IMG/VR virus record: IMGVR_UViG_3300009111_000006
Strand: one strand, 5' to 3'
Length of the DNA stretch: 57,871 bases
From: a virus
Under the pieces are notes generated by a model. The model was not told where the DNA came from, did no database searches, and saw nothing but the letters and a program-made list of their open reading frames with translations. Position 1 is the stretch's first letter. Each line of letters begins with the position of its first letter. The position numbers were made by a program, and so were the translations under genes. Below, one piece after another: positions 1-57,871 of the stretch.

Positions 1-123
1 CTTATCGTCGCGTTGCACGTCGATCCAAGCGTAGAGCGAACAGGAAAAGAGAAACCTATTTTTTCTGTGGATGAGAGAAAGGAAATTCTTTCAGCGATCA
101 AGTATATCGACCAGGTCGTGACC
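1..123. repeat. Terminal direct repeat, copy 1 (identical to 57749..57871). Either circular-assembly overlap or terminal redundancy.
   Basis: Exact 123-bp identity between the two window ends. An ORF is continuous across the junction. Confidence 0.95.
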
Positions 124-315
124 TACTGCGTTGAGAGTGACCTGACAGAACTGATGAAGCAGGTTCATATCGACGTGCGCATTCTTGGGAGCGATTATCT
201 CAAGACTCCACAGAAAATCACTTCCCCGGAAATGTCCAACGAAGTGTACTTTCATCTGCGAAACCATGATTGGTCTCAAACCAAGATAAAGAGACTCTTG
301 CGGGAGAAAAAATGA
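1..315 (+). CDS. Cytidylyltransferase-fold sugar-phosphate nucleotidyltransferase, C-terminal part. The gene starts at 57659 and crosses the junction; 134 aa in total.
   Basis: In frame with 57659..57871. The N-terminus has GSFDIIHPGY (an HxGH-type motif) and the C-terminus has RILGSDY and WSQTKIKRLL. This resembles TagD / RfaE domain II. Confidence 0.75.
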   Translation, partial: LIVALHVDPSVERTGKEKPIFSVDERKEILSAIKYIDQVVTYCVESDLTELMKQVHIDVRILGSDYLKTPQKITSPEMSNEVYFHLRNHDWSQTKIKRLLREKK

Positions 316-1232
316 GAATTCTTATCACTGGCGTGGCAGGGTTTATTGGAAGTCACACAGCCGAAGTTTTGCTAAAAGGGAAACACCAGGTCATGGGCGT
401 GGATGATTTCTCCACTGGTAGGCCGGAAAACCTGAGAGATTTTGTTGACTCAGGTGGAAGGTATGTAACTGCCGACATCACACTTCCATCCATTCTTGAA
501 GTCTTCCAAAACTTCAAGCCAGAAGTAGTCATTCACCTAGCAGCGCAGGCTGCGATAACAACATCCATCGACAATCCTGACAAAGACCTGAAGGTGAACG
601 GGATGGGCACGATCAGGCTCGTGCGGGCTGCGAAGAAGTTTAGCGTCAAACGATTTATCATCTCGTCCACGTCCGCTGTGTATAGGGAGCAGCATGTGCT
701 GTGGAATACTGGCGAGAAGACAGCTTTCGGGCCCACATCCCCTTACGGCATCAGCAAGATGGCGGCAGAGTTCTATGTGCGTTCTTTGTTCCAGAATTCC
801 GTAATCCTGAGATACGGGAACGTTTATGGCCCAAGGCAGGTTCCGATCGGCGAGAACCAGGTCATCCCGCGCATGATCCGCCACCTGCAATATGGCGACA
901 AGTTTTATATTCATGGCAGCGGCGAGCAGAAAAGAGACTTTGTATACGTCTCGGATGTTGCCAAAGCCAACACTTATGCAATCACTGGCGAAGCTGGCAC
1001 CTATAACATCGCCAGCGGCAAGTGCGTCTCTGTGAACGAAATTGCCCGCGTAGTGGAAGAGATTTACGGGATCCCGGGTTACAAATGGGACCACACCGAA
1101 GTTGAAGATAATCGTCGCAAGGTATGCCTGGACATTTCGTCCGCAAAAAAGAACCTGTACTGGAGACCAGAAGTTGACATTCGGGAAGGTCTCATGCGCA
1201 CGGCAGTTTGGTGGAAAGGAAAAGACCAATGA
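312..1232 (+). CDS. NAD-dependent sugar epimerase/dehydratase (GalE-like SDR)
   Basis: MRILITGVAGFIGSH Rossmann motif and YGISK (YxxxK). ATGA start-stop overlap with the upstream gene. Confidence 0.85.
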   Translation: MRILITGVAGFIGSHTAEVLLKGKHQVMGVDDFSTGRPENLRDFVDSGGRYVTADITLPSILEVFQNFKPEVVIHLAAQAAITTSIDNPDKDLKVNGMGTIRLVRAAKKFSVKRFIISSTSAVYREQHVLWNTGEKTAFGPTSPYGISKMAAEFYVRSLFQNSVILRYGNVYGPRQVPIGENQVIPRMIRHLQYGDKFYIHGSGEQKRDFVYVSDVAKANTYAITGEAGTYNIASGKCVSVNEIARVVEEIYGIPGYKWDHTEVEDNRRKVCLDISSAKKNLYWRPEVDIREGLMRTAVWWKGKDQ

Positions 1233-4045
1233 GAGTTTATATCGCCCCAGATTACTCTGACAAGGACAAGAACGCTGACAATGGCGGTATTCGGCGCGTT
1301 GCCGAAGCCATGATGAAACACTTGCCAACTTTTGGCGTGGAAGTTGTACATGACCCGGACAAAGCCGATGTAATCTGCAACCATGGCGCGATGCTGGTGG
1401 AACGGCCTGGAGTTCCCAGCGTAAATGTAAATCATGGACTTTACTGGTCAAGGCAACCATGGGGCGCTGGATACCAGGAAGTCAATGAACTGGTGGTCGA
1501 GTCGATGCGCCATGCAGTTGCCCACACTGCCCCATCGCAGTGGGTATCAAACGCAATTCGCCGTGGTGGATTTTTCTACCCGGAAGTTGTGTATCATGGC
1601 GTGGATCCGGAAGAGTTTTCGGTCGGAGAAAACAAGGGTTACGTGCTCTGGAATAAGGCACGCGCAGACTTTGTTTCTGATCCGAACGACATGCTCAAAG
1701 TATCTACCTACCTACCAGAACGTCAATTCGTCACGACAATTGGAAACCCAGCCCATAATGTGAAAGTTATTGGGAATACACCATTCGAGAACATGAAGCA
1801 AGTTGTAGCTGATGCGGGAGTTTATCTTGCAACGGCACGCGAAACATTTGGGATTGGAACACTCGAGGCTATGGCCAGCGGCGTCCCTGTAGCTGGCTGG
1901 GATTGGGGCGGACAGAGCGAAATCATCGTCCAGGGCTATACTGGCTACCTTGCCCCTCCAGGAGATTTCCAGGCGCTGGCCGACTGCATTGAAAAATGCT
2001 TCGAGCACCGTGAACGCTTATCAGAGAACTGCATCAAGGATGTGCGTGAACGATGGACATGGGAGCCGCGCATCAAGCAGTATGCCGACATCTTCAAACG
2101 CGTCCATAAGAAATATAACCTGCGCGGCAAGAAACCAAAGGTGAGTGTGATTGTCACGGCCTACAAACTTGACCGTTATCTCCCCAAGTGCCTGGAGTCT
2201 ATTCGAGACCAGACCTTCAAGGACTTTGAGTGCCTGGTTGTTGACGACGTACCACTTGAGACAACTGCGGCGATTGTAAAGGACTTCTCCAAGAAAGACC
2301 GGCGCTTCCGATACGTCCCGGTAGTAAATAATCTGGGTTTGCCTGGCGCACGCAACTTTGGTTTCAGTCAGGCGCGAGGCCTATACATTCGTCATGTAGA
2401 TGCGGATGACTACATCGCCGATAATGCACTTTCCCTGGAAATAAAAGCACTGGACAATGACTGGGGCGTGCATATCGTTTATGGGCATCTCGAAGTCACC
2501 CGAGAAGATGGGTCTCGCATTCTTGAAAACGGAGAACCTGTGCGCAGCGGATGGCCGCCGGATCAATTCAATTGGATGCAACAAATGAGCCACCTGAACC
2601 AGTTGCCATCCTGTTCCATGGTCAGGCGCGAAGTATTTGAACGCACAGGTGGATACAGAGACCGCATGAAACGCGCAGAAGATGCTGACTTCTGGTGCCG
2701 GGCGACATCTGGCGGTTTTCGCGCCTATAAATTCACGCAGGCTGTTACTTACTTCCATCGCCAGCGTGGTGACAGCAAGGGTGCCATCGAGTGGCACGAA
2801 CAAGGCAAAGAACCTGACTGGACATCCTGGTTTCCGTGGAGAACAGGTGCAGGAGATTACGAGCAGGCGACTCAAATCATTCGTAAGTACGGTGGTGAGC
2901 ACCCATCTCCAAACTTTGTTCCATTTGGAGCACAAGGAAAGCCTCCTCGCTCGCTGCGTTACTGGTATGTGCATGACTATGCATATCCAGTAGTAAGCAT
3001 CATCGTTACTTGCGGACCAAGTCATAAGCGTTATCTGATGGACGCTCTCGACTCAATCCAGGCGCAAACATATCCTGACTGGGAATGTATCGTCGTGAAC
3101 GACACGGACGAACAGTGGGATAAAGACCTTCCAGGTGCGCCATGGGCAAAAGTCGTCAACATGCCGAGGAACAGTGGCGCAGCCGCGGCCAGAAATGCAG
3201 GATACGATCTCGCAAAGGGAAAGTTCATCGTTTGGATGGACGCTGATGATTACTGGCTTCCCTGGTATCTCGACAGAATGGTCAGCGCGGCGGAACAAAA
3301 CGATGGAGTCATCTTCTCGGATATGATCACGCGCACCAGCGAAAGCGTGTTCAAAATCCATCACTTCAACGAATTCGATTGCTCAAGGGTTCCGATCTCG
3401 ATGCAATACGCAGGTTCGTCTGTTTTGTATCCACGCAAAGTTGTCATGAGCGTTCGTAACTTGCAGGCTGGATGGGATGAGAAAGTTCCGGGGATGGAAG
3501 ATTGGGATTTCCAGGTTGCGGTTCACTCGCTCGGATATTGCGCATATCGCATCCCGGAACCACTGTTCGTATACCGGATGTACAGTTCAACCAAGCGCGA
3601 AAAAGACTATAATAATGGTGATGCCATAAAGGATTACATGGATAATAAGTGGCGTCACTATAGAACAGGAGCGAGACAAATGGCCTGCGGATGTTCAAAG
3701 AAAACTCTGGTGATGAAACCAGCCAATAGCACGTTGCAATCGTCTGGATCGTTTGCGAACGCAATCCAGCCCATGATGGTTGAAGGATCGCAGATGGTAA
3801 ACGTTGAGTACGTTGGCCCGGTTCAAGAACCTTTCACGATCAATTCTCGCGTTCAGCCTGGAATACGCTATCGCTTCGCGAACAATGATTACCATCGCGT
3901 AAAGACGGTGCTGATCCAGGATGCCGAATTCCTGATCAATCTTCTCGATGGAAATGCGGTTCCGCTCTACCGGGTTGTGCCAACCGGCACTGCTGCGGAA
4001 ACGAATGACCCGGCTGCATTCCTCGGACAGGCAATTCAAGCATGA
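1229..4045 (+). CDS. 938-aa fusion of three glycosyltransferase domains (GT4/GT1-type plus two GT2/GT-A) with an unassigned C-terminal domain of about 120 aa
   Basis: GIGTLEAMASGVPVAGWDWGGQSEII (EX7E-type GT-B). VSVIVTAYKLDRYLPKCLESIRDQTFKDFECLVVDD and VSIIVTCGPSHKRYLMDALDSIQAQTYPDWECIVVND (GT2). ATGA overlap with the upstream gene. Confidence 0.85.
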   Translation: MRVYIAPDYSDKDKNADNGGIRRVAEAMMKHLPTFGVEVVHDPDKADVICNHGAMLVERPGVPSVNVNHGLYWSRQPWGAGYQEVNELVVESMRHAVAHTAPSQWVSNAIRRGGFFYPEVVYHGVDPEEFSVGENKGYVLWNKARADFVSDPNDMLKVSTYLPERQFVTTIGNPAHNVKVIGNTPFENMKQVVADAGVYLATARETFGIGTLEAMASGVPVAGWDWGGQSEIIVQGYTGYLAPPGDFQALADCIEKCFEHRERLSENCIKDVRERWTWEPRIKQYADIFKRVHKKYNLRGKKPKVSVIVTAYKLDRYLPKCLESIRDQTFKDFECLVVDDVPLETTAAIVKDFSKKDRRFRYVPVVNNLGLPGARNFGFSQARGLYIRHVDADDYIADNALSLEIKALDNDWGVHIVYGHLEVTREDGSRILENGEPVRSGWPPDQFNWMQQMSHLNQLPSCSMVRREVFERTGGYRDRMKRAEDADFWCRATSGGFRAYKFTQAVTYFHRQRGDSKGAIEWHEQGKEPDWTSWFPWRTGAGDYEQATQIIRKYGGEHPSPNFVPFGAQGKPPRSLRYWYVHDYAYPVVSIIVTCGPSHKRYLMDALDSIQAQTYPDWECIVVNDTDEQWDKDLPGAPWAKVVNMPRNSGAAAARNAGYDLAKGKFIVWMDADDYWLPWYLDRMVSAAEQNDGVIFSDMITRTSESVFKIHHFNEFDCSRVPISMQYAGSSVLYPRKVVMSVRNLQAGWDEKVPGMEDWDFQVAVHSLGYCAYRIPEPLFVYRMYSSTKREKDYNNGDAIKDYMDNKWRHYRTGARQMACGCSKKTLVMKPANSTLQSSGSFANAIQPMMVEGSQMVNVEYVGPVQEPFTINSRVQPGIRYRFANNDYHRVKTVLIQDAEFLINLLDGNAVPLYRVVPTGTAAETNDPAAFLGQAIQA

Positions 4046-4359
4046 TTACCTGGATTGAACTTACGATCTTCTCTCTGGCAACCTGGCGCATATCTTCGTT
4101 GATCGTAAACGAGGAAGGCCCATTCGATATTTTCCTGCGCATCAGGGAATTTATTGGCATACGGCATGACGATAACGGAAAACCGCTCATGGTTCCTGAG
4201 CGGTTTTTTCCTAAGCTTATTTCTTGCGTATGGTGCTCGAGTGTTTGGGTTGGATTTGCGTGGACTGCAACCTATTACTTTTTCCCAGAAACAACCTATC
4301 TTCTTGCTATGCCATTCTTTTTGAGCGCAGTGGCGATTATATTCAGTAAGTATGCCTAA
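4042..4359 (+). CDS. Small membrane protein, DUF1360-like
   Basis: Two or three hydrophobic helices, ATWRISSLI and CVWCSSVWVG motifs. ATGA overlap with the glycosyltransferase gene. Confidence 0.6.
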   Translation: MITWIELTIFSLATWRISSLIVNEEGPFDIFLRIREFIGIRHDDNGKPLMVPERFFPKLISCVWCSSVWVGFAWTATYYFFPETTYLLAMPFFLSAVAIIFSKYA

Positions 4360-4398
4360 CGGTTTGCGTTACCCGCAAGTGGCCGCTGCTGCCACTTG

Positions 4399-5010
4399 TC
4401 AGGTACGCGCGGTGTTGGCTTGCGTAAAGGCATCATATTGATCGATTGCCCAAACTAGGGCGTAACAACACCAAAGAAAACTATAGGTATAGCGTTTATT
4501 ATCAAATTCCCACCAATCATCAAAGTTGATTTTATCTGAGCGAAAGTCACGAATCGCGCAAATAGCCTCGACCATGTCCTCAGCCTCGAGAAGTAGAGCA
4601 ATCTCCTCCATGATCTCGACTGGTATTTCTTCGTCAACTTCAAGCGATAGATGTGACCTGGTAGAGCCCAAAACATTTTCCCGAAATTCATCGATACTGA
4701 ATTTCTCGACCCCTTCGGGCTTATTTTCAGCGACAACCTTTTCTGACCAATAGCCGGGATTGATTTCCTTTCGGCTATTCCTGAAAAAGGAAAACATATC
4801 TTCAACGCGCGTAAAAACAAACGCGCCCATATCTCCGGTGTAAGCAAGATAGCCAGGCCAGGTGATGATTTCAAAGCGGTAAATAGAACTTCCGTTATTC
4901 GAGAAAATCAAGTGGCGATAAACCCCATCATCCCGAATAACATTCATGGAGTGGTTGACAACATCTTTCAAAAACCGATCTTTGTTTGGTTGCTCGTTAT
5001 TTTCTGACAT
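4399..5010 (-). CDS. Hypothetical protein (203 aa)
   Basis: Long ORF with an AAAGGATAAT-type RBS. It lies opposite in orientation to the surrounding late genes. Confidence 0.6.
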   Translation of the reverse strand: MSENNEQPNKDRFLKDVVNHSMNVIRDDGVYRHLIFSNNGSSIYRFEIITWPGYLAYTGDMGAFVFTRVEDMFSFFRNSRKEINPGYWSEKVVAENKPEGVEKFSIDEFRENVLGSTRSHLSLEVDEEIPVEIMEEIALLLEAEDMVEAICAIRDFRSDKINFDDWWEFDNKRYTYSFLWCCYALVWAIDQYDAFTQANTART

Positions 5011-5094
5011 GGAAATTATCCTTTCTTAGCAAGCCGAACTATGATTTTAGCAGAATGTACATCTAAAATTGCATTAGCGCGAAATATTTACGCT

Positions 5095-5283
5095 TCATTC
5101 TGCGTCAGATTGCTCGCTGGACACTACGCGCTGAACAAACTTTTTCAGGCTGGCATAGACGTTCGGATCGAGATAGACCACGTCGGTTGGGGCTACAGGG
5201 CTGTTTGCCATCAGGCAAATCTGATACCCATCGAAACTTGCGTAAAGACCATCGCCTAAATATTCCGTCTCTTCTTTTGGCAT
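5095..5283 (-). CDS. Hypothetical protein (62 aa, start at MPKEETEY)
   Basis: ORF co-oriented with and upstream of 4399..5010. Confidence 0.45.
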   Translation of the reverse strand: MPKEETEYLGDGLYASFDGYQICLMANSPVAPTDVVYLDPNVYASLKKFVQRVVSSEQSDAE

Positions 5284-5340
5284 AGTGTTCTCGCGATTCC
5301 TTTCTGATAACATTATACAGGCGCGATAGTTCTTGAAAAA

Positions 5341-5354
5341 GTGACAAATGTCAT
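5341..5354. promoter_or_regulatory. RTGAC-N4-GTCAY box (GTGACAAATGTCAT) in a divergent intergenic region. TATAAT at 5382..5387.
   Basis: One of 11 copies of this motif. The TATAAT ends 6 nt before the ATG at 5394. Confidence 0.55.
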
Positions 5355-5393
5355 GTGTTCGGAGAATTTTGTAATGTATTGTATAATTGAGAT

Positions 5394-5705
5394 ATGGAAT
5401 TCCCTATCATCTGTTCCAGGTGCGGGCACGAAAACATGGTAGACCTGGAAAATCTGGAGAGACGGCCACTCGACAGAACCACATGGATGGATGGGTTCCA
5501 ATGCACATGCGGAGTTTGGAAGCCAGTCTGGTTTGAGACTGCTCTGCTATCAGATGCCATGCGCAGGTTGGACAGCTCGAAGAAAGATTTTCGCTATCAC
5601 TTTGCGAAAGCCCTGAAGAGAGCGATGGCGACCTATGAGCGCGGAATGGGAATCTATGGCACGCAGCAACTTCAGGACATGGCTACCAATCGACCGCTGG
5701 GCTGA
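5394..5705 (+). CDS. Zinc-ribbon protein (CxxC...CxC), possibly a regulator. Apparently leaderless.
   Basis: CSRCGHEN...CTCG. The -10 hexamer lies 6 nt upstream of the ATG and there is no SD. Confidence 0.5.
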   Translation: MEFPIICSRCGHENMVDLENLERRPLDRTTWMDGFQCTCGVWKPVWFETALLSDAMRRLDSSKKDFRYHFAKALKRAMATYERGMGIYGTQQLQDMATNRPLG

Positions 5706-6876
5706 AATCATCGGGATCAATCCCCTGCACTTCAACCAGCTTACGTCAGAAACCTACATGCCGAATAATGTTTGCGGCGATGCGTGGTTCCAGTATTCCT
5801 GGCAACATTCTGATCGCATTGGTCGAGAAGATGTAGCCATGGCAATCCAGGAAGCAGAATTCCAGATTGCTGCGGAGGTTGGTTATAACCTGATCCCGGA
5901 TTGGACAGTGGACGAACGTCTTCAGTATCCACAGCCTGGCGTTCCAGGTGTGTACAATCTATGGGGAACAAATCCGCGTGGAATGATGAAATCTGTCGAG
6001 TTACGAAAAGGGCATGTTATCTCGGGCGGTATTCGCACGAAGGTGCTGATCCAGGCTGGCGCAGCGGTTGTCCGATCGGACTCGGATGGCGATGGCTATA
6101 ACGAGACTTGTACTGTCACCGTTCCGATCACCACCACTGATACGAACGAAGTGCGTGTTTATTACCCTGCAAAAAATGGGGATGATGCCTGGGAGATACG
6201 ACCGGCGACAGTTTCCATTTCAGGCGGCTTCGCTACGATCACATTCAAGTCATGGCAAATTGTGGATGCTGAAAAACAGGAATACATCAACGCGGATCCG
6301 CTCGAGGCTGGCGATCCAGCATCCTATGAGGCAACCGTTGACGTATATCGACTGTACAACGACCCATCCACCCAGTTGCAGTTCATGTGGGAAAACTCCG
6401 GCCTGAATTGCTGTGGAAGTTGCGTTGCCTGCCAGTTCAGCACACAGGCAGGATGCTTTCATCTTCGAGATCAGCGATTGGGGATATGTGTCCCTTCTCC
6501 CGGAGCGTGGAACGCGGCCACCCAGCAGTTTGATTATGCAGAATTCAGCGCGTGCCGGGAACCAGACCAGGTGCGGTTCTGGTATTACTCGGGTTACAGA
6601 GACCAGAGTCTTGCACGTCCACATGTTCAGATGTCGCCTTACTGGGAATATGCCGTAGCTTTTTTTGCCGCTTCAAAGCTGGATCGTCCAGCCTGCGGAT
6701 GCTCGAACGTGTCCGAATTTATTGAGAAGTGGCGCAGGGATGCGGCTTTTGTCTCGCAGGAAGCTGGTGGAATGTCGATACCGCAGGAGTTCCTGGCAAA
6801 CCGACTGGGAACATCTGTGGGCGCAATCTATGCCTATCGCAGAGTACATCAGAACGGAATACGGATTGTCAAATGA
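5635..6876 (+). CDS. Virion-module protein (head-tail joining region), function unknown
   Basis: 413-aa ORF, first large gene of the tail arm. The start could be 5656 instead. Confidence 0.6.
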   Translation: MSAEWESMARSNFRTWLPIDRWAEIIGINPLHFNQLTSETYMPNNVCGDAWFQYSWQHSDRIGREDVAMAIQEAEFQIAAEVGYNLIPDWTVDERLQYPQPGVPGVYNLWGTNPRGMMKSVELRKGHVISGGIRTKVLIQAGAAVVRSDSDGDGYNETCTVTVPITTTDTNEVRVYYPAKNGDDAWEIRPATVSISGGFATITFKSWQIVDAEKQEYINADPLEAGDPASYEATVDVYRLYNDPSTQLQFMWENSGLNCCGSCVACQFSTQAGCFHLRDQRLGICVPSPGAWNAATQQFDYAEFSACREPDQVRFWYYSGYRDQSLARPHVQMSPYWEYAVAFFAASKLDRPACGCSNVSEFIEKWRRDAAFVSQEAGGMSIPQEFLANRLGTSVGAIYAYRRVHQNGIRIVK

Positions 6877-7172
6877 AAATATCAACGATTACAGGCCCGG
6901 ATGGAAGGAAGTACCAGGCAATCACTGATGACGGTGACGACAAAGCGATTGTCATCGGCCCACCGGAAGGACTTGTGGATGAACTTGGATTACCAGAACC
7001 ATTCGCAACACGCCTGCATAACATCTTGCACGCACGCGGACTGATCAACTATGATGCCGTTCGCGCCAACCCAAAAGCCATCATCGGTACTTTACAGGAA
7101 TTCTTCACGCTGGATTCCCAGCGACTGACAGAAATGTTCTTCAAGATTGAACAGGAGGCTCATCATGAGTGA
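6873..7172 (+). CDS. Hypothetical virion-module protein (99 aa)
   Basis: ATGA overlap with the upstream gene. The start at 6873 was chosen from the coupled start-stop. Confidence 0.55.
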   Translation: MKISTITGPDGRKYQAITDDGDDKAIVIGPPEGLVDELGLPEPFATRLHNILHARGLINYDAVRANPKAIIGTLQEFFTLDSQRLTEMFFKIEQEAHHE

Positions 7173-8664
7173 CGTAAAAACTATCAATGCCTTGAACGTG
7201 CGCATCTGGTACGTTGAAGGTGGCGTTCATCCCACCAAGGCACCCGAGTTCCTTGCGTTGGGAAAGTTCTCGACTGATCCGTCGCAAAGCGTTGGCGAAG
7301 ATACACGCGTATCAGCCCCGGACCCGAACAGCTTCAACCGTGACATTCAGGTTGGGACTGTTCCCGGCGAAGTGGCGCGTGCAACCTTCTCGATTGGGGC
7401 ACGCACAACGGCGCAGCGTTCCATCCTGCTCGACTGGAAGAACCGCAAGTGTCGCGTTGACTTCTTTGCTCTAATGGGTCGCTGTGGAAATCCACAGGAC
7501 TTTACCCAAGGCGGAGAGAAGTGGATTTACTTCCCCGATGGGCGCATCAGCCAGCACTCGTTCGAGAACTTCGGTGCCTACGGACGAGACGAGAACAATC
7601 CGACCAATGAAATGGTGGATGCGACGAGCGAAGAGTATTACGAATTCCGCTATGAGCGCAACGAACAGATTGCCAGTTCCGAGACGGTTCGGGAGATCGC
7701 AACGGTTGATATTTATACCGGGAACGACTGCGAGAACTGCCCCGATCCGTGTGACCGGATGCTGATGACCATGATCGGCGCAAGTGCCACTCCTGGCACC
7801 CAGCCGGTCATTCTGTACTCATCCGATGGCGGCGAGACTTGGGCGCAGCAAACTATCAGCACCTTGTTCTCAAACGAGAGCATTTCGGATGGCGAGATCG
7901 TTGGCGGCGACTTCCTGATTATCTCGAGCACTGCCAATGAAATCCACTGGACGAGCATTGAAGACCTGTACGAAGGCACAAACTCGTGGAGTCAGGTCAA
8001 TAGCGGTTTCGTGGCTGGAAAAAACGTTCGCGCCATCTCCGCGGCTGATCCGCGCCATATCTGGATCGCAGCCGATAGCGGCTATATCTACTTCGCCAGC
8101 AACTTCAAATCAGGCGTGACCGTCCAGGACGCAGGCGTTGCCACCACGCAGAACCTGAAAGCCATCCACGCCATGGATAACGAAAACGTTCTGGCCGTTG
8201 GTGAAAGCAATGCCGTTATCCGCACCCTGAATGGCAAGACCTGGGAAACCATCACTGGACCAGCCGTTGGCGTGACGCTCGGTTCTTGCTGGATGTGGGC
8301 GGAAGATGTCTGGTTCGTTGGCGAGGGTGCCGGTGGAACTGGAAAGTTATGGCTGACCGTCAATAGCGGAAAAAGCTGGTCGCAGGTTGGGTTGCCGTCC
8401 AGTTATCTGCGCATCGATAAAATCAAATTCATCAGCGAAGCCGAAGGATACATCCTTGCCCGCGATGGCAGTCAGGAATACATCCTGCGCACCATCACGG
8501 CTGGCAACGAATGGACCGTTTTACCGCAGGGAAAGAGTGGCACGCCAGTTGATAACTCTTACCTGAATGACATTGCCGTGTGTTCACGGTACTCCAACAC
8601 CGTCCTGGCGGGTGGTGTTGCCCCCAATGGCACGAGTGGTATTGCCATTCTTGCACAGGGATAA
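7165..8664 (+). CDS. Putative major tail (tube) protein with a C-terminal BNR/Asp-box beta-propeller
   Basis: AGGAGG RBS. It sits directly upstream of the chaperone pair and tape measure. YSSDGGETWAQQ, NSGKSWSQV and NGKTWETI are Asp-box repeats. Confidence 0.6.
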   Translation: MSDVKTINALNVRIWYVEGGVHPTKAPEFLALGKFSTDPSQSVGEDTRVSAPDPNSFNRDIQVGTVPGEVARATFSIGARTTAQRSILLDWKNRKCRVDFFALMGRCGNPQDFTQGGEKWIYFPDGRISQHSFENFGAYGRDENNPTNEMVDATSEEYYEFRYERNEQIASSETVREIATVDIYTGNDCENCPDPCDRMLMTMIGASATPGTQPVILYSSDGGETWAQQTISTLFSNESISDGEIVGGDFLIISSTANEIHWTSIEDLYEGTNSWSQVNSGFVAGKNVRAISAADPRHIWIAADSGYIYFASNFKSGVTVQDAGVATTQNLKAIHAMDNENVLAVGESNAVIRTLNGKTWETITGPAVGVTLGSCWMWAEDVWFVGEGAGGTGKLWLTVNSGKSWSQVGLPSSYLRIDKIKFISEAEGYILARDGSQEYILRTITAGNEWTVLPQGKSGTPVDNSYLNDIAVCSRYSNTVLAGGVAPNGTSGIAILAQG

Positions 8665-8686
8665 TCTGTAAGTCAAAGAGGGAAGC

Positions 8687-9226
8687 ATGGATCAAGAAAC
8701 CAAAGTAGCACAGGCGGTTGAGGAAGCCAACCGCCAGAACGATCTTGTCGAATTATCGACAGGTGTTATCCTGCGAGCACATAAAGCAAACCCGACCACG
8801 CTGGTCAAGGTCATGGCGAACTTTCCGCGCCCAAAGCCTCCTGTGCAGTTCATGAAGATCATGGGGCGCGAGATGGAGAACCCGGATGACCCGGACTACA
8901 TCGATCGGGTGAAAGCGTGGAAGACGGAAAGCAGCACGGCCATCCTGAATGCACTTATCCTGCTCGGGACATCTCTGGAAAGCAAACCGAAGGGGATGCC
9001 TGGCCCGGATGATCAGGACTGGCTGAATGAATACTCCGTGCTGGGCTTGCAGACGAACTTTGAGAACAAAAGCTGGCGATACCTGACTTGGGTTAGTTTC
9101 AAAGCCTGCGCCGATGAAAATGACCTGAGAATGATCCAGGAAGTGGTTGGGCGCTTATCGGGCGTGCGGGAGGTGGATGTCAAAGCCGCCAGCACGTTTC
9201 CTGGGCGTAACAATGCCAGCGGGTGA
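8687..9226 (+). CDS. Tail assembly chaperone (first ORF)
   Basis: Position immediately upstream of the tape measure gene. It overlaps a second ORF in another frame. Confidence 0.6.
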   Translation: MDQETKVAQAVEEANRQNDLVELSTGVILRAHKANPTTLVKVMANFPRPKPPVQFMKIMGREMENPDDPDYIDRVKAWKTESSTAILNALILLGTSLESKPKGMPGPDDQDWLNEYSVLGLQTNFENKSWRYLTWVSFKACADENDLRMIQEVVGRLSGVREVDVKAASTFPGRNNASG

Positions 9227-9500
9227 AGTAGACGCTGACATAAACGAAGTTGAATTGCAATATGGCGTCAGCGCAGGCATAAACCTGCGCATTTCCCAAA
9301 TTGGGATGGTGCCACTCTACGAGGAACACGCTGCGCGACTGAAGTATGGTCATAAACTTAGCGAATGGCATGAGATGGACTACATGGAAAAGGCTCTTGT
9401 GGTAGCCATGTACAGAACGACGAATTCCATCCAAAACCAACAGTCGGAAGCTGAAATTCGCGCAGCGCGTTCCAAGAGTAAAAAAGACAAGGATGCCTGA
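9213..9500 (+). CDS. Second chaperone-region ORF, either independent or a frameshift extension
   Basis: The frame is open from 9147 at the latest and is +1 relative to 8687..9226. It ends at the tape measure start. Confidence 0.45.
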   Translation: MPAGEVDADINEVELQYGVSAGINLRISQIGMVPLYEEHAARLKYGHKLSEWHEMDYMEKALVVAMYRTTNSIQNQQSEAEIRAARSKSKKDKDA

Positions 9501-12016
9501 TGGGTGAACTCGAACAGATTGGCGTAGAGGCAATTGTCGAAGGCTTATCAAACTTTGCCGGAGACATGCAGACCATGCAGAAATCCTTCGAAGGGGTTTC
9601 CAGCAGCTCTACGTTTCTTGAGCAGGCATTAGGGATGGCCGGAGATGCTTTACAGAGCTTCGGCGATTTTATTGTTCATATTGCGGAGTACACAATCGGG
9701 GGACTACTGAAGGATGCCATCCAGGGCATCATTGGATATATCGATGACATGATCAAGGGCACAATCGAGGCTGGAAGCGAATTCCAGACCCTTGAACTGC
9801 GCCTGCAAGGTCTGAACACATATGAGTTATCTAAGTCGGTTGGGGATTACAACACTGCGGCAGCGCAGGCTGTGGAAGTAACAAGGGAACAGCTTGAATG
9901 GTTGCAGAAACTGGCTGTCACGACCCCTTATGATGCGACAGACATTGCCAATGTGTACACCCTGGCACGATCCTACGGGTTCGTGGATGAAGAAAGCCGC
10001 TCGCTTACCGAGTCGATCACAAACTTTGCTGCAGGCATGGGACTCGGAAATGAACAAATCGAACGCATCATTATCAACTTCGGACAGATGCAACAGCAGG
10101 GAAAGATTACCACGCGGGAGTTGACCGACCTGGCGCGTGGTGCTTTTGTGCCTGTCAATGACATCATGGAAAAAGTCATTGACAATATGCAAAAATCTGG
10201 CGGAGTGAGTTCAGCTTTCGCGGATGAGATTGCAAAACTTTCAGATAAGCTCAAGGGATACGAAGAGCAACTAATAATTGCAGAAAAACGCCAACAGGAA
10301 TTTGGAGATACAACCAAAGAATCTGTGCGCATGGCGAACCAGGCGAAGATCGATGACCTAAAGCAAAAGATTGCTGAAACAACAGCAGAGATTGCTGAAT
10401 ACAATAATGCAGCCAGCGGCACCGGCGAAATCACCAAAGAAATGTTCGACAAGATGAAAAAAGCTGGCATCCCAGCAGAAGAATTCATCAAAGCGTTTAT
10501 TGAAACAACAGGAGAGCGTTTCCCGGAAGCTGGAAAGAAGATGGCTCGCACTCTGGAAGGTGCAACCAACAACCTGCAAGACCTTGCAAAGAGTATTCTC
10601 GGCCTGGACGTAGTCAAGCCCATCTTCGATGTACTCGGCGGGAAAATTGCTGATTTTGTAGATTCGTTCTCATCCACAGAGAAATTCGATCAGTTTACGG
10701 CAGCAGCTCAAGGCGTTGGTCTTGCCATCGCAGATATACTGGAAAAAGTTCTTGGACTTGCACCAAGTTCAGAGTCGCTCGTTGATAACATCATTCTTGG
10801 GCTACAAAACTTATCAGCTTGGCTTACCGAGAACAGTGACTCGATTGTGCAGTGGGCAAAAGACCTGGGCGACTGGATTGCCAATGTTGTCGTTCCGGCA
10901 ATCCGTGATCAGCTTGTACCATGGATACGGGATGAACTTGTGCCTGCAATTGCCAGCTTCATAAGTTGGATATGGGATCATCGCGAAGGGATCATGAATT
11001 TCTTCGCGCAAATTGCACTGCTGATTATCAATAACTTGGTTCCTTTTATTCGTGACCAACTTATCCCGGCTGTGCAAACCCTGATTGGGTGGTTGACAGA
11101 GCACTGGGACGAAATCTTGCCATGGCTTATCCTGGTTGTTCAGGGATTTATTGCTTTTGAAATCATCATGACTGTTGTGAAATGGGTATCGGCGCTTATT
11201 GCTGGATTTCTTGGTTTTGTGGCAGTAGTTGTCGGGACGATTGTAAGCTTATTGTCGGTCGGGAAAACAATTGTCGAAGTTGGGGTTTTCTTGCTCGGAT
11301 TGCTCGCGAACGTCATGCTGATCAAGTTTGCATTTGATTTATGGCAGCAAGCGGTCGATACCGCCGCAAGAGTTATTGCGCTTGTACTGAACAATCTCGC
11401 TCGAGATTTACGCGACAACATCAATGTGATCAAATACTACCTCGACTCGGGAGACTGGTTTCATGCTGGTCAAGCTGTAATCTTGTCAATCATCGAGGGA
11501 CTTTATTCGGTTCTGGGAAGTCTTGGGTATGTTGGCCAACAGATTGCCAATGCGGTTGGCGGAAATCTCGATGGAGAACTTTGGAGATTTTATTATTTTG
11601 GCGCAAACATCGTGAACGGCATCATCGAGGGCATCAACGGGAATGTTGGCGCACTTTCGGATGCACTTGTCAACGCTGCGCAGCAGGCATGGAACCAGTT
11701 CACGGAATTCTGGCAGATGAACTCTCCGAGCAAGTTGTCCGACAAGGGCGGAGAAAACATCATGGTCGGTCTGGTCAACGGTATCACGGATAAAATATCT
11801 GCAGCGCAGGCGGCGATGTCGAAAGCTGCGTCAAGTATTGCAATGCCGATGATGGAACTTCCATCGGTAGCGCAGTCCATGTCGGTGGCAGCACCATCGA
11901 CCGTAAGCACAAATTACCAGACGACGAATAACATGAATTTGACGATCAACTCGTCTGCGAACACAGAACCAATCATCCAGGATTACAATATGCTGAGTAG
12001 TCTTGCAGGAGCATAA
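9500..12016 (+). CDS. Tape measure protein
   Basis: 838 aa, helical and low-complexity, with an internal hydrophobic block (WLILVVQGFIAFEIIMTVV...). Canonical position. Confidence 0.85.
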   Translation: MGELEQIGVEAIVEGLSNFAGDMQTMQKSFEGVSSSSTFLEQALGMAGDALQSFGDFIVHIAEYTIGGLLKDAIQGIIGYIDDMIKGTIEAGSEFQTLELRLQGLNTYELSKSVGDYNTAAAQAVEVTREQLEWLQKLAVTTPYDATDIANVYTLARSYGFVDEESRSLTESITNFAAGMGLGNEQIERIIINFGQMQQQGKITTRELTDLARGAFVPVNDIMEKVIDNMQKSGGVSSAFADEIAKLSDKLKGYEEQLIIAEKRQQEFGDTTKESVRMANQAKIDDLKQKIAETTAEIAEYNNAASGTGEITKEMFDKMKKAGIPAEEFIKAFIETTGERFPEAGKKMARTLEGATNNLQDLAKSILGLDVVKPIFDVLGGKIADFVDSFSSTEKFDQFTAAAQGVGLAIADILEKVLGLAPSSESLVDNIILGLQNLSAWLTENSDSIVQWAKDLGDWIANVVVPAIRDQLVPWIRDELVPAIASFISWIWDHREGIMNFFAQIALLIINNLVPFIRDQLIPAVQTLIGWLTEHWDEILPWLILVVQGFIAFEIIMTVVKWVSALIAGFLGFVAVVVGTIVSLLSVGKTIVEVGVFLLGLLANVMLIKFAFDLWQQAVDTAARVIALVLNNLARDLRDNINVIKYYLDSGDWFHAGQAVILSIIEGLYSVLGSLGYVGQQIANAVGGNLDGELWRFYYFGANIVNGIIEGINGNVGALSDALVNAAQQAWNQFTEFWQMNSPSKLSDKGGENIMVGLVNGITDKISAAQAAMSKAASSIAMPMMELPSVAQSMSVAAPSTVSTNYQTTNNMNLTINSSANTEPIIQDYNMLSSLAGA

Positions 12017-14455
12017 ATGAGCGCATCCATACGCATCCTCGTCCCGGATGAGACCACAAACTATATCAAGAACCCGGCGATACGATACGACACGACCGGG
12101 CACATTGCCATAGGTAGTACCATCACGCGCACGCTTGACCGTGCGCGTTTCGGGATCGCATCCCTGAAAATCGTCACAAGTGGAAGTGCTTTTTACGAAG
12201 GTTCCTACTATCGCGTAAGTTGGTTGCAAGGCATCCAATCGCAGGTGACGGCCAGCGTTTATGTTCGCGGAGCTGGTTCTATTCGCATCCGATTGATTGA
12301 AGGTGCGAACCAGTGGTTTTCAGAGACCATCTTCCTGGATGATGTGCGCTGGCACAGGATTTCAGTGACCGGCAGGTGCTCGGGAAGCAACGATGTACGC
12401 CTGTACGTTGAAACAAGCCTGAAAGCACAGGCAGTGACTTTTTACGCGGATGGTTTCCAGCTTGAACCAAATGGATACGTAACTACCTATTGCGATGGCG
12501 ATCAACAGAACTGCCTGTGGAATATCGTGGCGCATGGCAGCATTTCGACCAGGCCATTTGACACTCGCAGTGGCGGACGCTGGATTACACTGGTTGGCTG
12601 TGATCGCGTTGACAAGAATCTGTATGCCACCGTAGTTGGCGGGCTGGGCGTTGCCCCAATCCGAAATAACACGCAATCCTATGCAGACTCTCCGGGAAGT
12701 TACTTCCAGGACATCAAGGTTCTCGATCGCGTGATAACAATCACTTTTCATGCAAAATCTCCCGATCTGGCTCGGAAGAAGGATGTCAGCCTGCAAGACT
12801 TGCACGAGCTGCGCGAGATGCTTTTTGACATCATAAAGCCGGATAAGACGATCGGCGGAGAAGAATTCGTTATTGAGTACCAGGATGGCGGCGAGCCGAT
12901 ATATGTTCGGGCGCGGTACGAAGCCGGTCTGGAAGGCGAATGGGACATGCGTAACCGCTGGGAGATGTCCTTCCCGGTCAGGTTTATTGCTGTGGCACCC
13001 TACATCTTCAGCGATGATCAGCAAGTATCCATGCTGGACATCAAAGAAACGGCAACCTATAATTACGTCATGGGACGCTTCGATGGTATCTGGCGTGAGC
13101 TAAATGGCGGCTTCGATAACTACGCAGTGGCTTTTGCCATCGGAAAGCGTGGAGAAATCTACGCAGTTGGTAACTTTGTGCGAGCAAACAACAAGACAAC
13201 TGCCATTGACCCGCAAATCCATGCGAACTTCATTGCTTATTGGGACGGTACTCAGTGGCAGCAACTTGGTACGGGCGCAAATGGTTTTGTGAACGGCATT
13301 GCGATCGCGCCGAATGGCAACGTTTATGTGGCTGGAAACTTCACGTCCATTGGTGGCGTGGCGGCAAACCGCGTTGCCGTGTGGAATGGCTCCGCGTGGG
13401 CAGCGATGGGAACCGGATTGAATAGCGCTGGGTTTGATGTGAAGGTTGCCCCAAGTGGCGATGTGTATGTTGGCGGATCGTTCACGCAGGCCGGGACAGT
13501 CCCTGCTTATTACTGCGCACGCTGGGACGGCAGCTCGTGGCATAACATGGGTCTGGAACTTGGGCTGAACAACTACGTGAATACAATTGCAATCAGCGCA
13601 GATGGAACGGTTGTCTATCTCGGTGGAGACTTCACGGACGAGTTTGGAAGCCCTGGAAACCTGGCGCTGAACTATGTTGCAGAATACGAACCGCTGTTCA
13701 ATCAGTTCTTTGAAATGGGAGACGGTTTTGACGACTCAGTCTATAAAATCGTGCTTTCGTCATCTAACACCCTGTATGCCTGCGGAGAGTTCCTATCATC
13801 CGGCGCACAGCCCATGCTGTACGTGTCCTACTGGAATGGTGGCGCGTGGTTTGGTCTTAGTTCAGGCGCGAATAACACGGTACGCGACATCGATGTGAAT
13901 AGCCAGGGTGTACTGCTTGCCGTTGGCGATTTCACTCGCATTGGTAGCGTGGATGCACAGTATGCGGCCATGTGGAACGGTTCATCCTGGGTGAACCTGG
14001 ACACAGACATCACTGGGATTGGCTACGCAGTTGCCTTTGACGCGAAAGGGAACATTTTCTTGTCATTCAATGGCACAGTAGCTGATAGCGCAGCAATCAC
14101 CACCGTGAACAACATCAGCACGGCTGAGACATCCCCAAAGATATACATTCTTGGGCCAGGCACTCTGCGATGGATTGAGAACCAGACAACCAAGAAACGT
14201 GTTTATGCTGACCTGAACATCCTAAATGACGAGGAAGTCCTTGTGGACTTTGCGCAGGGAAAGGTGATCAGCAGCATTCGTAGCGACCTCGCTTATGCCA
14301 TCTCGCCCGGGTCAGATGTGCGTGCCTGGACGCTCCTGCCAGGCCAAAACAAGATTGCTGTGCTGATGGATAATGATGTTGACGCTTTGATGCAAATCTC
14401 TTACACTCCACGCCATTGGAGTGCAGATGCTATGTATGATCAGGATGGTGTATAG
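12017..14455 (+). CDS. Distal-tail/baseplate protein carrying a multi-blade beta-propeller insertion
   Basis: It follows the tape measure gene. About 60-aa repeats of the form W(D/N)G..W..(M/L)G.G.N..V.....G.VYVGG.F (delta-60/DUF5122-like). Confidence 0.65.
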   Translation: MSASIRILVPDETTNYIKNPAIRYDTTGHIAIGSTITRTLDRARFGIASLKIVTSGSAFYEGSYYRVSWLQGIQSQVTASVYVRGAGSIRIRLIEGANQWFSETIFLDDVRWHRISVTGRCSGSNDVRLYVETSLKAQAVTFYADGFQLEPNGYVTTYCDGDQQNCLWNIVAHGSISTRPFDTRSGGRWITLVGCDRVDKNLYATVVGGLGVAPIRNNTQSYADSPGSYFQDIKVLDRVITITFHAKSPDLARKKDVSLQDLHELREMLFDIIKPDKTIGGEEFVIEYQDGGEPIYVRARYEAGLEGEWDMRNRWEMSFPVRFIAVAPYIFSDDQQVSMLDIKETATYNYVMGRFDGIWRELNGGFDNYAVAFAIGKRGEIYAVGNFVRANNKTTAIDPQIHANFIAYWDGTQWQQLGTGANGFVNGIAIAPNGNVYVAGNFTSIGGVAANRVAVWNGSAWAAMGTGLNSAGFDVKVAPSGDVYVGGSFTQAGTVPAYYCARWDGSSWHNMGLELGLNNYVNTIAISADGTVVYLGGDFTDEFGSPGNLALNYVAEYEPLFNQFFEMGDGFDDSVYKIVLSSSNTLYACGEFLSSGAQPMLYVSYWNGGAWFGLSSGANNTVRDIDVNSQGVLLAVGDFTRIGSVDAQYAAMWNGSSWVNLDTDITGIGYAVAFDAKGNIFLSFNGTVADSAAITTVNNISTAETSPKIYILGPGTLRWIENQTTKKRVYADLNILNDEEVLVDFAQGKVISSIRSDLAYAISPGSDVRAWTLLPGQNKIAVLMDNDVDALMQISYTPRHWSADAMYDQDGV

Positions 14456-15735
14456 TGGCGACATACGAGTTCTGGCTTTTGGATGATACTGGGCGCAGAA
14501 TGATGTTGCTTGAAGGATATACTTACGCGGCATACTCCCGAAGCGTATCGGGATTTGGAACATTCGAGATCGGTTTCCCGTACCAGGAGTTTTCCAAGAA
14601 AATCTCACCCATCTTTCGCCCTGACTGGCGCATCGATGTATGGCGTTCACCGGCACCCGGAATTCCCATGCGCCGGGAACAAACCTACCTGTTGCGAATG
14701 CACAAGATTGACACGCGCACGGATGGCGTTCAAATCTTGAAATACTATTGCCGGGATCCAAAAGACTTGCTCAATCGCCGCTATGTTCTCCAGGCGGCTG
14801 GACTTTCATTCACGCGCAAAACAGACTACATCGATGACATGATGAAAGCGATTGTGCGCGAACAAATGTTATATGGCAATGCGCTTGACCCGGATGGCGT
14901 GCTTGACCCGGATCGCGCTTTTCCAACCGGGGAATTCCTGGTGCAAGCCAACCAATCTTTGGGCCCATCGTTTACCTATAACTTCTCAGACCGGAATGTG
15001 CTGGACATCCTGAAAGAATTGCAGGATGCGAGTTTCCAGCTTGCGCTGGACAATATTGGTTATGAACGGATTTACTTCGATGTAGTCCCTTATGAACTAA
15101 AGGGACTCGTGGAAGAAATCCTTGATGAGCAAGACCCAACCAGCCCAATCCTGGATGAGATGGGCATGGCGTTACTGGATGAACTTTCGCTGATCGTTTC
15201 CACTGAACTTGGTTTCCGCTTCGAGACCTACTCCGGCTTGCGCGGCAAAGACCGCACGCAGGGTGTTATTTTCAGCGTAGAGAACAACAACCTGCTTGCC
15301 CCATTCTACTCCCTGAGTCACCTGGAAGAAGTGAACACGGTCATCGTCAAAGGCTTCGGGCGTGGCGACAGCCGGGCGCACGTGACAGTGCAGAACGATG
15401 TCCTAATTTCACAGTCCAGGTGGGCGCGTTATGAGAGTTTCAAGGACGGCAGCGACGAGCCTGACCAGAACCTGCTCGAGAACCTCGGGCAGGAAGTGCT
15501 GTACAAGGGAAAGCCGGAAGAAGAATTCTCCGCCGAATTCCTGAATGTGCCAGGTGGCCCAGATTCTCCACGCAGTCTGTATGCGGTTGACTGGGACTTG
15601 GGCGACTTACTACCTGTCCGTTATGCCGGAAAGAGCTTCGATGTGGAAGTAGATATCGTTTACATAGCAATCAGCGAGGACGGCAAGGAAACAATCTCGG
15701 GAAGGAGTCGTTCCAATGCCATCGCTACGTCATGA
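14455..15735 (+). CDS. Minor tail protein (ReqiPepy6 Gp37-like / Tal-position protein)
   Basis: GTG start overlapping the upstream stop. The N-terminus YEFWLLDDTGRRMMLLEGYTYAAYSRSVSGFGTFE is typical of that family as I recall it. Confidence 0.55.
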   Translation: MATYEFWLLDDTGRRMMLLEGYTYAAYSRSVSGFGTFEIGFPYQEFSKKISPIFRPDWRIDVWRSPAPGIPMRREQTYLLRMHKIDTRTDGVQILKYYCRDPKDLLNRRYVLQAAGLSFTRKTDYIDDMMKAIVREQMLYGNALDPDGVLDPDRAFPTGEFLVQANQSLGPSFTYNFSDRNVLDILKELQDASFQLALDNIGYERIYFDVVPYELKGLVEEILDEQDPTSPILDEMGMALLDELSLIVSTELGFRFETYSGLRGKDRTQGVIFSVENNNLLAPFYSLSHLEEVNTVIVKGFGRGDSRAHVTVQNDVLISQSRWARYESFKDGSDEPDQNLLENLGQEVLYKGKPEEEFSAEFLNVPGGPDSPRSLYAVDWDLGDLLPVRYAGKSFDVEVDIVYIAISEDGKETISGRSRSNAIATS

Positions 15736-17035
15736 TGATATTCTCTTGCGGTTGATCAAAGACATGAACGATGTACGGTCTGCGCTCCGAAAAGTGGTGG
15801 CAAATCTTCCTTTGTATGATATTGCTAACGAGAATACGCCTGCGCAGTTGACTTCGAATCAAAATAACTACATTCCGGGGAATTATGATGTTTTGATGTT
15901 GAGTTCATCCCAGAATGTTGTCATAACGGGAATTGCAAATGGAGTAAAGGGACGCAGGTTGCAGTTATTTAATGTTGGAAATTATCCAATTATTCTTTCT
16001 CACGAAAGTCTAGATTCCATAGCTGCAAATAGGTTCAGATTCCAAACCGGATTTGCTTCAGCCATAGAACCTGATACAAATCTGACTGTTTATTATTACA
16101 AAGCGGATCAGCGATGGGTAGCCGGGACTGAAATTCTTGATATTGCTGGAAGGTGGACGAGTAGAACATGCCCAACTGGACAATGGAATGATGTTGTATG
16201 GGCGGAAGCGCTGGGTCTTTTTGTTGCAGTTGGGACTGGCCCAACAAACTATGTGATGACATCTCCAGATGGAATTGTTTGGACGGCACAAACTGCGCCT
16301 GCACCCGGAGGTGGTTCTACCGGATGGCTCGGAGTAACATGGTCCGAAGATTTGAATTTGCTTGTTGCTGTCGGTACCGGCACTACGAACAGAATAATAA
16401 CGTCGCCAGATGGAATAAATTGGACTGCGCAAACTCCGGCTTTTTCAACAACTCTTTATAGCGTTGCGTGGTCTCCGTCGCTTGGAATGTTCGTGATCTG
16501 CGGAGGCGATCACTCGACAAGCTCAACGTCGAACAAAATCATGACATCCACAAACGGCACGGTCTGGACAGCTCAAACAAGTGCGCTGACTGCCGGATGG
16601 TTCGATATTGTATGGTCTCCAGAATTGGCGATGTTTGTCGTTGTAGGAGAGTCTGGAACAAATGCCGTTGCAACTTCAACAAATGGAACGGCCTGGACAG
16701 GAAGATATAATAGCGCCACGGATGTCGGTTGCATTGTCTGGTCTCCCGAACTAGGTGTATTTGTTTCAGGGTTTTCTTTTTCGTCTGGAGGGCTAATTTC
16801 CTATGATGGAATAAATTGGTCTAACCCCGGAGGGGTTCCGAGAATGACCGACGTTGCATGGTCCCCAGAACTAGGAATATTCCTGAGCGTAGACACGTTC
16901 TCAAGTTCATATTACTCAATAAGTGGATTAACATGGGTAGCAGGTTCTACGATAGTTACGAATGGGATTTGCTGGTCATCCATCAAGAACACTTTTGTGA
17001 GCGTTGGAAATAACTTGGTATATACATCACCATAA
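15716..17035 (+). CDS. Tail fibre/receptor-binding protein with a repeat propeller
   Basis: At least six repeats of TS(P/T)(D/N)G..WTAQT ... W(S)(P/E)(E/S)L..FV.VG. Confidence 0.6.
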   Translation: MPSLRHDDILLRLIKDMNDVRSALRKVVANLPLYDIANENTPAQLTSNQNNYIPGNYDVLMLSSSQNVVITGIANGVKGRRLQLFNVGNYPIILSHESLDSIAANRFRFQTGFASAIEPDTNLTVYYYKADQRWVAGTEILDIAGRWTSRTCPTGQWNDVVWAEALGLFVAVGTGPTNYVMTSPDGIVWTAQTAPAPGGGSTGWLGVTWSEDLNLLVAVGTGTTNRIITSPDGINWTAQTPAFSTTLYSVAWSPSLGMFVICGGDHSTSSTSNKIMTSTNGTVWTAQTSALTAGWFDIVWSPELAMFVVVGESGTNAVATSTNGTAWTGRYNSATDVGCIVWSPELGVFVSGFSFSSGGLISYDGINWSNPGGVPRMTDVAWSPELGIFLSVDTFSSSYYSISGLTWVAGSTIVTNGICWSSIKNTFVSVGNNLVYTSP

Positions 17036-17038
17036 CCT

Positions 17039-18508
17039 ATGGCAAAGATTTCTGCTTATCCCGATGGAGGTTCTCCGCAAAACTCTGACAATTTCATCGT
17101 TGCCAGGGCTGGTCGAAATTTCAAGTTACTCTGGTCTTCTATCGTGTCTGGATTGCAGACGACGCTGACCATTATCGAGTCGATGTTTTCTTTCTCGGAC
17201 ATTACCACGGCAAACTCGAGTACGACAAAGCACGGACTATTGCCAAAACTTAGTGGAGAAGCTGGTCAGTATTTGGGCGGGGATGGAAACTGGTACGACC
17301 TTCCGATAGTTTTAAATCTTTTCCTGGATAATACAGCCAGCAGCATTGCCGGGTACAAAACGCTTACCCAGACCAGACCTGTTGCTGCCGAAACAAATGT
17401 GAGCGCCAGTATACCTGCGGCGAATACCGTCATCGAAGAATTCGCGGCGGCGGCAGATCAGTTTGCATTCATAAGCGCTTCCGTTCTGCACATTCATGTT
17501 CATTTGGCAAAGACGGCAGGTGTAAAGACAGCAACGGCAAGCGTGAGTGTTTACCATAGAACCAGCGGCGGAACAGAAACACTGCTTGGATCGTCTGCGC
17601 AGACAGGGAACCTATCTGGAAGCAGCACGCCATACGACTTGGATGTTTCCGTACCAGACACAGCGTTCGCATCCACCGACCGGCTGGTTATAAAGTTCTT
17701 TGGGACTCCTGGAGGAGCGGGTACTGATCCGACTGTAGCTGTATACTTCCAAGGGTCAACAGATAGTCGTATTGAAATAGGAACATCCCCTTCCCTTTCA
17801 GGATATGCTCCGCTTGCATCGCCAGCGTTTACCGGGGTTCCTACTGCTCCAACGGCTGCGCAAGGAACAAATACAACACAAGTAGCTACCCAAGCGGCTG
17901 TTATTCAGGAAAAACTTGCTTTTGCTACGTCTGGAACCGATGTCTGGCGCGTTGGAACATCTCCGGGAGGTGTATCAGCTTTTTCTGGGACAATAGCATC
18001 TATTGCGGCTGACCGTCTATCCTTGACATACAATGTTGTCAGCGGGCAAGAGGGCGCAATGGTCGTTATTAGTACGAGTCAGTTGGCAAAGATGAGATTG
18101 TACAACACGACCAGGGGAAATTATGCTCTTATTAGCCAGAATGTTGTGGCGACAAACACAACTACCTTGACGGCGGCAGCTCCTGCAAACTGGCAAGTGG
18201 GCGACACAATCAATATAACAAGTCAGTTACCTGGTGGTGGAGCTGGATATGTTGACTTGGAAGTTACATCTGTGGTGAACGGGCGATCTGGTCTGATATT
18301 ATCTATATGGATAGCATCCGTAAATGTGAATGACGCATTCTGGGTTGTAGATGCGGCGGGTGGCTTTGCTGGATATATTGCGGAATCAGTCGCAAGTGCT
18401 TTGGTAAACTCCATAGCGTTTGTCACCCCCCAGTCATCCGCGTTTTCCGTGCAGTGGAATGGCTCCCCGACAACTCTTATTATCCGTTTATTAGGATACT
18501 TACCGTAA
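17039..18508 (+). CDS. Tail fibre protein
   Basis: LASPAFTGVPTAPTAAQGTNTTQVATQAAV is the classic fibre motif. Last gene of the late arm. Confidence 0.75.
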   Translation: MAKISAYPDGGSPQNSDNFIVARAGRNFKLLWSSIVSGLQTTLTIIESMFSFSDITTANSSTTKHGLLPKLSGEAGQYLGGDGNWYDLPIVLNLFLDNTASSIAGYKTLTQTRPVAAETNVSASIPAANTVIEEFAAAADQFAFISASVLHIHVHLAKTAGVKTATASVSVYHRTSGGTETLLGSSAQTGNLSGSSTPYDLDVSVPDTAFASTDRLVIKFFGTPGGAGTDPTVAVYFQGSTDSRIEIGTSPSLSGYAPLASPAFTGVPTAPTAAQGTNTTQVATQAAVIQEKLAFATSGTDVWRVGTSPGGVSAFSGTIASIAADRLSLTYNVVSGQEGAMVVISTSQLAKMRLYNTTRGNYALISQNVVATNTTTLTAAAPANWQVGDTINITSQLPGGGAGYVDLEVTSVVNGRSGLILSIWIASVNVNDAFWVVDAAGGFAGYIAESVASALVNSIAFVTPQSSAFSVQWNGSPTTLIIRLLGYLP

Positions 18509-18538
18509 AAAAGAGCCGGTTTCCCGGCTCTTTTTTTT
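18507..18538. terminator. Bidirectional intrinsic terminator between convergent arms
   Basis: AAAAAA-GAGCCGG-tttc-CCGGCTC-TTTTTTTT. Confidence 0.85.
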
Positions 18539-19844
18539 ATTTTGCTGCCATTCCTTCTACCGCGTATTGGTGCGCCTGAATGATTTCTTTCACGGCGACT
18601 TCGTCTGGTTTTTCATCGAAGTCGTTCCCGCTGATGTTCATAATTTTCAACAGGACGCGCACCTGGATGCACGAAATCGTGGTCGTGGATGGGTCTGCGC
18701 ACAGCCAATCCAGGAACTCATGGCGGAAAAGATTATTCCCTTTGAAACAATGCTTTCCAAGAATTCCTGCCAACACTTTGCGGTTATGGTCGCTAACTTC
18801 GCATTGCTTTCCACTTTCAGCGTAGTTCTTTTCGATAGCGGTGCAGGCATCCTGGAATTTGGACTTGAACATATCTGGGGCGTATGGACGATCAGAATTT
18901 GCTTTCTCCTGCTTTTTCTGCGGTTGCTGAACTGGCGACTGTGCTGTCTGCGCAGGCTTTGGTTCAGGTTCAGGATCGGGTTCTGCAACTCCAGTAACGC
19001 GCACCGGTTCTTCTTCCCATTCGCTATCGTAATCGGCCTGGTCTGGCTCTGGAAGTGCGCGTGTTTCCCCTTCCACGATCATGTTTTCCATAATCTTGCG
19101 GTCAATCATGAGATGGAATTTTCCAGTCCATTCCTGCGATGGGATAACGTGGCACATCCAGTCATCCATTTTTACTTTCTTCCCATCGATCTTCTTTGTT
19201 ATCTTTTCTTTACGCCGAAGAAGAACAAAGTAAATATCGCAGATTGATTTGTTATACCTTGCAGCTTGCTCTGAGTAAGCTGCAAGTTCCTCCGAGATCG
19301 ACACTATATCGTAAACAGAAGTTGTTACGAGCGTCAGATGGGCAGCTCTGCCAATTTCTGGAACAACGACTTTCAACCTGCCCTGCATATCAAGCATGAC
19401 CGGGTTGTTTTTTCCTCCGACATGCGCAACTGGCTTGTCAAGACGCGGACCTTCTTTGATAAGCTGTTCCCCAACCGCGTTTCTGGCAATGTAATCGCGA
19501 ATGCAGACTTCGCCAGTCTCGTAGTCGTAGAAATACTTCCAGCGTCCACCATCTGCAACATCCCCTGTTGCCTGCGCAATCATGCCGCCTTTGACATAGG
19601 CCTCGTAGTAAGCATCCCAAATCCTGGGAATGTCAGGATAAGGAAAGCGTATGTTTATCTCCCGAGGGTGGTCGCCATAGACGGCAATAAAAGCGTCTTT
19701 GGCTTCTTTTTCGTCTTCGCGAAATTCGACGCGAAAGTAATCGAGATTGGCTCCGGGAGCATTTGCTGTCTTAGGTGCTCCCTTGTGAATTTTTCCAATC
19801 TCCGTGAACATTCCGGCACGATCGGTGATATTTACAATGGGCAT
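18537..19844 (-). CDS. Hypothetical early protein (435 aa) with an acidic/Pro-rich linker. A DNA-binding or recombination role is possible.
   Basis: AGGAG RBS. First gene at the distal end of the - strand arm. I could not place the family. Confidence 0.55.
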   Translation of the reverse strand: MPIVNITDRAGMFTEIGKIHKGAPKTANAPGANLDYFRVEFREDEKEAKDAFIAVYGDHPREINIRFPYPDIPRIWDAYYEAYVKGGMIAQATGDVADGGRWKYFYDYETGEVCIRDYIARNAVGEQLIKEGPRLDKPVAHVGGKNNPVMLDMQGRLKVVVPEIGRAAHLTLVTTSVYDIVSISEELAAYSEQAARYNKSICDIYFVLLRRKEKITKKIDGKKVKMDDWMCHVIPSQEWTGKFHLMIDRKIMENMIVEGETRALPEPDQADYDSEWEEEPVRVTGVAEPDPEPEPKPAQTAQSPVQQPQKKQEKANSDRPYAPDMFKSKFQDACTAIEKNYAESGKQCEVSDHNRKVLAGILGKHCFKGNNLFRHEFLDWLCADPSTTTISCIQVRVLLKIMNISGNDFDEKPDEVAVKEIIQAHQYAVEGMAAK

Positions 19845-19853
19845 AGTATTCTC

Positions 19854-20174
19854 CTAAAATCCTAATTCTGAAAGAATGGCTTCTTGTGAAACTTTTTCCC
19901 TGCGCTTCATGTCCGGGAAGATGTCGCGCAGATTATTCCGAACTTCATGAAAAGCATAGCGAGCATTCTCCATAATGATACCTGGCGTATTTCGACTAAT
20001 ATGACCACTTACCTCGACAGACCTTCCGCACCCAGTACAAATAACTTGCACGTTCAGCTCGCCATCAAATTCAACAATGGTCAGGTCATTCCAGTCCTGG
20101 GCGCAAACGCGACTTTTCACAACGCGCTCGGCCTCCTGGCGAGAAAAACCAAATAACTCCCCTTCTAAACTCAT
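19854..20174 (-). CDS. Hypothetical protein with a CxxC motif
   Basis: ATGA coupling to the upstream gene. Confidence 0.5.
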   Translation of the reverse strand: MSLEGELFGFSRQEAERVVKSRVCAQDWNDLTIVEFDGELNVQVICTGCGRSVEVSGHISRNTPGIIMENARYAFHEVRNNLRDIFPDMKRREKVSQEAILSELGF

Positions 20175-20590
20175 AACACAACTCCAAAACCAGCAAGCCG
20201 CTTCGCTTCGCCAATTTCATCCACGTGCGCACCGTCCAATTTCTCGATTTCCTGTTCGCATGTTTCGCGGACAAACTTTCGAGCTTCGTGCCGCCAGAAG
20301 TCGTTATCCGAGACACGAATGATTTTATTGGAGCCAACTCGACTGAATGTTATCTTCCCGGACGTGTCGCAGGCGAGGTAGTATCCATTGGTTTGGTACA
20401 AAACTTCGCCATTCACGACGTCCCACTTGCGATATGCGACATCGAGGCTGGCGCTGGATACGATCTTCCTGGCGTAATCAACCGGGGAAAGTTCAACGAT
20501 AATTAGGTCAAGTCCACCACGCATCATAAAACCACCATTGTGGTGCCTTGGGTCAACTTCTTCTTGTTGCGAAATAATTAGTTTTGGCAT
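20171..20590 (-). CDS. Hypothetical protein (139 aa)
   Basis: ATG at 20590 preceded by TAGGTGA. Confidence 0.5.
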   Translation of the reverse strand: MPKLIISQQEEVDPRHHNGGFMMRGGLDLIIVELSPVDYARKIVSSASLDVAYRKWDVVNGEVLYQTNGYYLACDTSGKITFSRVGSNKIIRVSDNDFWRHEARKFVRETCEQEIEKLDGAHVDEIGEAKRLAGFGVVL

Positions 20591-20609
20591 AATTTTCACC
20601 TATAGAAAT

Positions 20610-20652
20610 AGTATAGCCCCCGGCAATGCCAGGGGCAAGTGACTTTTGTCAT
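20610..20652 (-). promoter_or_regulatory. Promoter (-35 TTGCCC, 17-nt spacer, -10 TATACT) with the RTGAC-N4-GTCAY box abutting the -35
   Basis: Box at 20639..20652, -35 at 20633..20638, -10 at 20610..20615 (read on the - strand). Confidence 0.55.
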
Positions 20653-20666
20653 GTGATGCGCATGAT

Positions 20667-21212
20667 CTATGTCAATATTCCTTCAACAAAGTCTCCTTCT
20701 GGAGGAGGAAGTATATTTTTCATAGCAGAGCTCTCTCCCCACATCTGGCTAACGGTTTTATCTCCATCGGCCAGCATCCACGGCATGAGTGCAGAGTATC
20801 CTGGAGAAAGTTGTTGTAAAAACCATGTTCCATCCAGAGCAACTCGCAGCATAAATAACGCCATTCTCATCGACTTTTCGCGACGAGAGTCGTAAGAACG
20901 AGAAGTTCTCAGATCGTTTTTTACCGGAAGCGCAGCAATGTCTATTCTCCCCGGTATAACAGAGCCGCCAGGAGATTGGATAACATAGGATAACTGAAAT
21001 CCATCTCTCTTTCCAGAAGCTGACATAAACTGCCCTTTCCGAAATCCCGTAACAAGCCCTCCCAGTCTTCCGATGGATGAAAAAACTTCTGACTTCAGGG
21101 TCTCCAGCGACTTTGTCGTGGACTGTCCTTGCCACCCAGCATCACTTGTAACATCGTCAAAAAACGGAACATTATCTGGAGACGAGTGGTTGTTTTCTGG
21201 GACAAAATTCAT
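20667..21212 (-). CDS. Hypothetical protein (181 aa)
   Basis: AGGAGG RBS. Confidence 0.55.
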   Translation of the reverse strand: MNFVPENNHSSPDNVPFFDDVTSDAGWQGQSTTKSLETLKSEVFSSIGRLGGLVTGFRKGQFMSASGKRDGFQLSYVIQSPGGSVIPGRIDIAALPVKNDLRTSRSYDSRREKSMRMALFMLRVALDGTWFLQQLSPGYSALMPWMLADGDKTVSQMWGESSAMKNILPPPEGDFVEGILT

Positions 21213-21213
21213 G

Positions 21214-21342
21214 TCATTCCTCCTGGCAGAAGCGATAAATCAGCTTGTATCGGGCTGAACATCGCCTCGAGATAATGGCTGAGACGATGACACTCAGGAT
21301 GAACACGAGAGCAAACTGCTTTTTAGAAGGGATGATCTTCAT
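21214..21342 (-). CDS. Small single-pass membrane protein (42 aa)
   Basis: AGGAGG RBS before MKIIPSKK, followed by a hydrophobic helix FALVFILSVIVSAII. Confidence 0.4.
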   Translation of the reverse strand: MKIIPSKKQFALVFILSVIVSAIISRRCSARYKLIYRFCQEE

Positions 21343-21646
21343 CGAAATCCTCCTGCTCTTGCAGAGTAAGTTCTTGGACAGGGGCAGTGAGCGAAACAAT
21401 CATAGGAGAAGGAAGAGATTGTGCAACTCTTCGCGCAATCTCTTCGTCAACCGGGACAATACTATAAACAGCCTTTGGGCTGAAAAAGCGCGTATGCGCT
21501 GGTGCTCCACTCGTCTCGGGAATATCAAGGCGCACAAATCCGGCACCGGCAACAACCTGTTCGCTTACTTTCCCGGCGACACGCGTATGCCCGAACAAAT
21601 CCACGACTGCCCAAATTTCGAAGGGTGCCTGTTCTTCTTCGCTCAT
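21323..21646 (-). CDS. Hypothetical protein (107 aa)
   Basis: ATGA coupling. Confidence 0.5.
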   Translation of the reverse strand: MSEEEQAPFEIWAVVDLFGHTRVAGKVSEQVVAGAGFVRLDIPETSGAPAHTRFFSPKAVYSIVPVDEEIARRVAQSLPSPMIVSLTAPVQELTLQEQEDFDEDHPF

Positions 21647-22188
21647 GCCACATCTCCAATCACAGAAAACAGTTCCTGGACGCGCTTACGTAATGGATCC
21701 GGAAGGTCTGGACAACTCCCCAACGCAAGCAGGCTCTTTGCGGCACGCTGGGCATAATATGTCCACGGGCGTTCTTTGCCGTAGCGAGAGCGAACGTGCT
21801 CGTCCACATCGCGACTTGATAAACTACCACGCGCCTGCACCACGTCCATCAGGATGGAAAAGACTTCGTGCATCTCTAGGTCATAGCGGGTCATGGCTTC
21901 GTAAAGAGAACGGAAGTGGGAAAGGTACACCATTGGCCACTTCCTGCACTTGCGGACGTTGACGTGGAACTCTGGTTCTTTGCGCAGCAGATCATAGAGC
22001 ATATAGGCGTGCGCCAGGTCTTCGACTGCATCCGGGCTGATACCCATCGTGCGAGCCAGCGCCAGCGTTCCATCGCGCTTATATTGACCAACTACCTTGC
22101 TTGCCCAATACGCAGCCACCCAGCGGCTATTGTCCCCTGCGCGATAGGCTTTACTGGCATAAGCGGAGATTTTATCGAGATCAGTCAT
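21643..22188 (-). CDS. Hypothetical protein (181 aa, start at MTDLDKI)
   Basis: GGAGTGAG RBS. The start lies just after the upstream stop. Confidence 0.5.
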   Translation of the reverse strand: MTDLDKISAYASKAYRAGDNSRWVAAYWASKVVGQYKRDGTLALARTMGISPDAVEDLAHAYMLYDLLRKEPEFHVNVRKCRKWPMVYLSHFRSLYEAMTRYDLEMHEVFSILMDVVQARGSLSSRDVDEHVRSRYGKERPWTYYAQRAAKSLLALGSCPDLPDPLRKRVQELFSVIGDVA

Positions 22189-22189
22189 G

Positions 22190-22459
22190 TCACTCACTCC
22201 GATGCTCGACGCGCATTCGGCACTGATGGTCGGCCATATTGGACGGACCCGGTTTCTCGCTGCGCCGTTCATCGTAGGACGGCTGATTGGTGTAGGAAGG
22301 ATCGTGATGATGATCTGCTACAACGCGAGCACTCCCAATTCGCTCTCCAGATGATGACGAGAACAGAGAAAAAGCCATACCGATCTTTGCAAGTATGCCT
22401 GTTCGAACATTGAATTCATCGCCAACTTTCACATTATCAGGAACCGTTACTTTTGTCAT
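22190..22459 (-). CDS. Hypothetical protein (89 aa, start at MTKVTVPD)
   Basis: GGAGG RBS. Confidence 0.5.
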   Translation of the reverse strand: MTKVTVPDNVKVGDEFNVRTGILAKIGMAFSLFSSSSGERIGSARVVADHHHDPSYTNQPSYDERRSEKPGPSNMADHQCRMRVEHRSE

Positions 22460-22475
22460 AAGAGCCTCCATAAAA

Positions 22476-22519
22476 ATATTACTCCCGACACAGATCGGGA
22501 GTAAAGTGACGAATGTCAC
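22476..22519 (-). promoter_or_regulatory. RTGAC-N4-GTCAY box, then a CTCCCGA/TCGGGAG hairpin, then a TAATAT -10
   Basis: Box at 22506..22519, hairpin at 22482..22501, -10 at 22476..22481. Confidence 0.5.
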
Positions 22520-22522
22520 CTT

Positions 22523-22867
22523 TTAGTCATACATCTTTTTTAGCTGCACATCACCGTGCTTGTGCCACTTGCTGTGATGAAACTGGCACAGAACGGTGAC
22601 TTCGTTCAGACTTTCGCTTCCGAGGTGCTCATAACTCAGATGATGAACATTCAGCCGATTGCGGCTGTGGCATCCCTTGGCCTGGCATTCCCAACCGTTG
22701 GCTGCAAGAGCGGTTTGCCTGAAGTGTTGCCAGTGTCCTGATTTGAGATAAGAATGCCGATACCAAATGCGCCAGAACATGCGCTTTATCTCGCGCCGAA
22801 ACAGGACGTAAGCTAACAGCACAAAGATAAAGACGAACAAGACCAGGCTAAAGTTAGAAGTCTCCAT
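22523..22867 (-). CDS. HNH endonuclease with an N-terminal transmembrane helix
   Basis: LNVHHLSYEHLG...LCQFHHSKWH. N-terminal FSLVLFVFIFVLLAYVLF. Confidence 0.75.
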   Translation of the reverse strand: METSNFSLVLFVFIFVLLAYVLFRREIKRMFWRIWYRHSYLKSGHWQHFRQTALAANGWECQAKGCHSRNRLNVHHLSYEHLGSESLNEVTVLCQFHHSKWHKHGDVQLKKMYD

Positions 22868-23258
22868 CTTTCACCTCCACAATCGAAATATTATGAACCG
22901 CCTTCATCAGCTTTACGCGGATGACATAGTCCCTGGTTCTGCGGCCTTTGACATCTTCGACGATCTCTCGTGATGTCCTATAATCCCAATACTGGAAGTC
23001 GGCAGTGTACTTTCCTATTCTTTCGCCATTGACCGTTATGCTCCAGGATGGATGGATAACGAGATCGCGGATTTCTCCGGCCTGTTCAAGTACCTTCAAA
23101 TATCTGTATCTGCGTCCCTCGACAAGGCTGTCGAATTTTATCCCATCGATGGTGACTTTCTTGGCATTGTACTTGTTTTTTCCTTTGCCCTTGACCATTG
23201 CTTCGTACTCTTCCTTGGTCACGTACTCGACATAGTCGTCTTTTCCAGTTACTGGCAT
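22854..23258 (-). CDS. DUF1064-family nuclease (Holliday-junction-resolvase-like)
   Basis: KYNAKKVTIDGIKFDSLVEGRRY...YTADFQY...EDVKG pattern. Confidence 0.7.
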   Translation of the reverse strand: MPVTGKDDYVEYVTKEEYEAMVKGKGKNKYNAKKVTIDGIKFDSLVEGRRYRYLKVLEQAGEIRDLVIHPSWSITVNGERIGKYTADFQYWDYRTSREIVEDVKGRRTRDYVIRVKLMKAVHNISIVEVKDGDF

Positions 23259-23259
23259 T

Positions 23260-23655
23260 TTATTTGCACTCCCCAACGTACTTAATGTTTACGTAGCCAG
23301 TAACACCCTCGGATGGTACCCAGACCTCGACAAAGCCATCGTAGCCATGCGGAGAGTAGAAAATCTGGACTGGCGTTCCGCGCAGCAGGGCATTTGGAAT
23401 AACTGTTGGCGAAGACTCCCATGGCTTACTGCGCAACCATAAAGCCTGATCTGCGGCAACACAACGCGTGAAAGCATTCGCCAACACTACTTCGTCTATA
23501 TCGTCACTGACCGCCAACACTTTCGCAACATTTTTTTCAATCCCCAGTGTTGGCATCGAGTGAATGTCAACACTGGGGACAGAACGAGATGGTTGTGTTG
23601 GCAGAGAACAACCTGCCAACACAACAAAGATAATCACTACCAACACTTTATTCAT
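23260..23655 (-). CDS. Lipoprotein with an SH3b-like domain
   Basis: Signal peptide with lipobox VLAGC. C-terminal LRSKPW...GTPVQIF...GFVEVW...GYV. Confidence 0.65.
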   Translation of the reverse strand: MNKVLVVIIFVVLAGCSLPTQPSRSVPSVDIHSMPTLGIEKNVAKVLAVSDDIDEVVLANAFTRCVAADQALWLRSKPWESSPTVIPNALLRGTPVQIFYSPHGYDGFVEVWVPSEGVTGYVNIKYVGECK

Positions 23656-24210
23656 GCTTCAACTCCATGCCAACAGTCCACTTCTCCAGCGGCAACACAA
23701 TCCGAAGGCACTGGCCGTCCTTCGTTTTCGTTCGCCAACACATTCCAGCCGCTTCCAGGTTCTCCACGGTTGTCCGTAGAATTTGTGCCAACAGTTCCAT
23801 TTCTGGATTGCTTGCGTTTGACATACTCTGCAATTGTGTTGGCGTAGAGTCCGTAGCTGGCGGTGTGCTTTCCGCGTTTTCCGCTGATAGTAAGGATGGT
23901 GCTACGTTTAGGGTCAACACTGGTGGATTTGCGGATAACGATGGCGGGATACTTGCGGTCGCATCCTTGAACCTGGATTGTGGTAGCTGGTCGTTCCGTT
24001 GGCGTGATAAGGATTTCATCGCTTTCAACCTTTCTGTTGGCAAAAGTGTTGGCAGTCCCCGCCACCCCTACTGTTGGCGGGGGTTGGTAGGGTCCGTGAA
24101 TTCGGTCTGCTTTTCCTGCCGCTCGTGCCCGTTTGGGGAAAACTGTTGGCGCGAAGCATCCTGATTATAGGCTTGCAACTGTTGGCGTGGCAACTGTTGG
24201 CGAGACTGTT
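23480..24210. repeat. Array of at least 15 exact TGTTGGC/GCCAACA boxes (consensus A-S-TGTTGGC) plus variants
   Basis: GCCAACA at 23480, 23513, 23615, 23669, 23734, 23787. TGTTGGC at 23548, 23596, 23837, 24035, 24047, 24072, 24144, 24180, 24195. Confidence 0.9.
23652..24065 (-). CDS. Hypothetical ORF, with the reading frame unresolved against the overlapping 23648..24043 ORF
   Basis: Two long ORFs in different frames both end at the lipoprotein start. The N-half of this one and the C-half of the other look protein-like. Confidence 0.3.
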   Translation of the reverse strand: MAGTANTFANRKVESDEILITPTERPATTIQVQGCDRKYPAIVIRKSTSVDPKRSTILTISGKRGKHTASYGLYANTIAEYVKRKQSRNGTVGTNSTDNRGEPGSGWNVLANENEGRPVPSDCVAAGEVDCWHGVEA

Positions 24211-24889
24211 GCAGGACATCTGGGATACCGTCCCCGTCTTCGTCAATACCAAGTTGGCGCAACACTTCCATCAGGGCAGCAGGAGAACCGTGCCGACTTT
24301 CGATTTCTTTGCGGCGGTTGACCGATTGTTGCGTGAGAGTCAGGATGAAATCGCCTGCCTTGATCTGTTCGCCCTGGAACTTAGCACGCGCCATGGCCTG
24401 GGCGGTTTGCTGTTGTGCGCGAATACCATCGTCAATGTAGAAATAAATCACAGCCATGATCGCGTGAATACTGGCGATCAGAACAAGCGTGATGACTGTA
24501 GCGATTTCGGCTGTTTGCACGCCAACACTTTCGACGCCCATCATGTTGATTACACCAGCCGCTACGCCAACACCTACGATGGAAAACAGGGCGATCACTG
24601 CGCCAGTCACAGCAATTTTCTTCTGCAATTCGCTGGCGTATGGGCGCACGAACAGGAATTCGTGCAGCAGGAGCGGTCCAAAGCCTGCCAGGAATGCCAG
24701 GATGCCGTACAGGGAAAAACCAGTCATCCACCAAACGGTGACACCAGAGATGATGTCCAGGAGGCAGAAGACGGCATTCGCGAATACGATGGCAGCATAG
24801 AGTGCCCAGTTGCTGGGTTCTTTCTTCTTGCGTTCAGGTGCCTTGACTGCATTGAGAAGTTCGTCGCGTTGGGTAAGTGGATTGCTCAT
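24068..24889 (-). CDS. Polytopic membrane protein (273 aa) with a Gln-rich tail
   Basis: At least four hydrophobic helices. AAAGGAAAA RBS. Confidence 0.6.
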   Translation of the reverse strand: MSNPLTQRDELLNAVKAPERKKKEPSNWALYAAIVFANAVFCLLDIISGVTVWWMTGFSLYGILAFLAGFGPLLLHEFLFVRPYASELQKKIAVTGAVIALFSIVGVGVAAGVINMMGVESVGVQTAEIATVITLVLIASIHAIMAVIYFYIDDGIRAQQQTAQAMARAKFQGEQIKAGDFILTLTQQSVNRRKEIESRHGSPAALMEVLRQLGIDEDGDGIPDVLQQSRQQLPRQQLQAYNQDASRQQFSPNGHERQEKQTEFTDPTNPRQQ

Positions 24890-24901
24890 ATTGTTTTCCT
24901 T

Positions 24902-25099
24902 TCACTCATAGTTTTCAGGTTGGAAACATTCTTCGATTGGTTCAAGTTCAATGTCCGTATGGACGTTGCCATTGTGGTATGGAACTGCACGCACGTAAGG
25001 CGGAGATCGCGGAGTGAAATCCATCTCCGACATGATAAGTGCCAGGATGGGTAACTCAATATAAAACAAGAGAACAAGAACCTCGTAGATTTCAGGCAT
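24902..25099 (-). CDS. Small membrane protein (65 aa)
   Basis: Start overlaps the upstream stop (ATGCCTGA). Helix VLVLLFYIELPILALI. Confidence 0.45.
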   Translation of the reverse strand: MPEIYEVLVLLFYIELPILALIMSEMDFTPRSPPYVRAVPYHNGNVHTDIELEPIEECFQPENYE

Positions 25100-25490
25100 A
25101 ACGGTCACTGGTTCCACATTGCGGCAGGCTATCGTAATCGTCCTGACTCCATGCTGATGCTGCGCTCGCGGCATCCTGGCCGAATTCGCTAAGAACTGCG
25201 CATTGATACGCAGAGTCTGGGTGTATCTCGGTCAGTGGATTATCAATTCCAGCTTGCCCGCAGTGAGGGGCAGCGTGCCGGTTCGGAGTCCATTCTTTTC
25301 CGGGAGCGGCATTCTGAACATGATAAATCTTTGTGGGATTTTGCCCACGGTTGAGACCACCAAGCACAACAACATGATCGATATGCTCTCCGCTGCGCAC
25401 CTGTTCTTGAATGCGCTCCATCTCGTGAACGCCATTCAGATCATGAATGACAGATGTAATTGCTTCGCTGATGGCAAAGAGAATGTTCAT
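25092..25490 (-). CDS. Hypothetical protein (132 aa, start at MNILFAIS)
   Basis: ATGA coupling to the 49-aa ORF upstream. Confidence 0.5.
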   Translation of the reverse strand: MNILFAISEAITSVIHDLNGVHEMERIQEQVRSGEHIDHVVVLGGLNRGQNPTKIYHVQNAAPGKEWTPNRHAAPHCGQAGIDNPLTEIHPDSAYQCAVLSEFGQDAASAASAWSQDDYDSLPQCGTSDRYA

Positions 25491-25636
25491 GGAATGTCCT
25501 TCAGGAACTGCGACAGAAACGCAAAAAGTGCAACAAGAACAAGTACACATCCAGAGATAACCGCGAACACGCTGCATGGAGGTGCGACTTCGGATTGTTC
25601 AGGGAGATTGCTGTATTCTTTTTCTTCGTCGTCCAT
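25487..25636 (-). CDS. Small membrane protein (49 aa). Below the ORF-track cutoff.
   Basis: My translation is MDDEEKEYSNLPEQSEVAPPCSVFAVISGCVLVLVALFAFLSQFLKDIP. AAGGAA RBS, with a promoter upstream. Confidence 0.4.
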   Translation of the reverse strand: MDDEEKEYSNLPEQSEVAPPCSVFAVISGCVLVLVALFAFLSQFLKDIP

Positions 25637-25658
25637 AAGCCATTCCTTTCGTAAGTTT

Positions 25659-25701
25659 AGTATAGCCAGCGCGTCACATAAAAATAAGTGACGAATGTCA
25701 T
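25659..25701 (-). promoter_or_regulatory. RTGAC-N4-GTCAY box followed 22 nt later by a TATACT -10
   Basis: The box at 25688..25701 overlaps the methyltransferase stop codon. The -10 is at 25659..25664. Confidence 0.5.
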
Positions 25702-27194
25702 GTTTCTACCAGGTCCGCAAACATTGGGAGCGATTTTAGGGCGTTCTTGGGTGTTTTCTTCTGTGCTCTCAGGATTGCCTGCTCTGTGATGTACTCGAAA
25801 GAGATGTCTGTGCCTGCATATCGCAATCCAAGTTCTCGCGCCACCTGCCCGGTTGTGCCTGAGCCGAAGAATGGATCATAGACAATTCCGGGAATAGGTT
25901 CGTGCTCGGGACACTTGCAGGTCTGGCGGTAGCCGATTACTTTTGATGGGAAAGTGGTGTTATCGTGATCGAGTCCAGCTTCTCTCCCTGCCTTGACGCC
26001 CATCTGCAATCTTTTGTGAGAAGATTGCGGGTCTTGATCTTTATGCTTGCCATCATAAGTATCTTTTCTGTCGATGCTTTTCTTTACCACAACCGGTGCC
26101 CATGCTTGTCCGCAGTGTGGGCAGCACCGGGATGGGGTTGTGGCGCGAATGAGCGGAGAAATCAGATCGGGCGGGAATACTGCATAATGAGCACCTTTCC
26201 AGGGTGCCGGTGACGGCGACATGACGGTGCGAGGATTGCGCATTGACCATGATTGCCCTGCTACATCAGATGGCGTTCCCCATGCCTTGAGACGATTTTC
26301 GTGTACACTGTTTGAAAATCCGCCACCCGTAACTTCTTTCGCGCCTTCTTTCGCATCTTCGGCATTGGAGTAATACCCCATGCACTTGGTCAGCATAAAA
26401 ACGTACTCATGCGAACGAGTGTGACGCCATGAGCCTTTGCGCATGACTGGTGCGCCGACTTCGCCGGTGCCGTTGCAAATTTCACAGTTTGGATCCGCCT
26501 GCGGTTCGGCAAAAGAACCATCAGGATCGTGGTCAGTTTGCGGATGGTCGCCGTAGGCTTCTTTCCGATACGCTTCGGAACCACGCTGATCTTGAACGCA
26601 CGCGCAACGCTTGGGTTGAAATCTCCAACCGTTGACGCTTTCGGGCATGGCAGATTTCTTTGCCCATACACAATCGTTGCGAACTACCCAGCCATCGGCC
26701 TGGGCAGCGAGCATAACGCGATGGGGAATGCCGATCAGGTTTCCGGGAACTAAACTTATCATAGATGTGCTTGGTCGCTCGTTTTCGCGATTATCATATC
26801 CGTGATTCTTGATGGATGAGCCGGATTTTATTTCTCGCTGATGACCATTGCCACGATTTTTTCCGCCATAATTTCCCCACGAACCGCTGTACGAATCACC
26901 TACATCCCACCACATTACTCCATCGTCTCGCAGGACGCGCCAGCACTCGCGCATGACAAGCAGGGTATGCCAAACATACATCTCGACGGTTGGTTCTGCG
27001 CCATAGCCACCAAGCCATGCAGAAACATCGACACAGGCGGGGACGCCAGTCATCGGGGAGTAAGTTCCACCAGGCCAGTCGTGTTCCTGTTTCCCGGAAT
27101 AAGCCCGAAGTCCGAAGTAGGGCGGCGACGTAACGATGGTGTGAAATGATTTCTCTGCGAACGGAATGTACAAGGATGTCGAATTTACGATCAT
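25698..27194 (-). CDS. DNA N6-adenine/N4-cytosine methyltransferase (beta-class) with an inserted zinc ribbon
   Basis: SPPYFGLRAY near the N-terminus, DPFFGSGTTG near the C-terminus, CEICNGTGE insert. The ORF is open to 27314; the start at 27194 is preferred on the GGAG RBS. Confidence 0.8.
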   Translation of the reverse strand: MIVNSTSLYIPFAEKSFHTIVTSPPYFGLRAYSGKQEHDWPGGTYSPMTGVPACVDVSAWLGGYGAEPTVEMYVWHTLLVMRECWRVLRDDGVMWWDVGDSYSGSWGNYGGKNRGNGHQREIKSGSSIKNHGYDNRENERPSTSMISLVPGNLIGIPHRVMLAAQADGWVVRNDCVWAKKSAMPESVNGWRFQPKRCACVQDQRGSEAYRKEAYGDHPQTDHDPDGSFAEPQADPNCEICNGTGEVGAPVMRKGSWRHTRSHEYVFMLTKCMGYYSNAEDAKEGAKEVTGGGFSNSVHENRLKAWGTPSDVAGQSWSMRNPRTVMSPSPAPWKGAHYAVFPPDLISPLIRATTPSRCCPHCGQAWAPVVVKKSIDRKDTYDGKHKDQDPQSSHKRLQMGVKAGREAGLDHDNTTFPSKVIGYRQTCKCPEHEPIPGIVYDPFFGSGTTGQVARELGLRYAGTDISFEYITEQAILRAQKKTPKNALKSLPMFADLVET

Positions 27195-27327
27195 ATTTTC
27201 TCCAGTGCCGTCCAGAATGGTCGATTTTGCCAAAAAACAGGGGGTTAGAGCGTTTTTTATGCCATACCCCATGCTCTTTCTACCGGATTTTTGATTTTTC
27301 AAATCCCGGGGCATTCTACGGGCAGTT

Positions 27328-28677
27328 TCAGGCGTTTGTGTCTATAGTCCTAAAAGATGCGTTCTCAAACTTCCCATAGGTTTGCCTGAACAGCAAGTCA
27401 AAACGTCCAGTGGGTCCATGGCGATACTTGGCGAGGTGGCAGTGCTTGATACCCGGATTGCCGCTGTCTGGGTTGATAAACAACACCCAATCTGCATCCT
27501 GTTCGATGTCGCCGGTTTCCTTCAGGTCTTTGAGAACCAGCTCGGAGTCCTGTCCGCGGGTGTCAATATCGCGGGAGACCTGGGCGGCTGTGATCACAGG
27601 CATATCGAGCTGCACGGCGATCTTCGAGATGTAGTTTGATGCAATCGCAACCTGACGCACGCGGCTTTCGGCTTTCGCTTCAAACTTCCCGATGTAATCA
27701 TTGAAAAGCATATCGCACTTGCCCTGTTGCTGCATCTGGGCGATACGGGAGTAGAGCGCGATCGGATTGCGTTCATCGATAATAGTCAATGGCCATGTAG
27801 AAATTTGTCCAATAGCATCATTTACGGCTGTATGTTCGTCGTCTGTCAAGGTACCATCCTGAATCTTCTCGGAGTTGATTTTGGTCAAGGCTGAAATCAG
27901 GCGGATGGTCAGGGCTTTTGCGGTCATCTCCATGGAGTTGAACACAATCGCTGGTCGGTTCAGGCGTGTTTCGATGTGTGTGATGGTGGTCAGCATCCAG
28001 GCGGTTTTTCCCTGACCAGGGCGACCAGCTACGATCCCGGATTGTCCAGTACGAAAGCCTTTCTTGAGCTTGTCGAAATCGATCAGTCCTGTCGAAAAAC
28101 CAGGAACGACACCATTGCGCATGACACCTTCGACATGGTCATAGGTCATGCTGGCGGCATCTCGGGCAGTAATCTCGCTTTTTTGTGAGTGGCTTGCGGC
28201 CACGTTTTGCAGACTGCCAACGCTGTCAGCGATAACTTTGCCGACTTCGGCACTCAGGTCAAAGGCACCCTGCGCAATACTATTGGCTGTTTTTATGAGT
28301 CCGCGGCGAACGCTGTACTCTTTGATCTTAGTAGCATACTGCTTGGCATTCTCGTAGGATGCACCAAGGCTGTCATTCACACAGCCGGTCAGGAAGTTAA
28401 AATCAATTCCATCTGCCATCCATGGGAGCGAATCGCCTGCCTCGTCCAGGATGGTGATGATGTCGGCCTGGACATCCTGTTCACTGAGTTTTGCAATCTT
28501 GTTCCAGATAAACCGGCATCGTTCGATGTAGAAATCTTCGGGGGTGACAATTTCCGAGGCGGCTCGGAACATCACAATCGATTGCAGGGCACAGCCAATC
28601 AGGGCACGTTCAAGCTGAGCGTTGTGCGGGATTGTGTTCAGGGTTGTTTCGGTGTCAAATTCTGGTTCAGGCAGCAT
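27328..28677 (-). CDS. dnaB: Replicative DNA helicase DnaB
   Basis: PHNAQLERALIGCAL N-terminal domain. Walker A GRPGQGKTAW. RecA-like C-terminus. The ORF is open to 28710. Confidence 0.9.
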   Translation of the reverse strand: MLPEPEFDTETTLNTIPHNAQLERALIGCALQSIVMFRAASEIVTPEDFYIERCRFIWNKIAKLSEQDVQADIITILDEAGDSLPWMADGIDFNFLTGCVNDSLGASYENAKQYATKIKEYSVRRGLIKTANSIAQGAFDLSAEVGKVIADSVGSLQNVAASHSQKSEITARDAASMTYDHVEGVMRNGVVPGFSTGLIDFDKLKKGFRTGQSGIVAGRPGQGKTAWMLTTITHIETRLNRPAIVFNSMEMTAKALTIRLISALTKINSEKIQDGTLTDDEHTAVNDAIGQISTWPLTIIDERNPIALYSRIAQMQQQGKCDMLFNDYIGKFEAKAESRVRQVAIASNYISKIAVQLDMPVITAAQVSRDIDTRGQDSELVLKDLKETGDIEQDADWVLFINPDSGNPGIKHCHLAKYRHGPTGRFDLLFRQTYGKFENASFRTIDTNA

Positions 28678-29824
28678 GTTTATTCTCCACTTCCGTGATT
28701 CTTTTTCCAATCCAATAGCCTACTGGAACGGCGATGGCGTTACCGAGTTGACGATAGCGAGCGCTATCTGACTGTCCTGATGTCCATCCAGTCGGAAACC
28801 CCTGTAATTTTTCGCATTCTTCAGGAGTAAGCCTACGAACACCAAAGATATGATCGTTTCGTAGAATGGAAAGTTTTTGATATGCACCATGAGCACTCTT
28901 TCCATCGCCCGTGTGCATAAGCGGTAGAGAAATTCCTTCTCCGTGCGTAAGCCCATCACGATTTGCATCAAAAATAAGCGGCTGGGCAGGATTAGAACGC
29001 AGGCTAATCATATCGGGAGTGCTAATGGAATTGTTTTGCTCGACGATCCCAATCAGGTGCCCGCTCTCGGCGGCTTGCTGTGTTGTCATGGCGTGTCCGT
29101 GCCGCTTTGAGTGCGCAGCAAGAGTTCCGACTATGTAGGTTTCTCTGCTTGGATCATACCTGCCGCTTCTTGAAGAGCTTGCTGTAATTGCGTGGGTAAT
29201 GCTCGTCCCCGGTTTTTTGCTCTCTTGAGTATCCCCTGCGCCGCTTTCGGACTCAAATAAAACTTCTGCGGAACGTCCGTCTCCAGAATGTCCCACAATG
29301 AAGACTCTGCGACGGCGCTGGGGCACTCCGAAAAACTGAGCGTCAAGCACCCGCCAGGAGATTTTATATTTTGGTCCCCATGCGAGGCCTGCGCTTTTCC
29401 AGCCTCCGACAGGGATTTCCGGTACGCATCCGGTAAGGACGCCAATAACGATTGCAAAGTCTTTCCCGTCATTGGACGACAGTAAACCGGGGACATTCTC
29501 TGCAACGAACCAGTCCGGGATAAACTCGTCAATAGTTCTTGCAAATTCGTAGAACAATCCTGATCGCTCTCCAGCAAGACCTTCCCTTTTTCCGGCAATG
29601 GACAAGTCCTGGCAGGGAAATCCGCCGACGAAAACATCGGCATAGGTAATGGTTTCTTTGTTCGCATTGCGAATATCTCCTATGTTTTTCACTTGCGGCC
29701 AGTATCGTTTCAAAACAGAAGATGCCTGGCTGTCCTTTTCGCACTGGAACAAGGGTGTCATTCCAGCGTTTTCAAAAGCCAAATCAAAACCGCCAATTCC
29801 TGAAAAGAAGCTGTTGAATGTCAT
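28667..29824 (-). CDS. DNA (cytosine-5)-methyltransferase
   Basis: FFSGIGGFDLAF (motif I), GGFPCQDLSIAGKREG (IV), ENVPGLLS (VI), QLGNAIAVPV (X). ATGA coupling at 29824. Confidence 0.9.
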   Translation of the reverse strand: MTFNSFFSGIGGFDLAFENAGMTPLFQCEKDSQASSVLKRYWPQVKNIGDIRNANKETITYADVFVGGFPCQDLSIAGKREGLAGERSGLFYEFARTIDEFIPDWFVAENVPGLLSSNDGKDFAIVIGVLTGCVPEIPVGGWKSAGLAWGPKYKISWRVLDAQFFGVPQRRRRVFIVGHSGDGRSAEVLFESESGAGDTQESKKPGTSITHAITASSSRSGRYDPSRETYIVGTLAAHSKRHGHAMTTQQAAESGHLIGIVEQNNSISTPDMISLRSNPAQPLIFDANRDGLTHGEGISLPLMHTGDGKSAHGAYQKLSILRNDHIFGVRRLTPEECEKLQGFPTGWTSGQSDSARYRQLGNAIAVPVGYWIGKRITEVENKHAA

Positions 29825-30132
29825 TTCTCGCATGACAAAATCTCCCCCAGTAGCTTTATCTGGGCATCCATGATGTTCATGATTTTTGAGATCAGCATCC
29901 ATGTTCGTGCAATGTGCTTATGCAGGGCGAGCGGAGTGCTGCTATCAACAACTTCCATGTGCTTGGCAAGTTCTTCCTGCGTGATTTCCAGGCAGGTGAC
30001 ATGAAAGTTGTACAATGCGCGTTCGTGGGTATCTTCCCAGCGAAAGTGGCATTTCTTGCATTCGACGGTGCCATTTGAAACGACAGGCCCGTTGCAATAA
30101 GGACATGGAAGAGCGATGGTTTTAGCCAACAT
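29821..30132 (-). CDS. Zinc-ribbon protein (103 aa)
   Basis: CPYC...CKKC. Confidence 0.5.
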   Translation of the reverse strand: MLAKTIALPCPYCNGPVVSNGTVECKKCHFRWEDTHERALYNFHVTCLEITQEELAKHMEVVDSSTPLALHKHIARTWMLISKIMNIMDAQIKLLGEILSCEK

Positions 30133-31174
30133 TTTCGTAGTCCGCTTTCATCCAGGCGGGCAGTTCTGTGTTTGCATCCTGAGACGCCTGGATTTCGATG
30201 GCCTTATTCTCTCGGGAAAGACGTGCTGTTTTTTGCCCAATCACCCAATGGGTAAGGCTGCGGGGGGATGAAATCCAACTGACTTTTCCTTCGGACTTGA
30301 TGACTTCCATGGCCTTGACAACATCCACTGGTTGGCAGCGCTGCGCCATCCAATCTTCAAAAGTGGATACCCATTCGTGGAAGTTCCGCTTGGTGTATTC
30401 CAGACCAGTGGCTCCACAGACTGCTTTCCCAAACGAGTGATAAATCTCAGGAAGCTTTGTCCATGAACGGCCAGCGGCAAGCTGGTTTTGCTTCAGCAAG
30501 AAAGCGAGTTCTTTGTCGGATGCTTCGATGATTGATTTCAGTTCGCTCTCAGAGAGTGTGTTTCCCTGTGTTTCAGTGGGTTTTGTGTTTACGTCCGACG
30601 ATACCCCTGGTATTACGTGGGACGTAAGGCTGGTATTACGTGGGACGTAAGGCTTCTCTTTTTTAGGTGTTACGTCCGACGTAATACTTCTTTTTTGAAT
30701 ACTTGCTGATGTAGCTTTTTTTGTGCGATATTTCGCGATTTTTTTGCGATCTTCCAGCCGCTTTTCAAGTCCATCCATATCGATGGCGCTTTCTTGATCC
30801 TGCAACCAGTATTCTTGGCCGTTTACGAAATCTGGTTTATCCGTAGTCGGAACGAGTACCTTATAGGTCTCGAGTCCATCAAGAGCCTTTCTCACGGCCT
30901 GGATACCTAACCCGCAACCCCTGGAAAGGATAGAGCCGTCTTTCTTTGATACGATCCCATCGGTAAATTGCGACAGGCTAATCTTATCCTTTCGGCTGAT
31001 GATGTTGTCCTGAAATCCCAAAATTCTGCGGATTGCATAAAACAAAACCGTATTTTCTTCTGGGGTTAGATAGGACATTAGATTATCTACAAAGTAATTC
31101 GGGCACTGGAAAGAATTCGGGATGATTGAATTTCCACCCGCGCTATACCTTGCCCGCAAATCTTTCACTTCCAT
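30122..31174 (-). CDS. Replication initiator, lambda O-like
   Basis: N-terminal NSFQCPNYFVDNLMSYLTPEENTVLFYAIRRILGF (Phage_rep_O-like winged helix). Iterons lie inside the linker-coding part. AGGAGG RBS. Confidence 0.7.
   Translation of the reverse strand: MEVKDLRARYSAGGNSIIPNSFQCPNYFVDNLMSYLTPEENTVLFYAIRRILGFQDNIISRKDKISLSQFTDGIVSKKDGSILSRGCGLGIQAVRKALDGLETYKVLVPTTDKPDFVNGQEYWLQDQESAIDMDGLEKRLEDRKKIAKYRTKKATSASIQKRSITSDVTPKKEKPYVPRNTSLTSHVIPGVSSDVNTKPTETQGNTLSESELKSIIEASDKELAFLLKQNQLAAGRSWTKLPEIYHSFGKAVCGATGLEYTKRNFHEWVSTFEDWMAQRCQPVDVVKAMEVIKSEGKVSWISSPRSLTHWVIGQKTARLSRENKAIEIQASQDANTELPAWMKADYENVG
30589..30750. other. Candidate replication origin: four dyad boxes TTACGT-N3-ACGTAA plus a flanking A+T-rich tract
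   Basis: Boxes start at 30589, 30613, 30636 and 30670. The middle two belong to a perfect 23-bp tandem repeat (30608..30653). T-runs at about 30690..30745. Confidence 0.65.
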
Positions 31175-31197
31175 TTCTACCTCCTAAACAAAAACTC

Positions 31198-31264
31198 CTT
31201 TTGTCTGTGCTTCGTGCCTTGTGGCGATCCCAGAGCAGGGGGAAGGCAACGAGGCACAGACAAA
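31198..31264 (-). terminator. Long imperfect hairpin (about 20 bp) followed by a U-rich run, just upstream of the initiator RBS. Terminator or attenuator.
   Basis: 31198..31217 pairs with 31244..31264. The - strand RNA continues AAAGGAGUUUUUGUUUAGGAGG. Confidence 0.5.
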
Positions 31265-31317
31265 AAGAGTCCGTCTGCCCTAATCGTATTTTGGCCGCCA
31301 CAGCCATTGAAATTATT

Positions 31318-31683
31318 CTATAACGGGTCTTCTTCTTTGTCAACAGGCTTTTCCGGCTCAGTTCCCGGAGCGTATCGGAAGCCCACATCGACATAGGTAA
31401 AATTGCAGTCTGGGTCACGCGTGGTAATCTGCGCATTCATGTCGATGTCAAGCGTCACGATTTGTGCGCCCTGATCTTTGATGCGGCGGGCGAAGACTTC
31501 CAATGCGCGTGCGCGGCAGGTTTCACGCTTTCCGCGATACTCAGGCAGCGGGCCGACGTACAGCGCACCTGCGTATTTATTGAGTTCTTCGACGATGTCG
31601 CCGAACTTGATTTTCCCAAAATGTTCGTTCATGTACTTACGAGCTTCTTCAAACGTTTGTGGGGGTTTGATTTTTTCGTTCAT
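31318..31683 (-). CDS. Hypothetical protein (121 aa)
   Basis: GGAG RBS. Confidence 0.5.
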   Translation of the reverse strand: MNEKIKPPQTFEEARKYMNEHFGKIKFGDIVEELNKYAGALYVGPLPEYRGKRETCRARALEVFARRIKDQGAQIVTLDIDMNAQITTRDPDCNFTYVDVGFRYAPGTEPEKPVDKEEDPL

Positions 31684-31687
31684 GTTT

Positions 31688-32134
31688 TTACTCCATCCAG
31701 GCGGATAAATCTTTCTTCATGTAGACCCGGGGTTCTTTTTTGACAGTCGCAACGGAAGCGGGAATCTTTCCTGACAATGCAACCTGTTCAAACACTTCCA
31801 CGTCCAACTTGAGAGACAGTGCCATGGGCATGTTCTTTTGGCACCATTCGATGGCTTGCGCCTGATCGTACACAACGACATCGAATTCTTTGATCTCCCA
31901 CGGCAAGCCACCCGGCTTCTTTTCCTTCGTGGTATCGAACAGGGAGAGAGCACGCTTTTGGACTTCGTCTGTCAATAAGGCAGCGTCTTCGGCGTACTTT
32001 TTCTGTGCAGCTTCGAATGATTTGTATTCGTCCGTAGCCTTTACAGCGGCGAGCATCTCTTTCAGCTTCGCCGCCACGAGATCGGCGTTGTGCTTGGCGA
32101 TGGCCAAAGCCTTTATTTGCTGAGAAATCTCCAT
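31688..32134 (-). CDS. Coiled-coil protein, tentatively Gp157/Gam-like
   Basis: Start at MEISQQ overlaps the upstream stop (TAATG). The family call is from memory only. Confidence 0.4.
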   Translation of the reverse strand: MEISQQIKALAIAKHNADLVAAKLKEMLAAVKATDEYKSFEAAQKKYAEDAALLTDEVQKRALSLFDTTKEKKPGGLPWEIKEFDVVVYDQAQAIEWCQKNMPMALSLKLDVEVFEQVALSGKIPASVATVKKEPRVYMKKDLSAWME

Positions 32135-32454
32135 TACTTTTTCTCCATTTCTTTTTGAACACATTCGATTTTGTCCCATCCAGTGACAAGGCGGATCGCC
32201 CTGGCGACATTGAAGGGGCGTTCTTCAATAATGCCGAGTAACTCCATGTTCTCCAAGTAGTAGCCGATAACGCTGGATGACACGTTGAAGCGTGCGGCCA
32301 TCTCACGCAGGGAAGGGGTGAAGCCGTGTTCTTTCTGGAAGCCCTCGATGAATTTCGCGAGTACCACCAGCTTTCCAATCTTTCGGAACACAGGCCTCGG
32401 GCGGCTTGTATCAGAGCGGGAGTTTAGGTATGAGAATTGCACTTTCGCCTCCAT
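32134..32454 (-). CDS. Winged-helix DNA-binding protein resembling the LexA N-terminal domain
   Basis: GFTPSLREMAARFNVSSSVIGYYLENMELLGIIE. Confidence 0.55.
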   Translation of the reverse strand: MEAKVQFSYLNSRSDTSRPRPVFRKIGKLVVLAKFIEGFQKEHGFTPSLREMAARFNVSSSVIGYYLENMELLGIIEERPFNVARAIRLVTGWDKIECVQKEMEKK

Positions 32455-32626
32455 TCAGGATTTCTTCTGCATCGATAATAACAACATAATGCCGTGTCGG
32501 GATGGTGGTCATGTTCTTACCGTTATCTCCACCAGTAGGGGCATAAGAAGCATTTTGCCCGCTTTTGCGCAGTTCGCGAATGCGTTCGAGAGCATCATCC
32601 AGTGACGTAGCAAGGATTCGGGTCAT
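32411..32626 (-). CDS. Hypothetical protein (up to 71 aa)
   Basis: ORF only. It overlaps both neighbours. Confidence 0.3.
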   Translation of the reverse strand: MTRILATSLDDALERIRELRKSGQNASYAPTGGDNGKNMTTIPTRHYVVIIDAEEILNGGESAILIPKLPL

Positions 32627-32921
32627 TCGCTTTCTCCAGTACCATGTTATTCATGGCAGTTTTTGGATTACAAATCGGGCAAAAGTAAGATGGTTTATGA
32701 CAGTTTTTCAATCGGCGTTCGAAGTCTCTTCCGGCACCCTTCCAGGTTCTTACGACTTTCCAGGTGATACCGGCCTCGGTGACGTGCTTCATGATGACCG
32801 CTCCGCTGCCATTCTTGTGGTGACGCATCCTAAAACTCAGGTTGCTATCTTTTTCGACAAACCCAATGTAGTGCTGGGCGTGAGAAAACTTTTCATCGAA
32901 GTGGATAAGGTAGACTGTCAT
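32595..32921 (-). CDS. GIY-YIG-like nuclease domain protein
   Basis: VYLIHFDEKFSHAQHYIGF ... R..HH..G.... Confidence 0.5.
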   Translation of the reverse strand: MTVYLIHFDEKFSHAQHYIGFVEKDSNLSFRMRHHKNGSGAVIMKHVTEAGITWKVVRTWKGAGRDFERRLKNCHKPSYFCPICNPKTAMNNMVLEKANDPNPCYVTG

Positions 32922-32967
32922 TGTATCTCCTGTTAGCATTATAGAACATCGTTTCTATCAAACCAAT

Positions 32968-33027
32968 ATGACAAATGTCACTTCTTTTCGGTGCGGATGT
33001 AATTCCGATACGAATCGGGAGTATAAT
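32968..33027 (+). promoter_or_regulatory. Divergent control region: RTGAC-N4-GTCAY box, a TTCCGAT/ATCGGGA hairpin, and TATAAT
   Basis: Box at 32968..32981, hairpin at 33003..33020, TATAAT at 33022..33027. Confidence 0.5.
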
Positions 33028-33068
33028 TTTTATGTCGAATTCGATTTTCTGTTCATGTGGAGGCACAA

Positions 33069-33524
33069 ATGAAACGCTTTTTTATGGTTCTCGCCGTTGT
33101 ATTGGTCCTGACCGCGTTGCTGGTTACTCCTGCGCTGGCCATGTCTGCGCAGCAGGCGGGCGAGCCTGACATCATCGATGTCCTGGTTCAGCTTTCGGTT
33201 GGGTTTGGTACCCTGGTTGGCACAGGGGCATTGATCAGCGCATTGGTTGGGATATTGAAATTGATCCCCAATCTGATCACGGATGGCAATTCCGGGCGCT
33301 GGTATGCCGGTCTGTCTTTGGTCGCTTTCGTTGCTCTCGGTTATTTCCAGGTCTTCAAGCCTGACATCGGACTTGACTTCCTTGACCAAAAAGCTGCGCA
33401 GGTCGCCACGTTGTTAATTTTCGTAAGTGGTTTTCTCGGGCAACTGTTGAGCGGTTTCGGCTGGTATAAGCTGTTCAAGAACTTGAACTTGCCTATCCTG
33501 GGAACGTCTTATTCGAAAAAGTAA
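33069..33524 (+). CDS. Membrane protein with a signal/anchor and two or three helices (holin-like candidate)
   Basis: GGAGG RBS. It is a stand-alone + strand gene between a promoter and a strong terminator. Confidence 0.5.
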   Translation: MKRFFMVLAVVLVLTALLVTPALAMSAQQAGEPDIIDVLVQLSVGFGTLVGTGALISALVGILKLIPNLITDGNSGRWYAGLSLVAFVALGYFQVFKPDIGLDFLDQKAAQVATLLIFVSGFLGQLLSGFGWYKLFKNLNLPILGTSYSKK

Positions 33525-33535
33525 CCTACGAAAAT

Positions 33536-33570
33536 AAAAAGTCCCCTGAGAAATCAGGGGACTTTTTTAT
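33536..33570. terminator. Bidirectional intrinsic terminator
   Basis: AAAAAGTCCCCTGA-gaaa-TCAGGGGACTTTTTTATT. Confidence 0.85.
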
Positions 33571-33590
33571 TGTTTTCCTAACGGCAAGCA

Positions 33591-33791
33591 TTACCGGCAG
33601 GTTTCCGGAGTGCCTTCGGACTGATTGCTATCAGTGGCAACTTGTCCGGTGGATGCAATGTTGGGTGCCGGTGGCGCGAGAGACCGCTTATTGCACTCAA
33701 CGTGCGCCCTTCGTGGATTGAAGTCTAAAAAAACTAAATCCCACGCTTCGCCAACTACTTCTTTTTCGCAAAACGGACAGATGTAAGTCAT
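33591..33791 (-). CDS. Zinc-ribbon protein (66 aa)
   Basis: CPFC...HVEC. AGGAG RBS. Confidence 0.45.
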   Translation of the reverse strand: MTYICPFCEKEVVGEAWDLVFLDFNPRRAHVECNKRSLAPPAPNIASTGQVATDSNQSEGTPETCR

Positions 33792-33838
33792 TTTTCTCCT
33801 TGTGCGCCTAACTATGATTTGAACGGAATGTACATCAG

Positions 33839-34336
33839 TTATTGCTTTTTTTTGAATTCTGTCGCGGCATCACGGCAGGCGAGATCGCACCATTTATTCC
33901 ACTCACTGACGATCGTGCCGCTTTTACCGACTCCGGCAGCGAGTTCATCGCGAGTGGGATGTCCTTGCACCAGAACAAACTTGATTTTATTCCAGTTTTT
34001 CAGGCGCATGGCCTGGGAGCGGTAAAGTTCAACCATCCACGGGGGGATGTTTTTCCATCGCCATCCATCGCGCAGTCGTCCAAGCGTCACGGCGCTGTCA
34101 GAAAAGACGGTGCCGCACCAATCGGCGGGCTGGGCTTGCAGGGCATAGAGCACGGCGAGCATCTCGGTGATGTTGTTCGTGACTTCCTTGTGGGGGATGC
34201 CAACGCTGGCAGGGGTAACGCAACCATTGAAACCGCGCACAAATTCGCCATTGTTCACTTCGCACCAGGCCCAGGTGCCGCCCTCGGTGCTGGGGTTACG
34301 TCCGATCACCCCTCCATCTGCATAAAGGTCTGTCAT
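33839..34336 (-). CDS. Ribonuclease H (RNase HI-like)
   Basis: YADGG...TNNITEMLAVLYAL...FSDS pattern. ATGA coupling. Confidence 0.75.
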   Translation of the reverse strand: MTDLYADGGVIGRNPSTEGGTWAWCEVNNGEFVRGFNGCVTPASVGIPHKEVTNNITEMLAVLYALQAQPADWCGTVFSDSAVTLGRLRDGWRWKNIPPWMVELYRSQAMRLKNWNKIKFVLVQGHPTRDELAAGVGKSGTIVSEWNKWCDLACRDAATEFKKKQ

Positions 34337-34782
34337 GATGATTTCTCCCAGTATTCGGCGGGACCGGATACGATTTCAAACAGGGGGTGCGGCTGGATGT
34401 ATTCAGCAACAAAAAGTTCCATCCATCGTTCGGATTGCTTGCGCTTGTCAAGCTGGATTAGAAGCAGTTTCGCTTCCGCGGCGATCTGTCCATCGGTTAC
34501 TCGTAGGCGCAGACCGGGGGTGAATTGGGGGAGCTTTGCACGCCCAAAATCGTTGTTGCGTCTCTCGGATTCGTCACACAGACCATGGAGATAGTTGGCG
34601 ATGAGTTGAAGGGGGGATATGTCTCCACGATTGAATGGTGTCAAGCACAGATGATGGCGCGGAGATAAATCAAGAAAATCTTTCTCTTCTTTGATGATGT
34701 CCAGGGCTTGCAGGGAGTCTGCCCAGCAGATTTGCAGGGCACGTTTGTCCAGGTAACTGGGGTGCAGTGACCATAGTCTCAT
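34333..34782 (-). CDS. Pyrimidine-dimer DNA glycosylase family protein (DenV-like)
   Basis: MRLWSLHPSYLDKRALQICWADSLQA is the typical N-terminus, so the start is set at that Met. Confidence 0.65.
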   Translation of the reverse strand: MRLWSLHPSYLDKRALQICWADSLQALDIIKEEKDFLDLSPRHHLCLTPFNRGDISPLQLIANYLHGLCDESERRNNDFGRAKLPQFTPGLRLRVTDGQIAAEAKLLLIQLDKRKQSERWMELFVAEYIQPHPLFEIVSGPAEYWEKSS

Positions 34783-34876
34783 TTCTTTATGCCTTTCAGC
34801 CAAATTACAAGCCACATCAATAAGGATGTGAACTTGCGGACAGGGCGGGGAGCACCCGAGAGAATAATTTTCTCCA

Positions 34877-35122
34877 TCATAAATGCACCTTGTGGTTATG
34901 AACGGATACCGCCATGTACAGGGGGGTAGGATCACCGGGGAATGTCTGCATCGAGACCTGGTTATCTGTTACCATTTCGGCCAGGATGTCTTTGAGAATG
35001 GCGGGGTGAGTCTTCATGTCCTTGGCGATCACCTTTGCATCCTCGAGCGGGTGCCAGACGATGTATTCATAAATCCGTTGCTTGAGATTTTTTCTAATTG
35101 CTTGTTCTGCTTGATCATCCAT
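34877..35122 (-). CDS. Small putative winged-helix regulator (81 aa)
   Basis: GGAGG RBS. It is divergent from the RHH gene. Confidence 0.4.
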   Translation of the reverse strand: MDDQAEQAIRKNLKQRIYEYIVWHPLEDAKVIAKDMKTHPAILKDILAEMVTDNQVSMQTFPGDPTPLYMAVSVHNHKVHL

Positions 35123-35167
35123 AGTAGCCTCCATAATAATTTTAGCGATTTTAGGTTGCTAATGAAA

Positions 35168-35237
35168 GTGACAAATGTAATGGTTTAGGCAAGATAAAAT
35201 CCTACGTATTGACTTTTTTATTCTCGGGGGGTATTAT
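35168..35237 (+). promoter_or_regulatory. Box variant plus a near-consensus promoter (TTGACT, 17-nt spacer, TATTAT) firing a leaderless gene
   Basis: Box at 35168..35181, -35 at 35209..35214, -10 at 35232..35237, ATG at 35244. Confidence 0.6.
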
Positions 35238-35243
35238 TTCTGT

Positions 35244-35483
35244 ATGCCAAAACGTAATAAAGATTTTCCATCGAGGTTGGATATAAGCGTGCCTCCAGAG
35301 ATGCGTCTGCAACTGATCGCCATCGGTTACTACCGGGGGATCGGCGGGGAGTATGCGACTCCAGCCCGCAATATGCTCGACAAGGGGATCGCCGAATTCT
35401 TTCAGGGACTTTCATCGGTAGAGCGCTCCCGCTTTGATGAAATTCTTGCGAGTGTCAAGATTAGGGAGGTAGGCTTGCCATGA
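35244..35483 (+). CDS. Ribbon-helix-helix (Arc/CopG-like) DNA-binding protein
   Basis: RLDISVPPEMRLQLIAIGYY is a beta-strand-helix start. No SD; the ATG lies 6 nt after the -10. Confidence 0.5.
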   Translation: MPKRNKDFPSRLDISVPPEMRLQLIAIGYYRGIGGEYATPARNMLDKGIAEFFQGLSSVERSRFDEILASVKIREVGLP

Positions 35484-35725
35484 TGAACGCTTTCCGATTC
35501 GTATCGGTAATTTATGCCGACTTGCGCAAGGCGCTGCAAAGTAAATTCGTGCGCACTGCCTTGTTGCGTGCTTACTCTCGCAGGCTGGCCGCAGGGATGT
35601 CTTATGTCTGCATTGTACTTGGGGTGATTTTGTTTATTTTCCAGCCTGGTAACGCGGCATTGTTCTTTGCTATGGCAGCGCTTTTCAGAATGCAATTTCA
35701 TCGGATGGACAGGTGGATGTTATGA
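35480..35725 (+). CDS. Small membrane protein (81 aa)
   Basis: ATGA coupling. Helix VCIVLGVILFIFQPGNAALFFAMAALF. Confidence 0.5.
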   Translation: MMNAFRFVSVIYADLRKALQSKFVRTALLRAYSRRLAAGMSYVCIVLGVILFIFQPGNAALFFAMAALFRMQFHRMDRWML

Positions 35726-35946
35726 GACTGAGTACATTTGTGGGCGCTGTGAACTGGACGAGTGCAATCATCTTGTTGTGGTTGATGGTGCTCGGGTCTG
35801 TGGAAAATTCCACCACCACCTGGTTTGCTTTCTGGTTCTTTGTGGTGATGGGTCTCTTGTCTGGCGCGGCCTCGCTCTATGATCCCGATGCGTATCGGAA
35901 ACGCAAGCAGGAGAAAATGCAGGACAGGCACGACATAGGGACATGA
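35722..35946 (+). CDS. Small membrane protein (74 aa)
   Basis: ATGA coupling and AGGTGGA RBS. Two hydrophobic helices. Confidence 0.5.
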   Translation: MRLSTFVGAVNWTSAIILLWLMVLGSVENSTTTWFAFWFFVVMGLLSGAASLYDPDAYRKRKQEKMQDRHDIGT

Positions 35947-35948
35947 GA

Positions 35949-35976
35949 AAAACTCCCCGGTTATCCGGGGAGTTTT
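35949..35976. terminator. Bidirectional intrinsic terminator
   Basis: AAAACTCCCCGG-ttat-CCGGGGAGTTTT. Confidence 0.85.
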
Positions 35977-35977
35977 A

Positions 35978-36334
35978 TTATCCGTAGTTCTGGGGAGTGA
36001 AGTCATCGGCAGCGGTGCGGATACCCAGTTCCGCTTCGAGCTTCCTGATTTTGAGTTCCAGCAGGCGGATTTCTTCAACCTGTTTTGACTGGCGGATCAC
36101 GGCGTTCTCGGTGTTGGCCTGGGTCATCTGGTAGCGATAGATCACACCCTGAGTCTGGTGCAGGACTTGCTGTTTGCGGAGGGCGATCATTTCCTCGTCA
36201 GCTTTGAGCTGGGCACGGCGGGCTTTCATTTCGGCGGCTTCGGCCTGGGCCTTGCGCACCTGGGAGAGATTGACGCAACCAAGGATTGCATTCGTGATAG
36301 CAACAAAGGTATGAACACGTTTTTTGGTAGCCAT
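35978..36334 (-). CDS. Coiled-coil protein (118 aa)
   Basis: AAAGGAATAAT RBS before MATKKRV. Confidence 0.5.
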   Translation of the reverse strand: MATKKRVHTFVAITNAILGCVNLSQVRKAQAEAAEMKARRAQLKADEEMIALRKQQVLHQTQGVIYRYQMTQANTENAVIRQSKQVEEIRLLELKIRKLEAELGIRTAADDFTPQNYG

Positions 36335-36350
36335 GGGATTATTCCTTTCT

Positions 36351-36881
36351 TTATTCTGGCGCAAAAGCGGGGGCGCAGGTGAAACTGATTGAATTGCGGC
36401 GATTATTTCTTTTCGCAGCTTGAACCATCGAACCAGCGATCTCGATGTCTCTCTCGATGTTATGGGTGGCGTGTACCCATGCGAAAGTGGCTGTTATACC
36501 TTCGTTCTTCAGGCAAGCAGCGAGGCGGGAGCAAAAACCTTCGGCGTTATCGCTGGACAGGATGAAGACAAGTTCGTCACCCGAAAACCAGCGGGCACGC
36601 AGCATACAATCGGCGGCGCGAACATGAATCGCCCGCTTGATCTTGCCGTTCATGACCTCGTAACCGTTCTTACCACCTTCGCTGTATTTCTCGTTCAGGG
36701 TGTGTAGGTTATCAATATCCATGAAGATCACACAGCGGGCAGTGTTGGCGATGCGGGGAAGTTCATACTTCAGGGCGGCTCGGGTGGTAACACCAAAGGC
36801 GGGATCCACCGAAAGTTCATTGACCATCATCTGCATGGTCAAGAGTTGGGCTTGCAAGTCGTGGTAAGAATGGCGTGGCAT
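36351..36881 (-). CDS. Stand-alone GGDEF-family nucleotide cyclase-like protein (SGDEL motif)
   Basis: DPAFGVTTRAAL, FMDIDNLHTLNEKY, RWFSGDELVFIL, TATFAWVHA and MVQAAKRNNRR line up with GGDEF-domain landmarks. Confidence 0.75.
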   Translation of the reverse strand: MPRHSYHDLQAQLLTMQMMVNELSVDPAFGVTTRAALKYELPRIANTARCVIFMDIDNLHTLNEKYSEGGKNGYEVMNGKIKRAIHVRAADCMLRARWFSGDELVFILSSDNAEGFCSRLAACLKNEGITATFAWVHATHNIERDIEIAGSMVQAAKRNNRRNSISFTCAPAFAPE

Positions 36882-36903
36882 GGTTGCGTTTCCTTTCGTT
36901 TCA

Positions 36904-36947
36904 AGTGTAGCAAAGTTCCGATACACATCGGGAGTGTCAAATATCAC
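36904..36947 (-). promoter_or_regulatory. Box variant, then a TTCCGAT/ATCGGGA hairpin, then a TACACT -10, upstream of the GGDEF gene
   Basis: Box at 36934..36947, hairpin at 36916..36933, -10 at 36904..36909. Confidence 0.45.
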
Positions 36948-36965
36948 AAAAAGCGTGTGACATAT

Positions 36966-37199
36966 TTATTTTTTCGTTGCTTTGATCAGGTAGCAGATCG
37001 GCTTTCCGGTTTTCCAGTCCTTGGGCCCGTCTTCTACGTGCCATTTGTACTCTGGGCGACGCTGGTCAAGGTTGTATTGCACTGCCCATGCTTCTTCCTG
37101 GGTGCGTGCGGCAGTGTGGGGAAGTTCAACGAGATCGCAGAAGATCATGATCTTCTTCAAGGAGATTGTCTGAATCAGATTGTGAAGTTTTTCGCTCAT
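36966..37199 (-). CDS. Hypothetical protein (77 aa)
   Basis: AAAGGAATAAT RBS. Confidence 0.45.
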   Translation of the reverse strand: MSEKLHNLIQTISLKKIMIFCDLVELPHTAARTQEEAWAVQYNLDQRRPEYKWHVEDGPKDWKTGKPICYLIKATKK

Positions 37200-37203
37200 G
37201 AGA

Positions 37204-37434
37204 TTATTCCTTTGCAATGTTGTCACGGTGGATGGAGATCGGCTGTCCGCTTTCCAGCGCTCTTACCCCAGACTTGGTACACGTCCAGGGCAGTCCATAG
37301 GGGGTATAGAAGGGGAGCTGTGTTTTTTCTGGATTGTTCAAGTGATCGGTGCGGACATAGCAGGTGTTATTCCAGCGATCAGTTACCTTCGTCACTGCAA
37401 AGTGACCGGGGAGCGGTGCGACTTTTTCAGACAT
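37204..37434 (-). CDS. Hypothetical protein (76 aa)
   Basis: AAAAGGAATAT RBS. It overlaps the upstream stop. Confidence 0.45.
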   Translation of the reverse strand: MSEKVAPLPGHFAVTKVTDRWNNTCYVRTDHLNNPEKTQLPFYTPYGLPWTCTKSGVRALESGQPISIHRDNIAKE

Positions 37435-38773
37435 GGGAATATTCCTTTTTGATGGTCTTGAATTCATCCGTAACGTTGATCGCCTGGGTATCCTTGTGGG
37501 CGGTCAGGATGGATTGGAAGAGCTTACGTGTGGTGGTAAGAGTAATCCAGTCAAGCGAACCGGTATCACTGGCGGGGGCGTGCTCGGTGCTTTCTTTCCA
37601 GTTCTTGCGCTGGAGGTTGCCAAAGGCGCGATACAAGCGGCGCAATTCATTAGCGCATGTGGCGGGGAGATTCTTATACTCCCGGCGGATGCGTGCCCGC
37701 TCTTTGTTCATGGCGGTCATTAGTTCCGATTTGGAAGTCCGCACCTGATCAGGTGCGGACTGGTTGATTGGTTGGGGATTGCAAAAGACCATGGCGAAAA
37801 TTGCGCCCCATTCGGGGTGTATTTTGCCCCAGTTGTCAGTCTGATTTTGCACTTTTACAACCTGTATACGGTCACACTGTACAGCATCATCGGCTGGGGA
37901 TGTTTCCAGCCCGCGGGGATCCATTTCGTAGGGGAATGGGTCCTGCTTTTGTTCGTCGAAATTCCAGCCCGAAGGTTGCCAGATGAACGGAGTGGGATCG
38001 GAGTACTCGCGTTTTTCGCCGTAAGCATCCGTACCATCACCGGCCTGTAATTGGGTAGGACTTTCCAGGAACAGGGGCATAATGATGTATTGAATGTTGG
38101 CAAACTTGAACAGGAACGGCGCATTGTGGGCGTTCATGGTGACGGTAATCGCTTCACCATCGGCGGATTTGGTCATTTCATACAGGAACTTTGCGTTGAT
38201 ACCAGCCACAAACGGGGGAACATTTGTCACATTACAGGGGATGTCCCAACGAGTCGAACCGATTTCTTCACTCTTGCTTGCGAGCACATGCCCGGATGAC
38301 GTAATGCTCCAGTGAATGGGATTGTAGGGGAGTTGGGCGCTTTTGGCGAATGAATTCATGTGAGCGGCGGCGGCGGTAAAGTCGGCGGGCAATTCATAGG
38401 TGTATTTCGCCATGCGGGGGATGATTTGGTTGTAATCCGGGAAGGTGGCCTCTACCAGCGAAACCGCTTTACCGTCAATCTCGTGCTTGACCATATCGAT
38501 CGAGATCATTTGTCCCTTGCTTGTTTTGCTCTTTGCAATGGCTTTCATGGTATCCATGGAAACCAGCATCCCGGCGTGCAGTTCGTCAACGGGCTGATCA
38601 GTTTCGAATTCTGCAACGGCTATGCGGAAACCATCGGCGGATACGAGGCGCAAGGTATTGCGGTAATGGTGGAAAAACACGCCACAAAGAGCGGGGCGTG
38701 CATCATCTTTTGACGCGCAAGGGATGACACGATTGATTGCTTTCTTGAATTCAACGGCTGAAATGGTGATCAT
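37427..38773 (-). CDS. DnaN (beta sliding clamp)-like protein with only two clamp domains, plus a C-terminal extension of about 210 aa
   Basis: RPALCGVFF...LRLVSADGFRIAV (domain I), FPDYNQIIP, ...QYIIMPLFL (clamp C-terminus) at about residue 236 of 448. Confidence 0.6.
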   Translation of the reverse strand: MITISAVEFKKAINRVIPCASKDDARPALCGVFFHHYRNTLRLVSADGFRIAVAEFETDQPVDELHAGMLVSMDTMKAIAKSKTSKGQMISIDMVKHEIDGKAVSLVEATFPDYNQIIPRMAKYTYELPADFTAAAAHMNSFAKSAQLPYNPIHWSITSSGHVLASKSEEIGSTRWDIPCNVTNVPPFVAGINAKFLYEMTKSADGEAITVTMNAHNAPFLFKFANIQYIIMPLFLESPTQLQAGDGTDAYGEKREYSDPTPFIWQPSGWNFDEQKQDPFPYEMDPRGLETSPADDAVQCDRIQVVKVQNQTDNWGKIHPEWGAIFAMVFCNPQPINQSAPDQVRTSKSELMTAMNKERARIRREYKNLPATCANELRRLYRAFGNLQRKNWKESTEHAPASDTGSLDWITLTTTRKLFQSILTAHKDTQAINVTDEFKTIKKEYSHV

Positions 38774-38817
38774 AAGGATTATCCTTTCTAATATAGGGGG
38801 AGTTTATCTTTCCATGA

Positions 38818-38848
38818 CTGTACACAATTCAGGGGGGATTGTGTACAG
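38818..38848 (-). other. Perfect 11-bp stem-loop flanked by direct GGGGGAGTTTAT repeats (38796..38807 and 38863..38874)
   Basis: CTGTACACAAT-9 nt-ATTGTGTACAG. Confidence 0.7.
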
Positions 38849-38875
38849 ATAAGAAGACAAGCGGGGGAGTTTATT

Positions 38876-39226
38876 TTAGATTTGGCAGGGTTCAACGTCC
38901 GCAACATATTTACCGTCAATGTTGCGATCAATAAAGTATCGATATGCAACCTGAAGATTTACGTCTTCAGCCATACTCGTGCAGTAGAATGATCCATCTT
39001 CAAAAATGACTTTGTAGGCGGTCAAGGTGTCACTGCCAATTGACCGGCCTTTGATGCAACCTTCCCATGAATAGCGACGGCCACAATTGCAAATGATGTC
39101 AGGTCCAGGCTTGAACCATGATTCGGGGGAGTTTCCACATGGGCAACGTAGGTGACCGGGGGCAGGATACCCAGCGGGGGCATTATTGCGAATCCAAGCG
39201 ACTTTTAAGAGTTTAGAAGTGATCAT
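38876..39226 (-). CDS. Cys-rich hypothetical protein (116 aa)
   Basis: CPCG...CNCG. AAAGGATGG RBS. Confidence 0.5.
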   Translation of the reverse strand: MITSKLLKVAWIRNNAPAGYPAPGHLRCPCGNSPESWFKPGPDIICNCGRRYSWEGCIKGRSIGSDTLTAYKVIFEDGSFYCTSMAEDVNLQVAYRYFIDRNIDGKYVADVEPCQI

Positions 39227-39241
39227 AATTACCATCCTTTT

Positions 39242-39499
39242 TTATTTGAATTGCTGGCAGGTGGCGCACCATTCCTTGCCAGTGATAACGTCAGTTACAA
39301 ATTTGTGAATATGGCGATAATGGGCAACATTAGCGAGGACTTGCATTTTGTAGGACATACCAAGTATCGACGCACTAAAGGCAAGATCGACTGCATACTC
39401 CATATCCATGCCGCAATCAATCAAGCCTTTGACCTCGTTCGTCATACTTTCAACGCGATTTGTTGCCCATGTTTTTATGTCAAGATTGTTAGCGGGCAT
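39242..39499 (-). CDS. Hypothetical protein (85 aa, start at MPANNL)
   Basis: AAAGGATAAT RBS. It fits between its neighbours, so the longer 39242..39853 ORF is rejected. Confidence 0.45.
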   Translation of the reverse strand: MPANNLDIKTWATNRVESMTNEVKGLIDCGMDMEYAVDLAFSASILGMSYKMQVLANVAHYRHIHKFVTDVITGKEWCATCQQFK

Positions 39500-39506
39500 A
39501 GGGGGA

Positions 39507-39872
39507 TTATCCTTTCTTATTGCGCTTGCAGTGACAAATTTGGTTGTTATCGCCGATCTGGTACCCATGCCATGGTTGACCTTCAAAATCAAACCAAACA
39601 TCCACGCGATCACAACCGAAGTTATGGCGGGAGGTTGAATATTGCTTGACCTTGAATTCAACTTTGCCAGTCCAATCAGTGACAAAGTACTTGCCATCAC
39701 GTTTGACCAAGTACATTGTATTTTTGCCAGTAGTGCGCATGATCTCGCGTTCATTCTCGGCGCAGCAATCCCAACAAATCTTTTTGTTGTCGGGGGTGAT
39801 ACCGTAACCGCGAGTATGTTCACTGTGATCAGATTCGATATGTCCACAGTCACAAATAATCTTTTCGTTCAT
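39507..39872 (-). CDS. Cys/His-rich hypothetical protein (121 aa)
   Basis: CDCGH...CWDCC...CHC. AAAGGATGGCATACG ATG. Confidence 0.5.
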   Translation of the reverse strand: MNEKIICDCGHIESDHSEHTRGYGITPDNKKICWDCCAENEREIMRTTGKNTMYLVKRDGKYFVTDWTGKVEFKVKQYSTSRHNFGCDRVDVWFDFEGQPWHGYQIGDNNQICHCKRNKKG

Positions 39873-39920
39873 CGTATGCCATCCTTTTTTTTTGAATAGG
39901 GGAGAATTGATTACACATGA

Positions 39921-39948
39921 CTGGTTACAACCAAGGGGTTGTAACCAG
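39921..39948 (-). other. Perfect 12-bp stem-loop followed (on the - strand) by the TCATGTGTAATCAATTC box
   Basis: CTGGTTACAACC-aagg-GGTTGTAACCAG. Box at 39904..39920. Confidence 0.7.
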
Positions 39949-39961
39949 ATTCTGTACTCAA

Positions 39962-40609
39962 TTAGTCACGGGGGATGTTGTTATAGAAGGCGGACATTTC
40001 GCCGAAGTCAACGCATTTCAATGTGCTGCCAGTCCACACAAAGAGCTTGTGTTGTTTTTCCTTGCTTTCTTGCTTGATAATCTCACGGCTAAAATCACCC
40101 TGCTTGGTGATAATCCATGTACCAGTATCGCGAACCATCCAAATAAAGCGGGCGGATTGTGCAAGCGTACCCAACACCAAGGTGTCATGATGATAGAAGT
40201 CATCTTCATAGTGCCGGATTGTGCTGTCCGCTTGTGCTTTCATGGCGGTATAGGCTGGGTGACTTTTCCCGTTCTTATGGGTGACTTTCAAGGACTTGAT
40301 CGCCTTGCGAATGGCTTTCTTTGCATCTTCAATAGCTAATTCGCTTGTGTAGCGAATTGCGTCATTCTCCCCTTGCCAATTGGCAAGCGAGTCATTCTCA
40401 TTGCGCATAAGGCGATAATGCCATTCTTCAGCGATCCCTTTATAGTCAAATTTGGGGGAGAATGTTTTCTTGTCAATGTCACAAGAGACTTCTAAATAGG
40501 TGTAATTGTGCTGATACGGGTAGTAATTACTAGCACCATGATCAACGGCGATCACTGCGGCGCTATTGGAAGACTTTACAGTTATGGTATAGTTTTTCTT
40601 TGTAGCCAT
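39962..40609 (-). CDS. Hypothetical protein (215 aa)
   Basis: Its 19-nt RBS/start context is identical to that of 39507..39872. Confidence 0.55.
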   Translation of the reverse strand: MATKKNYTITVKSSNSAAVIAVDHGASNYYPYQHNYTYLEVSCDIDKKTFSPKFDYKGIAEEWHYRLMRNENDSLANWQGENDAIRYTSELAIEDAKKAIRKAIKSLKVTHKNGKSHPAYTAMKAQADSTIRHYEDDFYHHDTLVLGTLAQSARFIWMVRDTGTWIITKQGDFSREIIKQESKEKQHKLFVWTGSTLKCVDFGEMSAFYNNIPRD

Positions 40610-40929
40610 CGTATGCCATCCTTTTGGACTTTTTTCTTTTTGAAAATAAAAAAATTTGAAGCGAATGCCCCGATAATGCTGGCAATCGCGGTAACTATCG
40701 TCACCATTGCGGACATAATAGGTCTGATTATGTCCGCTGGGGTGAGTTTAGCGAAACTTCAAAACATGGCGAATTTCATACAACGAAACAAGAAGGTTTT
40801 GCATAACATATCTGGTATGTCGGAATGATGTTCCTGGCGCGTGTCTGTTTTTCCACAGATCGCGTATATCATCTGTGAGACGTCTTTCTTCTTGTTTTAG
40901 CTTATGGGTGGGGAAAGTTGAATACATAG

Positions 40930-41346
40930 CTATCTCATCATCTTTGCGCTTTTGCGGTAGTTGTATACCTTGCGTCTGGCATTCGGGTTCAAGGTGTGTA
41001 CATGGCGCAAGCCGTTTTCGTCTTCTGTTATTTTTGCTACAACGTAGTCGCCATTCGAAACTGTTCTGGTAGTGATGATGGGTTCGATTTTGTCAAAGCT
41101 GTCATTGAAGTGCGATTCGCTGAAATAGCCGCCCTGGATGGGCTGGCAGCTCCATTCGCCGGGATTAGTGAGCGGGGCTGTCAGTTTCAAGCCGCGTTCT
41201 TTCATCCAGCGCACTAGGCCGCGTTTTGTCTCAAAGGCTGTGTGAGCCGTGCAATGCGACGTTACCGTGTACCAGTAATTGCATGTTCTTTCGTGTTGTT
41301 CCTGGGTAAGAACGCAAACATATAAGCCATCGTGGTATCCGTACAT
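40930..41346 (-). CDS. Hypothetical protein (138 aa)
   Basis: AAAAGGAAAAAA RBS. Confidence 0.5.
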   Translation of the reverse strand: MYGYHDGLYVCVLTQEQHERTCNYWYTVTSHCTAHTAFETKRGLVRWMKERGLKLTAPLTNPGEWSCQPIQGGYFSESHFNDSFDKIEPIITTRTVSNGDYVVAKITEDENGLRHVHTLNPNARRKVYNYRKSAKMMR

Positions 41347-41533
41347 GATATTTTTTCCTTTTTTTGTGAATGATTAGAATATGTTGGTAACACATGACCG
41401 GGAGCGAATATCCTTGCCTTATACGTCAGGCTATATTGTTACCCTGTTGGGACGTATCAAGGGAACTGTATTCGCGCCCAGATTCTGTTACTAACGATTT
41501 TATGCTTAACTTAATTGCAGTTAAGTACAATCA

Positions 41534-41791
41534 TTATTTGGCGTATACGATTTCTAATTCAACGCAATTACAAGCGAGACCAAAGCAAGGGTGAGCATAA
41601 AAGAATTCGTCATCGGCTGGGCTGTAAATAACGTGCTCGTATCCTGCCAGCTTTGCGCGTTCCTGATATTTGCGCTCAAAGTTTTCGATTTGCTGGATTT
41701 CGCTGTCATCCAGCCCGCTTGTATCGCCGTTGACAAGTGCGCATAATGCCCACGCAGGAAAGTTTTCAGTTCCGTATAAGGTTGTATCCAT
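41534..41791 (-). CDS. Hypothetical protein (85 aa, start at MDTTLYG)
   Basis: GGAGAAAAAAA RBS. Confidence 0.45.
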   Translation of the reverse strand: MDTTLYGTENFPAWALCALVNGDTSGLDDSEIQQIENFERKYQERAKLAGYEHVIYSPADDEFFYAHPCFGLACNCVELEIVYAK

Positions 41792-41849
41792 TTTTTTTCT
41801 CCATTCTGATTGTGTTATGTAGCGGACAAATTGTGATGTCGGCTTATAA

Positions 41850-42020
41850 CTATCGAATTCTGCGTACCCACCCAGCGGGCGGAAATGCAGCGACTTTTTC
41901 AATGTCGGCTTTCACGTTGACCGGTAACTCTGCGGGCACCTTGCCAGCTAGGTCAACCACGATCACATTTTTTACTGCGAGTAATAAGCGAGGGTCTAGA
42001 TTTTCAGGTATGCCGATCAT
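41850..42020 (-). CDS. Hypothetical protein (56 aa). Below the ORF-track cutoff.
   Basis: My translation is MIGIPENLDPRLLLAVKNVIVVDLAGKVPAELPVNVKADIEKVAAFPPAGWVRRIR. AAAGGGTAAT RBS. Confidence 0.35.
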   Translation of the reverse strand: MIGIPENLDPRLLLAVKNVIVVDLAGKVPAELPVNVKADIEKVAAFPPAGWVRRIR

Positions 42021-42032
42021 GTGATTACCCTT

Positions 42033-42185
42033 TTAGAAACCAAAGACTTTAGCGAACATATTGACGTTACCAGCGGCGCTATTAGCAGCGCTCATGTCTA
42101 CCGTTGAACCAGCAGCGGCAGAGAAGTAGCAGAACAGGCAGTACACAACGAACAGGAACAGAGCGAACAGTGCGACGTTTTTCAT
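42033..42185 (-). CDS. Small secreted or membrane protein (50 aa, start at MKNVALF)
   Basis: AAAGGATAAT RBS. Hydrophobic N-terminus. Confidence 0.45.
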   Translation of the reverse strand: MKNVALFALFLFVVYCLFCYFSAAAGSTVDMSAANSAAGNVNMFAKVFGF

Positions 42186-42229
42186 GAGATTATCCTTTTT
42201 GTTTGAATGGTTGAATTGAGTACACATGA

Positions 42230-42254
42230 GAGTGAACTAGAGCCTAGTTCACTC
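42230..42254 (-). other. Perfect 11-bp stem-loop followed (on the - strand) by the TCATGTGTACTCAATTC box
   Basis: GAGTGAACTAG-agc-CTAGTTCACTC. Box at 42213..42229. Confidence 0.7.
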
Positions 42255-42455
42255 ATTCTGTATTCAATTGTCGATGTCTTTATAGTCTTCTCACTGGTAG
42301 AGCTGCCATCGGTGTACCCAGTCGCTACTGGTGGAACCTACGTATATACTCAGTTACCGCGTGTGAGACTTTGTTCTTATTTGGTTGTCAATGTGCTAGT
42401 GTTTCTTACTTCCTTGTTTCTATACTTATTATAGCACGCGTGAGCGATAACAATA

Positions 42456-42491
42456 GTGTCATTTGTCATATATTTTTATGACAAATGTCAT
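42456..42491. promoter_or_regulatory. Two RTGAC-N4-GTCAY boxes in inverted orientation, 22 bp centre to centre
   Basis: GTGTCATTTGTCAT (42456..42469) and ATGACAAATGTCAT (42478..42491), inside the 445-bp early/late divergent region. Confidence 0.6.
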
Positions 42492-42612
42492 AATACATTT
42501 GTTCTATATTGCCAAACACGAACTTTATTCGTTGCTCGAATTCGACATAGGCACTACTTCTCACGCACGATTTCCGATTTTTCAATTCCATCCATATTTC
42601 CCCCGATAAAAT

Positions 42613-42655
42613 ATGACGAATGTCACTTGTGACGCAGCTCTCGCTGTTGTAAGAT
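42613..42655 (+). promoter_or_regulatory. Late-arm promoter: the box abuts the -35 TTGTGA, 17-nt spacer, -10 TAAGAT
   Basis: Box at 42613..42626, -35 at 42627..42632, -10 at 42650..42655, AAGGAG RBS, ATG at 42673. Confidence 0.55.
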
Positions 42656-42672
42656 GAGACAAAGGAGATGCT

Positions 42673-42927
42673 ATGAAACGTAAATTGCACAGACTGAAGG
42701 CGTGGCCGGAGTATTTTTCTGCTGTGAAGAGTGGAAAGAAAACTTTTGAAGTCCGCAAGAACGATCGGGATTTCAATGCCGGTGATATTGTTGAGCTGAA
42801 CGAGTGGAATCCAGATTCTCAAGAGTATTCTGGAAGAGCGTTGACCTTTACGATTGGATACGTTCTTCGCGAAGAGTTTGGATTACAGCCTGGTTACTGC
42901 GCGTTTTCTCTTTTACCGAGAGAGTAA
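42673..42927 (+). CDS. DUF3850 / ASCH-like domain protein
   Basis: HRLKAWPEYFSAVKSGKKTFEVRKNDRDFNAGDIVELNEW. Confidence 0.65.
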   Translation: MKRKLHRLKAWPEYFSAVKSGKKTFEVRKNDRDFNAGDIVELNEWNPDSQEYSGRALTFTIGYVLREEFGLQPGYCAFSLLPRE

Positions 42928-42956
42928 AAGAGTATTTTCACTTAGGAGAAACGACA

Positions 42957-43220
42957 ATGTCTGAATCTGGATCGAACGTTACAAACGACGAACTGATGAA
43001 CGACATCCAGAATACCGAGCGGGAACTGGGTGCCTACCGTGCCATTGCCAACGGGTTTGAAGTCTTGGCTGGGTTGCCGGAGAATTCGCCGACTGATGAG
43101 AGGAACTATCAGTTCCAGGCTGGCAGGTATCGTGATCGCGCCGAGGCGTGCGGGAAGTTCCTGGCGAAGTTGCTGAAACTGGCGGAGGAGCGTGGTTTGG
43201 CTGAGAGAGTGGGGGACTGA
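42957..43220 (+). CDS. Hypothetical protein (87 aa)
   Basis: AGGAG RBS before MSESGSN. Confidence 0.5.
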   Translation: MSESGSNVTNDELMNDIQNTERELGAYRAIANGFEVLAGLPENSPTDERNYQFQAGRYRDRAEACGKFLAKLLKLAEERGLAERVGD

Positions 43221-43399
43221 TGACCGAGAAGCAGATGCTTGCCCTGAGAAAAGTGATCGAGTACCTGGACGAGGAGCGAAAGGACTATCACGCGAGCGGG
43301 AGGCCGGAGGGTCATGTCTACGAAAGCGTGATGGTGTTGGAAGAGCTTTTGGACAGGGAAGAGCGTCTCGAGTTGTTCATCGCGAGGAAGAAATATTGA
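43220..43399 (+). CDS. Hypothetical protein (59 aa). Below the ORF-track cutoff.
   Basis: ATGA-type overlap with the upstream stop. My translation is MTEKQMLALRKVIEYLDEERKDYHASGRPEGHVYESVMVLEELLDREERLELFIARKKY. A terminator follows. Confidence 0.45.
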   Translation: MTEKQMLALRKVIEYLDEERKDYHASGRPEGHVYESVMVLEELLDREERLELFIARKKY

Positions 43400-43420
43400 C
43401 CGCCGAGAGGCGGTTTTTTC
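43399..43420 (+). terminator. Intrinsic terminator
   Basis: ACCGCC-gaga-GGCGGT-TTTTT. Confidence 0.7.
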
Positions 43421-43421
43421 T

Positions 43422-43430
43422 TGCTATAAT
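43422..43430 (+). promoter_or_regulatory. Extended -10 promoter TGcTATAAT for leaderless gmhA
   Basis: The TATAAT at 43425..43430 ends 6 nt before the ATG at 43437. No SD. Confidence 0.5.
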
Positions 43431-43436
43431 GTGTGT

Positions 43437-43955
43437 ATGGAACATCTTGACCAGGTCATCAAGTCGGTTACGCTGATCGCCCAGCCGGAGATTGAAAAAG
43501 CGACATTCCTGCTTACCGAGGTGCGCGATCGCGGGAATAGTGTGTGGATTGTCGGGAATGGCGGGAGTGCTGCGACCGCATCGCATTTTGCAAACGATCT
43601 GTGCAAAATGGGCGGGGTGAAAGCATTTTCATTGCCGGACATGACATCTCTAGTGAGTGCGCACGCGAACGATGATGGGCATGGGGCGATGTTCTCTGAA
43701 CCACTGAAGAGGATGCTGAATACCAACGATGTGCTGGTCGCGATCTCGTGTAGCGGGAATTCCGAAAATGTTGTGAACGCTGCGCAGTTTGCGATGAGCA
43801 TTGGCTGTGTCGTTATTGCGATGACCGGGAACAGGCCAAGTCGGTTATCGTTACTCAAACCGGATGTGCTAATTCAAGCCATGGCGGAACACATCACGGT
43901 GCAGGAAGACATACACATGATCGCCTGCCATGCGATTGCGAGGGGGATAAGATGA
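43437..43955 (+). CDS. gmhA: SIS-domain phosphoheptose isomerase (GmhA-like)
   Basis: VGNGGSAATASHFANDL and ISCSGNSENV. Confidence 0.75.
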   Translation: MEHLDQVIKSVTLIAQPEIEKATFLLTEVRDRGNSVWIVGNGGSAATASHFANDLCKMGGVKAFSLPDMTSLVSAHANDDGHGAMFSEPLKRMLNTNDVLVAISCSGNSENVVNAAQFAMSIGCVVIAMTGNRPSRLSLLKPDVLIQAMAEHITVQEDIHMIACHAIARGIR

Positions 43956-44248
43956 CGACTGAAAGAATAAGTAAGTTATCGGAGCTTATCACCAACGTAC
44001 AGATACTCATCGACAGGGGAGATAAGATGAGCGAAAAGGTGGAGGACTTACACAAAGTCGTCTTGATTGGGAATGGGAAGCCATCCCTGCGTGCCCAGGT
44101 AGCGCGGCACGATGACTGGATCAATAATGCCAATAGGCTGATCTGGATTCTTGTGACCGCAGCGGTTGGTCAGTTTATTGCCAGTATGTGTACCATGCTG
44201 GTTTTCATCATTGGCCTTTTTTGGCAATGGGGAGTGTTGAGGCCGTGA
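43952..44248 (+). CDS. Coiled-coil protein with a C-terminal membrane anchor (98 aa)
   Basis: ATGA coupling. LIWILVTAAVGQFIASMCTMLVFIIGLFW. Confidence 0.5.
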   Translation: MTTERISKLSELITNVQILIDRGDKMSEKVEDLHKVVLIGNGKPSLRAQVARHDDWINNANRLIWILVTAAVGQFIASMCTMLVFIIGLFWQWGVLRP

Positions 44249-44249
44249 G

Positions 44250-44993
44250 ATGCAGTGCCAGGCGTATGTGCGCAACTGCCGTGAATGTGGATACCACGAT
44301 GATCATCGCGCCAATGGAAACTGCCCGCAGTGTTGTGCTGACAGGCGCTGTCGCGAGAACGCAGTGCCGGGATATAAATGGTGCGATCGGCACGGTGGGC
44401 CTGCGCCTGGAAGAAACTTCTACGGATTGGGAAGGCGTATGACAACCGGGTCGGGCAGTTCATTTCCGCTGACAAGGCTGGCATCGAAATATCGCCAGAT
44501 GATCCAGGATGGCCGCATACTTTCGAACCGGCACAGCTTGGAGATTGTACGCCATCGCATCGAGCAGTTGGCAGATCGCATCGATCTGAATGATGCGCCG
44601 GATAGGTTTGCGGTTCTCTCCAAGCTATGGAAGGAATACACAAAGAAGATTGACGAGAAGCAGCCGCTCGAAGCCCATGCCGTTCGCCTGCAAATCGATG
44701 AGCAGTTCGAAGCTGCCTATCACGATTACGCAGCCTGGAAACAGATGTTCGAAGCGCTTGACCTGGACAGGAAGATGGTCGAGAGCGAAGTGAAAGTAGC
44801 CAAGGAAATTCAGGCAATTATGACCGCCGAGGAAGCATACGAGTTTGCGGCCAAGTTGCTGGGAGCGATAATGAATGTTGTTACAGACGCAGGGCAACTC
44901 CGCAGAATCCAATACGAGTTTACGCGACTTATTGGCGAAAAGCCTGAGCAGCGGGCTGGGTCAGGCGGCGGAGAAGTTATCGAAGTCGAATGA
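44250..44993 (+). CDS. Putative small terminase subunit with an N-terminal Cys-rich zinc finger
   Basis: Called only from its position directly upstream of the large terminase. Confidence 0.4.
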   Translation: MQCQAYVRNCRECGYHDDHRANGNCPQCCADRRCRENAVPGYKWCDRHGGPAPGRNFYGLGRRMTTGSGSSFPLTRLASKYRQMIQDGRILSNRHSLEIVRHRIEQLADRIDLNDAPDRFAVLSKLWKEYTKKIDEKQPLEAHAVRLQIDEQFEAAYHDYAAWKQMFEALDLDRKMVESEVKVAKEIQAIMTAEEAYEFAAKLLGAIMNVVTDAGQLRRIQYEFTRLIGEKPEQRAGSGGGEVIEVE

Positions 44994-47439
44994 TCCGGCG
45001 AGCTGGATAGAAGACAACTTCTACATCCCGGAGACCCGCAACGATCCCGATCTGCGCGGGTTGATGCGTTTGCAGGACTACCAGCGGGACGCGATCCGGG
45101 AAGCATTGTCCAAAGATGAAAATGGGCTGTATAAGTACTCGATCATCGTCTGGTCCGACATCAAAAAATCTGCCAAGTCGTCAATCGCCGCAGCGGTTGT
45201 GCAATATGGTCTCGAACATACGGAATGGGGCGAATACTACATCATTGCCAACGATCTCAAGCAGGCTGACTCGCGTGTGGCGCATTACCTGAGAAGGTCG
45301 ATCCAGTTGAACGCGGACAAGTCCACGAAGTATTCCACGCGTGGATACAAGATAACTTCGCAGAACGGCTCTTTCGCCGAAGCGATCCCGATTGATCCAA
45401 GCGGAGAGGCCGGATCGAACGCGGATGGAATTTTCTTCTCCGAATTGTGGGGGGCGAACGAAGAGCAGAAACACATCATGTGGTGTCTCGATCAGGACAG
45501 TGACGTTTTGACCCGGAAGGGCTGGAAAAAAGGCGTAGAACTTACGCGCCTCGATGAAGTAGCTGTCTACAATTATGGAAAGATTGAGTGGGAACATCCG
45601 CGTTCTGTTTTTATCGAGCATTACACTGGCAAGATGCACTTATACGAGCATAAAAACTTTAGTCTGATGTGTACTCCCGATCATCGGCTTTATGGACGAT
45701 ATTCTTATGCTGGAATGAAGTCAGGGCGATATGACACATTCGGAGTGATGCGATCCAACGTTCTGCGAGAAAGTGGATACGGATATTACCATCCGGTTTT
45801 GACTGCCGATCCGGTTGCGGGCGAAATCGACATTCCGAAATATATTTACATCGCAAAAACAAAATTCAAGCCGGAGAAATATATCCCGTGGGACAAGTGG
45901 GCTTCGTTCATGGGGTTATATCTCACCGAGGGCAGCACAGATACTTTCCGTGGGGTTCCTTGCCATGTGAAAATTTCTCAATTGCGGGAACCCCATCCAC
46001 AAAGGTATGACCGAATTCGCGAAATCCTGGAAGATGTTTTTGGCGATTGGCTAAATGTAAACAAACGTGACGGATTTTCAATTGGAAGCACAGAGCTTGC
46101 CAAGATTACAAAAAAGTTTGGAACGACATGGCAGAAACGCATTCCGAGGACGATCATTGAAAGCCCGCCGGATGTACTCGAAAAATTCCTGGAAGGATTT
46201 TGGCTTGGAGATGGAAGCAATCCAATCAAGTCTGGAACGAAAACTTATTGCTGTGCAAGCGAGGGACTCGCAGACGATTTGCAAGAAATCTTATTTAGAC
46301 TTGGATACCGATCGTCGAAACGCCCCCATGAAAAATATTGGAGAGTGAGCCAGATACTTGGATCGTTTGATGTTTCTGTCAGCAAAAAATCCTGGCAGGA
46401 AGTCGATTACTCCGGGAAAGTCTGGTGCCCGGTTGTCTCTACAGGATTGTTTATTGCAAGAAGGGAAGGCAGACCATTCGTGACCGGTAACAGTGAAATG
46501 ACGCTTTCGCCGACAAAATACGGAAAGTCCTTCCGTTGGGTGGAGTCGTATGCCGGGTTCATCGAAGAGTCGAAACTTCTGTACAGCCTGTACGAAACTG
46601 GCGTTAAACGTGGACAGCTTCTCTGGCCGGACAGGTTATATCCTGTAACTGGCGGCGCACCGGCACCGTTGGAACTGTATGTCAACCGGGATGCCCGTAT
46701 GTTGTGCCTGTGGAATACACAACCTCGCTGCCCATGGCAAACACCGGAGTATTACCAGTCAGAATCGCAGGTTTTGCTGCCTAATCAGTTTGCTCGTATG
46801 CACCGCAACCAGTGGGTGGCGAGCGAGGAAGTTTTCGTGCCGGTCGAGTGGTATGACGCTTGTTTCCATGGATCCCAGGATTGGCCAACGTATGACCATA
46901 AAAAGCATCCGATGATTATCGCCCTGGATGCTGGTGTTTCCTCGGATAACTTCGGTCTCTGGATGGGATGCAGGCACCCTGCATCATCGAAGGATGTGCT
47001 GACACAGTATGTCCAGCGCTGGAAGCCGCCGATCGGTGGAAAGATAGACTTCCAGGGCACCGTTGAAAATCCGGGCCCGGAGCGTGTTTTGCGACAACTT
47101 GTAAAAGAGTATAATGTAATAGAAATTGCCTACGATCCGTACCAGCTTCATGACATGGCAACCAGGCTCAAGCAGGAAGGACTTGCGTGGTTTCGACCGT
47201 TTGGTCAGGGCAACGAGCGCTTGCTTGCCGACAGCCAGTATCGGGCACTTATTAGAGATCGCAGGTTTTGGCACCGCGGCGAACCCGAGATGCGCGAGCA
47301 TGTTATGAACGCCAATGCCAGCGTGGATGAAAAGAACGACAATAAATTGCGCATCGTGAAGCGGAACGAAAGTAGCAAAATAGACCTGTGCATCACGGCC
47401 AGCATGGGTTCGTATGAAATCTTACGACTAAACCTGTGA
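44875..47439 (+). CDS. terL: Terminase large subunit interrupted by an intein (518-aa extein)
   Basis: Position before the portal gene. Terminase-like N- and C-terminal regions. The only in-frame ATG is at 44875, which gives a 119-nt overlap with the upstream gene. Confidence 0.75.
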   Translation: MLLQTQGNSAESNTSLRDLLAKSLSSGLGQAAEKLSKSNDPASWIEDNFYIPETRNDPDLRGLMRLQDYQRDAIREALSKDENGLYKYSIIVWSDIKKSAKSSIAAAVVQYGLEHTEWGEYYIIANDLKQADSRVAHYLRRSIQLNADKSTKYSTRGYKITSQNGSFAEAIPIDPSGEAGSNADGIFFSELWGANEEQKHIMWCLDQDSDVLTRKGWKKGVELTRLDEVAVYNYGKIEWEHPRSVFIEHYTGKMHLYEHKNFSLMCTPDHRLYGRYSYAGMKSGRYDTFGVMRSNVLRESGYGYYHPVLTADPVAGEIDIPKYIYIAKTKFKPEKYIPWDKWASFMGLYLTEGSTDTFRGVPCHVKISQLREPHPQRYDRIREILEDVFGDWLNVNKRDGFSIGSTELAKITKKFGTTWQKRIPRTIIESPPDVLEKFLEGFWLGDGSNPIKSGTKTYCCASEGLADDLQEILFRLGYRSSKRPHEKYWRVSQILGSFDVSVSKKSWQEVDYSGKVWCPVVSTGLFIARREGRPFVTGNSEMTLSPTKYGKSFRWVESYAGFIEESKLLYSLYETGVKRGQLLWPDRLYPVTGGAPAPLELYVNRDARMLCLWNTQPRCPWQTPEYYQSESQVLLPNQFARMHRNQWVASEEVFVPVEWYDACFHGSQDWPTYDHKKHPMIIALDAGVSSDNFGLWMGCRHPASSKDVLTQYVQRWKPPIGGKIDFQGTVENPGPERVLRQLVKEYNVIEIAYDPYQLHDMATRLKQEGLAWFRPFGQGNERLLADSQYRALIRDRRFWHRGEPEMREHVMNANASVDEKNDNKLRIVKRNESSKIDLCITASMGSYEILRLNL
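45484..46491 (+). mobile_element. Intein (336 aa) with a LAGLIDADG homing endonuclease
   Basis: Starts at Cys (W|CLDQDSDVLT). Block B TPDH. LYLTEGST and FLEGFWLGDGS. Ends ...FVTGN|S. Confidence 0.8.
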
Positions 47440-47445
47440 GGAAGC

Positions 47446-47733
47446 GTGAAGGATAACGAACTGCAAGATGCGATCTTTGAAGAGATCGCCAGGAGAACGC
47501 CATTCTCTTATCGCGAAATAAATTACGCGTACAGAATACTTGCAAGCATTGATAGGGTTATCGAGGCGACCGAACACGCAATAACTTTCGGCTCGTCTTT
47601 GGGATATGCCGTTTATCAACTAAACATGAAAGGGAAGCCAGATGAAACGCAATCCGCAGTTCCGGCCAGAGTACACCGTAAGAGAAGAATTGCCAAAAGT
47701 ATCCGACCAGAAGCTGATGTGCCCGTTTTGTGA
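47446..47733 (+). CDS. Hypothetical protein (GTG start)
   Basis: GAGGAAG RBS. It overlaps the next ORF by 92 nt. Confidence 0.4.
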   Translation: MKDNELQDAIFEEIARRTPFSYREINYAYRILASIDRVIEATEHAITFGSSLGYAVYQLNMKGKPDETQSAVPARVHRKRRIAKSIRPEADVPVL

Positions 47734-48106
47734 TATTCCGCACGAACTGTCGCCGACCGAAGCAGCAAAATGCGGAACGATCATCCGGGTGACAGCCGTT
47801 CAGACTGTGGTGCCGAAGCGCACCGTGCGCGACAAGAAACTGACTTGCCTGAAATGCAAGAAGGGCGACGGCGAGATGGTTGTTTATGGCAACAGTTACA
47901 TCCACCTCGTTGACTGTATGCCCGAGATAAAAATGCTTTCGGCTGAACCAAAGTACAGCAGGCTGGCAAAGTTTGTTCATGATCTGCCAGCCTGGATGAA
48001 AAAACGCATCGAGAAGAAAACCGGCATTGCCAAAAAGGTTTTGGATGTCGATCAGACAGGCCACGAGACTGGCAAGGTAGCCGGATACTTTTTCTACAAG
48101 CCGTAA
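47642..48106 (+). CDS. Zinc-ribbon protein (154 aa)
   Basis: CPFC...CLKC. AAGGGAAG RBS. Confidence 0.5.
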   Translation: MKRNPQFRPEYTVREELPKVSDQKLMCPFCDIPHELSPTEAAKCGTIIRVTAVQTVVPKRTVRDKKLTCLKCKKGDGEMVVYGNSYIHLVDCMPEIKMLSAEPKYSRLAKFVHDLPAWMKKRIEKKTGIAKKVLDVDQTGHETGKVAGYFFYKP

Positions 48107-48258
48107 TGTGCCCAGAAGCGAACCTTATCCTCACGCGATATATGTTTTCAGCACTCATGTATGCCGTTGGAAAAGGCACATTACGACAAATTTATAGAAT
48201 AAAGCGACAACTCGAAACACATAGATTGTTTTGTTGCAACTGCAAGATGCTGAAATAA

Positions 48259-48296
48259 AGTCACGGTGCTGATGCTGGGGCACCAGCACTGTGACT
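48259..48296 (+). other. Strong 16-bp hairpin 16 nt upstream of the portal start
   Basis: AGTCACGGTGCTG.TGC-tggg-GCA.CAGCACTGTGACT. Confidence 0.6.
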
Positions 48297-48312
48297 AACC
48301 GGAAGGACTAAC

Positions 48313-49812
48313 ATGCCAAACGTTCCGCAGCTAGTTCCAGAAACGCAATTTCCAACAGATGCAGTTCGTGAAAGCGTACAGGTATCGCCTGCACCTACCA
48401 TCTTACCGACAACCGGTTGGTTGACGATGGATATTGCATCAGCCGCAGATGAAATTACTCCGTGGGGACGCGCCCCAGCATTCAGGGACAGGCAACTGCG
48501 TGACTTTTGGCCGAATGAACCTTACCTGGCTGGCGCAATGTCGAATGTCAGTTTCAGGAATGCGTCATTCCTGTGGGAAATTCAGGGTCCTGACAAGATC
48601 GCCCAGGCCGTTACTGAGATGTTGCTCAATTCCATTGCGAATGACACGATTGGCTGGATACCGTTCATCGAGACGTTCTCGCAGGACCTGTATGCGCAGG
48701 ATAACGGTGCTTTCCAGGAAATTATTCGCGATCCTGGCATGGATGCCAACAGCCCATTCAAGAATGAGCGCGCCCCGGTTATTGGGCTGGCTAATCTCGA
48801 CTCAAATCTTTGCACGCGAACTGGTAATCCAGAATTTCCCATAATTTACACAGACGAGAATGGAAAATTCCACAAGATGCCCTGGTACAGCGTGATCCCA
48901 TTCTCGGATTACGCGTCGTCCATTCGTTCCATGCACGGCATTGGCTACTGTGCCGTAACCAGGGCGTTGAAATTATCACAGTACATCCGTTCTATAATCC
49001 TTTACAAGACAGAAAAGGTTGCTGGTCGCCATTACAAGCAGATGCACTTTGTCTCAGGCGTAAGTAAACAGGAACTAAAGGATGAAATGCAGCGAGGTCA
49101 GGAGGATGCGAACAATGCCGGAATGATACGCTACATCATGCCTGCTATCCTGGCGTCCCTTGACCCGGAGAAGCCTGTTTCAACGGCGACAATTGACCTT
49201 GCCAGCTTGCCGGATGGATTTGACTTCGATCAGGAAATGAAGTGGTATATCGCAGGACTGGCGCTGGACTTCGGCGTGGACTACCAGGAGTTTGCGCCCC
49301 TGCCAGGTGGGAACATAGGTTCAAGCCAGCAATCGATGATCCTGGATCGCAAATCGAGCGGGAAAGGCCCAGCTTCGTTCATGCTCAAGCTGGCGCAGGC
49401 GTATAAGTCTTATGGAGTTTTGCCGCGAAACTGCAAGATGGCTTTCCAGGACAAGGATGAGCAGGAAGCGCTGGAACGCCAAACCGTGCGCACGAAAGCC
49501 GCTGAAGAATATGCAATCCTAGCGCGTTCTGGAATTCTATCTCCCGATGCGATCCGGCAGGATGCCGTCAAGCGCAACATCTATGACAAAGCATTGATCG
49601 ATACCATGGACAAGGATTATGGCATCGACATTCTCTCTCGGAATAAATCAGCAATTGGACAGACTGGCGGGAACACACTGGCCGAAGATGCGGCCCGACA
49701 GACTACAGGGAACATAAGCGAGACATCTGGTGCGCAGTTACGCAAAGAAAAGCAGGGCTTTATTAGTGAATTGGTTTCCAAGTTGAAGCCATCCCGAGGC
49801 GTGCATGGCTAG
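48313..49812 (+). CDS. Portal protein
   Basis: 499 aa, lying between the terminase and the protease/capsid genes. GGAAGGA RBS. Confidence 0.75.
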   Translation: MPNVPQLVPETQFPTDAVRESVQVSPAPTILPTTGWLTMDIASAADEITPWGRAPAFRDRQLRDFWPNEPYLAGAMSNVSFRNASFLWEIQGPDKIAQAVTEMLLNSIANDTIGWIPFIETFSQDLYAQDNGAFQEIIRDPGMDANSPFKNERAPVIGLANLDSNLCTRTGNPEFPIIYTDENGKFHKMPWYSVIPFSDYASSIRSMHGIGYCAVTRALKLSQYIRSIILYKTEKVAGRHYKQMHFVSGVSKQELKDEMQRGQEDANNAGMIRYIMPAILASLDPEKPVSTATIDLASLPDGFDFDQEMKWYIAGLALDFGVDYQEFAPLPGGNIGSSQQSMILDRKSSGKGPASFMLKLAQAYKSYGVLPRNCKMAFQDKDEQEALERQTVRTKAAEEYAILARSGILSPDAIRQDAVKRNIYDKALIDTMDKDYGIDILSRNKSAIGQTGGNTLAEDAARQTTGNISETSGAQLRKEKQGFISELVSKLKPSRGVHG

Positions 49813-50299
49813 AATCAGCGTCAACATCCGTATGCCAAAGAAGATCGTGGATGCAAACGATTATCTTGACGCATTGGAAAGGGCGCAAAGGCTGATTGTT
49901 TCGAAAGACCTCGTGAAGCTCTTCGAGGAAACCGTTGAAGGTTGGGAGCATAAACCTGACTTCGTAACCAAGTTGAACGTAAGCAGCGGAACAATCAGTG
50001 TGACCGTTCGCGCCAGCGGGCAGTACGGAAGTCAATATGCGCTCGTTTCAAAAGGCTCTCCGTCGCACACGATCGTCCCAAGCACACAACCTTATCTTAG
50101 GTTTCAGCGTGGCTACCGTGCTGCCACAAAGGTTGGAGTTCTCAGGAGTGGTCCAAAGTCCAGGTTCGGAAACTACGTCTCTGCGTTGGGTGTAAATCAT
50201 CCTGGTTTTGAACCAAGAGACTTCCCAAAACTCATCAAAGAAGAATACAGCAGGCAATTTACGGAAGAAATGCAAGGCGCGATCAATAATGTCAAGTGA
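49805..50299 (+). CDS. Head-module protein of unknown function (164 aa)
   Basis: Its start overlaps the portal stop. Confidence 0.5.
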   Translation: MARISVNIRMPKKIVDANDYLDALERAQRLIVSKDLVKLFEETVEGWEHKPDFVTKLNVSSGTISVTVRASGQYGSQYALVSKGSPSHTIVPSTQPYLRFQRGYRAATKVGVLRSGPKSRFGNYVSALGVNHPGFEPRDFPKLIKEEYSRQFTEEMQGAINNVK

Positions 50300-50333
50300 C
50301 AAATGTCATATATATTCCATCTCATGCTATAAT
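50296..50333 (+). promoter_or_regulatory. RTGAC-N4-GTCAY box 18 nt upstream of the extended -10 TGcTATAAT
   Basis: Box at 50296..50309. TATAAT at 50328..50333. Confidence 0.5.
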
Positions 50334-50352
50334 TTTAGTAAGCGAGGTTGCT

Positions 50353-52065
50353 ATGGCAAATAGGCAGCAAAAAGAAGATCGGCGTCGGGCTATTCGCTTG
50401 ATGCAGGAAGAAAAGAAAAAGGAAAAGCTGGTCGAGAAGGAAATCCAGCCGCTCGACTATCTTGATCTTCCAGCAGAAGAACCGCAGGAAGTTGCCGAGA
50501 AGGAAATGGGAGAAGATGTATTCCCACTTCCCGGCCCGACATCCTGGGAAGAACTTGAAGCTGCAAAGATGGCCATGGAAAAAGCCCACGAACTGCGCGA
50601 AGCTGGGTGGAATGTTCAAGACCTCGTCTACAATATCGTTCGACATCCGATAATGGGCGCAAAAGAAAAAGCGTCCGCTATCCAGGCCGTTGGCACCGGG
50701 TTCGGAGAACGCGTTGATAAAATTATGTCGGATGATGGTGAGTACGAAGAAAAAGACCTTGACTTGCTTTCTGTACAGGCCGTTATAGCCCATGACGGAC
50801 GAAAAATTTCACTGGTAGAAAAAGCGCTTGATTATATCGAGAAGAAGAAGCTGACCACCAAGGTGGAGAACGCGCTTTCGGACGAACAATTTGCCCTGGT
50901 GCGCGAAGTCGATGGCAAGAAAGAACGCAAGTATCCCATTCACGACAAGGCGCATGTGCGCAATGCCCTGGCGCGAGCTGCACAGATGATTTCTGCGGGC
51001 GGGGATGCCGCCGCGGATGCAAAAGCGGCGTTGCCGAAAATCCGCGCTGCGGCAAAGCGCATGGGCATCGAAGTCTCGATGGAAAAAGATCGCAATGCCA
51101 TCCTGGTGGAAAAAGATGCCAGCGGGAACTGGCGCTGGGTTGGCTGGGTATCCAACAACTTCATCGATTGGGATGGAGATATTTTCAGCGAAAGCGCTCA
51201 CAAGGAATATGTTTCCTGGGTCAACGAGAATATGGATGTTGCCCCGGTATCAATGTCCTGGCATACTCCCGGTACGGTTCGGGAGAATCCGGTTGATTTT
51301 GTGACCTACGAGAACGGTTTCCTGATCATGAGCGGGAAACTCACCGAGAAAGAAGCTGCGGCTATTCTTACGGTTCAGAAAAGCGTTGAACTCGGGATGT
51401 CGCATGGAACATTTATTTTTGGACGCGATCCAAAGGATCCGCGTATTGTAACGAAATATAGAATGTATGAATCTTCGGATTTGCCAACCAATAACGCGGC
51501 GAATCCGTTTACTGACTTTGAAACAGTCACGAAGGAGGCTGGTATGGATAAGTTGCAATATCTCGCCGCGATCTTGGGAGACGAAAAGAAAGCCAAGGCT
51601 TTCCTCGAAAAGACCGGCCAAAAGCAGAAGGATTTGCAGGATGCAGGCATTGAAAGCAAGGGTAAAGACGAAGTTCCCACAGAACCTGTCGCTGCCGTTG
51701 TTCCCGAACCTATCGCCCCTGCCGTCCCGCAGGATGAGCACATCATGAAGATGGTCGAGAAGGTTCTCAAGGAAACGTACAAAATCGATGACCTGAACGC
51801 ATGGGTTTCCCAAGCGAACGAAGCCATCGAGAAGGTGCCTGTCCTGGAAGACCTGGTCAAAAATCTTTCGACAGCGACGGATGAAAAGGTGGCGGAGTTG
51901 CTGACCCCGCCAGCCGCAAGCCTGGCCTGGGCGATGAAGAGTCGCGCCAGTCAGTCCGACAAAACCGTCGCAGAACCGGAAGATGAAATCGTAAAAAGCA
52001 AGCCTGGCGTTCCGGGCGAATACTGGCTTTCGGATGCCACCGGCACCGTTCCAGTAAAACAGTAG
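50353..52065 (+). CDS. Prohead serine protease (HK97/S78-like) fused to scaffold-like regions
   Basis: WVSNNFIDWDGDIFSESAH...MSWHTPG...ELGMSHGTF. Charged coiled-coil N- and C-terminal regions. Confidence 0.65.
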   Translation: MANRQQKEDRRRAIRLMQEEKKKEKLVEKEIQPLDYLDLPAEEPQEVAEKEMGEDVFPLPGPTSWEELEAAKMAMEKAHELREAGWNVQDLVYNIVRHPIMGAKEKASAIQAVGTGFGERVDKIMSDDGEYEEKDLDLLSVQAVIAHDGRKISLVEKALDYIEKKKLTTKVENALSDEQFALVREVDGKKERKYPIHDKAHVRNALARAAQMISAGGDAAADAKAALPKIRAAAKRMGIEVSMEKDRNAILVEKDASGNWRWVGWVSNNFIDWDGDIFSESAHKEYVSWVNENMDVAPVSMSWHTPGTVRENPVDFVTYENGFLIMSGKLTEKEAAAILTVQKSVELGMSHGTFIFGRDPKDPRIVTKYRMYESSDLPTNNAANPFTDFETVTKEAGMDKLQYLAAILGDEKKAKAFLEKTGQKQKDLQDAGIESKGKDEVPTEPVAAVVPEPIAPAVPQDEHIMKMVEKVLKETYKIDDLNAWVSQANEAIEKVPVLEDLVKNLSTATDEKVAELLTPPAASLAWAMKSRASQSDKTVAEPEDEIVKSKPGVPGEYWLSDATGTVPVKQ

Positions 52066-52078
52066 CAGGAGGTGAATT

Positions 52079-53596
52079 ATGGGTTCCGCATATCTTGACC
52101 CGACGACCGATCCCAATAATGTCGTAAAGGCATTTATGGATTTGCTCGTCCAGAATGTTCAAAAGTCCACCGGTAATCCGGTTGGGCCTTACGTCCATGG
52201 GCCTGGCGGCTTGTTCGGCGTGCGTGGTCTCAAACGTGAGATTATCTCCACTCACACGCAGTTTACTGGCACGCTCGGGGAAAGCATTCCCATGGGTGCG
52301 ACCGGCGCTGGCCGTGATGGACAGACCAACGAAATTATGCCGTTGTTCCCGTACATTACGGGCTTCCTGCGTTCCGATCAGCAGGAAAAGAACGGCGTCT
52401 GCGATACTCCCGTTGAAGCTGCGCCGTTCAAGACCTGTATCCAGACCACTGTGTTTGGGCGCAAGGAATTCAAGACCCGCGAACTGGAAGTCAACCACGT
52501 TGGACAGGTGATCAACCGTGGCGAGTTCATGGACTTGCAGATCGTCAACGGCCCATTGGTTGAACAGATGGGCGGGCTGATGAGTGGGTTCTTTGGGCTG
52601 CAAAATCAGCAGGGTATCCTGGCTGGTCGCGAGATGCTGATGCGCTTCGTGGAAATTGGCGTGGCGTTCCAGCGATGGTTCTGCCCGACTGTTTACACCG
52701 GAAATCCGGCGAACAACAGTGCTGGCGGCGGCTACAAGGAATTCCCCGGCCTGGACTTGCTGATCAGCAAGACGAAGGTGGATGCCCTGACTGGTCAGGC
52801 GTGCCCATCGCTGTACAGCGACATCAAGGACTTTGGCTATCGCCAGGTTTCCAGCACAACTGACCCGGACATCGTTCGCACGATCACAACCATGATGCGG
52901 ATCCTGATCCGTAAGGCCGAACAGCAAGGCCTCGCCCCGGTCGATATTCGCATTGTAATGCGCGAACCCTTGTTCTATGAGTTGACCCGCGTGTGGCCGT
53001 GCCAGTACAATACCGATGGCTGCGCCGTTGGGCAGTCGCTGACGCAGGAAGTCAACATGAACGATGCCGTGCTTTTCCGTGACCGGATGCGCAATGGCAA
53101 GTACCTGCTTATCGACGGTCGCCAGGTGCCTGTGATCCTGGATGACTGCATCGACGAAGACAACCACAACGACAACGGTGCCATTCCGATCGGCGGATTC
53201 GCCAGCGACATCTACTTCGTGCCGTTCACGGCGCGTGGTGGCACCCTGCGCACCCTGTATTGGGAATACTACGACTACGGCAAAGATGTCCTACCTGCCA
53301 TTCGTGACGGTCGCTTCGGGCAGTTCTTCTGGTCTGACAACGGCGTGTTCCTGTGGGGCATCAAGCCGCCGACCAACTGGTGTATTGATGCGATCGCGAA
53401 GGTCGAGCCGCGCATCATTCTGCGCACCCCGCAGTTGGCTGGTCGTTTGACCAATGTGGTCTATGTGCCGCTTCAGCACACTGATGACCCGCTGCCCAGC
53501 CAGCCGTACTTCGTCAATGGTGGTGTTGTTTCTGGTCGCCCGGCACCCAGCCCATTTAGTGAATGGAATCTGTCTGGACCTGGTTTCAATAACTAA
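52079..53596 (+). CDS. Major capsid protein
   Basis: AGGAGGTGA RBS. 505 aa directly after the protease/scaffold gene, followed by a strong terminator. Confidence 0.7.
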   Translation: MGSAYLDPTTDPNNVVKAFMDLLVQNVQKSTGNPVGPYVHGPGGLFGVRGLKREIISTHTQFTGTLGESIPMGATGAGRDGQTNEIMPLFPYITGFLRSDQQEKNGVCDTPVEAAPFKTCIQTTVFGRKEFKTRELEVNHVGQVINRGEFMDLQIVNGPLVEQMGGLMSGFFGLQNQQGILAGREMLMRFVEIGVAFQRWFCPTVYTGNPANNSAGGGYKEFPGLDLLISKTKVDALTGQACPSLYSDIKDFGYRQVSSTTDPDIVRTITTMMRILIRKAEQQGLAPVDIRIVMREPLFYELTRVWPCQYNTDGCAVGQSLTQEVNMNDAVLFRDRMRNGKYLLIDGRQVPVILDDCIDEDNHNDNGAIPIGGFASDIYFVPFTARGGTLRTLYWEYYDYGKDVLPAIRDGRFGQFFWSDNGVFLWGIKPPTNWCIDAIAKVEPRIILRTPQLAGRLTNVVYVPLQHTDDPLPSQPYFVNGGVVSGRPAPSPFSEWNLSGPGFNN

Positions 53597-53617
53597 CCAA
53601 TCCTATCCGAACAAGGT

Positions 53618-53650
53618 GGGAGTGCGAGAAATCGCACTCCCATTTCTCTT
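53618..53650 (+). terminator. Intrinsic terminator after the capsid gene
   Basis: GGGAGTGCGA-gaaa-TCGCACTCCC-ATTTCTCTT. Confidence 0.75.
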
Positions 53651-53660
53651 GACTTTGGGT

Positions 53661-53750
53661 ATATAATGGATTTCAGAAGAGATAGTGCGTTCTGGCCGGA
53701 CGCATGATAAGCCGCAGCTTCCCCGGTTTCCCTTCTGAAATCCATTATGT
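53661..53750 (+). ncRNA. Long-stem structured element (16 to 19 bp closing helix around a 52-nt core)
   Basis: TAATGGATTTCAGAAG (53664..53679) is perfectly complementary to CTTCTGAAATCCATTA (53732..53747). There is an inner TGCGT/ACGCA stem. Confidence 0.5.
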
Positions 53751-53786
53751 ATCCAAGGGAAGAAATTGAATAAACAGGAGGAAGCA

Positions 53787-54734
53787 ATGCTTGAAGGTAA
53801 GATTCTCATTACGGGTGGTGCAGGCACGCTTGGACGCGCAATTATCAAGCGCTCCACTGAAGATAAATGGCCCTGCCAAATTACAATCTTTTCGACCGAT
53901 GCAATCAAGCACGCTTTTGTGCGCGAGCAGTATCCGCATGTTCAATCGGTCATTGGCGACATCCGCTCTTATGATGCCGTCTACAATGCCATGGCGGGCA
54001 AGGACATCGTCATTCATGGCGCAGCGGTAAAACATATCCCGGTCAGTGAGTACAATTCAATCGATACCTACGAAATCAACGTGGAAGGTTCGCGCAATGT
54101 TTGTATGGCGGCGATCCAGCATCACACTCCCCACGTTCTGGGTATCTCGACTGATAAAGCCTGTCATCCCGCAAATGCCTATGGCGCGACCAAGATGCTG
54201 ATGGAGAAGATTTTCCAGGAATATGCACGCCTGGGTTTCTCTACTCAGTTCCATCTGGTTCGTTATGGCAACGTGCTGGAGAGCACCGGCTCTGTTATTC
54301 AAGTTTGGAAGAAAGCCATCGAGGATCACCAACCGATCAAAATGACCGACCCAGAAATGACTCGTTTCTGGCTTTCTCCAGACCAGGCGGTTACGCTGGT
54401 GCTGAAATCACTTGAATTGCAGAGTGGGCATATCTATGTCGCGAAAATGCCAGCTCTGAGTATAAGAAGACTGGCAGAGTATGGACTTGGGCTTGAAACG
54501 TTGGAGGAGATGTCGGTTGAAATTATTCCGCTTCGACCTGGAGAAAAAACGCACGAGGAACTCTTGACCGTTGAAGAGTGTCCATACGCCACTGAGTACA
54601 GAGATCATTATGACTTACGACCAAGCACAGATGTTCGTTACTTGCCCCACTGCGCTGCACATAAATACTCCAGCGATGAACCTGACCGAGAGCTAAGAAT
54701 GAAAGAATTACAGGAGATGCTTGACAATGGCTAA
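53787..54734 (+). CDS. PseB/CapD-type nucleotide-sugar 4,6-dehydratase
   Basis: ILITGGAGTLG, HGAAVKHIPVSEYN, ISTDKACHPANAYGATKMLMEK, VRYGNVLESTGSVI, MTRFWL. Confidence 0.85.
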   Translation: MLEGKILITGGAGTLGRAIIKRSTEDKWPCQITIFSTDAIKHAFVREQYPHVQSVIGDIRSYDAVYNAMAGKDIVIHGAAVKHIPVSEYNSIDTYEINVEGSRNVCMAAIQHHTPHVLGISTDKACHPANAYGATKMLMEKIFQEYARLGFSTQFHLVRYGNVLESTGSVIQVWKKAIEDHQPIKMTDPEMTRFWLSPDQAVTLVLKSLELQSGHIYVAKMPALSIRRLAEYGLGLETLEEMSVEIIPLRPGEKTHEELLTVEECPYATEYRDHYDLRPSTDVRYLPHCAAHKYSSDEPDRELRMKELQEMLDNG

Positions 54735-54999
54735 ACTATCTGGAACGGCAACGATCAGTGTCAATATATCCTTAGTCTTGCCAGAAGGCGAAGCGAGAGC
54801 GCTTTTAGCCATTGCAACATACGATTCGCAAGAATTCTTGCGCATCTATAAAGAGAAAATGGGAAGTAGACTCGATGGAAGAGAAAAAGACCTTTCATCA
54901 TTATTTGCGAGTATTCGTCTTCTACTTCCTCCAGTTATAAAAAATATCGACGACGCAAGGAGTTCTTTTTCTGGCGAAACGGATAACTGCAATGGATAA
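54727..54999 (+). CDS. Hypothetical protein (90 aa) within the sugar operon
   Basis: ATG overlaps the upstream stop (ATGGCTAA). Confidence 0.45.
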   Translation: MAKLSGTATISVNISLVLPEGEARALLAIATYDSQEFLRIYKEKMGSRLDGREKDLSSLFASIRLLLPPVIKNIDDARSSFSGETDNCNG

Positions 55000-55004
55000 C
55001 TGCA

Positions 55005-55685
55005 ATGGATAACCTGCCTCGTCTCGCGATTGCGATGGTGACATATAGGCGAACCGAAGAAGCACTGCGAACCATCCGAGGCGTATCGGAAAACCTTGTA
55101 TACCCAAAAGAATTGATTGGCTGGTTCGTTGGCGATGATGGCTCTGACAAGGCTCACTCCAATGCCTTGATACAAGAGATTGTGCGCGCGAGCGATGGCA
55201 GGCTGGTCGATTATCACAATGAGCGCTTTACTCCCATGACTGGTAAGGGCTGGAATCGCGTACTCGGGATGGGATACCAATATTCCGATTTTGTCCTGTG
55301 GCTGGAAGATGACTGGGAACTCACAAAGCCATTTTTTATCGAACCATACATTCGTATGCTGATGGATCGCGAAGATGTTGGGCTGGTTCGTCTTGGGCAC
55401 CTGGCAGTTGGTTCTGATGTTCACATTGTCGGTCACAGTGGCGTGCATTACCTGAAATACCAGAAAACAACTCAGTATGCTTACAGCGGCAATCCACAAA
55501 TCCGCCATGCCCGCTACGTGAAATATTACGGCTGGTATGCGGAAAACAAAAATCCAGGCGAAATAGAGCTGGATTACGATGCACGCTTTCGCGCCAGCCC
55601 TGACGGCCCGGAAATATGGCGACCGGCTGACATTCCCGGCTGGGGTGTGTTTGGGCACATTGGAACGGAGAAATCGTATGAATGA
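55005..55685 (+). CDS. GT-A fold glycosyltransferase (GT2-like)
   Basis: LAIAMVTYRRTEEAL...GDDGSD...WLEDDWEL. Confidence 0.65.
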   Translation: MDNLPRLAIAMVTYRRTEEALRTIRGVSENLVYPKELIGWFVGDDGSDKAHSNALIQEIVRASDGRLVDYHNERFTPMTGKGWNRVLGMGYQYSDFVLWLEDDWELTKPFFIEPYIRMLMDREDVGLVRLGHLAVGSDVHIVGHSGVHYLKYQKTTQYAYSGNPQIRHARYVKYYGWYAENKNPGEIELDYDARFRASPDGPEIWRPADIPGWGVFGHIGTEKSYE

Positions 55686-56262
55686 CACCTACGATGGAAT
55701 TTCGGCAGAACAATGGCAAAAAGAACTTAGCGGGCAGAGCGATTGGAACGCACGTCACTTGATGATTGCATTCGCTACGCTTGGACTTCCAAAAACTTTT
55801 CTCGATGTTGGTTGTGGCGATGGAACAATGGTCAACGTAGCCCGACACCTGGGTGTGCTCTCATATGGAGTAGACCAGCTTATCGATGACCAGTGGGACA
55901 AAACGGCTTTCTCGCACCACAACCTCGTTGACCGGTATGTTCACCCATACCAATGCGAACTTGTCCTGTGCCTGGAAGTTGCAGAACATCTTCATCCATC
56001 GGCTCACGCAACCCTTTGCGACACACTTGTCGGGAACTTGAAAGAAGGTCGTGGAAACTACCTTATCTTCTCTGCGGCGCTCCCCAACCAGGGCGGAATC
56101 GGACACGTAGCAGAGAGACCCCCGAAATACTGGATGGATCAGTTTGCGCTGCGAGGATTGAATTTCAGGCGTGACCTGACGATCAATCTTTCGTTACACT
56201 GGTCTAACATTGGCTCTCCGCTTACCTGGTTGGCGGCGAATGTTCAGGTCTGGGAGAAATAA
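55678..56262 (+). CDS. Class I SAM-dependent methyltransferase
   Basis: FLDVGCGDGTMV (motif I), LCLEVAEHL. Its start overlaps the upstream stop. Confidence 0.75.
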   Translation: MNDTYDGISAEQWQKELSGQSDWNARHLMIAFATLGLPKTFLDVGCGDGTMVNVARHLGVLSYGVDQLIDDQWDKTAFSHHNLVDRYVHPYQCELVLCLEVAEHLHPSAHATLCDTLVGNLKEGRGNYLIFSAALPNQGGIGHVAERPPKYWMDQFALRGLNFRRDLTINLSLHWSNIGSPLTWLAANVQVWEK

Positions 56263-56263
56263 C

Positions 56264-57247
56264 ATGATCATAACCAGGACACCTTTGAGAATATCCCTTG
56301 TAGGCGGCGGAACAGATTTTCCTGAGTTTTACAACCGTCATGGCGGCGCAGTTATCTCATTCGCGATCAGTAAGTATGTCTACATTTCGGTAAACGAAAA
56401 GTACGATGGAAAGACGCGAGTATCTTATTCGCATACCGAGACTGTGGAAGATGTGAGGCAGCTTGAACACAGTATCGCCAGGGAAACACTCGCTTTCTTT
56501 GAAGAAAAAGGGCTTGAAATCACATCGGTTGCCGATGTTCCCGGTACCGGCACCGGGCTGGGTTCATCAAGCGCGTATACGGTTGGTCTCATCAAAGCCC
56601 TTTCCGCCCGGAACGGTGAACGCTTTCCGCCAAAGATGTTGGCAGAAACGGCCTATACCGTAGAAGCAAAATTGTGTGGCCATGCGGTTGGAAAGCAAGA
56701 TCAATATGCAGCGGCTTATGGAGGAGTTCACTTCTTTGAATTCAAAAAGGACTACACCAGCGTAGAGCCTATCCCCATGAGCGATGGAAAAATCAAGTAC
56801 ATCGAAGATCGTATGCTCCTGTTCCATGTTGATCTTATTAGAAACGCTGACACCATTCTTTCAATGCAACAGGAACGTCTCGTCAGCGATTGCGATACTA
56901 TCAATGCTGCGAAGAAAATGACAACCATTGCCTATGAGTTGCGCGAAATGCTGCGTGACTATGGCGCAGATGTGTCATTCATAGGCGATGTTCTTCACAG
57001 GAACTGGGTTCAGAAAAAGAAACTCAGCAACGGCATATCGCATAAATACATCGATGATTTGTACATCGCAGGCCGGAATGCAGGCGCAGACGGCGGAAAA
57101 CTTTGCGGTGCCGGTGGTGGTGGCTTCATGCTCTTTTTTGCAGAACCGGACAAGCATGAAGCAATCCGCAGAGCAGTTGGATTGCGCCAGATGACTTTCA
57201 AGATTGAAAAAGAAGGGTGCAAGGTGATCTATGACTCAAAAGCCTAA
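56264..57247 (+). CDS. hddA: GHMP-family sugar kinase, HddA-like (heptose-7-phosphate kinase type)
   Basis: MIITRTPLRISLVGGGTDFPEFY, PGTGTGLGSSSA, KLCGAGGGGF. Confidence 0.75.
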   Translation: MIITRTPLRISLVGGGTDFPEFYNRHGGAVISFAISKYVYISVNEKYDGKTRVSYSHTETVEDVRQLEHSIARETLAFFEEKGLEITSVADVPGTGTGLGSSSAYTVGLIKALSARNGERFPPKMLAETAYTVEAKLCGHAVGKQDQYAAAYGGVHFFEFKKDYTSVEPIPMSDGKIKYIEDRMLLFHVDLIRNADTILSMQQERLVSDCDTINAAKKMTTIAYELREMLRDYGADVSFIGDVLHRNWVQKKKLSNGISHKYIDDLYIAGRNAGADGGKLCGAGGGGFMLFFAEPDKHEAIRRAVGLRQMTFKIEKEGCKVIYDSKA

Positions 57248-57662
57248 AATGCTTTTCTTGGACGATAGAACAAAGAGAATTCACTCAGCAATTAGAAAGT
57301 ATGGAAAAGAATACGATCTGACCATCGTTACAAATGTCAGGGAATTCTTGAGATACGTTGACAGGGAAAAGTATGACATTATCAGCATGGATCATGACTT
57401 GTGCGGGCTTGATTACATGAGCATAAACGATCCGCAATCTGGCATGGAAGCAATTAGATATATACTTGATACACATTCATCTACCATCATTGGAGGTTAT
57501 ATAAAACATGATTGCTTAGTCATAATTCATTCTTCTAACAATATGGCATCGGATGCTATGGTATCGGCATTACAGAGTGCTGGCTTGAACGTAAGGCGAC
57601 AAAGATTTGAGTATGACGGCCCAGAAAACAGCAATTTCTTGAGCAACGGAGTTTCAGAATGA
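57231..57662 (+). CDS. Receiver (CheY-fold)-like protein, resembling phage CPR-type receiver domains
   Basis: MLFLDD, DIISMDHDL and IIHSSN sit at the expected beta1/beta3/beta4 ends. AAGGTGA RBS. Confidence 0.55.
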   Translation: MTQKPKMLFLDDRTKRIHSAIRKYGKEYDLTIVTNVREFLRYVDREKYDIISMDHDLCGLDYMSINDPQSGMEAIRYILDTHSSTIIGGYIKHDCLVIIHSSNNMASDAMVSALQSAGLNVRRQRFEYDGPENSNFLSNGVSE

Positions 57663-57871
57663 GAACCGGACTTATTGCAGGCTCATTTGACATCATTCAC
57701 CCTGGCTACATCCGCTTATTTCAGGATGCAAAGCGCCATTGCGACTTCCTTATCGTCGCGTTGCACGTCGATCCAAGCGTAGAGCGAACAGGAAAAGAGA
57801 AACCTATTTTTTCTGTGGATGAGAGAAAGGAAATTCTTTCAGCGATCAAGTATATCGACCAGGTCGTGACC
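57659..57871 (+). CDS. Cytidylyltransferase-fold nucleotidyltransferase, N-terminal part (continues at 124..315 after the repeat)
   Basis: ATGA overlap with the upstream gene. MRTGLIAGSFDIIHPGYIRLF. Confidence 0.75.
   Translation, partial: MRTGLIAGSFDIIHPGYIRLFQDAKRHCDFLIVALHVDPSVERTGKEKPIFSVDERKEILSAIKYIDQVVT
57749..57871. repeat. Terminal direct repeat, copy 2
   Basis: Identical to 1..123. Confidence 0.95.

Follow-up and report, generated by a model that had tools for sequence, protein, structure and literature searches.

Gene content and synteny point to a phage cassette for a methylated, possibly heptose-containing glycan, with virion proteins as the candidate target

The DNA analyzed here (the window, 57,871 nucleotides) is a circularly permuted phage genome with repeated ends. 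Positions 1-123 duplicate positions 57749-57871, and because these 123 bp are present at both window ends, the genome is in fact 57,748 bp long; the junction is crossed by three independently assembled contigs with identical gene order. From 53787, across this junction and on to 4359, ten tightly packed genes occupy ~8 kb of the + strand. The first-pass annotation had counted eleven, although its own list also came to ten, and its description of overlapping stop-start codons holds for seven of the nine gene junctions (four ATGA, the rest of 8, 8, and 17 nt), the other two being gaps of +1 and +5 nt. Its placement of the block within the virion late operon of a phage agrees with the surrounding late/structural + strand module: upstream lie TerL (which carries an insertion, read as an intein, that starts around residues 198-297), a portal-position gene, and a capsid-position gene, and downstream lie genes for a tape-measure protein, a Dit-like protein, and a Sipho_Gp37-like protein. 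At 48.9% GC, the block is close to the genome as a whole (49.6%) and therefore bears no sign of recent acquisition. The relevant features are as follows.

43437..43955, + strand: GmhA-like sedoheptulose-7-phosphate isomerase, SIS fold (NCBIfam, PDB)
52079..53596, + strand: 505-aa protein in the major-capsid position (gene position, weak fold evidence)
53614..53645, + strand: GC-rich hairpin and U-rich tract after the capsid gene, with the look of an intrinsic terminator
53653..53758, + strand: long branched hairpin, between the terminator-like hairpin and SDR1
53787..54734, + strand: SDR1, nucleotide-HexNAc 4,6-dehydratase of PseB/FnlA/CapE type (Polysacc_synt_2; PF02719, 7.5e-72)
54727..54999, + strand: 90-aa ORF, lineage-specific
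55005..55685, + strand: GT-A (GT2-like) glycosyltransferase (GT) of 226 aa, core member (PF00535, 28 bits against a cut-off of 23.3)
55678..56262, + strand: SAM-dependent methyltransferase (Methyltransf_23; PF13489, 29.4 bits against a cut-off of 27)
56264..57247, + strand: GHMP kinase of the HddA/WcbL (D-glycero-D-manno-heptose-7-phosphate 1-kinase) subfamily, core member
57231..57662, + strand: stand-alone cREC receiver-fold protein of 143 aa, core member (PF20274 cREC_REC, 9.8e-14)
57659..57871 and 124..315, + strand: nucleotidyltransferase (NTase) of cytidylyltransferase fold, 134 aa (PF01467, 3.2e-16), its ORF split by the window ends into N-terminal and C-terminal parts, respectively
312..1232, + strand: SDR2, GalE-like extended SDR (PF01370, 3.4e-56)
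1229..4045, + strand: GT4 + GT2 + GT2 fusion of 938 aa, core member (Pfam GT1/GT4 and two GT2 stretches)
4042..4359, + strand: DUF1360 small membrane protein (PF07098, 1.1e-9), joined by an ATGA overlap to the end of the GT fusion

The domain calls made earlier from the letters alone were all recovered by Pfam or NCBIfam, with every NCBIfam equivalog-level cut-off missed (HddA, 154 bits against 600; gmhA, 77 against 209; rfaE_II, 75 against 181). Profile-HMM and structure searches bore out the kinase as HddA/WcbL and took the NTase only as far as the RfaE-II/TagD superfamily. A cassette of this kind follows the capsid-position gene in every related locus long enough to be judged (64 metagenome loci plus others), and it precedes a 413-aa gene and the tail genes in all loci that reach that far. 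Accessory content (GT, methyltransferase, and aminotransferase genes) differs between lineages, while the capsid-position protein is 66-97% identical among the best 120 of at least 1,512 homologues. Judged by this synteny, a large family of uncultured, widespread, environmental siphovirus-like phages carries the cassette as a fixed feature.

Two of the enzymes bear most directly on a heptose pathway. The GmhA-like ORF does lie apart from the block, as the first-pass annotation had it; it opens the late + strand module as the first gene that can be recognized there, ahead of the terminase, and diverged relatives (L078-L081 and L084) keep a counterpart at this place that is ~46% identical. Its NCBIfam scores (PRK13936, 83 bits; gmhA, 77 bits) both fall under the equivalog cut-offs, and the PDB entries that match it best are without exception GmhA (1x92, for example, at 1.5e-18). 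It has Asp at the aligned position of the catalytic Glu, which counts against the heptose reading. For the kinase, the best NCBIfam model is HddA, phrog_34407 matches at 203 bits, and heptose kinases fill the first four places among the PDB matches, with E values of ~1e-37 to 1e-38 (among them WcbL 4usm at 1.5e-38, 3k85 at 8e-38, and HddA 4n3o at 7.5e-37), the next being a fucokinase at 8e-14. Homologues of this kinase are found within ~4 kb of a GmhA gene in SynMITS9220M01, Cr30, and three gut contigs, and immediately adjoin it in the two phages and one of the contigs. The NDP-heptose logic of isomerase, kinase, and NTase proposed at first reading is thus strengthened by kinase matches to heptose kinases and by GmhA matches to phosphoheptose isomerases (~1e-18). 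A further point against it is that the HddA-type (alpha-anomer) pathways known so far rely on an NTase of PF00483, unlike the cytidylyltransferase fold found here.

The cREC family is a predicted phosphoesterase family (PMC7824862). The AF2 model of the 143-aa protein has a CheY-like fold (pLDDT 85), and the invariant residues are DD11-12, D54-x-D56, and H100-S101-x-N103, the LDxDL motif and the DD pair being retained across the wider family. The gene lies downstream of the kinase in all related loci long enough to judge. Of the 26 cREC lineages whose sequence extends 1.1 kb or more upstream, 21 show the kinase there in the same orientation (in 13 of these within 100 bp), and no locus with 3 kb or more upstream lacks it. 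The cREC and NTase ORFs are joined in frame in five metagenomic loci, and such cREC~NTase fusions are also seen in at least eight separate 50%-identity cluster representatives. These fusions and the synteny strongly reinforce the earlier inclusion of the 143-aa protein in the pathway. A search for a HAD/GmhB phosphatase found no HAD domain among the ~50 window ORFs scanned with Pfam. Because of this, because cREC follows the kinase and is fused to NTases, and because the corresponding place in a cyanophage heptose cluster is taken by a HAD~NTase fusion, we infer that cREC may be the missing heptose-1,7-bisphosphate phosphatase, replacing GmhB.

The fold lends itself to another reading, in which cREC would be a phospho-regulated switch on the adjacent or fused NTase, with host GmhB or another phosphatase removing the 7-phosphate: it is the fold of signaling receiver domains, such domains are commonly fused to enzymatic output domains, and GmhB is encoded by many hosts. 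We regard a switch as possible but unlikely, since no histidine kinase was found among the phage ORFs scanned, the Asp at D+2 (a HAD-like DxD) is conserved with H/S/N in place of the canonical receiver set, and in the cyanophage homologue the domain fused at this place is a bona fide HAD phosphatase. Furthermore, cREC still adjoins the kinase in lineages that lack the NTase.

By its profile matches, the NTase is a member of the RfaE-II/TagD superfamily (rfaE_dom_II, 75 bits; TagD, 64 bits), as close to glycerol-3-phosphate and ethanolamine-phosphate cytidylyltransferases as to the heptose type. It is not a constant member of the cassette, being missing from it in roughly half of the related lineages, which must therefore use a host or unrecognized enzyme, unless the NTase serves another substrate. 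It might, for example, activate a non-sugar phosphate (giving CDP-glycerol, CDP-ribitol, or CDP-ethanolamine) for phosphodiester decoration while a host enzyme activates heptose-1-phosphate. The closeness of the TagD and RfaE-II scores fits such a role, as does a PDB ranking headed by ethanolamine-phosphate cytidylyltransferase with TagD second, and GmhA, kinase, and cREC are kept where the NTase is dispensed with. We nevertheless find it rather improbable. The closest phage homologue, 49.6% identical, makes up the C-terminal half of a cyanophage protein, a HAD(DLDGT)~NTase fusion, and the gene order there is kinase, GmhA, [HAD~NTase], SDR, so that this phosphatase-fused NTase lies between GmhA and an SDR annotated as HldD. 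In addition, the cREC~NTase fusions link the NTase to the kinase and phosphatase steps, phrog_7878 (116 bits) carries a heptose-related annotation, and neither a glycerol-phosphate transferase nor a ribitol-phosphate dehydrogenase was seen.

The dehydratase had been taken for a heptose-tailoring step, a role that its relationships do not favor. The closest PDB entries to SDR1 are the UDP-GlcNAc 4,6-dehydratases PseB/FlaA1, FnlA, and CapE (1e-56 to 1e-47; 2gn4, FlaA1/PseB, at 1.6e-56), its NCBIfam scores (PseB, 237 bits; FnlA, 181 bits) lie under the equivalog cut-offs, and a DegT aminotransferase is found within the cassette of some relatives. Because of this likeness and the DegT genes, SDR1 probably feeds a separate 6-deoxy(amino)-HexNAc stream. 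SDR2 (GalE, 155 bits; heptose_epim, 106 bits; PDB 4zrm, 7.9e-56) shows, on direct reading of its sequence, an SSTSAVY...YGISK motif but not the D/E pair of dehydratases, and would therefore be an epimerase or 4-reductase; it is 32% identical to the HldD-annotated SDR that comes after the cyanophage HAD~NTase gene.

The 226-aa GT is downstream of SDR1 in all long related loci and has no match among GenBank phages. The 938-aa GT fusion, which has no transmembrane segment (TM scan) and a C-terminal stretch of ~130 aa with no assigned domain, is 56-67% identical in relatives and 89% in the closest one (L006), whose cassette proteins are 75-92% identical to those of the window; GenBank phages contain no full-length equivalent. 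The methyltransferase is a variable member, its occurrence differing among relatives, and the 90-aa ORF has no detectable relatives and is absent even from L006. Membership of the DUF1360 protein in the cassette is uncertain, its gene being kept upstream of the 413-aa gene despite insertions after the GT fusion (L061, L072, and L076).

What these loci show is which genes are present, the families they belong to, their synteny, their fusions, and their conservation; from this we infer the enzymatic steps, what cREC does, which nucleotide is used, and the acceptor. In the heptose stream, GmhA would convert host sedoheptulose-7-phosphate to D-glycero-D-manno-heptose-7-phosphate, the HddA/WcbL-like GHMP kinase would add the anomeric phosphate, cREC would remove the 7-phosphate via an aspartyl-phosphate by a HAD-like DxD mechanism in place of GmhB, and the small NTase would make NDP-heptose. 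In the HexNAc stream, SDR1 would convert host UDP-GlcNAc to a 4-keto-6-deoxy-HexNAc, with SDR2 acting as epimerase or reductase on this product or on the heptose. The four soluble GT domains and the O-methyltransferase would then assemble a methylated oligosaccharide, the acceptor most likely being virion proteins (capsid and/or tail), as in the mycobacteriophages Corndog, Che8, and Myrna. We give an even chance to this scheme as a whole, in which a late-expressed cassette decorates the phage's own virion proteins. If true, it would mean that phages coat their own particles with a custom glycan and activate a seven-carbon sugar for it by an unusual route.

The view that the block matches no described system was too strong, since SynMITS9220M01, Cr30, and Corndog are partial precedents. 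The T4-like cyanophage SynMITS9220M01 and, likewise, Caulobacter phage Cr30 have annotated clusters of GmhA, HddA-like kinase, NTase, epimerase, and GT genes, conventionally taken as LPS-related and host-derived (PMC7378029). Mycobacteriophage Corndog, whose virions are reported to be glycosylated (PMC12363180; PMC12619734), has a methyltransferase and three GT genes just upstream of the major head gene. The 226-aa GT and the methyltransferase have no sequence similarity to Corndog gp35, gp37, and gp38, and the analogy is therefore one of arrangement only.

As to the target, virion glycosylation is the best-supported candidate and is consistent with all the evidence gathered. In its favor are the place of the cassette between the capsid-position gene and the tail genes, the accessory genes that change between lineages while the capsid-position protein is conserved, the arrangement in Corndog, and the solubility of all the block enzymes (TM scan). 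The GTs that assemble LPS and capsule are, however, as a rule soluble and free of transmembrane segments too. The latter point accords with host-envelope remodeling by auxiliary metabolic genes, whereby, late in infection, activated sugars would be made and put onto a host surface polymer (LPS, capsule, S-layer, or wall glycan); this could block superinfection or keep progeny from sticking to debris. The conserved membrane protein that closes the block likewise favors the envelope and counts against the virion, and PHROG lists the matching GT families as "moron/AMG/host takeover"; the usual LPS-related reading of the cyanophage and Cr30 genes points the same way. We judge envelope remodeling unlikely all the same. 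Among the gene families identified in variant cassettes there is no flippase, polymerase, ligase, ABC exporter, or initiating phosphoglycosyltransferase, and the cassette, with the GC content of its genome, is locked within the head-tail module rather than in a moron position. There is also a hint that the host belongs to the Chloroflexota, a phylum that, to our knowledge, is generally reported to lack LPS; if the hint holds, there would be no heptose-containing LPS core to extend.

GTs and nucleotide-sugar genes of phages are also known to serve in DNA hypermodification (Pyle et al. 2024, as cited in PMC12619734), and the glycan could in principle be placed on phage DNA as an anti-restriction device. 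This we consider very improbable. Among the ~50 ORFs scanned, no hydroxymethyl-pyrimidine or DNA-glycosylation gene was found (dCMP/dUMP hydroxymethylase, thymidylate-synthase homologue, or base J-like enzyme), the sole weak thymidylate-synthase PHROG match (E 5e-6) corresponding to TerL residues 198-297, at the putative intein start. The phage instead has two DNA methyltransferases, C5 and N6/N4, and the cassette belongs to the head-tail module rather than to that for replication.

With virion proteins as the favored acceptor, the 505-aa capsid-position protein is hypothesized to carry the glycan. Its capsid assignment, made in the first-pass annotation, stands on gene position and weak fold evidence: the AlphaFold (AF2) model is poor (pLDDT 46), its Foldseek PDB list consists nearly entirely of HK97-fold capsid or encapsulin chains, all with weak scores, and there are no Pfam or PHROG matches. 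The C-terminal tail is strongly conserved (LQHTDDPLPSQ.Y.VNGGV.TG.P.PSPFSEWN..GPG). Both structures said to follow this gene were seen. The hairpin at 53614-53645 looks like an intrinsic terminator, with an equivalent hairpin and T-run in nine relatives, but a simple terminator scan made no call for it. The long hairpin at 53653-53758 has a fold z-score of -8.3 and no matching Rfam family, and its structure is conserved with compensatory changes, 17 of the 27 pairs found by RNAalifold across 10 lineages being changed on both sides.

The window holds a single phage genome in circularly permuted form. Its two ends share an exact direct repeat of 123 bp (1-123 and 57749-57871), which is an assembly overlap of a circular or terminally redundant genome; the true genome length is therefore 57,748 bp. 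The junction is spanned by three independent assemblies (ENA, JGI and Logan) with identical gene content, and naive joining of the ends would duplicate 41 codons within a nucleotidyltransferase gene. Ten plus-strand genes lie between the ATG at 53787 and the stop at 4359. The first-pass annotation had spoken of eleven, a miscount, its own list also containing ten. These genes, referred to here as the cassette, are as follows.

53787-54734, plus strand: SDR1, a dehydratase-type SDR
54727-54999, plus strand: 90-aa ORF without homologues
55005-55685, plus strand: GT226, a GT2-like glycosyltransferase (GT) of 226 aa
55678-56262, plus strand: methyltransferase
56264-57247, plus strand: GHMP kinase
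57231-57662, plus strand: cREC, a receiver-fold protein of 143 aa
57659-57871, resuming at 124-315, plus strand: NTase, the nucleotidyltransferase, 134 aa
312-1232, plus strand: SDR2, a second SDR
1229-4045, plus strand: GT4+GT2+GT2 fusion of 938 aa
4042-4359, plus strand: DUF1360 membrane protein

Seven of the nine gene junctions overlap, four of them in the ATGA manner, and the block matches the genome in GC content. A scan for transmembrane segments found none in any cassette enzyme. The 90-aa ORF, which may not function as a gene, is carried by an insertion of ~270 bp between SDR1 and GT226 that neither the closest relative, L006, nor any other lineage has.

The surroundings are those of a head-tail module, with TerL, a 499-aa portal-position protein, a 589-aa DUF6582 protein and a 505-aa capsid-position protein on the 5' side, and tape-measure, Dit-like and Sipho_Gp37-like proteins on the 3' side. 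TerL (44875-47439, 854 aa) appears to carry an intein, since residues ~205-539 are missing from the 451-453-aa TerL of L078 and L079 and have a faint LAGLIDADG_3 match in the precomputed Pfam record; the 818-aa TerL of another relative, L080, is also intein-bearing. Directly 3' of the cassette, a minus-strand gene of 203 aa (4399-5010; phrog_4657, of unknown function, 191 bits) breaks up the plus-strand late module together with a small neighboring ORF, and relatives carry other small minus-strand genes at this spot. Further on, a second protein of 505 aa (7147-8664) lies between a 413-aa gene and tail chaperone-like ORFs. It is 63-91% identical among relatives, has weak matches to BNR/Ycf48-like beta-propeller repeats, and may represent a tail-tube or decoration protein of unusual size.

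Three of the enzymes would fit the logic of NDP-heptose synthesis, although all NCBIfam equivalog cut-offs are missed. The four best PDB matches of the kinase are WcbL (4usm and 4usk), Bacteroides 3k85 and Campylobacter HddA, at ~1e-37 to 1e-38, the next family being fucokinase at 8e-14; the best NCBIfam model is HddA (154 bits against a cut-off of 600). Judged by sequence, the kinase belongs to the HddA/WcbL subfamily of heptose-7-phosphate kinases. For this 327-aa protein the gene callers picked a different start codon, and a scan of IMG/VR with it found no relative. Its best matches in GenBank phages are L011-L013 (MT835644, MT835828 and MT836453, 'UNVERIFIED Bacteriophage sp.' from human faeces), in which GmhA lies at most about 4 kb from the kinase and none of the queried phage structural genes was found; these contigs may derive from capsule loci of bacteria and not from phages.

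A GmhA-like protein of the SIS fold (43437-43955) is encoded at the head of the late operon, 5' of terminase, and is kept in five diverged relatives. Its best PDB matches are all GmhA structures (1.5e-18), and it scores 77 bits with NCBIfam gmhA, under the 209-bit cut-off; the match is at family level only, and Asp takes the place of Glu at the catalytic position of the alignment. The sole nucleotidyltransferase found, NTase, belongs to the cytidylyltransferase-like Pfam family PF01467. Among NCBIfam models, rfaE_dom_II comes first (75 bits against a cut-off of 181.5) and TagD follows at 64 bits, whereas ethanolamine-phosphate and glycerol-3-phosphate cytidylyltransferases rank first in the PDB, with HldC (5x9q, 1.2e-9) behind. 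Because these scores are close and the PDB ranking favors the two cytidylyltransferases, the substrate of NTase is not fixed by sequence.

In the canonical pathway, a HAD phosphatase, GmhB, is needed between the kinase and nucleotidyltransferase steps (PMC7685785). Pfam found no HAD domain in the approximately 50 ORFs of the window, and the position expected for GmhB is occupied by cREC, which matches PF20274 (cREC_REC) at 52.2 bits against a cut-off of 27. This family of divergent receivers was defined by the Aravind laboratory and predicted to comprise phosphoesterases (Iyer, Aravind et al. 2021, PMC7824862). A phmmer search of PDB sequences gave only marginal matches, so that the fold had to come from an AF2 model (pLDDT 85), which Foldseek identified as CheY-like.

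Several observations associate cREC with the sugar enzymes on either side of it. The kinase lies 5' of cREC on the same strand in 21 of the 26 lineages with enough upstream sequence, in 13 within 100 bp, and is present in every locus that has at least 3 kb upstream of cREC. Furthermore, cREC and NTase occur as a single in-frame protein in five metagenomic loci.

L069, 313-1062: cREC~NTase fusion
L071, 280-1014: cREC~NTase fusion
L072, 10001-10855: cREC~NTase fusion
L073, 332-1135: cREC~NTase fusion
L076, 3-728: cREC~NTase fusion

Eight or more distinct representatives of 50%-identity clusters, drawn from a search of 1.84 billion proteins, are likewise such fusions (P0270, P0274, P0276-P0278, P0293, P0294 and P0306). 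P0293 and the C terminus of the L072 fusion have Cys-rich extensions resembling zinc ribbons, and a similar C-terminal CxxC...CHxC extension is found in the stand-alone cREC homologues P0004, P0005, P0007, P0013 and P0016.

A parallel is provided by the cyanophage SynMITS9220M01, in which the gene order is kinase, GmhA, HAD~NTase, SDR. The C-terminal half of its gp206 is the closest phage homologue of NTase (49.6% identity), and the N-terminal half, with its DLDGT motif, is a HAD phosphatase of textbook type. Direct BLASTP found no similarity between cREC and this N terminus; the two are analogous, not homologous. Throughout the wider cREC family, x-Asp invariably comes after the phospho-acceptor Asp (LDxDL), in mimicry of HAD motif I, and conservation extends to the DD metal pair and an H/S-x-N motif. 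Taken together, the kinase linkage, the NTase fusions, the HAD~NTase parallel and the conserved motifs suggest that cREC would replace GmhB and dephosphorylate heptose-1,7-bisphosphate, a role that we infer from synteny, fusions and motifs. Like the family as described, the window protein is a stand-alone receiver fold with conserved acidic residues; the described contexts, however, are NAD/ADP-ribose metabolism and RNA repair, with cyclic phosphates proposed as substrates, whereas its partners here are a sugar kinase and a sugar-phosphate nucleotidyltransferase, which suggests a sugar bisphosphate as substrate.

SDR1 suggests a second sugar stream. It matches PF02719 (Polysacc_synt_2) at 242 bits and PDB 2gn4 at 1.6e-56, and its catalytic motif, read from the sequence as ISTDKACHPANAYGATK, is of the STDKA...YGATK type. 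By NCBIfam and PDB, it is closest to the UDP-GlcNAc 4,6-dehydratases PseB/FlaA1, FnlA and CapE; the PseB score of 237 against an equivalog cut-off of 408 places the assignment at family level, not at that of the exact product. The first-pass annotation took this dehydratase for a heptose-tailoring enzyme. The likeness to enzymes that act on UDP-GlcNAc and the insertion of a DegT aminotransferase in relatives argue instead that SDR1 would start a 6-deoxy(amino)-HexNAc branch. The PseB likeness also raised a nonulosonic (pseudaminic) acid pathway, which was rejected as neither a NeuB/PseI synthase nor its type of CMP-transferase is present. SDR2 is GalE-like and is without the dehydratase acid pair (NCBIfam GalE 155 bits, heptose_epim 106 bits). 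It occupies the position of an SDR annotated as HldD in the cyanophage cluster, to which it is 32% identical, and could serve either the heptose or the HexNAc branch.

The pathway to GDP-D-glycero-alpha-D-manno-heptose, known from S-layer, capsule and O-antigen loci, consists of GmhA, HddA, GmhB and HddC (Kneidinger 2001; PMC7685785). The window resembles it in having a GmhA homologue for sedoheptulose-7-phosphate, an HddA/WcbL-type kinase and the logic of kinase, phosphatase and nucleotidyltransferase. It differs in that HAD-type GmhB was not found in the window and cREC stands in its place, in that NTase has the PF01467 fold whereas HddC, a guanylyltransferase, has that of PF00483, in the 10 kb that separate GmhA from the other cassette genes, and in the absence from the window of a GMD-type heptose dehydratase (DmhA/WcbK).

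The ADP-L-glycero-beta-D-manno-heptose pathway uses GmhA, HldE or HldA plus HldC, GmhB and HldD. NTase lies in the superfamily of HldE domain II and HldC, and an SDR follows it in an HldD-like place. In contrast, the window kinase is of the GHMP type, which in known cases gives the alpha-anomer, rather than the pfkB type of HldE domain I and HldA; SDR2 fits GalE above HldD, and a HAD phosphatase was not found. We know of no characterized precedent for the pairing of a GHMP (alpha-type) kinase with an HldC-fold nucleotidyltransferase. The nearest phage counterparts are clusters in the cyanophages SynMITS9220M01, Bellamy and S-CAM1 and the Caulobacter phage Cr30, annotated with GmhA, an HddA-like kinase, a cytidylyltransferase-fold nucleotidyltransferase (50% identical), an SDR and GTs. 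There too a phosphatase domain is joined to the nucleotidyltransferase, although it is a HAD domain and not cREC. The heptose genes of the T4-like cyanophages and Cr30 have been annotated as LPS-related and host-derived (PMC7378029); unlike in the window, these phages are large myoviruses with the genes in accessory regions rather than in the head-tail module.

A metagenome scan with a cREC alignment returned 64 loci. In these, and in loci reached independently via GmhA or the capsid-position protein, the order of genes, where present, is capsid, SDR1, GT226, (methyltransferase), kinase, cREC, (NTase), SDR2, GT fusion, DUF1360, the 413-aa gene and a tail gene, the bracketed genes being variable members. 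About half of the related lineages have a cassette without NTase, as on the contigs Ga0209204_1000286 (57 kb) and SRR9159702_1130 (41 kb), and no alternative was recognizable among the extra genes identified in such cassettes. Lineages differ in accessory genes, which encode a DegT aminotransferase, a GT10-like GT, extra GT2s, an Acb2/Tad1-like protein, alternative methyltransferase-like proteins and members of several families left unassigned. None of the variant cassettes was seen to encode a flippase, a polymerase, a ligase, an exporter or a priming transferase. The Acb2/Tad1 hairpin-domain protein (103 aa), of the anti-CBASS/Thoeris sponge family, lies within the cassette of one lineage, between cREC and the GT fusion.

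L029, 1407-1718: Acb2/Tad1-domain gene
L031, L032, L033, L037 and L039: the same gene

Among 185,579 species-representative genomes there was a single match, to a contig of an Anaerolineae MAG (L084, JASJYH010000067.1), and the sole capsid homologue named by NCBI, P0190, comes from a 'Chloroflexi bacterium' MAG. Both contigs are whole phages binned into Chloroflexota MAGs, a weak hint that the host lies in this phylum, which is generally reported to be without LPS.

The 505-aa protein in the capsid position matched no HMM, and a profile search of PDB sequences found nothing. Its AF2 model is poor; nearly all chains in the Foldseek PDB list, each with a weak score, are HK97-fold capsids or encapsulins, and a BFVD search gave one strong match, which is unnamed. 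With no profile match in the PDB, a poor model and that single unnamed match, its identification as a capsid protein stays weak. Neither the protein nor the genome DNA matched GenBank phages, and public metagenomes hold at least 1,512 homologues, the best 120 of which are 66-97% identical. An N-x-S/T sequon in its tail, considered as a glycosylation site, was dropped, since no more than 44 of 107 homologues have retained it.

Two hairpins lie in the gap that separates this gene from SDR1.

53614-53645: GC hairpin with a U-rich tail
53653-53758: long branched hairpin

The fold z-score is -8.3. A simple terminator scan did not call the GC hairpin, a sigma-70 promoter scan of the region found nothing, and Rfam matched the long hairpin to no family, returning only spurious miRNA matches. 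When the window was compared with the equivalent regions of nine relatives (L007, L009, L016, L027, L031, L033, L061, L066 and L079), the long hairpin proved conserved in structure, RNAalifold giving 27 pairs, of which 17 carry compensatory double changes. At its 5' base, ATAAT(G)G is invariant or nearly so, and in L079 forms part of TTGACT-17-CATAAT. Close to its apex, a GCTTCCC motif that is kept in most relatives is complementary both to the Shine-Dalgarno sequence of SDR1, GGAGGAAGC, and to a GGGAAGC that closely follows the hairpin on its 3' side. The element might serve for RNase III processing, as an RBS-masking leader or as the carrier of a promoter.

Virion proteins are the best-supported candidate acceptor of the predicted glycan. 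The cassette is fixed in the head-tail module across the whole family, no export or lipid-carrier machinery was identified in any of its variants, and its accessory content varies beside a nearly invariant capsid. Remodeling of the host envelope by the cassette is nevertheless a live alternative. Glycosylation of phage DNA is unlikely, as no hydroxymethylase was found in the window and the phage carries C5 and N6/N4 DNA methyltransferases instead. The latter are minus-strand genes of the replication module, beside the DnaB helicase.

25698-27314 and 28667-29902, minus strand: DNA methyltransferases, N6/N4 and C5 type

In L080 and L081, methyltransferases lie just 5' of GmhA.

Virion proteins as acceptor are also favored by the example of the mycobacteriophages. 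Freeman and co-workers are said to have described, in 2023, virion glycosylation of Che8, Corndog and Myrna. In Corndog, a methyltransferase and three GT genes (gp35-38) lie directly 5' of the head gene, and the virions are reported to be glycosylated (PMC12363180, PMC12619734, PMC11256854). The window shares with it GT and methyltransferase genes in a structural operon beside the major head gene (order through gp35-41), and the expected outcome is the same, a glycan coat on capsid and tail subunits. Glycosylation has been shown for the mycobacteriophages and is a prediction for the window phage; the former draw on host nucleotide sugars, whereas the cassette would supply a heptose route of its own, starting de novo, together with a HexNAc dehydratase. 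Compared by BLASTP with Corndog gp35, gp37 and gp38, GT226 and the methyltransferase showed no similarity (E >= 0.058), tblastn with GT226 gave no match at all, hence none in mycobacteriophages, and no mycobacteriophage was among the records shown for the GT fusion. The Corndog parallel is thus an analogy of arrangement only. Chloroviruses and mimiviruses also encode their own nucleotide-sugar enzymes and GTs, which they use on capsid or fibrils, but these are giant viruses of eukaryotes, with unrelated enzymes and sugars.

Phage heptose genes were already known from cyanophages and Cr30 (PMC7378029), as was, in mycobacteriophages, the adjacency of GT and capsid genes. The novelty lies in the combination of heptose genes with capsid-adjacent GTs in a structural operon, the universality of the cassette in an uncultured phage family of very large size (at least 1,500 homologues of the capsid protein, with the cassette in every long locus examined), the second stream, to HexNAc, and the triple-GT fusion, and the proposed replacement of GmhB by cREC, for which the repeated gene fusions speak. 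Searches of the available literature on phage heptose virion glycans, and on HddA/GmhB in phages, found nothing relevant.

A joint reading, which we offer tentatively and regard as a good deal short of probable, is that cREC represents a new class of sugar-bisphosphate phosphatase converged on HAD DxD chemistry and, paired with or fused to NTase, completes a non-canonical hybrid NDP-heptose pathway, by which an abundant uncultured phage family, possibly of LPS-less Chloroflexota, makes heptose from central metabolism and coats its capsids and tails with a diversifying methylated heptose/6-deoxy-HexNAc glycan. If this were true, virion glycosylation would be no mycobacteriophage oddity but an ancient and fixed characteristic of a very large family of environmental phages, and these phages would come equipped to make activated sugars themselves, an ability known elsewhere chiefly from giant viruses of eukaryotes. 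cREC, so far a computational prediction, would gain a concrete biochemical role, and NDP-heptose synthesis a non-orthologous replacement of GmhB. The accessory content of the cassette varies in the manner of O-antigen loci beside a nearly invariant capsid, which suggests selection on the particle surface; this might reflect, for example, avoidance of adsorption sinks, grazers, enzymes or host defenses, and such a variable surface could be exploited in phage engineering. Heptose metabolites, among them ADP-heptose and heptose-1,7-bisphosphate, act as agonists of innate immunity in animals, and phage-made heptose nucleotides therefore merit attention in their own right.

What the first reader, a model, noticed from the sequence alone, without database searches (positions are those of the whole stretch)
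57231..57662. Receiver-fold protein sitting in the pathway slot where a GmhB phosphatase is expected
NDP-heptose synthesis needs a heptose-1,7-bisphosphate 7-phosphatase (GmhB, HAD family) between the kinase and nucleotidyltransferase steps. I found no HAD-like gene anywhere in the genome.

Exactly between the kinase (56264..57247) and the NTase (57659..) lies a 143-aa CheY-fold protein, translationally coupled to both. It carries the acidic pocket residues (LFLDD, SMDHD) and the HSS motif. Receiver and HAD enzymes share aspartyl-phosphate chemistry.

The gene order kinase - X - NTase mirrors the reaction order. So this may be a non-orthologous replacement for the phosphatase. This is an inference from synteny only.
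Basis: inference. Interest (0 to 1): 0.65.

Follow-up and report, generated by a model that had tools for sequence, protein, structure and literature searches.

The report
Receiver-fold stand-in for heptose phosphatase GmhB
A small phage protein with the fold of a bacterial signalling "receiver" sits where the sugar phosphatase GmhB belongs in a heptose pathway, and a sister phage has a true GmhB in that exact slot, so it is probably an unrelated enzyme doing the same job.

Summary
The ORF at 57231..57662 is real. It is a 143-aa receiver-fold protein of Pfam family cREC_REC (PF20274), a family predicted to be phosphoesterases and never assayed.

The window is a closed siphovirus-type phage genome. 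It encodes three of the four NDP-heptose enzymes:
- an HddA/WcbL-like GHMP kinase;
- an RfaE-domain-II-like nucleotidyltransferase (NTase).

No HAD phosphatase was found.

Twenty related phage contigs keep this cREC inside the same sugar cluster. In at least 41 protein clusters it is fused to the N-terminus of the NTase. In one sister phage (L334) with the same syntenic cluster, the slot between kinase and NTase holds a GmhB-type HAD phosphatase, also fused to the NTase N-terminus, and there is no cREC. HAD and cREC never co-occur in any locus examined. Profile comparison finds no homology between them.

Caveats:
- There is no biochemistry.
- Many phages with isomerase, kinase and NTase carry no phosphatase at all.
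- N-terminal receiver fusions can also be regulatory.
- The gene order is not conserved across relatives.

The parts
57231..57662 (+). cREC-family receiver-fold protein (143 aa). Candidate heptose-bisphosphate 7-phosphatase, an analogue of GmhB. Key residues: D11 D12, R16, D54-H55-D56, H100-S101-S102-N103.
   Evidence: Pfam PF20274, 52 bits. AF2 plus Foldseek give a receiver fold. Motifs are invariant in 21 close homologues and across 168 family representatives. The same slot is filled by a GmhB HAD in L334.
56264..57247 (+). GHMP-family sugar kinase, closest to D-glycero-D-manno-heptose 7-phosphate 1-kinases (HddA/WcbL).
   Evidence: Pfam GHMP_kinases_N and _C. NCBIfam HddA 154 bits, below the equivalog cut-off of 600. 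Best PDB hits are WcbL/HddA at E 1e-38, against fucokinase at 1e-14.
57659..57871 (+). N-terminal part of the cytidylyltransferase-like sugar-phosphate nucleotidyltransferase. The gene runs over the contig junction.
   Evidence: Pfam CTP_transf_like. phrog_7878 at 3e-22. 123-nt terminal repeat.
1..315 (+). C-terminal part of the same NTase. Bases 1..123 repeat 57749..57871. The full protein is 134 aa.
   Evidence: In-frame continuation. NCBIfam rfaE_dom_II 75 bits and TagD 64 bits, both below cut-off. It falls in the same BLAST cluster as the NTases of the phage SIS-HAD-kinase clusters.
43431..43955 (+). GmhA-like sedoheptulose-7-phosphate isomerase (SIS domain), 174 aa, located next to the terminase module.
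   Evidence: Pfam SIS_2, 3e-17. NCBIfam phosphoheptose isomerase 83 bits and gmhA 77 bits, below equivalog cut-offs. Phage SIS profile 3e-59.
312..1232 (+). SDR nucleotide-sugar epimerase/dehydratase. In all relatives it lies immediately downstream of cREC, or of cREC plus NTase.
   Evidence: NCBIfam GalE 155, RmlB 153, heptose epimerase 106 bits. phrog_540. Synteny.
1208..4045 (+). 945-aa three-domain glycosyltransferase (GT4-like plus two GT2). Likely user of the activated sugars.
   Evidence: NCBIfam and PHROG glycosyltransferase hits. Precomputed Pfam on homologues. 55-64% identical across the divergent relatives, 89% in L001.
4042..4359 (+). DUF1360 small membrane protein that closes the cluster.
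   Evidence: Pfam DUF1360 on the L001 homologue. phrog_781. Conserved position.
53766..54734 (+). PseB/FnlA-like UDP-GlcNAc 4,6-dehydratase, a second sugar branch of the cluster.
   Evidence: Pfam Polysacc_synt_2, 8e-72. NCBIfam PseB 237 bits.
55005..55685 (+). GT2-like glycosyltransferase.
   Evidence: Pfam Glycos_transf_2, 2.4e-6. Conserved in all relatives.
55678..56262 (+). SAM-dependent methyltransferase. The ORF opens at 55579. The start at 55678 is inferred from the 194-aa L001 homologue.
   Evidence: Pfam Methyltransf_23, 1.2e-6. L001 gene call.

Best explanation
The phage carries its own NDP-heptose pathway.

1. The GmhA-like isomerase (43431..43955) converts sedoheptulose 7-phosphate to D-glycero-D-manno-heptose 7-phosphate.
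2. The HddA/WcbL-like GHMP kinase (56264..57247) phosphorylates O-1 to give heptose 1,7-bisphosphate.
3. The cREC protein (57231..57662) removes the 7-phosphate.
4. The RfaE-domain-II-like NTase (57659..315) makes NDP-heptose.
5. The adjacent SDR enzyme and the glycosyltransferases then modify and transfer the sugar.

The cREC is a receiver-fold enzyme, not a signalling module. The inferred mechanism is as follows:
- D54, at the end of strand 3, attacks the phosphate to form an aspartyl-phosphate.
- D56 (position D+2) acts as the general acid/base, as in the DxD motif of HAD phosphatases.
- D11 and D12 hold a divalent cation.
- S101 and the invariant R16 bind phosphoryl oxygens.

Shown: the fold, the family membership, the conserved residues, the gene neighbourhood, the fusions, and the replacement by a true GmhB in a sister phage.

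Inferred: the catalytic activity, the substrate and its anomer, and whether dephosphorylation comes before or after nucleotidyl transfer.
For: **In-place displacement.** L334 (ENA ERZ869929 NODE_55, 56.7 kb) has the same cluster in the same order. Between the kinase and the SDR it carries one 300-aa ORF, P0231. Its N-terminal half is GmhB-type: NCBIfam NF006506 at 128.5 bits, E 1.9e-37, with motifs FLDRDGVIN, VTNQ, CxCRKP and GDSxxD. Its C-terminal half is the same NTase. L334-L336 contain no cREC.

**Fusions.**
- L013:5995-6795 and L176 encode cREC-NTase in one ORF.
- 9 of 10 long family representatives are such fusions.
- At least 41 clusters at 90% identity carry PF20274 plus PF01467.
- Other NTases of this family carry N-terminal HAD-like domains: P0230, P0256, P0214, and P0280 from a 6-Mb chromosome.

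**Phyletic pattern.** Of 95 loci with the HddA-like kinase, 40 have HAD and no cREC, 27 have cREC and no HAD, and none has both. Every locus of the window's lineage that extends past the kinase has cREC or, in L334, HAD.

**Pathway context.** GmhA is present in the window and in at least four related cREC contigs. The kinase is closest to heptose-7-P kinases. The NTase clusters with those of phage loci that have the full set Tal-GmhA-GmhB-kinase-NTase.

**Active site.** DD, D-x-D, H[ST]xN and R16 are invariant or nearly so across 168 representatives. D54 and D56 stay invariant in the fusions, while the residue between them varies.

**No other phosphatase** was found in the genome.

**Background knowledge.** Receiver and HAD active sites superimpose, and HADs carry Asp at nucleophile+2. 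This is recalled, not tested here.
Against: - No cREC protein has ever been assayed (PMC7824862, PMC9503650).
- 13 + 53 phage loci have isomerase, kinase and NTase but neither HAD nor cREC within 10 kb. A phage phosphatase is therefore dispensable, and an empty slot need not be filled.
- In 12 of the 20 cREC contigs no NTase was found in the fetched flanks. Four complete-length relatives gave no GmhA hit. There the kinase-cREC pair would depend on host enzymes or act on something else.
- An N-terminal receiver fused to an enzyme is also the standard layout of a regulated response regulator.
- The canonical active-site Lys is not conserved.
- All cREC-heptose cases come from one phage lineage, so conservation of the link is partly inheritance. 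Only the HAD swap and the repeated fusions are independent events.
- Kinase, NTase and GmhA all score below NCBIfam equivalog cut-offs, so the sugar could be a heptose relative.
Confidence: 0.6

Rival explanations
1. Regulatory (pseudo-)receiver. The domain is not a sugar phosphatase. It is an allosteric switch that controls the NTase or the kinase. It could be phosphorylated on D54 by a small phosphodonor, perhaps heptose 1,7-bisphosphate itself, or it could simply bind a sugar phosphate. The host supplies the phosphatase.
For: - REC-N-terminal/enzyme-C-terminal is the classic response-regulator layout, and the fusions have this order.
- The fold is receiver-like, and DD, D and S/T are kept.
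- Many phages manage without their own phosphatase.
Against: - A true catalytic GmhB domain occupies the identical slot and the identical fusion position in L334. A regulator and an enzyme would not be expected to be interchangeable.
- No histidine kinase is present in the genome.
- The canonical Lys is not conserved.
- D+2 is an invariant Asp, which is the HAD catalytic signature.
- The free-standing form persists in relatives where no NTase is nearby.
Confidence: 0.15
2. The protein is a phosphoesterase of the same pathway but catalyses a different reaction. Options are removal of the 7-phosphate after nucleotidyl transfer (from NDP-heptose 7-phosphate), opening of a cyclic sugar phosphate, or acting as a phosphomutase through its aspartyl-phosphate.
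For: - The family was predicted to open cyclic phosphates on ribose of ADPr or RNA, meaning nucleotide-linked sugar phosphates.
- Fusion to the NTase fits action on either its substrate or its product.
- H55 and H100 are family-wide invariants, which suggests His-based chemistry in the wider family.
Against: - The L334 domain that replaces it is closest to GmhB, whose substrate is heptose 1,7-bisphosphate.
- H55 is not conserved in the heptose-linked fusions (H/F/Y/A/N), whereas D54 and D56 are.
- A kinase that already makes the 1-phosphate leaves no need for a mutase.
Confidence: 0.12
3. The protein has the role proposed for the cREC family in general. It would process RNA 2',3'-cyclic ends or ADP-ribose-derived phosphates as an RNA-repair or counter-defence enzyme, and it merely resides inside the sugar cluster.
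For: The published neighbourhood analyses place cREC only in NAD/ADPr and RNA-repair contexts (PMC7824862, PMC9503650). The family active-site motifs are retained.
Against: - Pfam scans of about 50 window ORFs found no RNA ligase, KptA, sirtuin, Nudix, Macro or 2H gene.
- The gene is translationally coupled to the kinase and the NTase.
- It is fused to the NTase in at least 41 protein clusters.
- It is replaced by GmhB in L334.
Confidence: 0.05

Closest known systems
cREC_REC (Pfam PF20274), the 'cyclic-phosphate processing receiver' domain of Iyer, Burroughs, Aravind and co-workers (Viruses 2021, PMC7824862; Viruses 2022, PMC9503650)
   Same: - HMM match above the gathering score.
- Same motif set (LFLDD, R, LDHDL, H[ST]xN) and receiver-like fold.
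- Phage-borne, with no histidine kinase partner.
- Predicted to be an enzyme acting on phosphoesters.
   Different: - The published contexts are NAD/ADPr processing and RNA repair only. Here the context is a nucleotide-sugar (heptose) cluster with recurrent fusion to a sugar-phosphate NTase.
- The implied reaction is a phosphomonoester hydrolysis, not opening of a cyclic phosphate.
- Subfamily-specific residues are R13, T14, D61 and S102. The D+1 His is relaxed in the fusions.
GmhB, D-glycero-D-manno-heptose 1,7-bisphosphate 7-phosphatase (HAD superfamily, subfamily IIIA)
   Same: - Same place in the pathway.
- Same genomic slot and same fusion partner in a sister phage (L334).
- Probably the same aspartyl-phosphate chemistry, with an Asp-x-Asp pair and acidic metal ligands.
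   Different: - No detectable sequence homology (hhalign probability 0.7%; no HAD Pfam hit).
- The nucleophile sits after strand 3 of a (beta-alpha)5 receiver fold, not after strand 1 of a HAD Rossmannoid fold.
- There is no cap, no Zn loop and no conserved Lys.
Canonical two-component receiver domains (CheY, PF00072 Response_reg)
   Same: (beta-alpha)5 fold, with top structural matches at TM 0.55-0.6. An acidic pair after strand 1, an Asp after strand 3 and a Ser after strand 4.
   Different: - Scores below the Pfam cut-off (15 vs 30.2 bits).
- The conserved Lys after strand 5 is absent.
- D+2 is an invariant Asp.
- No kinase partner. A metabolic role is proposed instead of signalling.
HldE (kinase-NTase fusion) and the phage or bacterial HAD-NTase fusions such as P0231, P0230 and P0280
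   Same: Consecutive enzymes of NDP-heptose synthesis are fused to the RfaE-domain-II-type NTase. cREC-NTase has the same N-to-C order as HAD-NTase.
   Different: The fused partner is a receiver-fold domain. The kinase here is GHMP-type (HddA-like), not the PfkB-type of HldE.

Membership tests
cREC_REC (PF20274) | Match to the family HMM above the gathering score | tested here: met
   52.2 bits against a cut-off of 27, E 9.8e-14, covering profile positions 3-87 of 88. All 21 homologues carry PF20274.
cREC_REC (PF20274) | Family motif set: acidic pair after strand 1, D-H-D after strand 3, H-[ST]-x-N after strand 4 | tested here: met
   D11 D12, D54 H55 D56, H100 S101 N103. These are conserved in 168 representatives.
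cREC_REC (PF20274) | Receiver-like (beta-alpha)5 fold | tested here: met
   AF2 pLDDT 85 with strand/helix order b1a1b2a2b3a3b4a4b5. Foldseek PDB top 50 are all receivers. The BFVD top hit is a cREC protein, TM 0.67-0.75.
cREC_REC (PF20274) | Genomic association with NAD/ADPr-processing or RNA-repair genes, as the family was defined in the literature | tested here: not met
   The neighbours are a GHMP kinase, an NTase, SDR enzymes and glycosyltransferases. Pfam scans of about 50 ORFs found no ligase, KptA, sirtuin, Nudix or Macro gene.
cREC_REC (PF20274) | Phosphoesterase activity | not testable with these tools
   No member has been assayed according to PMC9503650. No later report was found.
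Canonical receiver domain (PF00072; quintet DD, D, T/S, K as defined in PMC12632262) | HMM match above the gathering score | tested here: not met
   15.1 bits against a cut-off of 30.2. The PDB profile search gives only E of 0.017 or worse to receivers.
Canonical receiver domain (PF00072; quintet DD, D, T/S, K as defined in PMC12632262) | Conserved Lys after strand 5 | tested here: not met
   The window has R125-F126. Across the family the position before the P/F is R, I, E, K and others. By the PMC12632262 definition this is a pseudo-receiver.
Canonical receiver domain (PF00072; quintet DD, D, T/S, K as defined in PMC12632262) | Acidic pair, phospho-acceptor Asp and Ser/Thr | tested here: met
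   D11/D12, D54 and S101 are invariant.
Canonical receiver domain (PF00072; quintet DD, D, T/S, K as defined in PMC12632262) | Cognate histidine kinase or Hpt partner | tested here: not met
   No HisKA/HATPase_c hit in any scanned ORF of the window or in the gene tables of related loci.
HAD superfamily / GmhB | Sequence homology to HAD (motifs I-IV in HAD order on a HAD fold) | tested here: not met
   No HAD Pfam or NCBIfam hit. hhalign of cREC against phage GmhB profiles gives probability 0.7%. The structural matches listed (top 50) are all receivers, none HAD.
HAD superfamily / GmhB | Same pathway position as GmhB (functional equivalence, not membership) | tested here: met
   Same slot and same fusion partner as the GmhB domain of P0231 in L334. 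Mutually exclusive with HAD in all loci.
HAD superfamily / GmhB | Heptose 1,7-bisphosphate 7-phosphatase activity | not testable with these tools
   Needs an enzyme assay.
NDP-heptose biosynthesis pathway (GmhA, kinase, phosphatase, NTase) | Sedoheptulose-7-P isomerase present | tested here: met
   43431..43955. SIS_2 at 3e-17. Best NCBIfam hits are phosphoheptose isomerase/GmhA at 77-83 bits, below equivalog cut-offs.
NDP-heptose biosynthesis pathway (GmhA, kinase, phosphatase, NTase) | Heptose-7-P anomeric kinase present | tested here: inconclusive
   Best hits are HddA (154 bits, cut-off 600) and WcbL/HddA structures at E 1e-38. The substrate and anomer are not established.
NDP-heptose biosynthesis pathway (GmhA, kinase, phosphatase, NTase) | Heptose-1-P nucleotidyltransferase present | tested here: inconclusive
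   rfaE_dom_II 75 bits (cut-off 181.5) and TagD 64 bits. It clusters with the NTases of phage GmhA-GmhB-kinase loci. The nucleotide used is unknown.

The most novel reading that the evidence does not exclude
The receiver fold has been recruited as a true metabolic phosphohydrolase. This cREC subfamily would be a small-molecule sugar-phosphate phosphatase that works through an aspartyl-phosphate with a HAD-like Asp-x-Asp pair. It would have displaced GmhB in a lineage of phages.

By extension, the whole uncharacterised cREC family (about 2,500 clusters at 50% identity) would be phosphomonoesterases acting on sugar or ribose phosphates. That differs from the cyclic-phosphate-opening enzymes or signalling modules proposed so far.
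Probability: 0.5. Interest if true: 0.8.

Novelty: new variant of a known kind. Interest (0 to 1): 0.7.

Why it matters
- **First testable substrate for the family.** cREC is a large phage-borne family that so far has only a computational prediction. This finding gives it a concrete reaction to test: heptose 1,7-bisphosphate to heptose 1-phosphate.
- **A case of convergence.** Two unrelated folds with superimposable aspartyl-phosphate sites (receiver and HAD) would be interchangeable in one gene slot.
- **A noted gap in viral pathways.** Commentary on Tang et al. 2024 states that the phosphatase step is absent from viral NDP-heptose pathways (PMC11461863). Here one phage lineage fills that step with cREC. 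Other lineages carry an ordinary GmhB, and others carry none.
- **Annotation.** JGI names the fusions 'glycerol-3-phosphate cytidylyltransferase', which is probably wrong. Free cREC genes in sugar clusters should not be read as signalling proteins.
- **Phage glycobiology.** NDP-heptoses are innate-immune agonists and glycan building blocks. The cluster sits directly after the head genes, so it is relevant to what these phages glycosylate.

Tried and rejected
- **blastn of the cluster against 50,697 GenBank phages:** no match. No annotated relative could be used.
- **PDB sequence search with the cREC profile:** only marginal receiver hits, E 0.017 or worse.
- **Single-protein scan for the GmhA-like gene in viral contigs:** nothing found. 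An alignment was needed.
- **Scan for the NTase, to ask whether NTase-less relatives carry it elsewhere:** The question stays open.
- **Genome-contig scan for the cREC subfamily:** one hit, a phage-like contig binned in an Anaerolineae MAG. No cellular context was available.
- **hhalign of cREC against phage GmhB:** no homology. 'Divergent HAD' is rejected.
- **'Gene order mirrors reaction order':** rejected as a general rule. L002 and L019 have NTase-kinase-cREC. In L011 and L013, DegT, HNH and an intein-bearing methylase lie between kinase and cREC.
- **NMN-adenylyltransferase reading of the NTase, which would suit the NAD contexts of cREC:** rejected. phrog NMNAT scores only E 0.0033, against 3e-22 for the heptose NTase, and the gene clusters with the NTases of GmhA/GmhB/kinase loci.
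- **The 505-aa protein upstream of the cluster:** I treated it as the major capsid protein by position only. It has no Pfam or PHROG hit, so 'capsid glycosylation' remains speculation.
- **Literature:** searches found no prior report that links a receiver domain to heptose synthesis.
Full report
**1. The observation**

The ORF at 57231..57662 (+) exists and encodes 143 aa. It overlaps the upstream GHMP kinase gene (56264..57247) by 17 nt. Its stop shares an ATGA with the start of the downstream nucleotidyltransferase (NTase) gene at 57659.

The window is a closed circular contig. Its first 123 bases repeat its last 123. The NTase therefore continues in frame at 124..315 and is 134 aa long. The sugar cluster runs on into 312..4359.

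**2. What the protein is**

- Pfam places it in cREC_REC (PF20274) at 52.2 bits against a cut-off of 27.
- The canonical Response_reg model reaches only 15 bits against a cut-off of 30.2.
- An AlphaFold2 model built on 21 homologues has pLDDT 85 and a (beta-alpha)5 order.
- The 50 best PDB matches are all receiver domains, with TM about 0.55-0.6.
- The best viral match is a protein annotated as cREC.

The 21 close homologues share invariant LFLDDRTxR, DHDLxGxD and HSxN. Across 168 family representatives, D11, D12, R16, D54, D56, H100, [ST]101 and N103 are invariant or nearly so. The receiver Lys after strand 5 is not conserved. By the definition in PMC12632262 this is formally a pseudo-receiver.

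The only literature on cREC consists of two comparative-genomics papers (PMC7824862 and PMC9503650). They predict a cyclic-phosphate phosphoesterase. They state that the domain is uncharacterised and that it occurs only in NAD/ADPr and RNA-repair contexts.

**3. The surrounding pathway**

- **Kinase.** It is closest to D-glycero-D-manno-heptose 7-phosphate kinases. NCBIfam HddA scores 154 bits, below the equivalog cut-off. WcbL/HddA structures score E 1e-38, against 1e-14 for fucokinase.
- **NTase.** It is cytidylyltransferase-like and closest to RfaE domain II (75 bits) and TagD (64 bits). phrog_7878 scores 3e-22.
- **Isomerase.** SIS_2 scores 3e-17, and the best NCBIfam hits are phosphoheptose isomerases.
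- **No phosphatase found.** Three of the four NDP-heptose enzymes are therefore phage-encoded. A profile of phage GmhB proteins finds nothing in any six-frame segment of the genome. Pfam on about 50 ORFs finds no HAD or other phosphatase.
- **Rest of the cluster.** It holds a PseB-like dehydratase, a GT2-like glycosyltransferase, a methyltransferase, an SDR epimerase/dehydratase, a 945-aa three-domain glycosyltransferase and a DUF1360 membrane protein.
- **The phage itself.** It is a siphovirus-type tailed phage, with tape-measure, Dit and Gp37-like proteins.

**4. Relatives**

The cREC subfamily was found in 20 distinct contigs. All belong to one phage lineage. The 505-aa head-module protein is 64-73% identical among them and the cluster is syntenic.

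Every such locus that extends past the kinase has the cREC. The order is not fixed:
- The window, L001, L184 and L186 have kinase-cREC-NTase.
- L002 and L019 have NTase-kinase-cREC.
- In L011 and L013, 3-5 kb of inserts lie between kinase and cREC. The inserts include a DegT aminotransferase, an HNH gene and an intein-bearing methylase.

The cREC is always directly upstream of the SDR gene, or of NTase plus SDR.

**5. Phage heptose clusters in general**

Eighty viral loci with an HddA-like kinase fall into three groups after local gene clustering:
- **Group A (about 40 loci).** NTase, GmhA, GmhB-type HAD, transaldolase, GT1 and kinase. The HAD, SIS and TAL identities were confirmed by Pfam.
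- **Group B (13 loci here, 53 more).** NTase, SDR, GT1, kinase and GmhA, with neither HAD nor cREC within 10 kb.
- **Group C.** The window's lineage, with cREC.

HAD and cREC never co-occur. Group B shows that a phage phosphatase is not obligatory. This matches the remark, in a commentary on Tang et al. 2024, that the phosphatase is absent from viral pathways (PMC11461863). Group A shows that the remark is not general.

**6. Fusions**

In L013/L175 and L176 the cREC and the NTase form one ORF.

A profile search of 1.8 billion representatives found 2,563 cREC clusters. Nine of the ten longest among the top 150 listed are cREC-NTase fusions. A search with the fusion profile lists at least 41 clusters at 90% identity that carry both domains. 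In the fusions D54 and D56 stay invariant, while the residue between them varies among H, F, Y, A and N.

**7. The decisive comparison**

The same search returned P0231, a 300-aa protein.
- Its C-terminal half is this NTase.
- Its N-terminal half is a GmhB-type HAD phosphatase. NCBIfam NF006506 scores 128.5 bits, E 1.9e-37, and the motifs FLDRDGVIN, VTNQ, CxCRKP and GDSxxD are present.

Its contig, L334 (56.7 kb), belongs to the window's lineage and has the same cluster in the same order. Identities to the window's proteins are:

| Protein | Identity |
|---|---|
| Upstream head-module protein (50296..52065, DUF6582; role unverified) | 53% |
| 505-aa head protein | 66% |
| Dehydratase | 53% |
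| GT2 | 53% |
| Kinase | 49% |
| NTase | 46% |
| SDR | 54% |
| Large glycosyltransferase | 63% |

The HAD-NTase gene lies between the kinase and the SDR, with the same overlapping starts and stops. No cREC is present in L334-L336.

Further NTases of this family carry small HAD-like N-terminal domains, including one on a 6-Mb bacterial chromosome (P0230, P0256, P0214, P0280).

Profile-profile comparison finds no relation between cREC and the phage GmhB proteins (probability 0.7%).

So one slot and one fusion position are filled either by a HAD phosphatase or by the cREC. This is a non-homologous displacement in place.

**8. Mechanism**

The best reading is that the cREC removes the 7-phosphate of heptose 1,7-bisphosphate. 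The alternative is that it acts on NDP-heptose 7-phosphate after nucleotidyl transfer.

The inferred chemistry uses D54 as the nucleophile, D56 as the acid/base, D11 and D12 as metal ligands, and S101 and R16 as phosphate ligands. This rests on the known superposition of receiver and HAD active sites and on the HAD Asp-x-Asp signature. Both are recalled knowledge, not tests made here.

**9. What weakens the case**

- There is no biochemistry for any cREC.
- Group B phages need no phosphatase of their own.
- 12 of the 20 cREC contigs show no NTase in the fetched flanks.
- Four full-length relatives gave no GmhA hit. The follow-up scan for the NTase saturated and was uninformative.
- The N-terminal receiver layout also fits a regulatory role.
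- All cREC-heptose cases share ancestry.
- The kinase, NTase and isomerase score below equivalog cut-offs, so the exact sugar and anomer are open.

**10. Verdict**

The protein is a member of a known, uncharacterised family. It appears here in a new context with a new, specific and testable activity. I file it as a new variant of a known kind.

Noticed in passing
window 1..123 and 57749..57871: There is an exact 123-nt terminal direct repeat, so the contig is a closed circle (or terminally redundant). The NTase gene and the sugar cluster run across the junction.
   Followed up: yes
window 43431..43955 (+): A GmhA-like SIS isomerase lies about 12 kb from the rest of the heptose genes, beside the terminase module. 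Homologues sit at a similar distance in at least four related contigs (L095, L096, L097, L101).
   Followed up: partly
window 44875..47439 (+): The large terminase (854 aa) is interrupted by an insertion that contains a LAGLIDADG domain (Pfam LAGLIDADG_3, residues 435-488). It looks like an intein. The splice junctions were not checked.
   Followed up: partly
L013:1960-4785 (same contig as L018 and L175): A 941-aa DNA methylase-like ORF with an apparent intein lies inside the sugar cluster, between kinase and cREC. HNH endonuclease genes are scattered in the clusters of several relatives. The cluster appears to be a hotspot for selfish elements.
   Followed up: no
L034, L045, L054 and about 37 other loci (group A): A different phage group carries a complete set: NTase, GmhA, GmhB-type HAD, transaldolase, GT1 and GHMP kinase. 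The transaldolase could supply sedoheptulose 7-P. This contradicts the statement that the phosphatase is absent from viral heptose pathways.
   Followed up: partly
L024, L030, L031, L033, L042-L044 and 53 loci of L177-L253 (group B): Many phage loci have GmhA, GHMP kinase, NTase, SDR and GT1 but no HAD and no cREC within 10 kb. What removes the 7-phosphate there is unknown. It could be a host GmhB or another unrecognised analogue.
   Followed up: no
P0004-P0016 C-termini; L011:5869-6534 and P0053 N-termini: Some cREC homologues carry a Cys-rich, zinc-ribbon-like extension. It is C-terminal (CxxC...CHxC...QC) in some and N-terminal (C..KHPGHM..CGxC) in others. The window's protein has neither.
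   Followed up: no
P0230, P0256, P0214, P0280: A short HAD-like domain (MIYCFDIDGTIC..., about 100 aa, weak hits to HAD-IIIA and to the capsule phosphatase EcbF/BcbF) is fused to the same NTase family. One case lies on a 6-Mb bacterial chromosome. It may be another unannotated phosphatase-NTase pair.
   Followed up: partly
window 52079..53596 (+) and 48313..49812 (+): The 505-aa protein just upstream of the sugar cluster is 64-73% identical across the lineage, and the 499-aa protein sits in the portal position. Neither has a Pfam or PHROG hit. Their head-protein roles are assumed from position only.
   Followed up: partly
window 25698..27314 (-), 28667..29902 (-), 36351..36947 (-): The genome carries two DNA methylases (N6/N4 type and C5 type). 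It also has an ORF with a weak, sub-threshold GGDEF match (E 0.002).
   Followed up: no
L014 (JASJYH010000067.1, Anaerolineae MAG): The only hit in 185,579 reference genomes is a 15-kb phage-like contig binned with an Anaerolineae MAG. If the host really is a Chloroflexota member without LPS heptose, the phage could not borrow a host GmhB. The binning was not verified.
   Followed up: no
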